A stretch of 64,000 bases of DNA. It comes from Hypanus sabinus (Eukaryota). The stretch's first letter is position 1. Every line of letters starts with the position of its first letter. A program made the position numbers and the translations under genes. The notes under the pieces were generated by a model. The model saw only the letters and a list, made by a program, of their open reading frames with translations. It did not search any database and had not been told where the DNA came from. The stretch covers positions 57,536,001 through 57,600,000 of the forward strand of contig NC_082720.1 in NCBI RefSeq assembly GCF_030144855.1, read 5' to 3'. Shown here piece by piece: positions 1 through 64,000 of this stretch.

Positions 1-944
1 ATGCAACAAACAGCAACAACGTCAAACAATTATAAAGTATAAATATTCATATAAAATAAGTTTGCAAGTACGGATATGGAATAAAATGTGCAACTATACG
101 TAAATATCAACGTGTATTTATAATGTAGCATCACTATAAATAGTGGTTTAAAGTGTTTACAGTTCAATGCAGTGACTGAGGTAATAGATGGAGGGGGCAG
201 GGTTTCTAAATGGATTGGTTAATCATATTAACTCTCTGTGGGAAGAAGCATCTAAGATGAACTTAAGTTTTATTTTTAAAGCCCTCTAGGGATGTCCAGG
301 ACGAATTTTTTTTCGAAAAGGAGGTTGCTGATTGGGTAATGTCCGCCATGATTTTTTTCCTGCCGGCTTCTTTGCCCTGGTCACAAACTGTAAGTCTTAT
401 ATATTGGAATATTGGTGTCATATATTCCAATATTAATGTTTTCGGCAAATTATTAAAAGAGGTACATTTTACTTTTCGCAGACGCTGACAATCATATGGA
501 GTTCTTCTAGTATTTTCAGTCTTTTTTCAGAGCTCCAGTATTTTACATTTCTACTTAAGAGTTTGATCTTTTGGGTAAATCGTACAGATTATCGTCATTC
601 GAAATGTAGAACATCACAGTAAACTTAAAAATATTTCCTGATTAAATACAAAGAGATACTATGACTCTGAGGACTCATAATCAAGAGCTCAAAATGGCAG
701 TAAATTCAAGAAAGAATAATATACCTGTGTCAAATCTGGGGTTAGATTTTTGAGTCCAATGCATCTGTATCTCCTCACAAACAATTTGTTCATGCTTAGT
801 GTGTAATATTTTAATCTGAATATAGATTCTGAGAAACCTGATCAGCAGAACTCAAAAGCAAACAAAAAAGAAATATCCAGGGGCTGAAATAAATTTTAAT
901 TGTGCAACAATAAATACAATTCTGTGCAAATTTACACCTATCTA

Positions 945-1072
945 GCTTTAAGAAATGAGCGGAATCGTGATTGGTGGATATGAATAAGTTTCTCCACCAA
1001 TCCTGGGCTGCGATGTAATGAGTGATCCGGACAACCCCCTTCATGACTCAGCCACCATCACGGCGGATCAGA
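945..1072 (+). promoter_or_regulatory. V1 promoter module
   Basis: GCTTTAAGAA 945; ATTGG 970; CCAAT 997 (22-nt spacer); GTGATCC; CAGCCACCATC; GATCAGA. The same order occurs upstream of all nine exons. Confidence 0.8.
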
Positions 1073-1295
1073 CACAGTGAAAACGGGATAACCAGCAGCT
1101 CCGTGGAATTTTGGCAGGAATGCTCTTGAAACTTTAAGCAAAATGCGAGTATACGAATATTTTTTTTCGGGATACATAAAAGGTACGAGTTTCTTTGTGT
1201 TGATATTTTGTTCTATTTAACGCCGGCTCGCTGTTGAAAAGGAAAATGAAGGCAATAGTCGGGGCATGAAACAATTGGAATGTATTATCCTGGCA

Positions 1296-3755
1296 ATGAA
1301 ATATAAAATATATTGGCTGGTAAAATTGCAATTATTATTCTGCACGTTCTCCCCATGGGATGTTGTATCTGGTCAGATCAATTATTCTGTCCCTGAAGAA
1401 TTGCAACCAGGAGCCTTTGTTGGGGAAATCGCGGCCGATTTTGGTTTAGATGTGAAGCAGCTGTCGGTTCGAGGTTTACGGATAGGACCCGGTCCTGGGA
1501 AGCAATATTTCGACGTAAATTTGGAGAATGGGATTTTATTTATGAAAGAAATTATCGACAGAGAACTGCTTTGTGGGTCGAATCCCGATTGTCGCTTATC
1601 GTTGGATGTTGTGCTTGAAAATCCCTTAAGCCTGCACACGGTGGAAGTGGAGATTCTCGATGTAAATGATAATGCTCCTAGTTTCCCGAAAAGACAGCTT
1701 CGCCTTGAAATCATGGAGCTTGCAGCCCCGGGTATGCGATTTCCTCTTGAACCCGCACACGATCCTGACATTGGCACAAACTCTTTGCAAACCTACCAGC
1801 TAGAATCAAATGAGTATTTTACTCTGGACGTGCAAAGGCGCAGCGGGAAGGGAAAACGGCCAGTGTTATTGTTACAAAAACCATTGGACAGGGAAACGAT
1901 GTCAACGCACAATGTGACGTTAACAGCTAAAGACGGCGGTTTGCCGCCGAGATCAGGGACAGCTCTGATTATGATCATAGTGAAAGATGTTAACGACAAT
2001 GCGCCGGTTTTCTCTCAACCGGTTTACAGAATCAGTCTTCTAGAATCTGCGCCGAAAGGAACCCTAGTGATCACGTTGAACGCGACTGACTTGGACGATG
2101 GCCTCAACGGGGAGATAATATATTCATTCCGTAGCCATATTTCTGCTGCTTCTCGTGAGCTGTTTGACCTGAATTCCAAAACAGGTGAAATCAGACTCAA
2201 AGGGAAGTTGGACTATGAAAAAAAACGCGGGTTTGAGATTAACATACAGGCGATGGATAAGGGTTCAGGCGCTGTTCCCGAGTACTGTGACGTAATGGTT
2301 CACATTATCGATGTGAATGATAACGCACCTGAGGTAACTTTACGGTCATTGCAAGCCATAGTTTCTGAGGACGCACCACCTGGAACTGTCGTGGCTTTCT
2401 TCAATACAGAAGACCGTGATTCCGAACAAAATGGTCAAGTACAATGTCAAATTCCAAAGCAATTGCCTTTCAATTTAGATTCATCTATAAAGAACTATTA
2501 CAGAATTCTTGTGCAAAATCAATTGGATCGCGAATACACATCAAAGTACGATATTGTTGTAACATGTACGGACGCGGGAGACCTTCCACTCAGCTCCAAG
2601 AAAACCATCCGAGTAGAGGTTTCAGATATAAATGACAACGCACCAGCGTTTTCTCGCTCAGTATACACAGCAAATGTTATGGAGAACAATGTTATTGGGA
2701 CATCCATATTTTCCATGACGGCCTTCGATTCAGATCTCGGCGAAAATGCTCAAATAATCTTTTCTATCTTGGAGTCTCTGGTTCAGAATTCCTCAATAAC
2801 ATCCTATGTCTCAATTAACTCTTCGAGTGGTGTCATTTATGCTCAGAGATCTTTTGACTACGAACAATTGAAAAGCTTCCAGATTCATGTTGAAGTGCGG
2901 GATTCTGGTGCGCCTGCGCTGAAAGGTAATGCTTCAGTGAAAGTGGTTATCCTTGATCAGAATGATAATGCTCCAGTGATTACACATCCTTTACCCGAAT
3001 ACGGGCCAACAGCAATAGAAACAATATCCAGGTTTGCAGAACCAGGATCTTTGGTTGTAAAGGTATCGGCCACCGATGCCGACTCTGGTCAAAATTCTCG
3101 ACTCTCTTATCAAATTTTTCAGGCCACCCATCATAATCTTTTTACTATTTCCGCAGACACTGGTGAAGTTTGGACTATCCGTCGAATTCTGAACAGGGAT
3201 ACCTCTAATCAAAGGCTGGTGGTCGTCGTAAAGGATAATGGAATTCCATCACTCTCTTCCAGTGTGACTATTGTATTATCTGTTGTTGGAACAAATATTG
3301 AATCATTTCCAAGTGCCAGCAGCTCGTCGACAGATCCGAGGTATACACCTGAACTGAGTCTTTCCCTGGTTATAGCTTTGGGAATAATATCCAGCGTTCT
3401 CTTCATAATTTTAGTCATACTCGCCATTAAAGTTCACATAAACAGGAATGGCATGGTACACGGGCACTATTCAATGGGAACTTGTTGTTGCTTTGAATCA
3501 AGAAATTCTTGGAATGGAATTCAGAGGGCCAGTAAAAACCTTCAGATACAACCGAACTATGTTGAAGTGTTTGGGGGCGATCCGCTCTCTCAGAGATTTC
3601 GTTACGAGTCATGTTCGACATTGCAGTCTACCAAGAGGGATTTCATCGTGCCCAACATATGTAGAACATCTGCAGACAAGAATTATGTATTAAGCGAAAC
3701 TATCGTCAAAGAAAACACTGAAATGGTGAAGTCTGTAAAACACAGTGTGTCCCAG
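1296..3755 (+). CDS. Clustered protocadherin variable exon V1 (group A): signal peptide, EC1-EC6, TM, variable cytoplasmic domain
   Basis: ORF 1266-3770 has six cadherin repeats (DxNDNxP, LDRE/LDYE, AxDxG), an EC1 C-X5-C motif (CGSNPDC) and a TM helix (LVIALGIISSVLFIILVILAI). ATG 1296 (MKYKIYW) aligns with the paralog starts. Phase-0 donor CAG|GTGAGG at 3755/3756; unspliced read-through stops at 3770. Confidence 0.95.
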
Positions 3756-4269
3756 GTGAGGATGTTTTAAGCAGAGAATATAATCTTCAAATGTTCTGTT
3801 TTTGTACAGGTGTGCTAACACATTATCAGCATATACCGCGTGGGAATCATATTTTGTGCAACCATTCTATTTCCAAAAGATATTATCGCTTGCGTTATGG
3901 GTCAGTAAATCTGTCGCCATATTATGTCTTGATACCTTTCGCATTTTTAGAGGCGTTTTAATCCCATTTAATAACATACTCAGCTATAGGTCAGTTGATT
4001 ATACACCCGTTCCGGTAACCAAACATTCCTGCCGGTGAAAAGCAATTCTCCCATTATCCTTCCAGTCTAGGGCATTGTATTCCGTGCTCGCGGTGTGGTT
4101 TCATTTAAAATGACACATATAAATGCAGTTTGAGTGACCAGATTGAAAATATACTTCCTGTTAACATACAATCTGTTGAAGGAACACAGTAATCAAGCTG
4201 AATCTCTGGGAACAAATGAAGTGTCAACGGTTATAATCGAAACCTTGAATCATGACTCAAGTTTAATAT

Positions 4270-5515
4270 CGTTTAAGTTAAATGATTGATTTTTTTGTTG
4301 AGGATGTGACTAAACACGTTGATGAAGGAAGAGCAGTGGATATATATATATGGATTTCAGCAAGACATTTGATAAGGTATCCCATGCAAGGCTTATTGAG
4401 AAAGTAAGGTAGTGTGGGATTCAAGGGGACATTGCTTTGTGGATCCAGAACTAGCTTGCCCACAGAAGGCAAAGAGTGATTATAGACGGGTCATATTCTG
4501 CATGGAGGTCGGTGACCAGTGGTGTGTCTCAGGGATCTATTCTGAGACCCTTACTCTTCGTGATTTTTGTAAATGACCTGAATGAAGAAATAGAGGGATG
4601 AGTTAGCAAGTTTGCTGATGACAGAAATATTGGAGGTGTTGTGGATAGTGTGCAGGACTGTCAGAGGTTACAGCAGGACATTGATAGGATGGCAAACTTA
4701 GTTGAGAAGTGGCAGATAGTGTTCAACCAAATACATGAGAAGTGGTTAATTTTGGTAGTTCAAATATGACGGCAAAATATAGTATTAATAGTAAGACTCT
4801 TAGCAGTGTGGAGGATCAGATAGATCTTGGGGTTGAGTCCATACGACGCACAAAGCAGCTGCGCAGGTTGACTCTGTGGTTAAGAAGGGGCACGGTGTAT
4901 TAGCGTTCACTAATCGTTGAAGTGAATTTAGGAGCTGAGAGATAATGTTGCAGCTATATAGGTCCATTGTCAGACCCCACTTGGAGTACTGTGCTCATTT
5001 CTGGTCACCTCACTACAGGAAACATCTGGAAGCCATAGAAAGGGTGCAGAGGAGATTTACACGGATGTTGCCTGGATTGGGGAGGATGCTTTATGAGACT
5101 AGGTTGCGTGAACACGGCCTTATCTCCTTGCAGCGAAGGAGCATGAGAGGTGACCTGATAGAGGTATACAAGATGATATGATAAGAGGCATTGATTGTGT
5201 GGATAGTTAGAGGTTTTTTCCTAGGACTGAAATGATTGCCAGAAGAGGACACCGGTTTAAGGTGCTGGGGAGTATGTACAGAGGAGATGGTAGGGGTAAG
5301 GTTTTTACTCAGAGAGTGGTGAGTGCGTGGAATGGGCTGCCAGTAAGGGATACGATAGGCCCAAGGTCTTTTAAGGGTCTTTTGGATAGATACATGGACC
5401 TTACAAAAGTAGAGGGCTATGGTTAAGCTTAGTAATTTCTAAGGTTGGGACATGTTCGGCACAACTTTGTGGGTCGAAGGGCCTGTATTGTGCTATAGGT
5501 TTTCAGTGTTTCTGT
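4270..5515 (+). mobile_element. CR1-type LINE, 5'-truncated, frameshifted RT and 3' UTR
   Basis: Fragments LYRSIVRPHLEYCAHFWSPHY, ERVQRRFTRMLPG, RGDLIEVYK and FTQRVVSAWNGLP are typical of the CR1 ORF2 C-terminus; a KFADD-like motif lies near 4610. Confidence 0.9.
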
Positions 5516-8259
5516 CGTTGTTTAATACCCGCTTTTGATTCTCGTGCATAGTCTCTCGGGGTGTCTAAGCCCCAATTGTCATTCTCTTTATTTCTGCATT
5601 CTACACCAGCTCTGAATTTGGATAACCTTACTATTCCTCAGAAACTTAACCTCAACGGGGGAATAAACCGTATCTTTCATCCCTACATCATTTAACTCTC
5701 GTTACTCATTATGCAGTATTATTTTATTATGGAATTTATTTCATTATGGAAATAAATTATTTCCCATGTTGTACTTTTGTATTAAATGCGCCGTATCAAT
5801 GTGCATCTGGGCTGTACACCTTAAGTTTTTTTCTTTCCATAGATGCTGCCTGATATGTTGGTTGTAACCAACGAACTCTTTTGTTTCCGATTTCAATAGT
5901 CCCACGTCTGCAGCTTTTCCCAGTTCCGTCAGTTTTATTCTCGCGAATTGTCCTCAGCTGTTCTTCCAAAGTTTAATAGTCTCCATTGAAACCTTGGCGC
6001 CATTACATGTCTTGCTAGCACGTAAACAACTTTTCTTTGCAATCACTGAGATATCTCAAACTCTTATCCTTTTACCTACCAGTCGATCGCCCACCTCAAA
6101 CTTAATTACCCTAAAATGGCCGTTTATCGTTTTCTCCAATATAATGTCATCGACCCAAAACATAAAAATTCTTCCCCCCTCTATGAATGTTAAGTTCTCT
6201 GCTGAGTATCTCCATGCTTCTTTATTTCAGCGGTTAAATTCCTTTAAAACGTATTCAAGACTTACGTGCCAATAAAGATATCTAGGCAAATGTTCCGAAA
6301 ACAATAGCATTCGCGGTAACGTATTTTAGGTTCGATCTTTCTTCCATGCACCATTTGTTCTTTGAGGTGAGCATGATTAAACGTTGACACCCTTTCTGGA
6401 ATAGAAGCAGAAGAAAGATCCACAGAAAAATCGTGTTTTAAAAGGTATTTCTGATCACTAGCACACTGTCGTTTGGTGGACTGGTTACACAAAAGCTAGA
6501 TATTGGATTTCCTGAAGTGAAACAGTGATAATATAATAAGACCTCAAAATATTGTTTGCAAGATGCATTGGGATGTCCTTATAGGACGTTAGTCATGTAA
6601 GGGCCTTTTAAAAGTTTTGTTGGCCCTCGCATTGTCTTCTACCATTTGCAAGACATTCTATTCATGCAAGTAACCACGGAAGTACAGAGCGTTTGTCTTC
6701 AGTACAATGAATTTCTGGTCTAAACGTTTTAATAGGTTTCGATTGGACAATTGAACACGTGAATATCTCGAATTTTCTTACAGTCAAGCCAAAAGGAACA
6801 TACATATTTGTCTTCTGTAACCAGTGTTTGGAAATGGATCACGAAGACTGTTCTTCTCTTTTGCCTCATAGATATTTGTCCTTGGGAGGTAGATGTGAAC
6901 GCTCTTTTGATATACCATAGTCATTGTGATAAAGGTGTTTGCGTTTCGTTGAGTGAGCCCCAGAAATTTTGACTCTATGATTATGAAGAGGCAACGGTAT
7001 ATTATCTAGTCAGGGAAATGTTGCATATTGATTCTCGTCCTCTAATTACATTGTCTCTTAGTAAGCACCTAGTAGGAGTATTGTGCATGCTCCTGAATGG
7101 TTGTATATTGTCCTACATGCTACTGTGGACTGAGAGATCGTCTAATAAATATTATGCACTACGAATTAAGTTGGAAGATTTGTCCAGAATATTATTACGT
7201 TTTCTAAATGAGTTATACATCCAGCAACCGAAATATTGATCTGGTAGTTGCACTGATTCGTATGTTTTTAGACGACACGCAGGGGGACAGAAATTTGGAG
7301 ATATGGATAGTGTCACAGTTACAAAATATAGATCATATGAAGAATTGTAGGAAGACGTGTAGATGGAAGTCAAACTAGATGTGTATGACGTTCAAATAAG
7401 TGGATCCTTTGGAACACTGAAGTTTAGAGGCATTTTGGGAAGGAAATACTTAACTGCCTGGAACAGGAAATGTGCATGTAGTACCGAAGGCATAGACATT
7501 GCTTCCATTACTGGCTAGTTGGGGTAATGGGAAGAAAAGTGAGGAAAAGTGTCGTATATTGAAAATTTAAGATCGAACGAACTTAGAGAATTATTTGTAG
7601 TGCGCTTTGCCGATATATGTAAGATGTTGACCTTTTGGAAATGGTACAGCAGACATTTGCCAAAATGTTGCGTAGAATTGCTTAAAGTAGATGACCAATA
7701 AGAGATGCTTGATAAACGTGGATTGCCTTTTCTTGTGCATCGAAGGCTAAGTGACAACCATATAAAAATGTATAACATTATGGGTGCGCTAATTACGATA
7801 CATTGTCAGAGTGCTGCACGTGGTACAACTATCAGATAGTGGACGCCATTGCTTTCAGATGTTGGGGACTTGGGAGAAGTTCAAAGAATATTTGTGAGTA
7901 TGGTTTGGTCTTTACACAGAGAATGGTAGATACCTGTAATAAAAGAAATGGACTTAAAAGGATACGATAGCAATGTTTAATAGACGACGAGACAGATACT
8001 CAAACAAGCATGAAATAAAAGAATACAAAAGGTACGCCCAGAGTTATGATTGTTCAAGTATGCTTGCTGCACATTTCTATTTTCTTTCCATGTCTGCTGT
8101 AAATCTGGAAATATTTCAGAACATGACCTTTTTCATTTCACAGTCAAATACTTTACGTAGCGGGGTTTTTTTTTAATTTTGGTAAATAGTGACACTGATT
8201 GCCAGAACAGACTTATCATGCTGTATAATTTACTCGGGATGCTACTGGATCAGTGGAAT

Positions 8260-8950
8260 AATAACGAAAAAGCCTACCACAAGTAATAGATACAGCCAGT
8301 CCCTCACAGGAAAAAAAGTTCCAACCTTCTGAGCATATCTACAAGGAGAATTGCCCTAAGGACGCAACACCCATCATCAAGGATGTCAAGGCCATGTTCT
8401 GTTCTTGCCTCCGCCATCGGAAAGAAGGTAGAGAAGCCTTCGGTCCCACATAACCAGGTTGAGGAACAGTTATTACCCTTCAACCATCAGGCTCATAAAC
8501 CAGCGTCAACCCACTTCACTCACCTCAATTCTGAACTGATTCCACAGACCAAGTTTCCCGGATTCTACAACTCATGTTGTTAATATTATCAATCTATTCA
8601 TTAATTAATTAATACGTGCATTAATACGTTCATTTATTCACTTACTTAATCATCTATTAATTTGTTTCATAATTTAGCTATAAATTTATCTCAGTTTACC
8701 TACTTTTATTTATTTATTTATCGTTCATTTATTTGCACGTTTATTTATTTATTATTTGTTATTTTCTTTGCCCAATTTGTCTTCTTTTGTACATTGGTTG
8801 TTTGTCAGTTTTTGGTTGAGTATAGTTTTTCATTGACTCTATTCTATTTCTTTGTTCTACTGTTATTGCTTGGAGTAATATATCAGAGTAATATATGATG
8901 ACACTTACATACTTTGATAATGAATTTAGTTTGAACGTTCACCTTTGAAA
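8260..8950 (+). mobile_element. Rex1/Babar-like LINE 3' fragment with an (ATTT)n-rich tail
   Basis: ccatcatcaagga...ccatcggaaagaaggtagagaagcc...aggaacagttattaccc resembles the IIKD..LPSGRRYRS..RNSFYP C-terminus also seen at 43607-43813. Confidence 0.6.
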
Positions 8951-9398
8951 TGTTTTAAACTATAGATAAAAGTGAATTAATGTGCTAAGGGGCATAAGCA
9001 ACTGTAGTTGTAAAATGAAAATAAAGTACTGTGAGAATGATGAAACACAGATTACTTTGTACATAATGCAGATAATTGATTTTCATTTTGATAAAATCAA
9101 TTAATATATAATTTAGTTATTGATGCTGCTGACATGCAACAACAGTTTTACAGACTACTAATTCATTGTTGATTATAGATGGAAAATTGTGATGCAGAGA
9201 TACATTGCTGTATTTGATCATGGTTTTGAACGCTATTATTTTTGCAATTGATCTTCAAAGTATTCAGTGCTATTGGACCTGAAAATTCGATTCTAAAGCG
9301 AACATTTCACAGAAATCTGAACGATCCAAACTGCTCGCAGAAATTTCAATTGTACAACAAGAATTAGAACCAAATCATCGCCAAAGTATGCACTTCTT

Positions 9399-9528
9399 GC
9401 TTTAAGAAGTGAGCTGCACTCTGATTGGCCAGTTATGAATACAATGTTGTCCACCAATCAGAAGCTGAGATGTGCCTGGTGATCTGCACAGTCCCTTAAA
9501 TGTGCAGCCGCCATCTTCTAAGTTCAGA
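9399..9528 (+). promoter_or_regulatory. V2 promoter module
   Basis: GCTTTAAGAA 9399; CTGATTGG...CCAATCAG 8-bp inverted pair (ATTGG 9424, CCAAT 9454, 25-nt spacer); GCCGCCATCTT, a YY1-like site. Confidence 0.8.
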
Positions 9529-9737
9529 CGCCACGAAAACTGGATAACCGTAGACCGGGAAGGTTTGTGTACGATTTATCTCGAATAGAAGACAACGTGT
9601 GAACGTTTAAATGAAAATATTCCTGCAATTTCCAAGAAGGTATAGATATATTCAGCGTCATGTTTGTTCCATCTAATTTAAATCGCCGTTAAAAGGCATT
9701 GTCTCAGATGAAAACATTGGTATGATTTCTCCTGGAA

Positions 9738-12200
9738 ATGAGATATAATATAAACTGGCTGTTGAAATACCAACTGTTTTGCTCTTTGTTCTGTCGTTGG
9801 AATCTAGCTTCTGGGCAGATTCGTTACTCCGTTCCCGAGGAATTACAACCGGGTGCCTTTGTTGGGAATATCGCAATTGATTTGGGGTTTGATTTAAAGC
9901 AGCTGTCAGCTCGCAGATTGCGGGTGGCGCCCAGTCCGAGGAAGCAGTATGTTGAGGTAAATTTGGAAAATGGGGTTTTATTTGTGAATGAAAGAATCGA
10001 TCGGGAACAACTTTGCGGGCCAAGCAGCGATTGCATTTTATCCTTGAACGTTGTACTTGAAAATCCTCTTGGTCTGTATCAGGTGGAAGTAGAGATTATC
10101 GATGTAAATGACAACGCTCCCAGTTTCCCTGAAAGCCACATGCGCTTGGAAATCTCAGAAATTATGGCACCGGGAGTGCGATTCCCCCTCGAGGCCGCGT
10201 ACGATCCGGACATTGGAACTAACTCCTTACAAACATACCAGCTCCTTCCCAATGCATATTTTATTCTTGATGTACAGGAGCGCAGTGGGAAAGGAAAGCT
10301 ACCGGTGTTGATGTTGCAGAGCCCTTTAGACAGAGAAACGGTAACAAGTCTCCAGTTAACGCTTTTAGCCGAAGACGGCGGTGTTCCAATGAAATCAGGC
10401 AAGGCCGAGATAACAATTATAGTGCAGGATGCGAATGACAACGCTCCTGTTTTTTCGCGGTCCGTTTATACCGTGAGTCTGTTGGAAACGGCCCCATTAC
10501 GATCCCTCATTATTACAGTAAACGCCACGGACTTGGATGACGGACCTAATGGAGAGATAACGTATTCCATCAGTAGCCACAGTTCTAAAAATATTCCCGA
10601 AGTATTTAGTGTCGATTCAAAAACCGGTGAAATCAGATTGAAAGGACACCTGGACTATGAACAAAGTAATTTTTTTGAGATTAATATTCAAGCAGTCGAT
10701 AATGGCCCTTACGCGATACCGCAGCACTGTGATGTGCTGGTGAATGTTATCGATGTGAATGACAATGCTCCTGACATGAAGTTAACGTCTACGTTAAGTG
10801 CGGTGCCAGAGGATACCTCTGTTGGGACAATAGTGGCACTCCTCAGCGTAGATGACAAAGATTCTGGACAAAATGGACAGGTGCAATGCAAAATATCAAG
10901 CCAACTGCCGTTTAAGCTCGACTCGTCTGTAGAAAACTTTTATAGACTGCTTATACGGCAATCGCTTGATCGTGAAACTACTTCCAGGTATGATATTACC
11001 ATAACATGTACGGATGCGGGGTATCCTAATCTAACATCCACAGAAACGATTCGACTAGATGTGACAGATGTTAATGACAATGCTCCGAGGTTTCTACAAG
11101 CAGTACACACAGCGCATGTCATGGAGAACAACGTTATTGGTGCTTCCATATACTCGTTAACTGCTTTTGACTCAGACATAGGACAGAACGCCCGTCTGAA
11201 CTTTTCCATCCTGCCATCTCAGGTTCAGAATATCCCTATTGACTCTTATATCTCCATCAACGCACAAAGTGGTGTCATATATGCTCAGAAATCTTTTGAC
11301 TATGAGAAATTTAAAAAAATTAAGATTTACGTTCAGGTGCAGGATTCTGGAACCCCACCCCTCCGCAGTAACTCCTCTGTAGATGTTGTTGTCCTTGATC
11401 AGAACGACAACGCTCCAGTCATCGTGTATCCTTCGCCTCAATATGGGTCAACAGTAATGGAGACAATATCCAGGTTTGCTGAACCTGGACACCTCGTTGT
11501 CAAGGTGTCTGCTACTGACGCCGATGCCGGTCAGAATGCTCGTCTATTTTATCAGGTAGTGCAAGCCACTCATCGCAATCTGTTCACAATTTCAGCAGAC
11601 ACAGGGGAAATTTGGACAATCCGCCGTATTGAGAACAAGGATGCCTCCAAGCAAAGGCTGGTGATTGTCGTGAGAGATAATGGAACTCCATCACTCTCTG
11701 CCACTGTGACCATAATATTATCCGTGGAAGGGGACGAAATGATGTCTAGTGCCACCAATTTATCCAAAAACGACGATTTTGCTCCCGATTTGAACTTCTC
11801 CTTGGTCATCGCCTTAGGAACAACTTCTGCTGTCTTGCTAATTATTTTAGTTATCCTCGCGTTTAAGGTTCATAAAACAAGAAATGATGTTGGATGTCGA
11901 TACAGATCTCTGAATACCTGTTGCTGCTTGGGATCAAGGAATTCTTTGAATGGGATTCAAAAGGCCAGCACGAGCCTTCAGATACCACCGAACTACGTTG
12001 AGGTATTCGGAGGTGATCCACTTTCCCAGAGTTTCCGTTACAAGTCCTGTTCAACGTTGCAGTCTGTGAAGAGAGACCTCGCGATCCAGCAAACTTGCGG
12101 GTTGTCTACAGATTCGCATTACAGCCTGCGGAAGTTTGTTCGGAAAGAGAATGCAGGAATGACAAAGCCTGAGGAGTGCAATTGCAATGTATATACTGAG
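9738..12200 (+). CDS. Clustered protocadherin variable exon V2 (group B, keeps the long EC5 loop)
   Basis: 825-aa ORF 9738-12215 with six EC repeats and a TM helix. Phase-0 donor GAG|GTGAGG at 12200/12201. Confidence 0.95.
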
Positions 12201-12929
12201 GTGAGGATTTGCTGAAGAGAATCGAAATCGGTAACTATTTAATTTGAATATCTTGCAAACATTTGTGTCATTATGATCACTGTACTAACTAGGATGAAAT
12301 TAATGTTATGGTCACAATCTCAGTGTGGACACAGTGATCAAATACTATTTCTAAGTGTATAATGGGTTTATGTTACACAGTGTTTAGGTTTTTTTTTTGC
12401 AATTGCATGTAACTCCACGGCTTGATCCCTCTGTGAAAGGCTGTGTGGAGGTGGGTTCTAAGCCGTTTAGAACTTATTCTGATAACAAATCGCGTTAAAA
12501 TTAACTTGTGGTAAATTACTGAGTAAATATGTTCCAGGCACTATGAACACTGCCTTTGCAGAAAAAAGGTATTCGTTGCTCAAACCCTTGGGTTTGGTGT
12601 GAGCAAACTGGTTTCGGTACTGTCCCCATTCAATATTAAAAGGTGCCGTTTTTTTGGTCACATGAGATTTACAATGTAAACTCTCTTTGTATTCGGAAAT
12701 CAGAGACACCTGAAATAAAACAGGGAAGTAACAAACTTCTCAGCAACCTAAGCAATGTTGGAGAAATTAGAGCTAACATTCCAGACCGATAAAGTAGTCG
12801 ATGAAAAATGCGCATACTGAAACGTTAATACCTTTCTCCATCCGCCCGTAAAAAGTTTTGAACAACTTCTGTGCTGAGAACGATCGCATTTAAACTATCA
12901 TTTAAGTTGTGGAATTGGGAAGAACTATT

Positions 12930-13690
12930 GGAATTAGGGAAATATGTTTTGAATCCAGATATTGTAGTTTGATTGGCTAATGAGCAGTCGCAGGATATTT
13001 CACCTAATAAGACCGGGGTCGTATTCTTATCTACATTTGATCTTGGGAATACATTAATGAGGCAGAGCAACGAAAATTTGAATTTACTCAAGGCGATGCA
13101 TGTTGAGTCGAACAGTAAGAGCAGGGTCGACAAAATAAATGGAAATACCATAGACAATATAGTGAAAGATGGTTAACATGGTAAACAAATCGAGTGACAT
13201 TCAAGGTGACAGCATAAATTTCAACATAAAGTTGACTGAGGCAGAGAGTTTCAGTCCTAACAAGTAATTGAAGAGTCTGGGCATATTTTCATTGGAATTA
13301 AGCAGGCTGAGCGGAGGTGGCGGCTTCTTTGAGATTTATGCAAATAAGTGGAGGGCGAACTGGGTAGATAGTAAGAACATTTTCCCCATAACAAAACTAC
13401 CAAAGATATTGGTTTATGGAAATGTCAAAGAGGTTGAGCCGAAATGTAAAAAAGACATTTTTTTTGTACTCAGAGGATGTTAGAAATTTGAAATGCATTG
13501 CTTGAGTGGGTGGTGGAAATAGGTGCGTGACAACAATTAACAAATATCTATGTGAGCACTTGAATGACCAAACCACGGAATACTGCAGAGCAATTCTTTA
13601 TAAATACAATTGATGTAAATATTTAATTTGCTCATGGATATGGCATGGATCCGATGGGCGAATTATTCTGTTTCAATGCCGTGACTAACA
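12930..13690 (+). mobile_element. Old CR1 remnant, paralogous to 24850-25915
   Basis: Decayed LGIFSLE..RL and FF.QR..W motifs. It shares blocks with 25490-25915 (gcagagagtttcagt; gaatgaccaaaccac). Confidence 0.6.
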
Positions 13691-14219
13691 AGACCATCTT
13701 CATGAATAATCACGGAAAATACGGTGACAGTCCGCTCATGCGCATTTTCTGGAGTCCTGCCTGTGATTATAATGACACTCGTTAAACTTAAACCCATCGC
13801 CACTACTAGGATATAGCCAACCGAAAGCAACACGCTAGAGTCCTCTGTCTTGGCACAGTCTTTGCCCAGATATAGCCCATTTAGATGAAGGTCCTCCCTC
13901 TCTTCCAGAAAGGAGTTTTTGGAGTTTCAGTTGTCGTTTCTGTAGCTCTGGGTTTTTACGCAAATGGGTTTCTCATGCCATGCCTAACTCTCCTCCTATC
14001 ACAGCCGGGCTTGGTCCGTGTATGTTGACATAATGTCAGAAAACGTTGGTTGAAAGTCTTTGATATGCTATGGTATTGCACATATGAAGCAACTGGGATA
14101 ATTTTCTACAATACGTTCTTTGGAAGCATGAATGAATATTTTAGATTTGAGATTAAATTGAAAAGTGAGCCAGGAAGCTTCATCTCGGTAGTGTCAAAAT
14201 TTTTGTATGTTTTGATGTT

Positions 14220-14367
14220 ACCATAAGATGATAAGACCATAAGATATATGAGCACAATTAAGCTATTTCATCATGGCTGGTCCAATATTCCTCTCAGCCC
14301 TAATCTCCTGCCTTCACCCGATGTCCCTTCATGCCCTGACCAATGTTGAGTCTCTCAATCTCTGCAT

Positions 14368-14403
<36 letters not shown>

Positions 14404-16080
14404 TGGCTTCTACAGATGTGTGGCAAAGAATTCCACAGATTCATCACCCTCTGAGTAAACAAATACCTCCTTATTTCCTTTCTAAAAGAGGCCCTTCTAT
14501 TCTGAGCCAGTGTCCCCTGGACTTAGACTCTCCCACCATGGGACACATCCTCGCCTCTATCAAGGCCTTTCACCATTCGGTTGGTTACAATAAGTTCACC
14601 CCTCATTCTGCTGAACTGCAGTGAATACAGCTCTGGAGCCATCAGATGCTCTTCATATGACAAGCCATTCAATCCTGGAATCAATTCTGTAAACCTCTTC
14701 AGTTTCAGCACATCCTTTCTAAGATAAGGTGCCCAAACCTGCTCACAATACTCCAAGTGAGCCCTCACCAATGCGTTATAATGTTTCAGTGTTACATCCT
14801 TGCTTTTATAGTTTAGACCTGTTGAGTTGAATGTTAGCATTGCATTTGCCATCCTCATCACAGACTCAACCTGCAAACTAACCTTCAGAGAATCCTGCAC
14901 AATTGAATTGAATTGACTTTATTTCTTACATTCTTCATATACATGAGGAGTAAAAATCATTACGTTACATCTTCATCTGAATGTGCAATGTGCAATCATA
15001 GTAATAATACATAGAATAGTCAATGTAGTATAGGGTACACTCAAATCAGCGTGAATTCATCAATCTGATGACCTGGTGGAAGACACTGTCCCGGAGCCTG
15101 TTGATTGTTGTCCTGACAAGGACTCCAAAGTCCCTTTACATCTCAACTCTTTGCATTTTCCCTCCATTTAGAAAATAGTCAACTCTTTCATTTCATTTCA
15201 AGTGTGTGTAGGACCACCTATTCTTTGCCCATACTCCTAATCTGTCTGTCCTTCTGTAGCTTCTCAATTTCCTCAAAATTACCTGCCACTCCAGCTGTCT
15301 TCATGACATCTGCAAACTTGGAAAGAAAGTCATCAACTACATCATCCATATCATTGACATGTAACGTAAAAAGAATCGATCCCAACACGGATCCCCGTGG
15401 AATACCAGTAGTCACTGGCAGCCAGTCAGAAAGTGCTCTCTTTATTCCCACTCTTTGCCTGTCACATAGCCACTGGTTTATCCATGCTAGAATTTACCAT
15501 TGGCTCGTAGCTTGTTAAGAAGTCTCATATGTGGCACCTTGTCAAAGGCCTTCTGAAAATCGAAGTACACAACATCAATTGATTCTCCTTTGTCTATCTT
15601 ATTCTTTGCTTCTTTAATGCATTCGAACATATTTCTCAGGTAATACTTCTCCATAAGAAAACTATGCTAAATACGGCCTGTTTTATCAGGTGCCTGACCC
15701 AACTTTTGGTATTCACTTTAATATTATTGGCTAGCGTACTTTTGCATTCTATCTTTACATTCTTAATGACAATTTGGTTGCCTTCTGCTGGTTTTTAAAA
15801 TCTTTCCAACCCTCTAACGTCCCACTAATCTTTGGTCTAATATATGCCCTCTCTTTGTCTTTTATGTTGGCTTTGACTTCTCTTGTTAGCCATGGTTGTG
15901 TACTCTTTCCTTTGGAATACTCTTCCTCTGTGGGATGTATATATCACTTGCCTTCCGAATTGCTTCCAGAAACTCCACCCATTGCTGCCCTGCCATCATC
16001 CCCGCCAGTGTTCTTTTCCAATTAATTCTGGCCAACGCCTCTCTCATGCCTCTGTAATACCCTTTACCCCACTGTAATTA
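14220..16080 (-). mobile_element. CR1-type LINE, with a nested different LINE 3' tail at about 14900-15105
   Basis: Minus-strand VTTGIPRGSVLGSILF..KFAD and HYNALVRAHLEYCEQVWAPY. The tail repeat ccataagat/accataagat lies at 14221-14245. Confidence 0.88.
14371..14398. repeat. (AT)n microsatellite
   Basis: About 14 uninterrupted AT units. Confidence 0.95.
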
Positions 16081-17938
16081 ACAGTCAGACTAGTTTTCTA
16101 CATGTGGTGAAAGGTCATGGGAAATCAGCAAGTGAGGCTTCTACTTCTATCTGGCTTCAATACTATTTCCATGTTGTTAATATAAATCAAGACATATTTC
16201 GATTTAGTTCAATGTCTAATAGATTTTGACCGATTATATTTGCTAACTTCACTTTTAGTTATTTAAATGAAATCTATCAATTTTAAACCTTCTAGATTTC
16301 AACGACAGCCAACGGCTATACAGAAAGTATTACAATATATCACAAATGTCAAAGCTTAACTGGGTATCAAAACTTTTAGGGGCCTTTCATGAGAGGTGGT
16401 ATCCGAATTACTGAAGAATGGTTGAAGAATCCAAAATGGTTGCTTTTGGTATCTAGATTTCAATAAACGAGCGCTGAGATCATGAATACCATGTTCAAGT
16501 AATTGAAAAGCAATTTTCTGCTGGTTTTCTTTATTTTCACAACTTCACTTACCACACTCACCACATTTTTCCTTGCTACAAACCAAATAGTGTGGTCCTC
16601 TTTTTCACCGGAATTCACTGGGAGGTGAAATTAAAATAAGCACTCCTAAATACGCCCCCCAGTTTTATGCATGAAGATAACCACCAAAGGTTACTTATTA
16701 AGTCAGGCGCAATTTGACTCATGCCTACGACCTCTGAGTTACACCAAATTCACCAGAAAATTCCCTGCAAAACATAAATAAATATTGATCAGTGACAAAA
16801 ATGACTGTCTGTTGGGTACAGTATAACTTTACGGAAAGCAGATATGACGCAGCCATTTGAAATGTAACCAACGAAAATCACTTTATCAATTCATATGAGG
16901 TCAATTCTGGTACTTATTAACCATGCCTATGACCTCTGGGCAACCGACAGTTTGTCATATGAATTAATCATAGAATTAATAAATGAATGAATCTTGACCA
17001 ATGACACAAAGGTATGTACAATGGGTATGAATTTACAGAATTAAGACAGGACGCAGTCATTTGGAATGATGACATCGAATAAAACCACTGATAGGTGTTA
17101 CATAAGTAAATAGAAGTGGTTTAGCTAAATATGTAAACTTTGACATGAACACAGGTTTTCAGTTTACAACACACAGAGTAAACAGAAATCACCTGGTGGT
17201 AATGAAGTTCAAGGTAATAATGAACCTGTAAATTGAGTTCATGAAGGTACTTGTTTCCACGTTAGGAAAGAAAACAGTGATACACTAGCAATCAATGCAA
17301 TCTATTCGACTTCGAACGTTTTTGCATTTTTGTACTCTATCAAATACAGAGTAGTAATTATATATCCTCTACACTTGTGTACAGAAAGTGACATCAGAAA
17401 TTTTGCACTTAAGAAATCATAAACTTAAGGTTTTCAACGAGCTTTTCTTTAAGTGTTATATTTGTCTTCTCGTTGAACGTCACGAAATTGTTCTAGCATT
17501 TTCTGTATTACATATTTCCAGCACATCATATTTCCCAATTAGAGTCTGATTATTTGGGTAAATTATCTAAATAACTCTGTTTGGAAACCAGAATGGCTTC
17601 ATAAAATCTAGTGATGGTTTCCTCTTGATAACACAGAAATAATTTTGATTTCAAGACCCACATTCAAAAGCTAAAATAGTGGGAAATGCAAGAATGAATG
17701 ACATATACGTGTTATAAATATAAGGAATCTTTCAGCTCAACAATGTTACATATATTACCTTTCCTCTGATGAACAAGTTATTTACACTTCCACTTTAATA
17801 CATTAATCTTAATATAGATACTGATAACTTCGAACGGTAGAACTGTAAACAGAACAGAAAATAAATATCCATAGGCTAAAATAAAATATAACTGTACAAC
17901 AGTAAATATCATACTCTCCGCACCTTCAAGCCATGCTA

Positions 17939-18067
17939 GCTTTAAGAAACGACCAGAATCCTGATTGGTCGAACATCAATGAATTTCTCCACCAATCGTG
18001 AGCTGAGATGTGATTAGTGATCCGGACAGCCCTCCTTACGACCCAGCAACCATTGCGTCAGATCAGT
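17939..18067 (+). promoter_or_regulatory. V3 promoter module
   Basis: GCTTTAAGAA 17939; ATTGG 17964; CCAAT 17992 (23-nt spacer); GTGATCC; CCAT; GATCAG. Confidence 0.8.
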
Positions 18068-18299
18068 CACAATGAAGACAGGATAGCCAGCAGCTCTGAG
18101 ATTTTTCCACGAGTCCTCTCACACTGTAAAGAAATACGACCATTTCATTGAAATAATTCGAGCGATTGCCAAGAGGTACGGATCTATTCTGTATCGTTTC
18201 TTTTTTTCTCTCTCTCACTGTTTAACGCTTATACACTGCAGAAAGGATAATACGTAAGACTGCCTGGGCCTGTAACATTTGGAATGACTTCCACTGGAA

Positions 18300-20759
18300 A
18301 TGAGATATAAAGTATATTGGTTGCTGAAATGCCAATTGTTGTTCTGTGTGTTCTGTCTGTTGGATATTGTATATGGTCAGATTCGTTACTCTATTCCTGA
18401 AGAACTACAACCGGGAGCTTTTGTTGGAAAAATCGCTGCCGATTTAGGTTTAGATGTGGAGCAGCTGTCGGCTCGCCACTTGCGGGTAGCGCCCAGTCCT
18501 GGTAAGCAGTATTTCGACATAAATTTGGAGAATGGGATTTTAATTGTGAAAGAAATAATCGACAGGGAACTGCTTTGTGGGTCGAATCTCGACTGCCGCA
18601 TATCGTTGGATCTTGTGCTTGAAAATCCCCTGAGCCTGTACCAGGTGGAAGTGGAGATTCTCGATGAAAATGATAATGCTCCCAGTTTTCCGAAAAGCCA
18701 GCTTCATCTTGAAATTATAGAGCTTGCAGGACCCGGAATGCGATTTCCTCTTGAACCTGCACACGATCCGGACATTGGCACAAATTCCTTGCAAACCTAC
18801 CATTTACAATCAAATGACTATTTTAGTCTGGACGTACAAATGCGACGTGGGAAGGGCAAGTGGCCAGCATTGTTGTTACAGAAACCTTTGGACAGAGAAA
18901 TAATGGCGACGCATAGTTTAACGTTAACAGCAGAAGACAGCGGGTTCCCTCCCAGATCGGGTACAGTGCAGATTATAGTAACAGTGAAGGATGTTAATGA
19001 CAATGCGCCTATTTTCTCCCAGCCGGTTTACAGAGTTAGATTATTGGAATCTGCACCAAAAGGGACCCTGATTATCACATTGAACGCAACTGATATGGAC
19101 GATGGTCTGAATGCAGAGATAATGTATTCTTTCCGTAGCCAAATACCTTCGACTTCCCGTAGCCTTTTTGATCTGAATTCCAAAACTGGTGAAATCAGAC
19201 TCAAAGGGAAGTTGGACTATGAAGAAAGCAACGTCTTTGAAATTAACATACAGGCGACAGATAAGGGTCCTGGCGCTGTTCCTGAATACTGTGATGTTTT
19301 AGTTGAAGTTGTCGATGTAAATGATAATGCACCGGAGGTGAAATTGCGGTCTTCCTCGACGACTGTTTCGGAAGACGCTCCACTTGGGACTGTAGTAGCC
19401 CTGTTCACTGCAGAGGATAGAGATTCCGGACAAAATGGTCAGGTACATTGTCAAATTTCAAATCGACTACCCTTTAAGCTGGATTCGTCTTTAAAGAACT
19501 ATTACAGAACTATTGTACAGCATCCACTCGACCGCGAAAGCAACCCCAAGTATGATATCATCATTGTATGCACGGATTCAGGGGAGCCTTCCCTCACTTC
19601 CAAGAAAACCATCCGAGTAGAGGTTTCAGATATAAACGACAACGTTCCAAAGTTTTCTCGCCCGGTATACACAGCAAATGTCATAGAAAACAACGTTATC
19701 GGAGCTTCCATATTTTCTCTGACGGCCTTCGATGCAGACGCTGGAGAGAACGCCCGACTGAACTTTTCTATCCTAGAGTCTCAGGTTCAGAATTTCTCAA
19801 CAACCTCCTATGTTTCAATTAATTCAGCAAGTGGTGTTATCTATGCTCAGAGATCTTTTGACTATGAACAATTGAAAAACTTTCAGATTCAAGTTCAAGT
19901 GCAGGATTCTGGTACGCCACCTCACACGAGTAATGCCTCAGTAAACGTGGTTATCATGGATCAGAATGATAATGTTCCAGTGATTGTGCATCCTTTACCC
20001 GAATACGGGTCGTCAGCAATAGAAACAATATCCAGATTCAGTGAACCGGGGTCCTTGGTTGTCAAGGTATTGGCCACCGATGCCGACTCTGGTCAGAATG
20101 CTCGACTTTCGTATCAGATTCTTCAAACCACCCACAGCAACCTTTTTACCATTTCTGCAGACACTGGTGAAATTTGGACTATCCGTCGAATTTTGAAAAG
20201 AGATGTTTCTAATCAGAGACTGGTGGTTTTGGTAAAAGACAATGGAGAACCACCCCTTTCTGCCACCGTAACTATATTATTATCTGTGGTTGGGACTGAT
20301 AGAGAATCGTTTTACGGTGTCAGTAGCTCTTCGGCAGATTCGCAGAGCGTTCCTGAACTGAGCCGTTCTTTGGTTATAGCCTTGGGAATAATAACTGGCT
20401 TACTGCTCATGATGTTAATCATCCTCGCCATTAAAGTTCACAGAAACAGGAAAGGAATTGTATACGAGCACCGTTCTCTGGGTACTTGTTGTTGCTCTGA
20501 ATCAAGAAACTCTTTGAATGGAGTACAGAAGACCAGTAAAACCCTTCAGATACCACCAAATTATGTTGAAGTATTTGGGGGCGATCCTCTCTCACAAAGA
20601 TTCCGTTACGGGTCATGTTCGACACTGCAGTCTACCAAGAGGGATTTCACCGTCTCCATCAACAGTCGATCCTCTGCAGACCAAAATTTTGTTCTGAGCG
20701 AATCTGCCTGTAAAGGAAATGTTGGAATGGTGGATTCTGAAAAATGTAGCGTTCCTGAG
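18300..20759 (+). CDS. Clustered protocadherin variable exon V3 (group A)
   Basis: ORF 18300-20870 with six EC repeats and a TM helix. Phase-0 donor GAG|GTAAGG at 20759/20760; the last 36 aa of the ORF are intronic read-through. Confidence 0.95.
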
Positions 20760-21089
20760 GTAAGGCCATTTAAACCAGAGGGCGAAACCCTTAACAGTTT
20801 TGTTGGAAAGCACAAGTATTTGGATAGCTGCCAGTATATTAAGATAAACAGCGCGAATTGTGTAGCTTAAAGAGAAACACTGCTCTCATTGTTAAATCAA
20901 TTTGAGATTACTTTTTTTTGTCTACTGTGATGTTTTTTGCACACAGTAAAGATATGTAATTCCAGTATATTGCCAAAGGGTTACAAAACGTCTTTTCTAG
21001 ACATCGTCTTGAATTTTTGGGGTATGGTTACTCCTTTCTGATATTCTTTCCTTCAAGAATGGGGAACGAAGTAATTATTACTCCTGACC

Positions 21090-21560
21090 CGATACACCAA
21101 AAAGAGCACAATAAGATAAAGAAGACAACAACAATAAAAACACAATAACTATAAATAATTACCTTGGATGTCGTATGGACATATATTTATCACCCATAAA
21201 CTGACGCTATGCCTAGGAGTTTCTGACAGGGAATAATAAAGTGCTGGTGGTTGGGGGGTGGAGGGATGGGTAAGTAGGTGGAGTTGTTGATCGGCCTTCC
21301 TGCTTGGGCAAAGTAGCAGTTTATGAGTCTGGTGGTCCTGCCATGGAAGCTACGTAGACTCCTCCCTGATGGGAGAGGGAAAGTCCATGAGCAGAGAGGG
21401 TGAGGTCGTTCAGGATGTTATATAAATCCCTTATTGTTGGTAGGCTGGTGCCGGTGATCCGTTTGGCAGAGTCGACTACCCGTTGTGAAGCCTTCTGCCG
21501 GTTGTAGTGCAAATCCTCGACCAAGTCAGGATGCTCTCGACAGCGCATCTGTAGAATGAT
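21090..21560 (-). mobile_element. Rex1-like LINE 3' fragment
   Basis: Minus-strand QRVVDSAKRITGTSLPTIRDLY...ILND. Confidence 0.7.
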
Positions 21561-22100
21561 GTGAATATAGAAACCATTTCAACTTCTATCCAGGCACATT
21601 CCAATCCTCAGCTTCAATATGCAAAACAATAATTTTCACATCTATCCCTTGTCTGATATATGTGGAGATGAGCTTGCAATATCTACTCGATATTTCTCTC
21701 TTCTGATAACCTACTGAGTATTTTCACTATATGCTTCATCTTCAGACTTACAACAACTGTTTTATTACGTACTTTAGTGTTCCAACATTATTTTCTACAT
21801 CTGCTATGCAGTATGTACTTTTATTTCTCGGAATCTACTTCCACATCTCCAAACGTCTCTTAGACAACAGTAAAAGCCATTTTGTCACTAGCTCAAGGAT
21901 GTCGTCCTACAACCGAAATGCCTTCTGCTCTCGCGTCCTCATTCATCCATTCCAAACACTGTGCACCTGAAAACGTGCTTGATTTTTTTTCTCTTGCTCT
22001 GTACACCAATGAAGATTGAGTTAAATCATTAGCACTGGTCCTCTCTCCACACATATAGTTTTCCCTGGCGAGTTTCCCAAGATCTCCTGCTCTTCTTTTT

Positions 22101-22711
22101 ACATAGAACATGGAAATCCACATCACCTTACAGGCCCTCAGTGTTGTGCAACCGTGTAACCTACTCTAGAAACTGCCTAATTTTTTTCTACGGCATAGCC
22201 CTCTATTTTTCTAAGCTACATGTATCTAAGAGTCTCTCAAGCGACCCTATTCTACTCGCCTCTACCACCGTCACTGGCAATGCATTCCATGCACCCACTA
22301 TGCTCTGTGTGAAAAAATTACCTCTGACATCCCCACTGTACCTACTTCCGAGATTCTTAAAACTATAGCACTTCATGACGTTGACTATCCACACGATCAA
22401 TGCCTCTCATCATCTTATACACTTCTGTCAGATCACCTCTCATCCTCCGTCGCTCCAAGGACAAAAGGCAAAGTACAATCAACCTATTCTGATAAGGCAC
22501 GCTTCTCCAATCCAGGCAATATCCTTGTAAATCTCCTCTGCACTCTCTATAGTATCTACATTCTTCGTGTAGTGAAGTGACCAAAACTGAACACCGTACT
22601 CCAAGTGGGCTAAAACTATGTTCTTATATGGCTGTAACATTACCTCACGGCGCTTGAACTCAGTCCCACAGCTGATAAAGGCCAACACACCATAAGCCTC
22701 CTTAACAACAC
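22101..22711 (-). mobile_element. CR1-type LINE 3' fragment
   Basis: Minus-strand HLEYGVQFWS, RGDLTEVYKMMRGIDRVD and FFTQSIVGAWNALP. The empty site is visible in the paralogous spacer at 31790-31820. Confidence 0.9.
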
Positions 22712-23169
22712 TTTTAGATACGGTTTACGGGTAAACGAGTTCCACCAACTCTAGGCAACAACAATATACAGTAATTTGCCTCTGGATGAATGTGACACGT
22801 TGTATAGATAGATCGAAAGATAGATATTCTCCCTGTGATCTAGAGTCAAGATAATATACTTTTTTTGTTGTATACAGTTGTCCGGAACGCGTTTTAAACC
22901 GGTAAACGGCATCTAAAATGATGCAATAGATAAATAGATTAATTACGTCTCATTGAGGCGACTATGCTTGGCGCACACTTTCGTGTCTGAGGCGGACGGT
23001 TGAACTGCTTGGAGAGAAAGCAAAGATGACATCCATGATGAATGAACGGTGACCTTCTAAACAATGAGGTGGTAGGCAGCACAGAGAAGCCCCACAGGGC
23101 TCTCTCTAATCCTAACCTTAGCCCAGTAAAAAGTAGTATCAAGAGTTATGGACTCAAATATCAATGGGG

Positions 23170-24235
23170 TTGAGAATCAGACTTTCCGAAGGCCTTTGGT
23201 AAGGTACTCCACAAATGGTTAATAATCAAATTACAGGATGCAAGATCTCGGTGTAAGATATACGAATGGGTGCAGAATTGGCTCAAAAGCAGGAAACAAC
23301 GAGTTATATTGAGAGGATCATTTCATAACTAGGAGATGTTAAAAGTGGGTTCTGCAGGGATAGGATTTGGGGATGCTGCTCTTTTATTTTATATTAATGA
23401 TTTGGATACACACATAGGAAATAAACTAGTAAAGTTTGCCGCTGGCAGAAAATTAGTGGGACTGGCAGATAACATTCAGGCAGCAGATTCAATACAGTTA
23501 GATCTGAACCAAATCCAGATGTGGGCAGACTAATTTTAATGTAAATTACTTTAAAGTATTACATATAGGAAGTTGAAAGATTATGTAAAAATATACAATG
23601 GAGGATCTTGGGTTAGAAAGTGCACTGCATAAGAAGGATTTTGGAGTCTTGGTAGTTCAACTCAAGAGACGTTCTCTTCAAGCTGTGTAAAGCGCTTGTT
23701 CATTCACTTCCACACTTTGAACACTGTGTACAGTTTTGGTCCCCATATTCTGTGAGGGATGTGAAGGTACTGAAAAGAGTCCAGAGAATGGCGTCTAGAC
23801 TCATTCCAGGTCTGCAGGGTATAAGCTATGAAGAAAGATTGAAATAATTAAACCTTTTTTTCGTTGAGCTAGTCGAGGTACAGGTAGACGTGGCATAAGA
23901 GGAGGCATGATAGAAGTGTTCAAAAGCCTTAGCGGTGAGAAGTGGATGCCAGTTGCTACTCCAAAATTAGCCCATCATCATAGACAAGAGGCCATAGGTG
24001 CAGGCAGACTGGTTAAGGGAGGATTTCAGACTAATATCGGGAAGCATTTCTTTACACAGCGACTTGAGTACACATGGGACAAACTATCTAGTTATATAAT
24101 TAAGAGTAGTACCTTAGGGAGTTTCAAGTATAAACTCGATAGTGCTTTCAACACACTATGTGAAGAGGAATTTGACAAGCCTTGTTGGGCGGATTGGCCT
24201 GTTCGTGTCAAAAAAAAATTGTTCTAATGTTCTAC
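23170..24235 (+). mobile_element. CR1-type LINE (different subfamily), decayed
   Basis: YINDLD..KFAA (from KFADD) and MIEVFK...KHFFTQR..WDKL. Confidence 0.85.
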
Positions 24236-24849
24236 TTAACAGTAATTTTGTCTTAAACAAAATCAGCTTGCATGGCCAGTATCGTAATGATGTTTGGGGA
24301 ACTGTTGGCCACAAATTGTCTACAATATTTTCTGAATCAGAAGCAGATAAATTCATTCAGGTAAACTGCGGCGCTGGCACTGACTGAGAGACAGGGTATG
24401 ATCACAGTAATAGGTGGAGATAACTTTTTAGGTATAATAGGGTGGGTGGTGAGCTGGATAAAGTGGTCAGATTAGGGCTCGGCTTACTAGCTGGCACGGC
24501 ACTTTGCTGACCATATCATGAGTCCTTTTCTTTTCTGTTTCTTTGTGGAGTTTATCCTGAATCAGATCAGAAATACAGAAGTTGGTTGATGGTTGGAAGA
24601 ATACACTAGGATACCCTATAGTACCTATAGTATCGCTGATACGCAAGGATCATTGAGATGCGGTAGTCTCAGCAAATATACCCTTACGTGAGATATTCTG
24701 CACATGGTTTACATACAGAACACTTGCTTAATTCACTTACACTCTTTTCACCCAGTATTTGGAAATGAGATCCAACAAGTCGATCAGAGATAATTGACCT
24801 GGTGCACGTTGCAGTTAACAGCTCTCTTGCCCATAAAGATAACTATAAT

Positions 24850-25915
24850 ATACTGGAATCCAGTTGCTGTGGTATCATTGGCATTGGCAACTGATCAGTC
24901 TTATGATAATTTGCTGAATAAGATTTATACTTTTAATTATTCTTGTGAACGCATTAATTAGGCAGAACAGCAACATATAGACTTAACTGCAGATAAGAGC
25001 AAGTCCATAGACTCTATGAGGTTAGAAATGGCAGATTATACACAATAAATGGGAGTGCAATCGGAAATATTGTGAAAGACAGGAACCTAGGCAAACAAGT
25101 CGAAGTGTTATTCAAGTTGCTAGCATGGGTGGATAAATAGCGAAGAATGCGTGAGAATTAATGACTCCCTTAGCCAGGGCATATCATATAACCATATAAC
25201 CATGTAACAATTACAGTATGGAACCAGGCCATCTCGGCCCTTCTAGTTCGTGCCGTAAGCTTACTCTCCCCTAGTCCCACCGAACTGCACTCAGCCCATA
25301 TCCTTCCATTCCATTCGTGTCCATATAGCGGTCCATTTTTTTAAATGACAATGTCGAACTTGCCTCCACCATATATAAAAGATGAAGGTTATAGTACCGC
25401 TTTTTGCAGCATCAGATTAGCCACCACTTGATTACTGCACCGTGACTGCAATGGAAAGGTGCAGAGTAATTTCAGCACGATGTTTTCTGGTGCAGAGAGT
25501 TTCAGTAGTAACTTGAAACTGGAGAACCTGGGCGTAATTTCCGTAGAATTGTGGAGATTGAATGGGCTTGATTGAGGTGTACGTTATTTAAAAAAAAAGA
25601 AAGTGGGTGAACTAGATGGATAGTAACAACATTTTCCCCACAACAGAATTGCCATATATGTTGGTTCATGGAAAGGTGTTCAGAGGGAGCTTGAGAAAGA
25701 TGTTTTTTTCACTCAGAGGGGGCTGGGAATTTGGAATACATTGCCTAAGCGTGTGGTGGGAATGGGTACAGGACAGCCTTAAAAAGTATTTATATGAGCA
25801 GTTGAATGACCAAACCACAGAAGTCTTTGGAAATTAAATTAATGTAGATTCATAATTTATGCTGGATATGGACACGATGGGTGACAGGTTCTGATTCAGT
25901 GCCTTATGAGTGTGT
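24850..25915 (+). mobile_element. Old CR1 remnant containing a younger minus-strand CR1 3' tail at about 25187-25370
   Basis: Homologous to 12930-13690. The nested piece is the reverse complement of the family at 34783-34992. Confidence 0.6.
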
Positions 25916-25989
25916 GACCTCTTTGTATAACAATAGTCAAAGTGTTGAACTTCCAAAGCTCAAAGTAGAATTTGTTATCAGAATCCATA

Positions 25990-26440
25990 CAGTGGTGCTA
26001 GAAAGTTTGTGAATCCTGTAAAATCTTCTCAATTTCTGCGTTAATATGACCTAAAATGTGATCAGATCCTCAAGTAAGTCATAAAACTAGATAAACAAAA
26101 TCTAATTAAATAAAAAAACACAAAACATATTATATTTGTTCATTTGTTCATTGAGAAAAATGATCCAATATTACATGTATTTGCTGGGAAAAGTACGTGA
26201 ACTTTTGCTTTCATTAACTGATCTGACCCTCCTGTACAGCAATAACTTCAACCAAACATTTCTGGTAACTGCTGATTAGTCCTGCATGTCATCCTGGATG
26301 AATGTTGGTGGGCGTCGTTGTATAAACTGTTTGCTTCAGGTCCTTCCAAAGTATTTCTACAGGATGAAGGTCAGGCTTTGGCTCGGCCACTGAAGAACAT
26401 CCAGTTGGTCCTTTGTAATCTTGAGACGTCCAGCAATGTT
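25990..26440. mobile_element. Tc1/mariner DNA transposon end fragment
   Basis: TA|CAGTGGTGCTAGAAAGTTTGTGAA terminus at 25988-26013 and an internal repeat aaagtacgtgaac, followed by decayed minus-strand transposase-like sequence. Confidence 0.65.
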
Positions 26441-27940
26441 CTTGACTGATGATGTTTGCCAATTTCCCCTTTCTTAAAGTTTACTTCGTTAATAGAAAAG
26501 CGTCATTTTACGCTTAACACTAACCGTCCCTCGCCCCCGAACCGACACCCCGACTTTCAAATCTGGACTGGCGATTAAGTCTGCCAAACCTCGGCTCGTT
26601 CCTTCCTCCCGGTCACACACTTGGGCCTTGCCTCTTCGATCCGACCTTGCCCAGCAATGGCAGTCTCGGCTGTACGTCCGGGTCTCCAGTCTTCCAGAAT
26701 TCGCTGAATCACTCCGGCACCATCTTTCCCACATCAATATAATATATATATATTAGAAATAACCGTTTCTAATTTTTAAAGTCAGCCAACGGTCATACAA
26801 AATGAATCCTAAATTCAAGTAGCAACCCTGGAACAGCAAGTTTCGGTCGATTTATTCCTCTTTTCACAACTTCAAGTTCTATATTCACCTCTGTTTGCTT
26901 TGCGACACAAAATAGACTGTCGGAATTCACTGAAGGCTGAAATTAAAATAAGTATACACAAAATTCATCCCTGCTTCTCTGCTTGAAGATAACCACCGAA
27001 AATTACTTATTAGTTCTGGCACTCTGTGATTCAAGCCTGCAACATTTGAGTTACACTAGCTTTACCAGATAAATTGTCTGCAAAATTAAACCATAAATAA
27101 ATCTTGGCCAGTGACAAAAAGGAATTCATGATGTATACTGAAGTTTACATAAACAATAGGACTCAGCCATTTGGCATTGTGTCTTCTAATAAAAACACAG
27201 ATAGATGTTACATTTACTCTTTTCTAAATAGGTAAATACCTTTTGTCGTGAACAGGTGACTGCAATTTACAATGCACAATAGACAGAAAAAAAACTGGTT
27301 GTAGTGAAACTATAGTTGTTAATACTGTAAACTGTAAATTCTGTTCATGGGGGTACTTTTATTCAAGCCATGAAAGAAAATAATGATATTCTATGTCTTA
27401 TTCTACGAACATAATCTACAATTATTGACGTTAACGCGTTTTATTAAGTGAAATATTTCTCAAGCCACTGAAGGTCCTGAACTTAGTCACTTCTAGCATT
27501 TTCTTTCTTTCAGGTGTCCAGCAATTCATGTTTCCACGTTAGGGTATGTTCATTTAGTTAACTTATCCATATAACTATTTGTTTGAAAACTAGTGCAACT
27601 CAGTACCATCAAGGGATGATGTCTTCTTGACGGCACAGAGAGTTTTGCTCTCTAGCGACATGTTCAAGAGCTAGTGATGGATGGAAATTCAGGAAAGGAA
27701 AGCGTACGTTTATCATAAGTATAAGAGGATCCTTCAGCGAAATAATGCTGCTTATATTAATTTCCCCACCCATTAACAGCTTCTTTACACTTCTTCTTTA
27801 ATCTTTGACCTAAATATAGATTCTGACAACTCAGATCGGCAGAACAGTAAACAAAACAAGAAATAAATGTGCATATGATAAAAATAATTTTAATTGTGCA
27901 ACAATAAATATCACGTTCTCGGCAACTTTAAGCCGTACTT

Positions 27941-28069
27941 GCTTTAAGAAACGACCAGAATCCTGATTGGTGGAATGTCAATGAGATTCTACACCAATTG
28001 GGATCTGAGATATGCTTAGTGATCCGGACAGCCCCCTTTACGGCACGGCAGCCATCAGGTTAGATCAGA
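27941..28069 (+). promoter_or_regulatory. V4 promoter module
   Basis: GCTTTAAGAA 27941; ATTGG 27966; CCAAT 27994 (23-nt spacer); GTGATCC; GCCATC; GATCAGA. Confidence 0.8.
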
Positions 28070-28286
28070 CACAGAGAAAACTGAGTAGCCTGCAGCTCCG
28101 TGGGATTTTTGCACAAATCATTTCATCTGTAAGGAAATGTGAGTATTTGATTGAAATAATTCGAGCGATTGTCAAGAGGTACGAATATGTCTTGTGCCGT
28201 TTGTCCGACTTAACACCGAATCACAGCTAAAAGGACAATAGAATACTGTCTGGGCTTAAAAAGCATTGGAATGACTTCTACTGGAA

Positions 28287-30746
28287 ATGAGATATAAAAT
28301 ATATTTGTTGCTACAATGCCAATTGCTGTTCTGCGTGTTCTGCTTGTCGAATACAGTGTCTGGTCAAATTCGTTATTCTATTCCTGAAGAACTCCAAAGG
28401 GGAGCCTTTGTTGGGAAAATCGCGGCAGATTTGGGTTTAGACGTAAAGCAGCTGTGGGCTCGCAGATTGCGGATAGCGGCCAGTCCACAAAAGCAGTATT
28501 TCGACGTAAATGTACAGAATGGAATTTTATTTGTAAAAGAAATTATCGACAGGGAACTGCTTTGTGGGTCAGATCTCGATTGTCGCTTATCGGTGGAAAT
28601 TGTGCTTGAAAATCCTCTGAGCCTGTACCAGGTGGAAGTGGAAGTTCTCGATGTAAATGACAACGCTCCCAGTTTCCCAAAAAGCCAGTTTCGTCTGGAG
28701 ATCTCGGAACTTGCAGCACCGGGTATGCCATTTCCTCTGGAACCCGGGCATGATCCGGACATCGGCACAAACTCCTTGCAAACCTACCAGCTAGAATCCA
28801 ATGAATATTTTACTCTGGACGTACAAATGCGCAGTGGGAAGGGCAAGTGGCCAGTACTGTTGCTACAGAAACCTTTGGACAGAGAAATACTGGCGACGCA
28901 AAGTATGACGTTAACCGCAGAAGACGGTGGGTTGCCTCCGAGATCGGGTACAGTGCAGATTATAGTTATAGTGAAGGATGTTAATGACAATGCGCCTGTT
29001 TTCTCCCAGCCAGTTTACAGAGTGAGATTGTTAGAATCTGCACCAAAAGGGACCCCGATTATCACATTGAACGCAACTGATAAAGACGATGGCCTCAATG
29101 GAGAGATAATGTATTCTTTTCGTAGCCATATCTCTTCGACTGCTCGTAAACTTTTTGATCTGAATTCCAAAACTGGTGAAATCAAACTGAAGGGGAACTT
29201 AGACTATGAAGAAAAAAATGTTTTTGAGATTAAAATACAAGCGGCAGATAAGGGTCCTAACGCTGTTCCCGAGTACTGTGATGTATTTGTTGAGGTGATT
29301 GATGTGAATGATAACGCGCCGTTTGTGATATTGCGGTCTTCCTCTGCGACTGTTTCGGAAGATGCTCCACTTGGGACTGTAGTGGCCCTGTTCACTGCAG
29401 AGGATAGAGACTCCGGAAAAAATGGACAGGTACGTTGTCAAATTTCACATCAACTACCTTTTAAGCTGGATTCATCTTTAAAGAACTACTACAGAATCCT
29501 TGTTCTGCACCCGCTCGACCGCGAAAACAATTCCAGGTTTGATATTACCATTACTTGCACGGATGCGGGGGACGTTCCTCTCATTTCCAGGAAGACCATC
29601 CGAGTAGAGGTTTCAGATATAAACGACAACGCGCCAAGGTTTTCTCGCTCAGTATACACAGCAAATGTTATGGAAAACAACGTCATTGGAGCTTCCATAT
29701 TTTCCCTTACGGCCTTCGATGCAGACGCTGGAGAGAACGCCCGACTGAACTTTTCTATCCTAGAGTCTCAGGTTCAGAATTTCTCAACAACCTCCTATGT
29801 TTCAATTAGTTCAGCAAGTGGTGTTATCTATGCTCAGAGATCTTTTGACCACGAACAACTGGAAAACTTTAAGATTCAAGTTCAAGTGCGGGATTCTGGT
29901 ACGCCACCTCACACGAGTAATGCGTCAGTGAACGTGGTTATCATGGATCAGAATGATAATGTTCCAGTGATTGTGCATCCTTTACCCGAATACGGGTCGT
30001 CAGCAATAGAAACAATATCCAGATTCAGTGAACCGGGGTCCTTGGTTGTCAAGGTATCGGCCACAGATGCAGACTCGGGTCAGAATGCTCGACTCTCTTA
30101 TGAGATTTTTCAAGCCACACATCATAATCTTTTTACCATTTCGGCAGAGACTGGCGAAATTTGGACTATCCGTCGAATTTTCAGTAGTGATGCTTCCAAT
30201 CAAAGACTAGTGGTTGTGGTAAAAGACAATGGAATGCCATTACTTTCTGCCACTGTGACGATTGTATTATCTGTGGTTGGGACGGATAGTGAAACGTTCT
30301 CCAGTGTCAGTAGTTCTTCCGTAGATCCCAACATCACTCCAGAACTGAGCCTTTCCTTGGTTATAGCCTTGGGAATAATATCTAGCATTTTGCTCATTAT
30401 GTTAATCATCCTTGCCGTTAAAGTTCACAAAAACAGGAATGGTGCGGTTGGCCAGCATCATTACCTGAGTTCTTCTTGTTGCTTCGAAAAAAGAAATAGT
30501 TTCAATGGAATTCAAAAGGCCAGTAAAAGCCTTCAGATACCACCAAACTATGTTGAAGTGTTTGGGGGCGATCCTCTCTCCCAAAGATTCCGTTATGAGT
30601 CATGTTCGACATTGCAGTCTACCAAAAGGGATTTCACCCTCCCCAGCATGAGCAGATCCTGTGCAGACCAAGATTTTGTTCGGAACGAATCTGTCGGTAA
30701 AGGAAATATTGCAATGGCGGATTCTGAAAAATACAGCATTCCTGAG
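28287..30746 (+). CDS. Clustered protocadherin variable exon V4 (group A, closest to V3)
   Basis: ORF 28287-30779, colinear with V3 at an offset of 9987 nt. Donor GAG|GTGAGG at 30746/30747. Confidence 0.95.
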
Positions 30747-31867
30747 GTGAGGCAATTTGAACCAGACGGAAAAACCTGATAGGTTTGGCTTGAAAGCGCA
30801 AGTAATAGTAGAAAGGTAACAATATATTGAGATAAATAGCATGAACGATGTAGCTTAATGGGAAATACTCTTTGCTAAATCTTTCTGGATTAGTTTTCTG
30901 TCTAGTGTGATGTTTTCAATTATCATTATTATATACTATTCTAATATATTACCAAATAACCTTTAAATTATTTTCTGGAAGTCCTGGTTTTTAGAAGTTT
31001 GTGTAATTCTTCTTCATAACATTCTTTCCTCCAGATCAATTGGTAACACACTAGTATTTATGCCTCGAACAGTTCTTCCAGTCGAGTGGACAATTCCTTT
31101 ATAATTCTTCCAATCTGATACATTGTGCTCTGAGCACTACTGTGGTCTGCTCTCCCATGGGGTATATAAACGTAGAATGAGTGCATAGTTTATCAGTTCG
31201 GTCCTTTCCAGTGCCACGAGCTTCACTTTTATTCTGCATTCCACTACTCTGAGCTCTGAACCATGTTTTGCGTATGGTCGAAGAATACCATCTAATCTTC
31301 CATCCAGGCATATTCTAATCTAATCCTTGAATTCGGTATGTAGTTCGACAAATAACTTTTTCTTATATTTGCAAACCTGCGCTTGCAAACCTATTCAATG
31401 TTTCTCTCTTTGGATGGTTAACTGAGCACTTCCACCAGACACTTTTGTTTTAGATTTCCGACAGCTTCCTTAATCTGTACTTTACTGTTCCAACTTTGTT
31501 TTAATCTCCTCTATATTCCTTATTTCCTCTTCATTTATTTCCACAAATCCATACGTCCCTTAGGCGTCAATGAAAGCAAACATGTGACCAACACAGCAAA
31601 TACTTTGTCCTACCAACAGACATGCTCTTGCTCTGAAATCACCATCATAAAAACCTGTACTCAGTGCACTAACTATTGATTGTTTTTGCTAGTTTGCACT
31701 GCAGACCAATGGAAATTGAGCCATGATATTAACACTGATCCTCGCTCCACATATGATGATTTTCATGACGAGTTTCCCAAGATGTCCTGGTCTTGCTTTT
31801 AGATACGATTTACGGGTTTAGCACGCATTCTATGTTAATGAGTCCTTGGACAGCTGACAGAGCTATC

Positions 31868-32360
31868 ATGCTGGTGGAACGTAGCAGATCAGGCAGTATC
31901 TATGAAAAAAGGACAACAGAAGGGAGACGATGAGGCCATGCTCACTGTGGGGGCGCAACCCAATATTCCTTCTAGGTCGCCTCCGACCTTACGGCATGAA
32001 CATTGATTTCTCCTTCCGGAGTGTTTTCCTCCTGCCTTACCTATTCAATTCCCCACTCTGATCTCTAACCTCTTCACCTCACCTGCTCACCACCTCCCCT
32101 TCTTTACTTCCTCCATAGTCCACTCGCCTCTCCTATCAGATTTCTCCTTCTCCAGCCCTTTACCTTTCACACTCAACTGGCTTCACATATCATCTTCTAG
32201 CTAGTCATCCTTCTCCTCCTCCACCTTTTTATTCTGGCGTCTTCCCCTTCATTTCCAGTCCTGATGAAGGGTCTCGCCCGAAACGGCGACTGTTCATTCA
32301 TTTCCAAAGACGCTACCTGATCTACTGAGTTCCTCCAGCATTTTGTGTGTGCGATTCTAG
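31868..32360 (+). mobile_element. Penelope-like element 3' end and pseudo-LTR, with a short inverted pLTR piece at its 5' side
   Basis: ttccttctaggtcgcctccgaccttacggcatgaacattgatttctcc resembles a GIY-YIG C-terminus (FRLGSLQPxGMNIDFS). The pLTR carries a hammerhead core. 31868-31905 is an inverted copy of the 32305-32342 region. Confidence 0.75.
32256..32292 (+). ncRNA. Minimal type-I hammerhead ribozyme relic (cleavage triplet mutated GUC->GGC)
   Basis: CAGTC-CTGATGA-A-GGG-TCTCG-CCC-GAAAC-GGC-GACTG: stem I CAGTC/GACTG, core CUGAUGA and GAAA, stem II GGG/CCC. Confidence 0.75.
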
Positions 32361-33382
32361 ATGGACAATTAAAGATAGATAATAGTAGAAAGACAGAGAT
32401 AGATATAGATAGATACTGAAATAAAAACAGAAACGTAGTTAGATATACAGACAGATGTGATAGGTGCATAGATATCTCGACAGATAGTCTGATATAAAAA
32501 TGTCCAATCTTCTAGTGACACGTTAATGTACAGTTTAGCTGTGTACATTTGCCTGGAACGCGTTATAAACCTGTAACTGTATCTAAAAAGAAGCGATAAA
32601 TAGATAGATGGACAGATGGATAGATGCCGACCTATGGAGGAGATTATGCTTGGTGTATCATTTCATCTGTGAGATGGGTGGTTGCGCTGCTTGGAGAAAA
32701 ACGAAAGGTAACATCCATGGTGAATATAATTAGTAGTAAATTTAAATTCAAACAAAAGAACAGATACTAGTGTCGGTATCACAATGATATTTGTGGAGTC
32801 GTTAGCACATAAATTGACCACTGAATCACCTTAAAAATACAAAGTTAGCTCTTGTTGGAAAAGTGCACTTGAGATGTCCTATAGGACCTATAGAGTTGTC
32901 AACACTAAAAGACCTGAAGTAGTCTTGAATAAAGTTAATGTGGTCTGTACTCTTGACTAGTGTAGCTTCATTCGGAAGTTATGCGCATGTTTTTAAAGGT
33001 ACATACAGAACCGCTGCCTTGAACATAATTCACTTCCATTCGAATACTATAACGGAACTGGATACCACAACCCAACGCATAATTTTCGTAAATTGCTTTA
33101 GTTTTAGATCATTGCATTTCGAAATGCTTGACTTTTCATTCAGTGTTTGGAAATGAGTGCCATTACTTTGATAATTTGGAGATTCAACGATCAATGTAAC
33201 GTACCTTTGTATTTTGATTATGGGTGCTGTAGGCAGAGTTTTGTGCATTGCTCGTTGTGCTTGTAGAAGATCATAAACGCCCTCGTGAACCAGTGAGGCC
33301 CGTTTTCTAATAGATCTCCCTTAACGTTATTGCGTAAGAAATTCCAAGACTTATATCCGGTAACAGTGAAAAAATGGCAATA

Positions 33383-35118
33383 GAATGCCTTGAAAGTATT
33401 CAACCCCAGCCATTTGTTTACATGAATGAGTATTACAAACAGGGATTTTGATCAATGTAACTGAGAATTTTTATTTGTGAACCGCACGCTGTTTTATCGC
33501 AATAGAGCCCCAAAACAGGGAAAATTGTAAAGCACGAAAAAATAACAATCCAAAGACAAATGTCAGCAGTTCAAAAGTATTCACCTCTCTTTGCTCAGTA
33601 CGTAATCAAACCACCACTTGTAGCTATTATTGTCAGTAGTCTTCTTGGGTATGGCTCCTTTAGCTTCGCACAACGAGATTTTGCAAGTTACTCAAGCTGT
33701 GACAGATGAGTTGGGTGGTGGCGAAGGACAGTAATCTTGAGATCTTGCCAAAGATATTCGACCGGTTTAAGGTCACGTCGCTGACTGGCCCATTATAGGA
33801 CATCAACTTCCTTCGTTTGCAGCCACTCCATGGTTGATATAGTAGTGTTCCTTGGGTCATTATCCCGCTGAAAGACTAACTTTCCCCTACCAGTTTAAGT
33901 TTTCTGTCAGAGGTTGGTATATTTTTATCCAGGATATCTCTGTATTTTAGCAGCATTCATTTTCTCATGAATCCTGACCAGATTTTTAGTCCCTGCTGCC
34001 GAAAAACATTTCCACAGCATGATGCGTTCTCCACCATACTTAACAGTATAGATGGTGTTACCTGGATAATGCACAATATTAGATTGTCGAGGCCAAAAAA
34101 TTCCACTTTATTCTCATCCGACAGCAAAACCGTCTTCCACATCTTTACAGTATATTCTAAGACTTTTTCAAAGTCTTTACGAGCAAGAATACGCCTTTTT
34201 TAGCCAGAGAGACGTCCTTGCCACTTCCATAAATACTGCACCCTCTTTCATACAGGGTTAAAGAGATCGTGGAACTATGACCTTCATCTCTATTTGCAGC
34301 CACTAATTTTTGCAGATCACTCAATCAGCTTTACAGTGGCCTCTCTTCCAAATGTCATTCTTCTCCAACAACTGAGTTTGGAGATGAACCTGACCAAGGC
34401 AGTGTGGCTGAGGTTTCATACTTTTTTCCACTTTTTCCACGATGTACCTCACTGAGCTCCGAAGTATGTTCAGAGCCTATGAGATGGTCTTATGTTCTTT
34501 CCCATATTTGTGTTTCCCTATTATCATTTCACTGACTTGCCTTAAATGCTCTTTTGGTTTAGTCTGTTGAAAATCTGTCATACTATTGGACCTTTTACAG
34601 AGAGAGTGTATTTCCTCCAATTTTCTACATCAGCAAATTGGATGAGTTGTAAAGGTAATATATAGGATTGCACCTGAGTAAAATTAGTGTAGTAATTACA
34701 AAGGGGTTCATATTTTTTCAGCCTCAAGTTCTTTGGTTTTAATTATTAGTATATTGTTGACATGGTTTGGAATTTTGCTTTTGCTGTGTGGAACGAGCTT
34801 CCAGTAGAAGTGGTAGAGGCAGGTTCGATTTTGGCATTTAAAAAAAAAATCGGATAGGTAGATGGATAGGAAAGGAATGGAGGATTATGAACTGAATGCA
34901 GGTAGGTGGGACTATGTGAGAGTAAGCCTTCGGCACGGACTAGAAGGGCCGAGATGGCCTGTTTCCGTGCTGTAATTGTTATGTGGTTATATGAAATGAT
35001 GCATAATGATCTTCTTTGGATGAGCTAAAAATCGCACTTCAAGATATTTTAATTATAGAAAATTAAACATCAAATTGTGAAATTAGTTGTGGAATACAAA
35101 TATTTTTTCAAGGTATTG
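33383..35118 (-). mobile_element. Near full-length decayed Tc1-family transposon, with a nested CR1 3' tail at 34783-34992
   Basis: Minus-strand [16 protein letters not shown] and a decayed WPSQSPDLNPIE-like motif near 33760-33795. Degenerate TIRs TA|gAATGCCTTGAAAG (33381) and TTTCAAGGTATTG|TA (35119). Confidence 0.8.
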
Positions 35119-35384
35119 TATATGATTCTTAGTCAAAGGTTAACGTACATCAGTAATATAACCAGAGTATGTGAAACAATCTAAGTAAATATTGAGTTGC
35201 GATTTGGTAGAGTAGCATAGTACAGAATAATTTTCCATTCATTTCTGGAGTAAGACCTATAGGTGATGTCTTATCAGATCTTCAAATAGATTTAGTGGTA
35301 GATCTGATGGCATTGCAGTTTACATTCTTGACACAGCAAACACATTAGCTTTACGTTTAGTGAAAATTATACAGGATATTTGCC

Positions 35385-36400
35385 ATTTACCCGTTAAGTA
35401 CCTCCGCTGTCTCCTCCGGTTCCATACATACTTTTCCAATGTCACACTTGAATGGTCCTATTCTCTCACGTCTTATACTCTTGCTCTTCATATACTTGTA
35501 GAATGCCTTGGGGTTTTCCTTAATCCTGTCCGCCAACGCCGTCCCATGCTCCCTTACTGCTAATTCTTTCTTGAGCTCTTTCCAGCTACCTTATAATCTT
35601 CGAGATCTCTATCATTACATCGTTTTTTTAACCTTTCATAAGCTCTTCTTTTCTTCTTGTCTAGATTTACATCAGCCATTGTACACCACGGTTCTTGTAC
35701 CCTACCATCCTTTCCATGTCTCATTGGAATGTAATTATGCAGAATTCCACGTAAATATGCCGTGAACGTTTGCCACATTTCTTCCGTGCATTTCCCTGAG
35801 AACATCTGTTCCAAATTTATGTTTCCAAGTTGTTGCCTGTACTTCCCGTTACTCCAATTAAACGATTTACTAACTTTTCTGCTTCGATCCCTCTCCAGTG
35901 CTGTGGTAAATCAGATAGAATTCTGATCACTATCTCCAAAATGCTCTCCCACTGAGAGACCTGACGCCTGACCAGGTTCATTTCCCAATACCTGATCAAG
36001 TACAGCCTCTTCTCTTGAACGCGTTTCTGCATATTGTGACAAGAAACCATCTTGAGCACACCTAACAAACTCCACTCCATCTAAACCCCCCAACTCTAAG
36101 GACATTCTAATTGATATTTGGGAAATAAAAATCTCCCACCACAACAACCCTGTTAGTATTTTACTTTTCCAGAATCTGTCTCCCTATCTGCTCCTCGATG
36201 TCCCTGTTACTATTGGGTGGTCTATAAAAAATCACCTAGTAGGATTACTGACCCCTTCCTGTTCCTAACTTGCACCCACAGAGACTCCGCAGACAACTCT
36301 CCATGTCTTACTCCTTTTCTCCAGCTGTAACACTATCTCTGATCAACTGTGCTAAGCCCCCACCTCTTTTTCCTCCATCCCTGTCCTTTCTGAAACATCT
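35385..36400 (-). mobile_element. CR1-type LINE internal fragment (endonuclease region)
   Basis: Minus-strand EAVLDQVLGNEPGQ..VGEHFGDSD and EEMWQTF. Confidence 0.85.
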
Positions 36401-37074
36401 AATAAACCGATTAATTAAAACAGAAACGGCTGTGGAAGTAATCAAATTGGGTGAAAGACAACCAGACTAAAAGATGAGGCTGAGGCAATGTGACAGGTTA
36501 ACGTTCAACTCAATTCCTGCCCCTTTGCTATTCAAATTCAGATTCAGTTTAGAATGCAGTTAACAAATGAGATACCACGAAAAAGCACAAAACAGACCAC
36601 ACAAGAAAAACCACATAACGTTTGGTAATCCCCAATCCAGAGTCCAGAGAGGCTGCTGCATATTGATAACGTGCTACCATTTTAGCACATTCCCCGGAAA
36701 GGAACTACAAACCCATCAGACAAAATTAAAGCTACAAGACCTACACAAAACCACATAGTTACATATAGTTATAGTCAGCATATAGTTTCAACAGTGCAGA
36801 CAATACCATAATTGATAAACGACTGCCAAAGGCCACATACTTATAACACATAGTTTCAACAGTGCAAAGCAATACCGTAATCTGATAAGGAGCAGTCCAT
36901 GGCATGGTTTAAAAGAAAGTCTCAAAGTCCCAGTAGCTCATCATCTCACGCGGGCGGTAGAAGGAAGAAAAACTCATCCTGCCATGAACCTCCAGCGCCG
37001 CAACTTGGCGATACAGCACCCTGGGAGACCCGACCACAGCCAACTCCGAGTCCATCCGAAAACTTCCATTTCAA

Positions 37075-38060
37075 ACTATAAGCTGGTCACGCAGCCGACA
37101 AGAGATTCAAGGTTTGCTGTCCAAATTCTTCTTAAAAAATACAAAGAAACGGGCAGGGCTGTGGACCAGAAACGTATCTGTCTGCCACAGAAGCTGAACG
37201 CAGCAGGTGAATAATATATTAAACTGACGTCCATTCGAAATTGAAAGAAGTTCAATACTGCTATCAGCTCTGACTCACAGATACCACAAGAACCCAAAAT
37301 ACCACCCTCTACTGTCCGGAGAAGTCTTGTAGAAAATGGTCTCCATGGAAGAGTTGTTGCTAAAAAGCCATTCCTCCGAAGTAGAATCAAAGTCAAGAGG
37401 CTCGCCAACGCACAAAAGTTCAAGCACTGGGGTGCAGACCAATGGTAGCAAGTACTCTGGGCAGGCGAGTCAAAATTTAACAATTTTGGCTCAGATAGAA
37501 GTCAGTTTGTCAGTAGAAGAGATGGAGACAGCTACATGGATGAGTATCTACAGCCTGCAAAGAAGCTCGCCAGAGGTTCCCTGCAGGTTTGAGGCTGTAT
37601 TTCTGCAAATGGATTTGGTGATCTAGTCAGAGTTTGTTCAAATCCGCAATGCTGAGAAGTACAAGCAGGTTCTCATCCATCACGCAGTACCATAGGGTGG
37701 CGTCTGATCGGTCCCATCTTCATTCTGCAGTAGGAGAATAACCCCAAACACGACCAAGATCATAAGGAACTTCCTTCAGCGAAAACGAGGAACAAGGGAT
37801 TCTGCAACGGTTGGTATGGCCTCCACAGAGCCCTGATCTCAGCGTCATCGAGGCTGTCAGGCATTACCTGGATGGACAGGAGCAAGTGAGACAGCCAATG
37901 TCTGCTGTTGAATTGTGGCACGTTCTCCCAGATGCTTGGAGCAACCTATCAGCCCATATTTGTATAGAACTGCACGACACTATACCTAAGAGAATTGATG
38001 CAATATGAAATGTAAACGATAGTCACATCAAATATTGATTTGATTTAGTTTTTACTGTTC
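37075..38060 (+). mobile_element. Tc1-family transposase remnant
   Basis: KKYKETG (HTH), KKPFL...W..VLWAGESKFN and MVWPPQSPDLSVIE motifs, with frameshifts. Confidence 0.85.
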
Positions 38061-38448
38061 ACTGCTATTTATGGTAAATTGTTTATTATTTGGAAACTTT
38101 TCATTTATATAAGTATTGAAAATTGCTTTGGTCTGTTGAAAAGTGCGACAGGATTGTTTAATGAGTATTAACAGGCGACAATGTTTGTAATATCACGATG
38201 CAACACTCTGCATGTAGCATGCATGTAATTAGAAACTCCGCAAAAGGATCTATCTAGTTAACTTTAATCACTTTCAAAAGGGTTTTTTCTTTACAATTTA
38301 TCTGCAACAGATTCACTGCGCCGTAGTTGTTGAAACCATGGTTCTGGGGATAAATACCGGTAAAAGTCTGAATGGTCTGAAATACTAAAAGCAATTTCGA
38401 GTGTGCAGTAATAAATGCAACGGCCGTGCGCCAAATTAACGACTTCTT

Positions 38449-38577
38449 GCTTTAAGAAGTGAGCTGAATTCCAATTGGGCAGATATGAGTGCTACCTTGT
38501 CCACCAATCAGAAGCTAAGATGTGACTGGTGATCTGCACACCCCCTTCATACCCAGCTGCCATCGCGTAAGATCAGA
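38449..38577 (+). promoter_or_regulatory. V5 promoter module
   Basis: GCTTTAAGAA 38449; ATTGG 38474; CCAAT 38504 (25-nt spacer); GTGATC; GCCATC; GATCAGA. Confidence 0.8.
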
Positions 38578-38781
38578 CGCCGTGAAAACGGCAGAGCCAG
38601 CGGTACCAGAGCATTTATTTGTTTCAACCCGGAGACAACATGCGAACATTTCAATAGAAACAGAAGGGTAAATTTGGAAAAAGGTACCGCTAATTTTTGC
38701 ATGAATTTATCCGTTATAATTGAAACCGCAATAAGAAGACTTTGTATCCGGGCGAAACCTTTGGAATGATTTCTCCTGGAA

Positions 38782-41214
38782 ATGAGAGATAATATAAACT
38801 GGCTGCTGAAATACCAACTGTTTTTCTCTTTGTTCTGTCGTTGGAGTCTTGCTTCTGGGCAGATTCGTTACTCTATTCCCGAGGAATTACAACTGGGTGC
38901 CTTTGTTGGGAATATCGCAATTGATTTGGGGTTAGATTTAAAGCAGCTACCGTCTAGACGTTTGCGGGTGGCGCCCAGTCCGAGGAAGCGGTTTGTTGAC
39001 GTAAATTTGGAGAATGGAATTTTATATGTGAATGAAAGAATTGACCGGGAACAACTATGCGGGCCGAGCACTGAATGCGTTTTAATATTCAACGTTGTAC
39101 TTGAAAATCCCCTGGCTCTGCACCAGGTGGAAGTGGAGATTCTCGATGTAAATGACAATGGTCCCAGTTTCCCTCAAAGCCAGATACGCCTGGAAATCTC
39201 AGAGATTATGGCACCGGGAGCAAGATTTCCCCTTGAAACTGCGCACGATCCGGATGTCGGAACTAACTCCTTACAGACATACCAGCTCCTTCCCAATGAT
39301 TACTTTATTCTTGATGCACAGGTACGAGATGGTATAGGAAAGTTCCCGTTATTGGTGCTGCAAAGGGCTTTGGACAGAGAAACGATATCGACCCATCAGA
39401 TAACTCTAATTGCCGTAGACGGCGGAGTCCCTGTGAAATCGGGCACGGCCCAGGTAACAATCACAGTGAAGGATGCGAATGACAACTCTCCTGTTTTCCA
39501 GCAGGCAGTTTATAAGGTCAATATTTTGGAATCGGCTCCCACAGGAACACCGATTATCACGGTAAATGCCACTGATATGGACGATGGTCGAAATGCAGAG
39601 ATAATATATGCCCTCAGCAGGCATAATTCAGCTGAGGTTCGCGAATTAGTTGGGGTGAACTCCAAAACTGGTGAAATCACACTGAAAGGACCGTTGGACT
39701 ATGAACAACAAAGAACATTTATGATTAATATTCAAGCAATCGATAATGGTCATCCCACGATGTCCCAACACTGCGATGTTCTGGTGGACGTAATCGACGT
39801 GAATGACAACGCTCCTGAGCTGATCTTCACATCCATTGTAAATGCCGTAACAGAAAATGCTGCAGTGGGAACTATTGTCGCCCTTATCACCGCAGAAGAT
39901 AAGGATTCTGGACAAAATGGGCAAGTACAATGTCAAATTCCGAATAAACTTCCCTTTAAGTTAGATTCGTCAATAACCAACAGTTGGATACTGCTTATAC
40001 AGCATGAGCTAGATCGCGAAACTACCTCGAGTTATGACGTCACTGTAACTTGCATGGACACGGGGAACCCTCAGCTCACATCTAAGGAAACGATCCATGT
40101 GGAAGTTTCAGATGTAAATGATAATGCCCCAAGCTTTACACAGCCTACATACACGGTAAATGTCATGGAAAATAACGCCATTGGGAATTCTATATTCTCT
40201 CTGAACGCCTTCGATCCAGACACGGCACAGAATTCCCGCTTGAACTTTACTATCCTGAATTCACCCGCAGCTTCGTATGTCTCCATCAACTCGCAGACTG
40301 GTGTCATATTTGCTCGGAGATCCTTTGATTACGAGCAGTTAAAAAACTTTCAGATATACATTAAGGTTCAGGATGCTGGAGTCCCACCACTCGCCAGTAA
40401 CGCTACAATCGATGTTAATATCCTTGATCAGAACGACAATCCCCCGGTGATCGTGCATCCTCTGCCCGAGTATGGGTCAACAGTAATGGAGACAATAAGC
40501 AGGTTTGCTGAACCTGGATACCTCGTTGCCAAGGTTTCAGCTACTGACGCCGATACTGGGCAGAATGCTCGTCTGTCTTACCACATTTTTCAGGCTACCA
40601 ATCGAGATCTTTTTACTATTTCAGAAATCACCGGTGAAATTTGGACTATCAGGACGATTCAGAGGAAGGATGCTTCTAAGCAAAGACTTGAGATTGTCGT
40701 AAAAGATAACGGAATGCCCTCACTTTCAGCCGCAGTAACCATAGAGATATATGTGACAGGAAGTGAAACGATCTCCAGCTCCACCAGCTTAAGCAACGAT
40801 CGTGAATTCTCTCCCAAAAGAAACCTTTACTTAGTCATAGCCTTAGGGTCGATATCTATAATTTTCCTCGTAATTTTAATTATTCTTGCTATTATAGTTC
40901 ATAATAATAGAAATGGAATGGAATGCCAGTACAATGTTTGTTATTGTTTGGAAACAAGAAATTTTCTAAATGGGACTCAAAAAGCCAGTAGAAGCCTTCA
41001 TATACCACCGAACTACGTTGAGGTATTCGGAGGTGATCCACTTTCTCAGAGTTTCCGTTACGAGTCGTGTTCGACTTTGCAGACCATGAAGAGAGACTTT
41101 ACAACCCCGCACGGACCATCTCCATCTGTTCCCTACAGCCAAAAGAAACTCATAGTGAAAGAGACCCTTGGCATCCTAAACTCTGAAGTCTACAGTTACA
41201 ATACAAATAATGAG
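38782..41214 (+). CDS. Clustered protocadherin variable exon V5 (group B)
   Basis: ORF 38782-41259 with six EC repeats and a TM helix. Donor GAG|GTGAGC at 41214/41215. Confidence 0.95.
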
Positions 41215-42511
41215 GTGAGCTACTTCGCACAGAAAAATTTGTTCTGGAATTTAGGGTGAATGCGATTAAGAGGCCGAAATTATTATCTAGCTCAAAGCAT
41301 TTTGTAGGTAGTGGTTTTGAGCCAAATATATACTATTTTAATCTTCTTGGATTCTTGTAGCCATGCATATATTGTCATCGTATAACTGCACCAGGTCCCG
41401 GAAGCTCAGATGATTCTCTAAAGTATTGCTTTCGCAATTGACGTTTATCGTACTGCTCTGTGTAGGGTTAAACTTGTCCATATTTCCTACACTTTATATA
41501 TTTTGCTATCTTGTAAAAAAAAATGCGAGTAAACTTCTGAGCACTTCCGTTGAAAGTAGTAGTTTTCAGCAGATTTCTTCGGTCACCACGTATTGTGAAG
41601 GCACATAGATGCTGCAAAGCGCATACACAAAATCCAAACATTGCTGCGACAGCTGGGAAGCGAGAACCAGGGCTATACGTTTCCAGCCGTTAACCTTAAA
41701 TCCGAATTCGATGTAAGTTGATCAGTCTGTAAATTTATATTTGGTTTTCTCTCCGGCGGTGCTGCTTGACAAGATGAGTACTTCAATACATTTTGGGTCC
41801 TTAATTCGTTTCTAAATTATCCGCAGTACTTTATCTACTACTAATAAGCCTAGTCCTTCATACTAGGCATTATGGAACTCTATGCTGTGGGTGTTACCAG
41901 TTTAATGCAAGAGAAAATATTCCAACAAGATTCTGATTACCTCCTTCTTATTGGTGAAAGTCTGTGGACATCTCCCAAAGCCCATAGAATCAACATATAC
42001 GGTCTCTTATCACAGTCAGTGTATGTATGTGGCAATTTCAAATTTTGCTGATACATAGAGAGTAGGGCATAGACTTAGTAGGGCATGGGACTTTGCTGTG
42101 TGGTTACTGCCTAGTTCATTTACATTCCTTTATTAGCCAGGTCTGGGAGAACATTCGAGAAATACCAATGAGTTATGCTAGCGAATTCTGCGGTAGAATG
42201 AATTTGCCGTACTACTAATCAGGATGAAGGTTTTGATTTGAATGGTATTGTGTGCTATGTGTACTGTCACAGTTAGATATTCGGGTAGTTGTTAAATATT
42301 CAAGGAAAAAACTGATTTGTGGCTTTCAAGTTTCAGAAGACAAGAGAAACAACAAAAGCCCGCTTCTGATGATCCATCATAACTATAGCACTTAAGTTGT
42401 TCAATCATTATTTTGAGAATCAATGATGGCACCGTGACTAAATTCGGGGAGAAGTGGTTGCTCAGGATGGGCAATGGCAAGCAATTCTGTTATTTTTTTA
42501 AAGTGTACTAC

Positions 42512-43487
42512 CATGTATTGTAAAGTTAACAAATTTCACGACATATGCCGGTGATATTAAACCTGCTTCTGCTACAGGTTCTGATCATGTAAAAGCACAG
42601 CATGCAAAAGCACTCCGAAAACAAAACCTAGAGTGATTGACTGTGTTCAAAATGTAATGCAGATTGCAATTCATTAAGTGTCTTACTAGTTCTTATATTA
42701 GACATGATCTATAGTTATATTTGGAGAAGTGAATAGAATAGTAATGTAGTTTTTTTTAAGTGTTTCTTGAGTGTTTCTTAAGTTACAAGTCAAAGCAACA
42801 GTATTCTGTGGAACTTCTTTCATGTGAGTATGGACATCTTGCCTACTTAGGGAATGTTGAATACAAATTTGCATCGTGTGCTCGACAACAGACTTTCCCA
42901 ATTATAGTAATATGCTGGAACATAGCTTAGGAAGTGTCCGAGACGGAAGTGTAGTTACTGAAGAGATGCTTTGCTTTACAGATTAGCAGACTTGAGCAAT
43001 CAAGGTTATGATTCTTTGTCTGGTTATGTGAGTGCCATCGGTAAGGCTAGTGTTACCCATCCGATGAGGCCCTTAGAAAAGTGGCGAAGAGACATCATTA
43101 TAAGGCAATGAGGTGGTGGATCTCCTGCAAAGTTACTGCAGAAGAAGTTCCAAGAATTCCATTTAGGAGCAGTGAAACAATTGTGATATATGATTCCTGG
43201 TCAAAGCTAAACGTATTACAGGATGAAAGCAGAGAATATTAAAGTACTACAAGTTCTATTCTATTCACTTCTCCAAATATAACTATAGATCATGTCTAAT
43301 ATAAGAACTAGGAAGACACTTAATGAATTGCAATCTGCATTACATTTTGAACACAGTCAATCACTCTAGCTTTTGTTTTCAGAGTGCTTTTGCATGCTGT
43401 GCGTTTACATGATCAGAATCTGTATCAGAAGCAGGATTAATATCACCGGCATATGTTGTGAAATTCGTTAACTTTACAATATACATG
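42512..43487. repeat. Inverted repeat: arms 42512-42741 and 43256-43487, about 96% identical, 514-bp spacer
   Basis: Manual reverse-complement alignment gives 9 substitutions and one 2-nt indel over ~230 nt. Confidence 0.92.
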
Positions 43488-44446
43488 ATAAATATAGAAC
43501 AAAAGAACGGAATTACACCAAGTACATACATGTATATCAAATAGTTAAGTTTAAGTCAGTAGTGCAAAACAGAAATAAAAGAAGGAGTGAGGTAATGTTC
43601 ATGGGTTCAATGTCTATTTATAAACTGGACGGCAGAAGGAACAGTGTTCCTGAATCGCTGAGTGTCTGCTTTCAGGCTTCTGTACCTCTTTCTTGATGGT
43701 AACAATGAGAAAAGGGCATGTCCTGGGTGGTGGGCGTCCTTAATGGTGGACACCGCCATTCTGAGGCACCACTCCTTGAAGATGTCTTGGATAGTACATG
43801 GGGTGGTACACATTATGGAGTTGACTCACGTTGACACTTTCTGCAGTTTACTTCGAACCTATGCAGTAAACCCCAACCCTACTTGCGCCCTTGATCCATA
43901 CCAGACGATGATGCTGCCTGTTAGAATGCTCTCCACAGTAGAAGTTTTGGAGGAATTTAGGTGATAAACTAAATCTACTCAAATTCCTAATAAAATATTA
44001 TCGTAATCTGCCCTCTTTATAGCTGCATTGATATGTTGTGTCCAGGTTAGATCCTCAGATATGTTGACAGCCAGGAACTTGAAATTGCCCACTCTCTCGT
44101 CTTCTGTTTCCCCTGTGAGTATTGGTTTATCTTTCCTCATCTTACTCTTTCTAATGTGTACAATCAGCTTTTTGGTCTTACTGTCAACGTGTGCAAAGTT
44201 GTTGCTGCGACACCACCCAACCAGCTGGTCTATCTCCCTCCTGTACGCCCGCTCATTACCATCTGAGATTCTGCCAACATGGTTGTATGATCAGCAAATT
44301 CATATGGCACTTGAACCATGCTTAGCCACACAGTCATGGGGATAGAGAGAGTGAATCAGTGCGCTCAGCATTCATCCCTGAGGTGCGCAGTGTTGATTTC
44401 AGTGAGGTGGAGATGTTATTACCAATCCGCACAGACTGTGGTCTTC
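43412..44446 (-). mobile_element. Rex1/Babar-like LINE, 5'-truncated
   Basis: Minus-strand IQDIFKEWCLRMAVSTIKDAHHPGHALFSLLPSRKRYRSLKADTQRFRNT. The 3' tail tcagaatctgtatcagaagcagg begins at about 43413. Confidence 0.8.
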
Positions 44447-44696
44447 ACAGTCGCATTGAAGGATGTGAATGACAAATCTCCTGCATTCTCGTAGTTGGTG
44501 TAATCAAGACAATATGCTGTGATCAGCTACCATAGTATCTCCCACTATTACGTTAAGTGCCACTGATTGGATGATGCCCCGAGTGGAGAGAAAACCTCTG
44601 CCCTCAGCAGCCATAACTAAGATGAAATTCGCGAAGTAGATGGCGTGAATTCCAAAACTGGGGAATTAAAATTGCAAACTCTGCTGGTCTATGAGC
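44447..44696 (+). pseudogene. Decayed fragment of a group-B protocadherin exon (end of EC2 to the LDYE region of EC3)
   Basis: The segments acagtcgcattgaaggatgtgaatgacaaatctcctg, gccactgattggatgatg, gccctcagcagccataa and gtgaattccaaaactggggaa align with about 46405-46655 of V6 and the same part of V5/V7, with stops and indels. Confidence 0.85.
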
Positions 44697-45389
44697 CAGG
44701 GAATGTTAAAGTACCTTAATGACTATTGTGTTTTTTGCCTCAGCAGAGCGGCGTCTGTTGATTAAGTTTCCATTCATTTCTTTAGTAACAGCAATAGATC
44801 ACATTTGATATTAGGACTGAACAGTCTAGACGTGGTGGATTCTGGCTGACATTTTACAAAGAGGCAAAAGTATTAGCTTTTGCTTTACGTAACGACCACT
44901 GGGATCATTTCATCGACAACATTTAAATTATGAAAAGCTATAGATACAAACAAATTTACTAGGCTATTTATTATGGACAGAAACATATTTTGGCTATACA
45001 AATATTCGCTTAAAACTGCTGCAAAGAGAGAGATTTCATCCTGGTAAAGCAACTTCTCTTTTTCTTTTACTTCATTTGGTGGGGGTCGACAGGGTTACAT
45101 AAGAATTAATTAGCAGGTGTCCACCATTGCAAACCCACGATGTAACAAGTGTATATGAACCCCGCATGTGATTTCATTATAAGCAAGAGGAGACGCTTGA
45201 TTGAATTTGATCTCGATCCTCGGGGCTTTATCTCATGTTTGTCATTTAAGATATTAACTGTATCATAGTTCCTGAAATGACAATCAAGGACTGAAATTTC
45301 CGCAGAAATCAAAATAATCTAGAATGCTGAAACAAATTTCAATTGTACACTACTAAATGTAAGCAGATGCGCCAAATTAAGCACTTCTT

Positions 45390-45519
45390 GCTTTAAGAAA
45401 TCAGATGATTCTAATTGGTCAGATAAGAATACTGCATTATCGACCAATCAGAAGCTGAGGTGTGACTGGTGATCCGCACAGCCCCCTTCAGTACCAAGCC
45501 GCCATGGCTTAGGCTCAGA
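45390..45519 (+). promoter_or_regulatory. V6 promoter module
   Basis: GCTTTAAGAA 45390; ATTGG 45414; CCAAT 45444 (25-nt spacer); GTGATCC; GCCGCCAT. Confidence 0.8.
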
Positions 45520-45729
45520 CGCCGTGAAAACGGCATGAGAAACAACACCGGAGTATCTGTACACAGTTCGTTTCAAACTGGAGACGACGTAAGAACATTT
45601 CAATGTAAATAACAGAGAATATCGTAAAAGGGAGGCGAGTGTTTTCTGCATCGCAAATTATCATTTGCCTAAATCGCTGCTAAAAGGCTTTGTCTCGGGT
45701 CGAAACTATTGGAATGATTTCTCCTGGAA

Positions 45730-48168
45730 ATGAGAGATAATATACACTGGTTGGTGAAATATCAGCTGATTTGCTGCTTGTTTGCCCATTTGGATTTTGT
45801 TCGTGGCCAGATTCGTTATTCAGTTCCCGAGGAATTGCAAGTAGGTGCTTTTATTGGGAATATCGTACTTGATTTGGGGCTAAATTTAAAACAGCTGTCG
45901 GCTCGCAGATTGCGGGTGGCGCCCAGTCCGAGGAAGCAATATATTGACGTCAGTATGGAGAATGGGATTTTATTTGTGAATGGAAGAATCGACCGGGAGC
46001 AACTTTGCGGGCCAAGCATCGAATGCGTTTTATCATTCAACGTTGTGCTTGAAAATCCCCTCGGTCTGTACCAGGTGGAAGTGGAGATTCTCGATGTAAA
46101 TGACAACGCTCCCAATTTCCCTGAAAGCCAGATCAGACTGGAAATCTCAGAGATTATGGCACCGGGAGTGCGATTCGCTCTCGAGGCCGCACAAGATCCG
46201 GACATTGGAACTAATTCCTTGCAGACATACCATCTCCTTCACAATGAATATTTCATTGTCGATGTACAAGTACACGATGGTATAGGAAAGTTCCCAGTAT
46301 TGGTGTTGCAAAAGGCATTGGACAGGGAAACGATATCGACCCATAGGTTAACGCTACTTGCTGAAGACGGCGGAGTCCCTGCGAAATCCGGCACAGCCCA
46401 AATAACAGTCACAGTGAAGGATGCGAATGACAACTCTCCTGTTTTTCCGAAGTCGGTTTATAAGGTAAATCTGTTGGAATCGGCTCCCATAGGAACTCTG
46501 ATTGTTACGTTAAACGCTACTGATTTGGACGATGGCCCGAATGGGGAGATAACGTACGCCCTCAGCAGCCAGAATCCAGCTGTGGTTCGCGAATTAGTTG
46601 ATGTGAATCCCAAAACTGGTGAAATCAAACTAAAAGGACCATTGGACTATGAACAACGCAGAACATTTATGATTAATCTGCGAGCAGTCGATAATGGTCC
46701 GTACCCAATGCCCCAGCACTGCGATGTGTTTGTGGATGTCATCGACGTTAATGACAACGCTCCAGAAATGTCAGTGACGTCCCTGTCAAATGCCGTGGCA
46801 GAAAATGCTCCAGTGGGAACCCTTATCTCCCTCCTCAGTGCGGAAGATAAGGATTCTGGGCAAAATGGGCATGTCGAATGTCGAATTACGAATAATCTTC
46901 CCTTTAAGTTAGATTCCCCTGTGAAAAACAATTGGAAACTATTTATACAGCATGCACTGGATCATGAAACTACCTCCAGGTATGACATTACGGTGACTTG
47001 CACAGATGCAGGGACGCCGCCCCTCACATCCAAGGAAACGATCCATGTGGAAGTTTCAGATGTAAATGATAATGCGCCAAGATTTACGCAGTCTCTATAC
47101 ACAGCAAATGTTATGGAGAACAACGTTATTGGGGAGTCCATATTCTCCCTGACAGCTTTCGATCCAGACACAGGTCAGAATTCCCGATTGGACTTTACTA
47201 TCCTGGATTCATCCGAGGCCTCATATGTCTCCATCAACTCCCAGAGTGGTGTCGTATTTGCTCAGAGATCTTTTGATTACGAACAGTTAAAAAACTTTCA
47301 GGTATACATTAGGGTTCAGGATTCTGGTGTCCCACCCCTCTCCAGTAACACGACAGTTAATTTTGTTATCCTTGATCAGAACGATAACGCCCCAGTGATT
47401 ATACATCCTTTACCCGAGTATGGGTCAACAGTAATGGAGACAATATCCAGGTTTGCTGAACCTGGATACCTTGTGGTCAGGGTCTCAGCTACTGATGCCG
47501 ACGCTGGTCAGAATGCCCATCTGTCTTACCACATTTTTCAAGCTACCCATCTCGATTTGTTCACGATTTCTGCGGACTCTGGTGATATTTGGACTATCCG
47601 TAGTATACGAAATAAGGATGCTATAAAACAACGGCTGGTGATTGTTGTAAAAGATAAGGGAACACCCTCACTATCAGCCACGGTAACCATAGCAATATCT
47701 GTGACAGGAAGTCAAAAGGTCCCCAATGCCACCAGCTTAAGCAAAGATCGCGAGTTCTCCCCTAAAATGAACCTTTACTTAGTCATAGCATTAGGAACGA
47801 CATCTATTGTTTTCCTCATAATTTTAATTATCCTTGCTATTAAAGTTCATAATAACAGTAACGGAATTAGATGCCAATACAATGTTTGTTACTGTTTGGA
47901 AACAAGAAACTTAAATGGAACTCAAAAAGCTCGAAGAAGCCTTCAGATACCGCCTAACTATGTTGAGGTATTCGGAGGTGATCCACTTTCTCAGAGCTAC
48001 CGTTACGAGTCACCATGTTCAACTTTGCGGTCAGTGAAGAGAGAATTCCCGACACCCCACACACGAGGAGTGTCTACAGATATTCCCTATGCACAGCAGA
48101 AACTTCTTGGGAAAGAAAGTGCAGGAATGGTAAATCCTGAAATCTACAGCTGCAATACACATAATGAG
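45730..48168 (+). CDS. Clustered protocadherin variable exon V6 (group B)
   Basis: ORF 45730-48177. Donor GAG|GTGAGT at 48168/48169. Confidence 0.95.
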
Positions 48169-49029
48169 GTGAGTTAATTCACAAAAGAAAGTAAATCGTT
48201 TTGGTTTTCCGGCCATTGCATATCCTGGGACAACTTGAATCTCTCCGTCAAAGTATTCTTGGTTCATGATCCACAACCCTACTTGTCGTGCATTTTTTTT
48301 CTGTTCGGAATTTTGGAGGGTTGTATGTAATTGCAATGCGTTCTTTCACAAAGTCCTGGAAACCCACAGACTTTTCTTAAGTGAAGTTAATCAAAGTGCT
48401 AGATGGGGGGTGGGGGGGGGCGGGAGCTTAAACTGATTCACATTTACTACACTCATATTTTAGATCTGTTGCCAAAACCCAGGAGCATACCCCTGAACAT
48501 AACTTGCTGTGAGCTCATCATTTGAGAGTAACTGTTCTTCCCAGTTTTTTAAAGTCACTTGCATTTAAAAGCTGAGGGAAATAATTATGTCGCAGCTGAA
48601 AAGTAGAAATCAAAACTAGCTTGATATATAGAAATTACAGCAACATCTGTGGAGCGAGAATGAAGCGTCCACGTTTCGTTCAATGAAACATTTTGGATTA
48701 CTATTTAGTATTTAAACTATGTATTGTATCTAAATTATCTGCTACTCAGCCAGAGTGTTGATTCTGACATTAATTAATTCTGCATATATTATTGGTGTTA
48801 CATAATCAATCTAACAGGGATTCTTCCAACAAGACGCTGATTGCCTCCTTTTTAGTGACTGAAGTGTACCGTGTCCTCAAACGCCGCAGAAACCAAATAT
48901 GTCTCCTGTGACAGCTTCACACAATAGTTCATTCACAAGTCTCTAATAAATAGTGAGGTATGTCTTAGCAGTGCATGGGACTTTGTCGTGCTGTTATTTC
49001 CTTGTGCATTTAAATTTCTTTATTAGAGT

Positions 49030-49585
49030 CATAGCTTCAAAGAGAAGTACAGGGCAGAAACGGGCCCTTCGTCCGGCCTTCCATGTCGAGACCATTTAAA
49101 TTGCCTGCTCCCATCGAACTGCACCGGGACCATAGCCTATTATCCATGTACCTATCAAAACTTCAAACGTTGAAATCCACCTCGCATCCTGCACTTGTGC
49201 TGGCAGCTCATTCAACACTCTCACAATCTGCTGAGTGAAGTAGTTTCCCCCCATTTTACCCTTAAACTTTTCATATATCACTCTTAACCCATGAATTCTG
49301 ATTATAGTCCCACCCCAAACTCAATGGAAAAAGCCTGCTTGCATGTATCCTTTCTATACTCCCGAATTAATTTGTACAGTGCAAACAAATCTTCTCTCAA
49401 TCTTCTACGTTCTGAGGAATAAAGGCCCAATCTATTCAATCTTTCTTTATAACTCAGGCCCTCCAAACCTGGCCACATCCTTGTAAACTTTCTCTGAACT
49501 CCTTCAAACTTATTTGCATCTTTCCTGTAAGCAGGTGACCAGACCGTCATACAATACTCCAAAATTAGGCCTCACTGATGTCTTA
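49030..49585 (-). mobile_element. CR1-type LINE 3' fragment
   Basis: Minus-strand EYCMTVWSPAYRKD..VQRKFTRM and YFTQQIVRVLNELP. Confidence 0.88.
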
Positions 49586-50857
49586 CCCAACAATTATCCA
49601 GATCTGAGAGAGAATTTGGAGAAATATCAATGAGTTATTCCAGTTCACTCTGTGATGGACTGAATAAATATTTAAGGCATTTTATGTACTGCTAATCAGG
49701 ATGAATGCTTTGATATGAATGGTATTGAGTATTCCGGGTGATTTTATATTTACATTTTCGAGTACTTGTAAATTATTTAAGCATTGTGTCGAGCTTTTTC
49801 CAAGTAAGTAAGGACTGTTTACTTTCGTGACGAATGTTAAATATAAATTAACATCGTGTGGTCAACAGCGAACATTCACGCACATAATATTGAGCTGCTA
49901 TTTTCGGAAGTCTTCGAGATAGAAAATTCCACAGCAATTCCCAAACAATTATTGCAGATATGGTTTGGTTTGGGGATTAGCATTCTTCAGTATCAACGTT
50001 GTGATTCTTTGTATCCTGGATATGGGTGTTACATGCAAGGCTAGTGTTTCTCTCATCCATGTTGCCCTGGGAGAAGAAGTGAGGAGACTCCTCCCCGAAT
50101 CACTGAGTCCGTTGCGTTGAGACAGCTCCCGTAAATTTATTGCGTAAAAGTTCGAAGGTTTAGGTCCAGGATTAGTGAAGGAACTGTGATATATAATTCC
50201 CAGTCAAAGTTAAAGGTAGAGCAGGAATGAAACCAGAGCATATTAAAGTAATTATGAGAATATTGAATTTCGAGTCAGTGGAGTGGCATTGTACAGGTTA
50301 TATCCATTCACTTCTGCAGTGATAGTCTTCGATGTCGTCAGATATCGGGACTGGAAAGGGATTTAATCATAGACATGATGGCATTCCAATTTACATTTAA
50401 AACAACGCCGGTTTCTTTAGCCTTTCCTTCAGCAAATGACCATGGAGAGAGACTTACACGGAAACCTTCACATTATGAAAAGCTATTGTTAATATTCGTC
50501 TTGGCAAAGCAGCTCTATATTTGTTTTTGGTTTGGTCTGTACAAAGGGAGGTGTGTGAAATAGTTCCATGAGTATTAACTACTAGCTGGCAACGACTATA
50601 AAAGAACGATGAAACACATGTACATAGACCATTTCTATAATTAGATTCTCAGCAAGAGCAAATACTTTTTTGAATCTTATCTCTTCCTGAAGATATTTTC
50701 CAACAGTTGATCTTTAAGGTATTTGCTGCATTGAGTATATTAAACTATGATTCGGAGGCTAAGTTTCTGTAAAACTCTTTATCATCTAGAATGCTGAATT
50801 TAATTTAAATTGTGCACTATTAAATGTAACAACTCAGCGTCAGATGGAATATCACTT

Positions 50858-50987
50858 GCTTTAAGAAATTAGCTAATTCCAATTGGCCAAATATGAAAGC
50901 TTCATCGTTCACCAATCAGAAGCTGAGCTGCAAGTGGTGATCCGCGCAGCCCCCTTCAATACGCAGCCGCCATCACGTACGATCAGA
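50858..50987 (+). promoter_or_regulatory. V7 promoter module
   Basis: GCTTTAAGAA 50858; ATTGG 50882; CCAAT 50912 (25-nt spacer); GTGATCC; GCCGCCATC; GATCAGA. Confidence 0.8.
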
Positions 50988-51195
50988 TGCCGTAAAAACT
51001 GGATACCAGCAGCACCGGAGGATTTACACACGGCTCGTTTCGAATTGGAGAAAAATGAGAAAATAGCAATCCAAACAACATAGGAGATATCAAAAACGTG
51101 CAAATATTTTCTGCAACGTATTGGTCCCAGTTAAATAAATCGCTGTGAAAAGGCATTGTCTCGGGTCGAAACCATTGGAATGATTTCTCCTGGAA

Positions 51196-53640
51196 ATGAG
51201 AGATAATATACTCTGGTTAGTAAAATATCAGCTCTTTTGCTGTTTGTTTGCCCGTTTGGATTTTGTTAGGGGGCAGATTCATTATTCTGTTCCCGAGGAA
51301 TTGCAACTGGGTGCCTTTGTTGGGAATATTACAATTGATTTGGGGTTAAATTTAAAGGAGCTGTCAGCTCGTAGATTGCGGGTGGCGCCCAGTCCGAGGA
51401 AACGGTATGTTGACGTTAATTTGGAGAAGGGGATTTTATTTGTGAATGAAAATATCGACCGGGAGCAACTTTGCGGGCCGAGCACCGAATGCGTTTTATC
51501 ATTTAACGTTGTGCTTGAAAATCCCCTCGGTCTGCACCAGGTGGAAGTGGAGATTCTCGATGTAAATGACAACGCTCCCAGTTTCCCCAACAGTCAGATT
51601 CGTCTGGAAATCTCAGAGATTATGGCACCGGGAGCGCGATTCCCCCTCGAGGCAGCGCACGATCCGGATATTGGAGCTAATTCCTTACAGACATATCAGC
51701 TCCTTCCCAATGAATATTTCATTCTTGACATAGAAGAACGTGATAGAATAGGAGCATTACCGTTGTTGGTTCTACAAAGGGGTTTGGACAGAGAAAAGAT
51801 ATCGACGCATCAGTTAACGCTACTTGCTGAAGACGGCGGAGTCCCCGTGAGGTCAAGCACTGCACAAATAATAATCATTGTAAAGGATACGAATGACAAC
51901 TCTCCTGTTTTCTCGCAGTCGGTTTATAAGGTCAATACGTTAGAATCGGCTCCCATGGGAACGCTGATTATCACGCTAAACGCCACTGATTTGGACGATG
52001 GTACGAATGGAGAGATTACATATGCCCTCAGCAGCCATAATTCAGCTGAGGTCCGTGCGTTAGTACGTGTGAATTCCAAAACCGGTGAAATTAGACTGCA
52101 AGATCACTTGGACTATGAAAAAAGAAAGACTTTTGTAATCAATATTCAAGCAGTGGATAATGGTCAACCCGCAATGTCTCGGCGCTGCGATGTGCTGGTG
52201 GATTTAATCGATGTGAATGACAACGCACCTGAACTTACGGTGACATCTTTGTCAAATGCCGTGCCAGAAAATGCCCCAGTGGGAACTATTGTCGCCCTTC
52301 TTAATGCAGAAGATAAAGATTCTGGGCACAATAGACAAGTGCAATGTCAAATTCCGAATAAACTTCCCTTTAAGTTAGATTCCCCCGTGAAGAATAATTG
52401 GAAACTGCTGATACAGCATGAACTGGATCGCGAAACTATCTCTAGGTATGACATCACTGTAACTTGCATGGACACAGGGAACCCTCCCCTCACCTCTAAG
52501 GAAACTATCCATGTGGAAGTTTCAGATGTAAATGATAATGTCCCAAGTTTTACACAGCCTAGATACACGGCAAATATTATGGAGAACAATGTTGTTGGGG
52601 ATTCCATATTCTCTCTGACAGCCTTCGATCCAGATACTGGGCAGAACGCCCGACTGAAATTTAGTATTATGAATTTATCCGTAGCCTCGTATGTCTCCAT
52701 CAATTCAAAGAGTGGTGTCATCTTTGCGCAGAGATCGTTCGATTACGAGAGATTGAAAAACTTCCAGATCCAAGTTCAGGTGCAGGACTCTGGAGTCCCA
52801 GCCCTCACCAGTAACGTCACAATTGATGTTGTTATCCTTGATCAAAACGATAATACCCCAGTGATTGTGCATCCTTTACCTGAGTTTGGGTCAACAGTAA
52901 TGGAGACAATATCCAGGTTTGCTGAACCTGGATACCTCGTGGTCAAAGTATCAGCCACGGACGCCGACGCTGGTCAGAATGCCCGTCTGTCTTACCACAT
53001 ATTTCAGGCTACCCATCGCGATTTGTTTACTATTTCAACGGACACTGGTGAGGTTTGGACTATCCGTGGTATACAAAGTAAGGATGCTTCTAAACAGCGA
53101 CTGGTGATTGTTGTAAAAGATAATGGAAGGCCCTCACTATCGGCCACAGTAACCATAGTAATATCTTTGGCAGGGGGCGAAACGATCACCAGTGCTACCA
53201 GTTTAAGTAAAGATCATGAGTTCTTCCCTGATCTGAACCTTTATTTGGTCATAACATTAGGGACAATATCTGTAATTTTTCTAGTAATTTTAATTATCCT
53301 TGCTATCAATGCTTATAACAGAAACGGAATAAGATGCCATTACAGCTCTCCGAATATCTGTTGCTGTTGGAAAACAAGAAATTTCCTAAATGGAACTCAA
53401 AAGGCCAGTAGAAGCCTTCATATACCACCAAACTATATTGAAGTATTTGGAGGTGATCCACTTTCTCAGAGCTTCCGTTACGAGTCGTGTTCAACGTTGC
53501 ATTCCGTAAAGAAAGAACTCACGGCCCCACACAAACGTGGACCACCTGCAGAAAATTCCTACGCAAAGCAAGCAACTCTAGCTAAAGAAAGTGCAGGAAT
53601 GGTAAGTTCTGAAATCTACAGCTGCAATACAAGTAACGAG
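51196..53640 (+). CDS. Clustered protocadherin variable exon V7 (group B)
   Basis: ORF 51196-53673. Donor GAG|GTGAGT at 53640/53641, plus a second in-frame candidate donor ATG|GTAAGT at 53601/53602. Confidence 0.95.
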
Positions 53641-53917
53641 GTGAGTTACTTCGCAAAAGAAAATAGTTTTTGAAGCCATTCCATTTAATGAGACGAATTT
53701 AATTTCTACATCAAAATGTCTTTGTGCGTATTGATTTCGATCCTCATATCTATTTGCTATCTATTGCTTTCTATCCTATTTTTTTCAGGATTTTGTAGAT
53801 CCAATGACTGCGACACCAGTTTCTGGAATCCCACGTGATTCTCTTTCGCCTGTCTATCCTTTTTAAATTTTATCGAAATTCTCGTGGGTTGTCTGTATTT
53901 GATGCGCAATATTTTTG

Positions 53918-55000
53918 AATAATAATAACGTTATTTATGGAACAATTTTCATACACAGGACGTAGTTGAATCTGCTTTACAATGGGTTGTAAGTATAAAC
54001 AGGGAAATAAATTGAAAATAGAAGAAAAAAAAGTTTTTTGTTTTAAAAACTAAATAAATTTTCTTTCAGTTAGCATTTAAAAGTGTCTAATGAGTCTGCA
54101 TCGCTTATAATTTTAGGTATTGAATTCCACAGTTAAGAAGCATAGCTCAAGACAGCTAACCTGTCAATTATCTTTTGTGGAAGCTTTTTTAAATCTAAGA
54201 GATTGGCAGTAGAAGAATTAAGAGCTGGACCAGGATTATAAAGCGAAGACAATTTTGCGATGTTCACCGGTTCTAGACCATTAAGAACATTAAAAACAAG
54301 ACAGAGAACTTTAAAATCACTACTATAAAGTACAGAAAGCCAATACAGAGTAGCCAGTACAGTAGTAATATGTTCCCTCATCTTGGATTTGGCATTAAAG
54401 TATAACAGCAGCGTTCTAAATATTTTGAAGTCAGGTAATAGATTGTTTTGGAAGAACAGCATTGCTGTAATCTAGTCAGTTTGATATAAAGGCGTGAATT
54501 AACTTTTCAGAATCATTGCGTGACAGAAGTGAACGTACCTTTGCAATATTTCTTAAGTGTGGAAATGCTGCTCTGGTCACTTTCTTTATGCGGGATTTAA
54601 AATTCAAATCTGAATCAAGGATAACACAATGGCGTGTTACTTCTGAATTTACAAGGGGAGCCAAATTTATCAGGAAGTTTATCTCTTTTGAATTTGAGAA
54701 CAACCAATGGCATTTCAGTTATATCTTCAATTATCTTCATTTTATTTTAGGAAATTGGAGCTTATCCATTGTTTTTATTGCAACTACATCAGAAGTCAAA
54801 GAAAATAGGATGTTATCATCAGGCTCAGTTGTGTATCATCTGCATAACTGTGGAAATCAATATTATGCTCTCTAATTATGTCTCTGAAGGCCAGTATATA
54901 TAAGGCGAAGAGTAAGGGACTAAGACTGCTTCCCCGAGTAACACCAAAAGGTACACTTTGTCTCTTAGAAAATTTGGCTACAAGACAAAAGCAAACAAAA
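53918..55000 (-). mobile_element. L2-type LINE RT fragment
   Basis: Minus-strand [45 protein letters not shown] and HITTVLATLYWL. A (TAA)n tail lies at 53918-53928. Confidence 0.88.
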
Positions 55001-55412
55001 ATTTTAAGATATATGATCATAACCAATTAAGGGCACTAAGAGACCAATCCATTCCTCAAGACAATCCAAGAGAGTGCTATAGTCATTTTTTTCGAAGGCA
55101 GCACTTCGATCTGGAAGAATTAGAACTGAGATTCTGTTGGCAACACTGCTGAACCAAAGGTCTCCGACGGCTTCAGTATAGGTTGTCTCAATGCTGTGGG
55201 TTGCTCAAATCCTGACTGAATTTTTTCTCTCTTTCATAAAGTTGTTGAGTTGGTTGAGTTGAGAAATGACTTGCTCAAGAATCTTGTTTAGGAAGGGAAT
55301 ATTTGATAAAGGCCTGCAGTTAGCTGGTGCCTCACAATAGATGTTTGGCTTCTTAAATAGCGTTTTGACTGCCACTGTTCAAAGGCATGTGGAAAAACAT
55401 CAGTTTCAATTG

Positions 55413-56040
55413 ATAGAAACATAGAAACATAGAAAACTACAGCACAATACAAGCCCTTCGGCCCACAAAGTTGGGCCGAGAATGTCCCTACCTGAGAAAT
55501 TACTATGCTTACCAATAACCTCATTTTTTAAGCACCATGTACCTATCCAAAGGTCTCTTAAAAGACCAGATTGTATCCGCCTCCACCACCGTTGCCGGCA
55601 GCCCATTCCACGCACTCACCACTCTCTGAGTAAAAAAACTTACCCCTGATATCTCCTCTGTACCTACTCCCCAGCCTCTTAAACCTGAAAACATGAGGAA
55701 ATCTGCAGATGCTGGAGATTCAAGCAACACACACAAAATGCTGGTGGAACGCAGCAGTCCAGGCGGCATCTATAGGGAGAAGTGCTGTCGACAGCGCATC
55801 TCCCTATAGATGCATCTTAAACCTGCGTCGTCGTGTGACAACCATTTCAGCCCTGGATAAAGTCTCAGACTATCCACATGATCAATGCCTCTCATCACCT
55901 TATACAACTCTATCAGGTCACCTGTCCTGATCCGGCGCTCCAAGGAGAAAAGGCCGAGTTCACTGAACCTATTGTCATAAGGCATATTCCTCAATCCAGG
56001 CAACATTTGTAAATCTCCTCTGCACCCTTTCTATGGTTTC
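55413..56040 (-). mobile_element. CR1-type LINE 3' fragment interrupted by a Penelope pLTR piece
   Basis: Minus-strand MLPGL..LGLFSLERR..GDLIELYK and FFTQRVVSAWNGLP; (tagaaaca)n tail. Confidence 0.9.
55688..55814 (-). mobile_element. Short Penelope pLTR insertion with a terminal 48-bp palindrome and 11-bp TSD
   Basis: TSD TCTTAAACCTG at 55677-55687 and 55815-55825. The body is reverse-complement homologous to 32288-32352. The palindrome 55766-55813 is centred on GTC|GAC. Confidence 0.8.
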
Positions 56041-56641
56041 CAAGGCTGACCAGAGACTTAATGCTAGACATCGTGGCATGCTGGTGTATATTTTACACAA
56101 AGTCAAAAGCATTAGCTTTTGCTTAGGAAAATACAATGGAGAGTATTGAATGAAGGGACTTTCACCAAATTTTGAATAGCTATAGAAAAAATCCGATTTA
56201 TTCGGCTATTTATTGTCCACAGAAACATATTTTACCTCATATAAATGAAAATGTTGTTAATGGATTCGTTTACATTATACACAGAGAGGTTAGTCATCTG
56301 GCAAAACAGTTGTGTTTTAATTTTTCCTTTGGTTTTGTGCACGGTGTGAGCGCGACAATTACATGAGAATTAATTAACAGGTGGTCATGACTATAAAAGC
56401 AAGATGAAACTGGACTCTGCATGTAATTTGATTATTTACAAGAGGAGACATGTGGTTGAATTTGATCGAGATTCCCATGGGTTTACCACATGTTAAGTTT
56501 TTTAAATTTTCACAACATAGTTTCAGAAACTACGATTCTGGAATGTAATTTTGACAGAAATCAAAATCATCTAGAATGCTAAAATAAATATCAATTGTGC
56601 ACCATTAAATGTAACAAACTGCGCTAAATTACGTAGTTCTG

Positions 56642-56772
56642 GCTTTAAGAAATGAGCTGTATTCTAATTGGTCAGATATGTATGCTGTATTATCGGCCAA
56701 TCAGAAGCTGAGATGTGACTGGTGATCCGCACGGCCCCCTTCAGTACCCAGCCGCCATCGCCTAAGATCAGA
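56642..56772 (+). promoter_or_regulatory. V8 promoter module
   Basis: GCTTTAAGAA 56642; ATTGG 56667; CCAAT 56697 (25-nt spacer); GTGATCC; GCCGCCATC; GATCAGA. Confidence 0.8.
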
Positions 56773-56980
56773 CGCCGTGAACACTGCAGAGTACGCAGCA
56801 TTGGAGGATTTAAACGCGGATCTTTTCGAATTGGAGAGAAAAAATAATAATATTTCGATGTAAGCAACAGTGTATAACAAAAGGTACGGACATTTTCTGC
56901 ATCGTATTTTCCCATTTATATAAATCGCTGTGAAAAGGCATTGTCTCGAGTCGAAACCATTGGAATGATTTCTCCTGGAA

Positions 56981-59449
56981 ATGAGAGATAATATAAACTG
57001 GCTAGTGAAATATCAAATATTTTACTGTTTGATCACCTCTTGGAATGTTGTTTGTGGCCACATTCGTTATTCTGTTCCCGAGGAATTGCAAATAGGTGCC
57101 TTTGTTGGAAATATCGCAATTGATTTGGGGTTAAATTTAAAGCAGCTGACGGCTCGCAGATTGCGGGTGGCGCCCAGTTCGAGGAAGCAGTATGTTGACG
57201 TTAATTTGGAGAACGGGATTATATTTGTGAATGGAAGAATCGACCGGGAGCAACTTTGCGGGCCGAGCACCGAATGTGTTTTGTCATTCAACGTTGTGCT
57301 TGAAAATCCCCTCGTCCTGCACCAGGTGGAAGTGGAGATTCTCGATGTAAATGACAACGCTCCCAGTTTTCCTAAAAGACAGATCCGCCTGGAAATCTCA
57401 GAGAGTAGGGCACCGGGAGCGCGATTCCACCTCGAGGCCGCGCATGATCCGGATATTGGAACTAACTCCTTACAGACATACAAGCTCCTTCCCAATGAAT
57501 ATTTCATTCTTGATGTGCAAGAACGAGAAAGGTTAGGAAAGCTACCAGTATTGGTGCTACTGAGGGCTTTGGACAGAGAAACGATATCTACCCATCAGTT
57601 ATCTCTGGTTGCCGAAGACGGTGGAGTCCCTGTGAGATCAGGGACGGTCCAGGTAACAATCAGAGTGAACGATGCGAATGACAACTCTCCTGTTTTCTCA
57701 CAGTCGGTTTATCAGGTGAATATGTTGGAATCGGCTCCCATAGGAACTCTGATTATCACGTTAAATGCCACTGATTTGGACGATGGTCCGAATGCAGAGA
57801 TAAAGTACGACCTTAGCAGCCATAATTCGGCTGAGATTCGTGCATTAGTAGGAGTGAATTCTAAATCTGGGGAAATCATACTGAAAGGGCAGTTGGACTA
57901 TGAAGAAAGACAATCTTTTGTAATTAATGTTCACGCAATCGATAGTGGGCATCTCCCAATACCCCAGTACTGCGATGTGTTGGTGGATGTAATCGACGTG
58001 AATGACAATGCCCCTGATCTTTTGGTGACATCCATGTCAAATGCTGTGGCAGAAAATACTCCAGTGGGAACTATTATCGGCCTTATCAGTGCAGAGGACA
58101 AGGATTCTGAGAGAAATGGTCAAGTGCAATGTCGAATTCCGAATGAACTTCCCTTTAAATTAAATTCCTCTATAAATAACAATTGGAAACTATTTATACA
58201 ACATGCATTGGATCGCGAAACTACCTCGAGGTATGACATTACTGTAATTTGCGCTGATACAGGGGATGCTCCTCTAACATCCAAGAAAACGATCAGCGTA
58301 GAAGTTTCAGATATAAATGACAACGCGCCAAGTTTTACGCAGTCTGTATACACGGCTAATATAATGGAAAACAACGATATTGGCGATTCGATATTCTCCC
58401 TGACAGCTTTCGATCCAGACTCGGGACAGAATTCCCTATTGAATTTTACTATCCTGAATTCACCAGTAGTCTCATATGTCTCCATCAACCCGCAGAGTGG
58501 TGTCATATTTGCTCGGAGGTCTTTTGACTACGAGATTTTGAAAAACTTCCAGATTCAAGTTCAGGTGCAGGACTCTGGAGTCCCAGCCCTCAGCAGTAAC
58601 GTTACAATTGATGTTGTTATCCTTGATCAGAACGATAATGCCCCAGTGATAGTGCATCCTTTACCGGAGTATGGGTCAACAGTAATGGAGACAATAAGCA
58701 GGTTCGCTGAACCTGGATACTTCCTTGTCAAGGTCTCCGCTACTGACGCTGACGCTGGTCTGAACGCCCGTCTATCTTATGACATTTTTCAGGCTACTCA
58801 TCGCGATCTCTTCACTGTTTCAGCAGGCACCGGTGAAGTTTGGAGTATCCGCGGTATTCAGAGTAAAGACGCTTCAAAACAAAGGCTGGTGATTGTTGTG
58901 AAAGATCATGGGACGCCCTCACTTTCAGCCACAGTAACCATAGTAATATCTGTGACTGGAGATGAAAAGATTTTCAGTGCCACCAGTTTAAATAAAGATC
59001 GCGAGATCTCTCCTGATGTGAACCTTTACTTACTCATGGCATTAGGGACAACGTCTATAATTTTTCTCGTAATTTTAATTATTCTTGCGATTATAGTTAA
59101 TAAAAGCAGAAGTGGAATGGGATGCCAATACTATTCTCTGGATACCTGTTGTTGTTTGGAAACAAGGAATTTCCTAAATGGGACTCAAAAAGCCAGTAGA
59201 AGTCTTCAAGTACCACGGAACTATGTTGAGGTATTCGGAGGTGATCCACTTTCTCAGAGTTTCCGTTACGAATCGTGTTCCACGCTGCACAGCGTGAAAA
59301 GAGACTACGCAACCTCACACAACTGCGCACAATCTGTAGTGATGCACAACGCGGAGAAAAGTACGATTGGGAAAGGAAATGGAGAAATGGTAAGTTTGCA
59401 AGCCTGGAACAGCAATTCAAAAGCGATCTACTGCGCAAAAGAAAAGTAA
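56981..59449 (+). CDS. Clustered protocadherin variable exon V8 (group B; ancestral donor mutated, probable exon end 59389)
   Basis: 822-aa ORF with six EC repeats and a TM helix. The position homologous to the paralog donor reads AAA|GCGATC (59422/59423). An in-frame ATG|GTAAGT lies at 59389/59390. Confidence 0.92.
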   Translation: MRDNINWLVKYQIFYCLITSWNVVCGHIRYSVPEELQIGAFVGNIAIDLGLNLKQLTARRLRVAPSSRKQYVDVNLENGIIFVNGRIDREQLCGPSTECVLSFNVVLENPLVLHQVEVEILDVNDNAPSFPKRQIRLEISESRAPGARFHLEAAHDPDIGTNSLQTYKLLPNEYFILDVQERERLGKLPVLVLLRALDRETISTHQLSLVAEDGGVPVRSGTVQVTIRVNDANDNSPVFSQSVYQVNMLESAPIGTLIITLNATDLDDGPNAEIKYDLSSHNSAEIRALVGVNSKSGEIILKGQLDYEERQSFVINVHAIDSGHLPIPQYCDVLVDVIDVNDNAPDLLVTSMSNAVAENTPVGTIIGLISAEDKDSERNGQVQCRIPNELPFKLNSSINNNWKLFIQHALDRETTSRYDITVICADTGDAPLTSKKTISVEVSDINDNAPSFTQSVYTANIMENNDIGDSIFSLTAFDPDSGQNSLLNFTILNSPVVSYVSINPQSGVIFARRSFDYEILKNFQIQVQVQDSGVPALSSNVTIDVVILDQNDNAPVIVHPLPEYGSTVMETISRFAEPGYFLVKVSATDADAGLNARLSYDIFQATHRDLFTVSAGTGEVWSIRGIQSKDASKQRLVIVVKDHGTPSLSATVTIVISVTGDEKIFSATSLNKDREISPDVNLYLLMALGTTSIIFLVILIILAIIVNKSRSGMGCQYYSLDTCCCLETRNFLNGTQKASRSLQVPRNYVEVFGGDPLSQSFRYESCSTLHSVKRDYATSHNCAQSVVMHNAEKSTIGKGNGEMVSLQAWNSNSKAIYCAKEK

Positions 59450-61697
59450 TTGTTTGGCCCATTTCTTTTGCGAAGTTGATCGCCTTATTATTTGAATTTC
59501 TACATGCTGACTGCGTATTATATTTTAAATAAGTTGAGAAAATCCAGGAGCATACATTTGGATGTGTTTGCGGCGAGCACTTCATTTGAAAACAGCCGTT
59601 TTCCCCATTTTGTTTCTTTTAGGTCACTTTGTATTTAAATTCTGAAGGTAGATAGCCATGTACCTATTGGGAAGCAGAAATAAAAATTAGCGTAATATAC
59701 TGCTGAAATTGCAGCAACATCTGTGAAGAGAGAACAAAGCGTCCACGATTGTATCTGATGACCCTAAGTGGCAGCTCGATGTAAGGTGAACAGTCTGGAA
59801 TGTTATATTTGCGTTTCTCTCCACAGTGTTGATTAACATAATGAACAGATTTCAAATTAACATATTTCAAATCGTTTTGGGGCACTATTTAGTATGTAAA
59901 TGATCGAATATAGTTTATCCACTGCCAGTAAACATAGAGCTTCGATCTGGACACTATCGGCCTCAGTATGTATTGTGGGAAGTACCTATTCAATCTGAAA
60001 GAGAATGTTTCAACAAATATCTGAGTATCTCCTTCCTAGTGGTGGAAGGGCACGAAGAGTGTTGAACGCGCACAGAAACTAGGGGCGTTCTCACTTCTGA
60101 CAGTGTATGATTGAACTCATTCACAATTTTCGGATGAACAGTAGTATATTGGACAATTTGGAGAAATGTCACCCGGTTATTCCAATGAATTCCGTGATGG
60201 ACTGAGTGAACAATTAGGTTGGTATGTACTGTTAAACAGGGTGGAGGCTTTGATTTGATGACGTTGAGTATTCTAGGTGTCGTTGCAGTTACCTATCCAG
60301 AGACAGATAACTGCAAGTGGCAGAAGACTAGAGGAACACCTAAATGCCAAACTTCTGGTGTCCTATCAAAATCATAGCATTTATGTATCTACTTTAATAA
60401 CTTGTAATAAATAATGAGGCCTTTGTGAATTCATTGCCGGCAGTATAACTTAATTCGTGGAGAAACGGTTGTCATACCTGTTGCCAGAGTGACTATGCCT
60501 AGTAATTCTGTTATTTTATAGGAATGGTTCTTAAGTCAAAGAAGCAACTTTATGTAGTTTGTTCCACGTGAGGAAGGACTGCATGCTTATCTGACGATCG
60601 TTGAATATAAATTAACATCGTGCGGTCAACAGTGAATATTCCCGCTCGTAATATTGTGCTAGTGTTTTCCGAAGTCTCTGAGATGGAAGAGAACGAAAGG
60701 TCCTTGGGAATTGTTGCAGGCATGGTTTGCGTAGGGGATCAGTATTCTGCAACTATCAAAGTCAGGATTTCTTATATGTCGGATATGTGAGTCAGATGCA
60801 GTGTTTCTCCCATCAATGTTCCCTTGAAATGCTGGAGAGACACCTTCATGAGGCTCCTGTTTTGATAAATCTCCCTGAATTTAATGTGTATAGCTTCCTA
60901 GAGTTAGATCCAGGATTGGTGAAGGAAATAAGATAAATAGCTCCCAGTAAAGTTAAAGGTAGAGCAGGGATAAAACCATAACTGATGAAATTTCTTGAGA
61001 GAATATAGACTTTCGAGTCAGTAGATTGGCATTGGGGAGATTATCTACTTTTATTCCTACAATAATTGCCATAGATTTCGTCTGATATGTGGAATGGAAG
61101 GCAATTCAATGGCAGACGTTATGGCATTCTAGTTTACAGTTTAAGCAAAGTCGCTCTGATTTGCTTTGGCTTCAGGAAAGACCATGAAGAATACTTGTAC
61201 ATAAAACCTTAAGTTATGAAATGTTATGGATGAAATCTACTCGCTATTTATTCTGGACAGCAGGAGTTTGAAACATGTTTCGTTATTCTAATGAAAATAT
61301 TATGGGTGTATTCGTTTAAAATGATGAAAAATTAAATTACTTGGCTTGGTAAAGCAGTTCCATTATTGTTCTTCTTTCAATTCTGTTCAAAAGGGGGAAC
61401 TGCAGTGCTTCATGACTATTAATTAACAGGAGGCCACGACCGTGAAACAATGAAAAAACAAATATACAAAGAGCATGCACTGCATGCTCGGTAAGAGAAT
61501 CTACTTTGCTGTGTTTGATCGTGTTTTTGAAGGCTTTTACTACAGTAATTTTTTAAGATATTCGTTGTATCTAATTTACTCAAACAACGATTCAGGAGCT
61601 AAATTTCTGCAAAAATCTGAATAATCTACAATACTGAAATTAATTTCAACTGTGCACTATTAAACGCAACAACGATGCGCCAAATAGAGCACCACTT

Positions 61698-61828
61698 GCT
61701 TTAAGAAATCAGCTGAATTCCAATTGGGCAGATATGACTGCTGCTTTCTCCGCCAATCAGAAGCTGAGATGTGACTGGAGATCCGCACAGCCCCCTTGAA
61801 TACCCAGCCGCCATCACGTAAGATCAGA
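61698..61828 (+). promoter_or_regulatory. V9 promoter module
   Basis: GCTTTAAGAA 61698; ATTGG 61723; CCAAT 61753 (25-nt spacer); GAGATCC; GCCGCCATC; GATCAGA. Confidence 0.8.
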
Positions 61829-62041
61829 CGCCATGAAAACTGAATAGCAGGCAGCACCGGAGGATTTATACACGATTCTTTTCGAATTAGAGAATAAAAA
61901 ACGACAACATTTCAATGGAAACAGTAGGGGAAATAACAAGAAGGTACGGATATTCTCTGATTCTCCATTTTACCATTTAAATAAATCGCTCTTATAAGGC
62001 ATTGTCTCGGATCGAAACTATAGGAATGATTTCTCTTGGAA

Positions 62042-64000: not shown

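Follow-up and report, generated by a model that had tools for sequence, protein, structure and literature searches.

A conserved upstream ATG 16 nt before the start codon of nu-type clustered protocadherin genes in cartilaginous fish, a candidate leaky-scanning attenuator

Nu-type clustered protocadherin genes of cartilaginous fish carry, 16 nt ahead of the main start codon, an out-of-frame upstream ATG (uATG) whose pattern of change across six chondrichthyans is that of a real, selectively retained feature. On the sequence evidence, we lean towards reading it as an element of a familiar type, a leaky-scanning attenuator that acts through an overlapping upstream open reading frame (uORF) in the mRNAs of these genes. 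The window, that is, the whole stretch of DNA analysed, comprises 64,000 nt of the Hypanus sabinus genome (contig NC_082720.1, positions 57,536,001 to 57,600,000) and holds nine protocadherin genes. All nine have an out-of-frame ATG at -16 (positions counted from the main ATG), which opens eight codons ending in TAA at +9 to +11. The nine coordinate pairs given in a preliminary description of this DNA were all reproduced, its uORF peptides agreed exactly, and the G that it placed at -3 of both ATGs was verified in the window genes. The features are as follows.

1280..1306, + strand, uORF of gene 1: uATG at -16, peptide MYYPGNEI, stop TAA
9722..9748, + strand, uORF of gene 2: peptide MISPGNEI, stop TAA
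18284..18310, + strand, uORF of gene 3: peptide MTSTGNEI, stop TAA
28271..28297, + strand, uORF of gene 4: peptide MTSTGNEI, stop TAA
38766..38792, + strand, uORF of gene 5: peptide MISPGNER, stop TAA
45714..45740, + strand, uORF of gene 6: peptide MISPGNER, stop TAA
51180..51206, + strand, uORF of gene 7: peptide MISPGNER, stop TAA; uATG bridged by probable cDNA contigs
56965..56991, + strand, uORF of gene 8: peptide MISPGNER, stop TAA
62026..62052, + strand, uORF of gene 9: peptide MISLGNER, stop TAA
50879..50975, + strand, conserved promoter block of gene 7: CCAAT at 50879 and 50912, GATCC at 50938, CCGCCAT at 50967
1296..3755, + strand, variable exon of gene 1, coding part: main ATG to phase-0 donor CAG/GTGAGG
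9738..12200, + strand, variable exon of gene 2, coding part: donor GAG/GTGAGG
18300..20759, + strand, variable exon of gene 3, coding part: donor GAG/GTAAGG
28287..30746, + strand, variable exon of gene 4, coding part
38782..41214, + strand, variable exon of gene 5, coding part
45730..48168, + strand, variable exon of gene 6, coding part
51196..53640, + strand, variable exon of gene 7, coding part: donor GAG/GTGAGT
56981..59389, + strand, variable exon of gene 8, coding part
62042..64000, + strand, variable exon of gene 9, continuing past the window end

The window genes are nu-type clustered protocadherins, with a single large variable exon, cadherin domains and phase-0 donors. Their main ORFs contain the Pfam domains Cadherin_2, five cadherin repeats and Cadherin_C_2, and shared constant exons, the first of which starts with GTGAA, lie downstream of the variable exons on the same contig. 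Callorhinchus proteins annotated as protocadherin nu are among the matches to the window genes, and the name of the subcluster comes from Callorhinchus. To our knowledge, the nu subcluster has been reported from cartilaginous fish only, and mammals are without it. The nine window genes are close paralogs in the nu-type gene tree, which has 47 members.

Across the Hypanus sabinus genome, 25 of the 26 nu-subcluster genes have the uATG at -16. A census of nu-type starts in six chondrichthyans (Hypanus, Pristis, Narcine, Rhincodon, Heptranchias and Callorhinchus; Carcharodon, Mustelus, Heterodontus, skates and catsharks lie outside it) found the uATG at -16 in 39 of 47 genes and at -17 in two more, with six genes having none, and all 41 uATGs are out of frame with the main ORF. 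The species with the uATG span the elasmobranch-holocephalan split, and both deep nu sub-lineages keep it; on this distribution, the uATG is dated to more than 400 million years ago, before chimaeras split from sharks and rays. The element had been described as cluster-wide, a scope that must be narrowed to the nu-type subcluster: the uATG at -16 occurs in none of 41 Hypanus protocadherins outside it (37 from the other subclusters of the cluster and four non-clustered). No equivalent was seen in the bat and damselfish genes sampled.

Parsimony analysis on the 47-gene tree assigned four, five and three changes to the three uATG columns, compared with a mean of 16.25 and a minimum of 11 in the leader background (columns -60 to -29); positions -13, -9, -8 and -7 beside the uATG changed 11-13 times each. 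In simulations at the leader's own rate, about three of the 47 genes kept the ATG; the highest count among 5000 runs was 19, so no run reached the 39 observed. At the average coding rate, the probability of retaining at least 39 was 0.0006. At -3 of the uATG, 39 of the 41 genes have G and a single gene has A; positions -2, -1 and +4 are variable. By these counts, conservation of the uATG and of its -3 G greatly exceeds neutral expectation. G occurs at +4 of the uATG in one of the 41 genes, and its avoidance is suggestive but not significant when shared ancestry is allowed for.

Of the eight-codon overlapping uORF described for the nine genes, the ATG and its -3 G are the conserved part; the length and the TAA vary. 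Classification of the 41 uORFs gave 29 short overlapping frames, 10 long ones and two that end before the main ATG; 39 thus overlap the main ATG. The TAA survives inside the window but not in the close paralogs adjoining it, L009 (GAC) and L010 (TAC), both through synonymous T>C changes, and the loss of the stop lengthens their uORFs to 29 and 52 codons. Of the two features proposed for comparison with neutral expectation across chondrichthyans, the uATG therefore held and the TAA stop did not. Among third positions, the T at +9 changed least (four times, versus 5-13 at the others), and it is present in 43 of 47 genes, compared with 52-62% T-ending Tyr/Asp codons in nu genes. These figures may hint at selection on a short uORF or on the TAA, but the two synonymous stop losses, and the 12 uORFs among 41 that are not short overlaps, leave this a weak possibility. 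A functional micropeptide was rejected: the peptide sequences diverge freely between genes (MISPGNER, MTSTGNEI, MLCVANGIL, MFCAGNEIL, besides long forms), as expected for a uORF acting independently of its sequence. An N-terminal extension in the main frame is contradicted by an in-frame TGA at -15 to -13 in most Hypanus genes, and no periodic conservation is visible.

The uATG probably lies inside an mRNA leader of roughly 230 nt. Contigs of four runs cover gene 7 from 50957, 50971 or 51009 through 53644 only, and in three of the four runs the leader contigs equal the exon contigs in depth. Record 17 of X3 spans the uATG and the main ATG and record 25 of X4 spans the uATG, bridging being defined as a span over 51180-51182 and not as a letter-level reading of the ATG. 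The X3 and X4 contigs stop matching at 53644, 4 nt past the gene 7 donor, the very point that splicing to constant exon 1 (GTGAA) would predict, and no joint within the leader occurs among the listed contig alignments. The contigs differ by 6-7% from the window, which indicates that they come from another species or from paralogs; the four runs are only putatively RNA, and no run recorded as RNA was found to contain this stretch. The coverage of the leader by cDNA-like contigs at exon depth suggests that the uATG is probably present in the mRNA. The contig ends at 50957 and 50971 (about -225/-240), which cannot define the 5' end of the transcript, fall within the gene 7 promoter block. Equivalent, strongly conserved blocks lie at about -330 to -220 from the other eight ATGs, so the leader is not uniformly more diverged further upstream, as had been stated. 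True CCAAT boxes occur at about -285 and -320. ATG is depleted in the remaining leader, which fits a leader that is scanned: of 12 trinucleotides compared, it has the lowest observed/expected ratio, 0.76. Each leader also has about three other ATGs between -230 and -20, none of them conserved. Some of these may precede the start site, and scanning would thus meet obstacles besides the -16 ATG.

The retention of the uATG, its probable position in the leader, its out-of-frame placement and its moderate Kozak context make the capture of scanning ribosomes with leaky scanning the most economical reading, and the uATG most likely diverts some ribosomes from the main start. Scanning 43S complexes would meet the -16 ATG before the main ATG. 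Its context appears adequate rather than strong, with G at -3 and hardly ever at +4, so some ribosomes would start there and the rest would leak to the main ATG 16 nt on. Those that start at the uATG would read a few out-of-frame codons without conserved meaning, and, because termination falls past the main ATG in most genes, they would be lost to protocadherin synthesis. The element would thus work as a constitutive attenuator, its strength set by start-codon stringency. Of the translational attenuator first proposed, the retained, out-of-frame, probably transcribed uATG with a moderate Kozak context stands, while the cluster-wide scope, the TAA and the eight-codon length fall away. We infer that initiation occurs at the uATG, and likewise the size of its effect and any regulation through eIF1, eIF5 or eIF2-alpha; that it equalises isoform dosage or senses the eIF2-alpha/eIF1 state would be pure inference. 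A plain uORF needs only a distance that is not a multiple of three, and leaves the conserved flanking bases and the fixed 16-nt spacing unexplained.

A live rival, possible but rather unlikely in our estimate, is that a motif of about 20 nt, GAAAC-ATTGGAATG-TTT, is read by a DNA- or RNA-binding protein and that the ATG is conserved as part of it, with roles such as isoform choice, mRNA localisation or stability; some translation from the uATG would be compatible with this. The low-change columns do reach past the ATG (-27, -26, -21, -19, -17 and -12 to -10), and they include bases outside the normal Kozak window: AA at -27/-26, T at -21 and TTT at -12 to -10. The spacing to the main ATG is also fixed at 16 nt in 39 genes, with two 1-nt indels among the 41, and another Hypanus subcluster (L026-L038) keeps AATTG(A/C)(A/C)TG 10-17 nt before the ATG, even where an upstream ATG is absent. 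However, no single known motif is kept, and the invariant core, G-N-N-A-T-G, coincides with the requirement of a start codon. A TEAD-like (M-CAT) site, raised earlier as a possible cause of the conservation, fits poorly: its GGAATG core is intact in only 25 of the 41 genes with a uATG, whereas conservation centres on the ATG and the -3 purine. The other genes read GAAATG, GGGATG, GCAATG, GGTATG, GGCATG, AGAATG or TACATG, each retaining the ATG. An NF-Y site (ATTGG) was rejected: 17 of the 41 genes have an ATTG whose last base is the -3 G, so ATTGG can be present in no more than 17. Inspection by eye found no CTCF-like core in the element, which lies about 200 nt downstream of the protocadherin promoter elements, and its position at -16, not about -200, excludes the protocadherin conserved sequence element (CSE) or a CTCF site there. 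A search for conserved RNA structure near the two ATGs found none (alifold gave an empty consensus, and single-sequence z-scores had a mean of 0.13), an Rfam scan of the whole window gave no match, and ATG is otherwise selected against in nu leaders.

A more elaborate version of the attenuator, which we regard as doubtful, would give the 16-nt spacing itself a function, as a stringency-sensitive, eIF1/eIF5-responsive switch, possibly coupled to nonsense-mediated decay (NMD), that sets the protein dose of every nu-type isoform after promoter choice. With the upstream AUG in the P site, the ribosome would reach with its leading edge to the main AUG, which would put the two starts in direct competition. 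If this were true, it would add a layer of translational control to genes of neuronal self-recognition, one that could have gone unnoticed because mammals are without the nu subcluster.

It is very improbable that the ATG is functionless, carried along with a constrained start neighbourhood and spread by tandem duplication and gene conversion: both processes are known in clustered protocadherins (cited in PMC4978886), the window genes are closely related and the first 30 coding bases of nu genes are also unusually conserved, but six species from both sides of the elasmobranch-holocephalan split keep the uATG, as do both deep sub-lineages, columns next to it have changed freely and the simulations reject neutral retention. 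We give equally little credence to its absence from the mature mRNA through a downstream transcription start or a leader intron: a donor-like CAG/GTA motif conserved at about -100 to -125 makes leader splicing conceivable and the contigs cannot prove the 5' end, but the only acceptor-like site precedes the uATG, at about -58, no AG acceptor occurs in the 13-nt spacer that separates the ATGs, and genome-colinear contigs run from about -225/-240 through the uATG, with record 17 of X3 continuing into the exon.

The overlapping uORF is a known class of element, and none is reported in the clustered protocadherin family; within the collection of papers searched, none describes a uORF or an upstream AUG in these genes. 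An upstream start codon kept in the same place by most of the subcluster since before the chimaeras split off would mean that translation, too, sets the protein output of nu isoforms. The reach of this finding is limited, as the nu subcluster is known only from cartilaginous fish, the bat and damselfish genes showed no counterpart and overlapping uORFs are well known. Ribosome-profiling surveys in zebrafish, mouse and human have described translational repression by overlapping uORFs in vertebrate mRNAs. As judged here from sequence, the nu element resembles them in its out-of-frame leader AUG, in an ORF that ends past the main AUG, in its predicted dependence on leaky scanning and in the conservation of the upstream AUG but not of the peptide. 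It differs in that dozens of paralogs have kept the upstream AUG at a constant distance for more than 400 million years, and in an overlap that is not strict (of the 41 uORFs, 10 are long and two stop short of the main ATG). Conserved inhibitory uORFs are also known in Hox mRNAs, and the eIF1 and eIF5 mRNAs carry poor-context AUGs that sense start-codon stringency. The likeness to these lies in paralogous developmental or neural genes that share conserved, non-optimal upstream AUGs, and by analogy a dependence on eIF1/eIF5 is possible; the nu element departs from them in gene family, position and 16-nt spacing. Start-stop elements, in which an AUG in the 5' leader is directly followed by a stop codon, have a counterpart in whale-shark gene L062 only (start at 10001), with ATG-TAG at exactly -16, a single case among 41 and not the general form.

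Studies of clustered protocadherin expression have centred on promoter choice, that is, on the CSE, CTCF/cohesin and methylation. The CSE lies at about -200 in mouse and frog protocadherins, and this element, with its CGCT box, is bound by CTCF and acts on transcription (PMC4978886). Nu promoters have CCAAT/GATCC/CCACCAT blocks where the CSE sits elsewhere, and this conserved CCAAT-type promoter, upstream of about -220, is comparable to the CSE in position (PMC4978886). The nu element resembles the CSE/CGCT box as a short conserved non-coding element repeated before each variable exon; unlike the CSE, which is transcriptional and lies about 200 bp upstream, it has no CTCF-like core and stands at -16, within the leader.

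Analysis of the main open reading frames of genes 1-9 showed that they span 815-856 codons, with gene 9 extending past the window end, and that each encodes Cadherin_2, five cadherin repeats and Cadherin_C_2. All eight complete frames have a phase-0 donor (GAG/GTGAG type) near their end, and the nine frames are variable exons in a protocadherin cluster. The window covers C33:57,536,001-57,600,000 of the 4.04-Gb genome, and the closest named relatives are 'protocadherin nu' proteins of Callorhinchus. The preliminary description, which had assigned an overlapping upstream frame (uORF) to all nine genes, was borne out in the window: from 1280-1306 to 62026-62052, 9/9 pairs open with an ATG 16 nt upstream of the main ATG (uATG, at -16), run for eight codons and end in TAA at +9 to +11, and the nine peptides are those it had read. 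Gene 1 alone carries an additional in-frame ATG at -30 (window 1266-1268) that no stop separates from the main ATG, the usual in-frame TGA being missing because of the T directly after its uATG; this ATG could yield a 10-residue N-terminal extension. An AT-rich 35-nt tandem repeat (1.9 copies) occupies intergenic positions 8705-8771.

A protein search of the genome located about 70 variable exons on C33 (55.99-57.66 Mb), and 1 kb around each of 58 starts outside the window was retrieved for a uATG census. Within one contiguous subcluster of 26 genes, L004 alone lacks an out-of-frame ATG at -16, which the other 25 (L005-L008, the window's nine and L009-L020) all carry; none of the 41 remaining Hypanus protocadherin starts has it, so the feature, supposed to be cluster-wide, is limited to the nu subcluster. 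Other Hypanus subclusters have near-start out-of-frame ATGs of their own that are not consistently retained: at -10 inside AATTGAATGCGGAACA in 6 of 13 genes (L026-L038), the block being retained even without the ATG, and at -25 in 3/3 genes (L051-L053). Constant exon 1 of the nu subcluster was located 8 kb beyond the last variable exon (G000:C33:57668290-57668350, L068; VKQPNTDWRFSQTHRAELN), with acceptor ttgtag/GTGAAACAACC and donor CAG/GTACGTG; further constant exons lie at 57.678, 57.716, 57.730 and 57.734 Mb.

Hypanus was compared with genomic loci of Pristis pectinata, Narcine bancroftii, Rhincodon typus, Heptranchias perlo and Callorhinchus milii. Among 47 nu-type starts from the six species, the ATG is at -16 in 39 and at -17 in two, both from Callorhinchus and nonetheless out of frame. 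It is missing from six starts: L004 and the Narcine ortholog of L004, which have a different leader in common; two from Heptranchias (one with ATT, the other with GTG and an out-of-frame ATG newly present at -5); and two from Callorhinchus. Since the uATG occurs in stingray, sawfish, electric ray, sharks and Callorhinchus, it was present before chimaeras diverged from sharks and rays, more than 400 My ago; chondrichthyans reportedly date to about 425 My. A comparable upstream ATG was not found in about five bat alpha genes or a similar number of damselfish genes. One sub-lineage, occurring in stingray, sawfish, electric ray and sevengill shark, has a second small uORF of 7 codons, which opens with an out-of-frame ATG at -50 and stops at the TGA of a conserved cTGAAAC at -29:

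Window 1246 (gene 1): -50 uORF
L005, L007 and L008 (Hypanus loci outside the window): -50 uORF
L060:9951, L061:9951 and L063:25671 (further loci outside the window): -50 uORF

Comparison of the 41 uATG-bearing genes revealed that position -3 of the uATG is occupied by G in 39 and by A in one, with -2, -1 and +4 variable (+4 is G in 1/41); at the main ATG of the same genes, 39 have G at -3 and 40 have A or G at +4. Only 25/41 keep an intact TEAD-like hexamer GGAATG, and at most 17/41 keep ATTGG; with cores broken in many genes, neither motif is the conserved unit, and the invariant core G-N-N-A-T-G matches the needs of a start codon in adequate context, not those of these DNA motifs. Twenty-nine uORFs are short and overlapping (8-9 codons) and 10 are long (15-52 codons); that of L020 stops 3 nt short of the main ATG, and L062:9985-9990 of the whale shark (Rhincodon typus) is a minimal start-stop element, an ATG at -16 followed directly by TAG. 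No conservation of peptide sequence was detected among the 41 uORFs. The TAA and eight-codon length hold for the nine window genes, and beyond them neither stop nor length is conserved: in L009 and L010, close paralogs just outside the window, the TAA is lost through synonymous T>C changes in Asp and Tyr codons. Leader bases almost as constant as the uATG (AA at -27/-26, T at -21, TTT at -12 to -10) and a fixed spacing to the main ATG, with two 1-nt indels in 41 genes, fall outside what a plain uORF explains. Both features favor the main rival explanation, an element of about 20 nt that is read by a binding protein and contains the ATG only incidentally; however, no known motif core is intact, and we regard this element as possible but rather unlikely.

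Rate tests used a tree of the 47 nu-type genes built on coding positions +34 to +249. Parsimony assigned 4, 5 and 3 changes to the three uATG columns, 11-22 (mean 16.25) to leader columns -60 to -29, none to the main ATG and 1 to its -3 G. When an ATG was evolved down the same 47-tip tree at the leader rate, about 3 of the 47 tips kept it and none of 5000 runs exceeded 19, versus 39 observed; the average coding rate gave P(>=39) = 0.0006. The few changes in the uATG columns and the simulation therefore make purifying selection on the three uATG bases well supported, and neutral hitch-hiking of the uATG is very improbable. The preliminary description had proposed setting conservation in the whole cluster and other chondrichthyans against neutral expectation, and among the nu-type starts the uATG proved to be kept far above simulated levels.

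A promoter-like block, retained all the way from stingray to chimaera, lies at about -330 to -220 and contains GCTTTAAGAAATG, GATTGG, CCAATCAGAAGC, GAGATCC and CCACCAT:

Window 50879-50975, forward strand: promoter block of gene 7, with equivalents at about -330 to -220 before the other eight ATGs

The block comprises two CCAAT boxes, one inverted and one direct, spaced by about 30 bp, and after them GAGATCC, a C-rich stretch and CCACCAT/GCCGCCAT (YY1/TISU-like); inspection by eye found no obvious CTCF-type core in it. Its position matches that of the CSE, the known promoter element lying about 200 bp upstream of the ATG in mouse and frog protocadherins (PMC4978886). Elsewhere in the leaders, between -230 and -20, no other of twelve trinucleotides is as depleted as ATG (observed/expected 0.76), which fits leaders that are scanned, with the -16 ATG as a deliberate exception. 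Donor-like AG/GTAC or AG/GTAT motifs occur at window 1182, 9639, 18175, 28178, 38683, 56883 and 61943 (about -98 to -125) and are lost in genes 6 and 7; sharks and chimaera have CAG/GTATT, together with an acceptor-like YAG/GAATTATTGAAC near -58. These motifs make a leader mini-intron of 55-80 nt possible, with both sites upstream of the uATG; no such joint was seen on contigs of gene 7, which itself has no donor-like motif.

Contigs from four small runs, tentatively taken to be RNA (no run recorded as RNA contains the stretch), were aligned on gene 7 (main ATG at 51196, uORF 51180-51206). Coverage starts at 50957 (X3), 50971 (X1) or 51009 (X4) and continues to about 53644; by coordinates, X3 record 17 (50957-51299) spans both ATGs and X4 record 25 (51009-51217) spans the uATG. 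Three of the four runs have no contigs in the flanks of the gene, and in these three the leader contigs equal the exon contigs in depth (67 vs 51-90, 13.8 vs 10.7-18.7 and 9.9 vs 8-10). No joint within the leader was present among contigs of the four runs. The leader contigs start at the GCCGCCAT motif, although contig ends do not define the true 5' end. The match of X3 record 24 and X4 record 32 ends at 53644, 4 nt past the donor GAG/GTGAGT, with 15-17 letters left over; because constant exon 1 begins with GTGAAACAACC, spliced cDNA would match exactly four more bases past the donor. This is good indirect evidence that the contigs are spliced transcripts, and their difference of 6-7% from the window indicates that they derive from related species or paralogs. 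That the uATG is absent from the mRNA has only a slight probability, comparable to that of neutral hitch-hiking. Between genes 7 and 8, window 55300-56100 is a high-copy interspersed repeat, with contig depth of 10^4-10^5 and many rearranged joints in all four runs. A conserved RNA fold around the ATGs (no fold found), a known structured RNA (no Rfam family match) and a main-frame N-terminal extension (no reading-frame signal; in-frame TGA at -15 to -13 in most stingray genes) were rejected.

Leaky scanning at the uAUG is the best supported mechanism and, judged from the established scanning model of initiation and the uORF anatomy, a somewhat probable one. The uAUG, in moderate context, would capture part of the scanning ribosomes; these would read a short out-of-frame stretch, usually past the main AUG, and be lost to the main frame, and the remaining ribosomes would leak through to the main AUG. 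The literature searched contained no description of a uORF or upstream AUG for clustered protocadherins. Overlapping uORFs are a well-known class, of which the nu-type uATG would be a further case.
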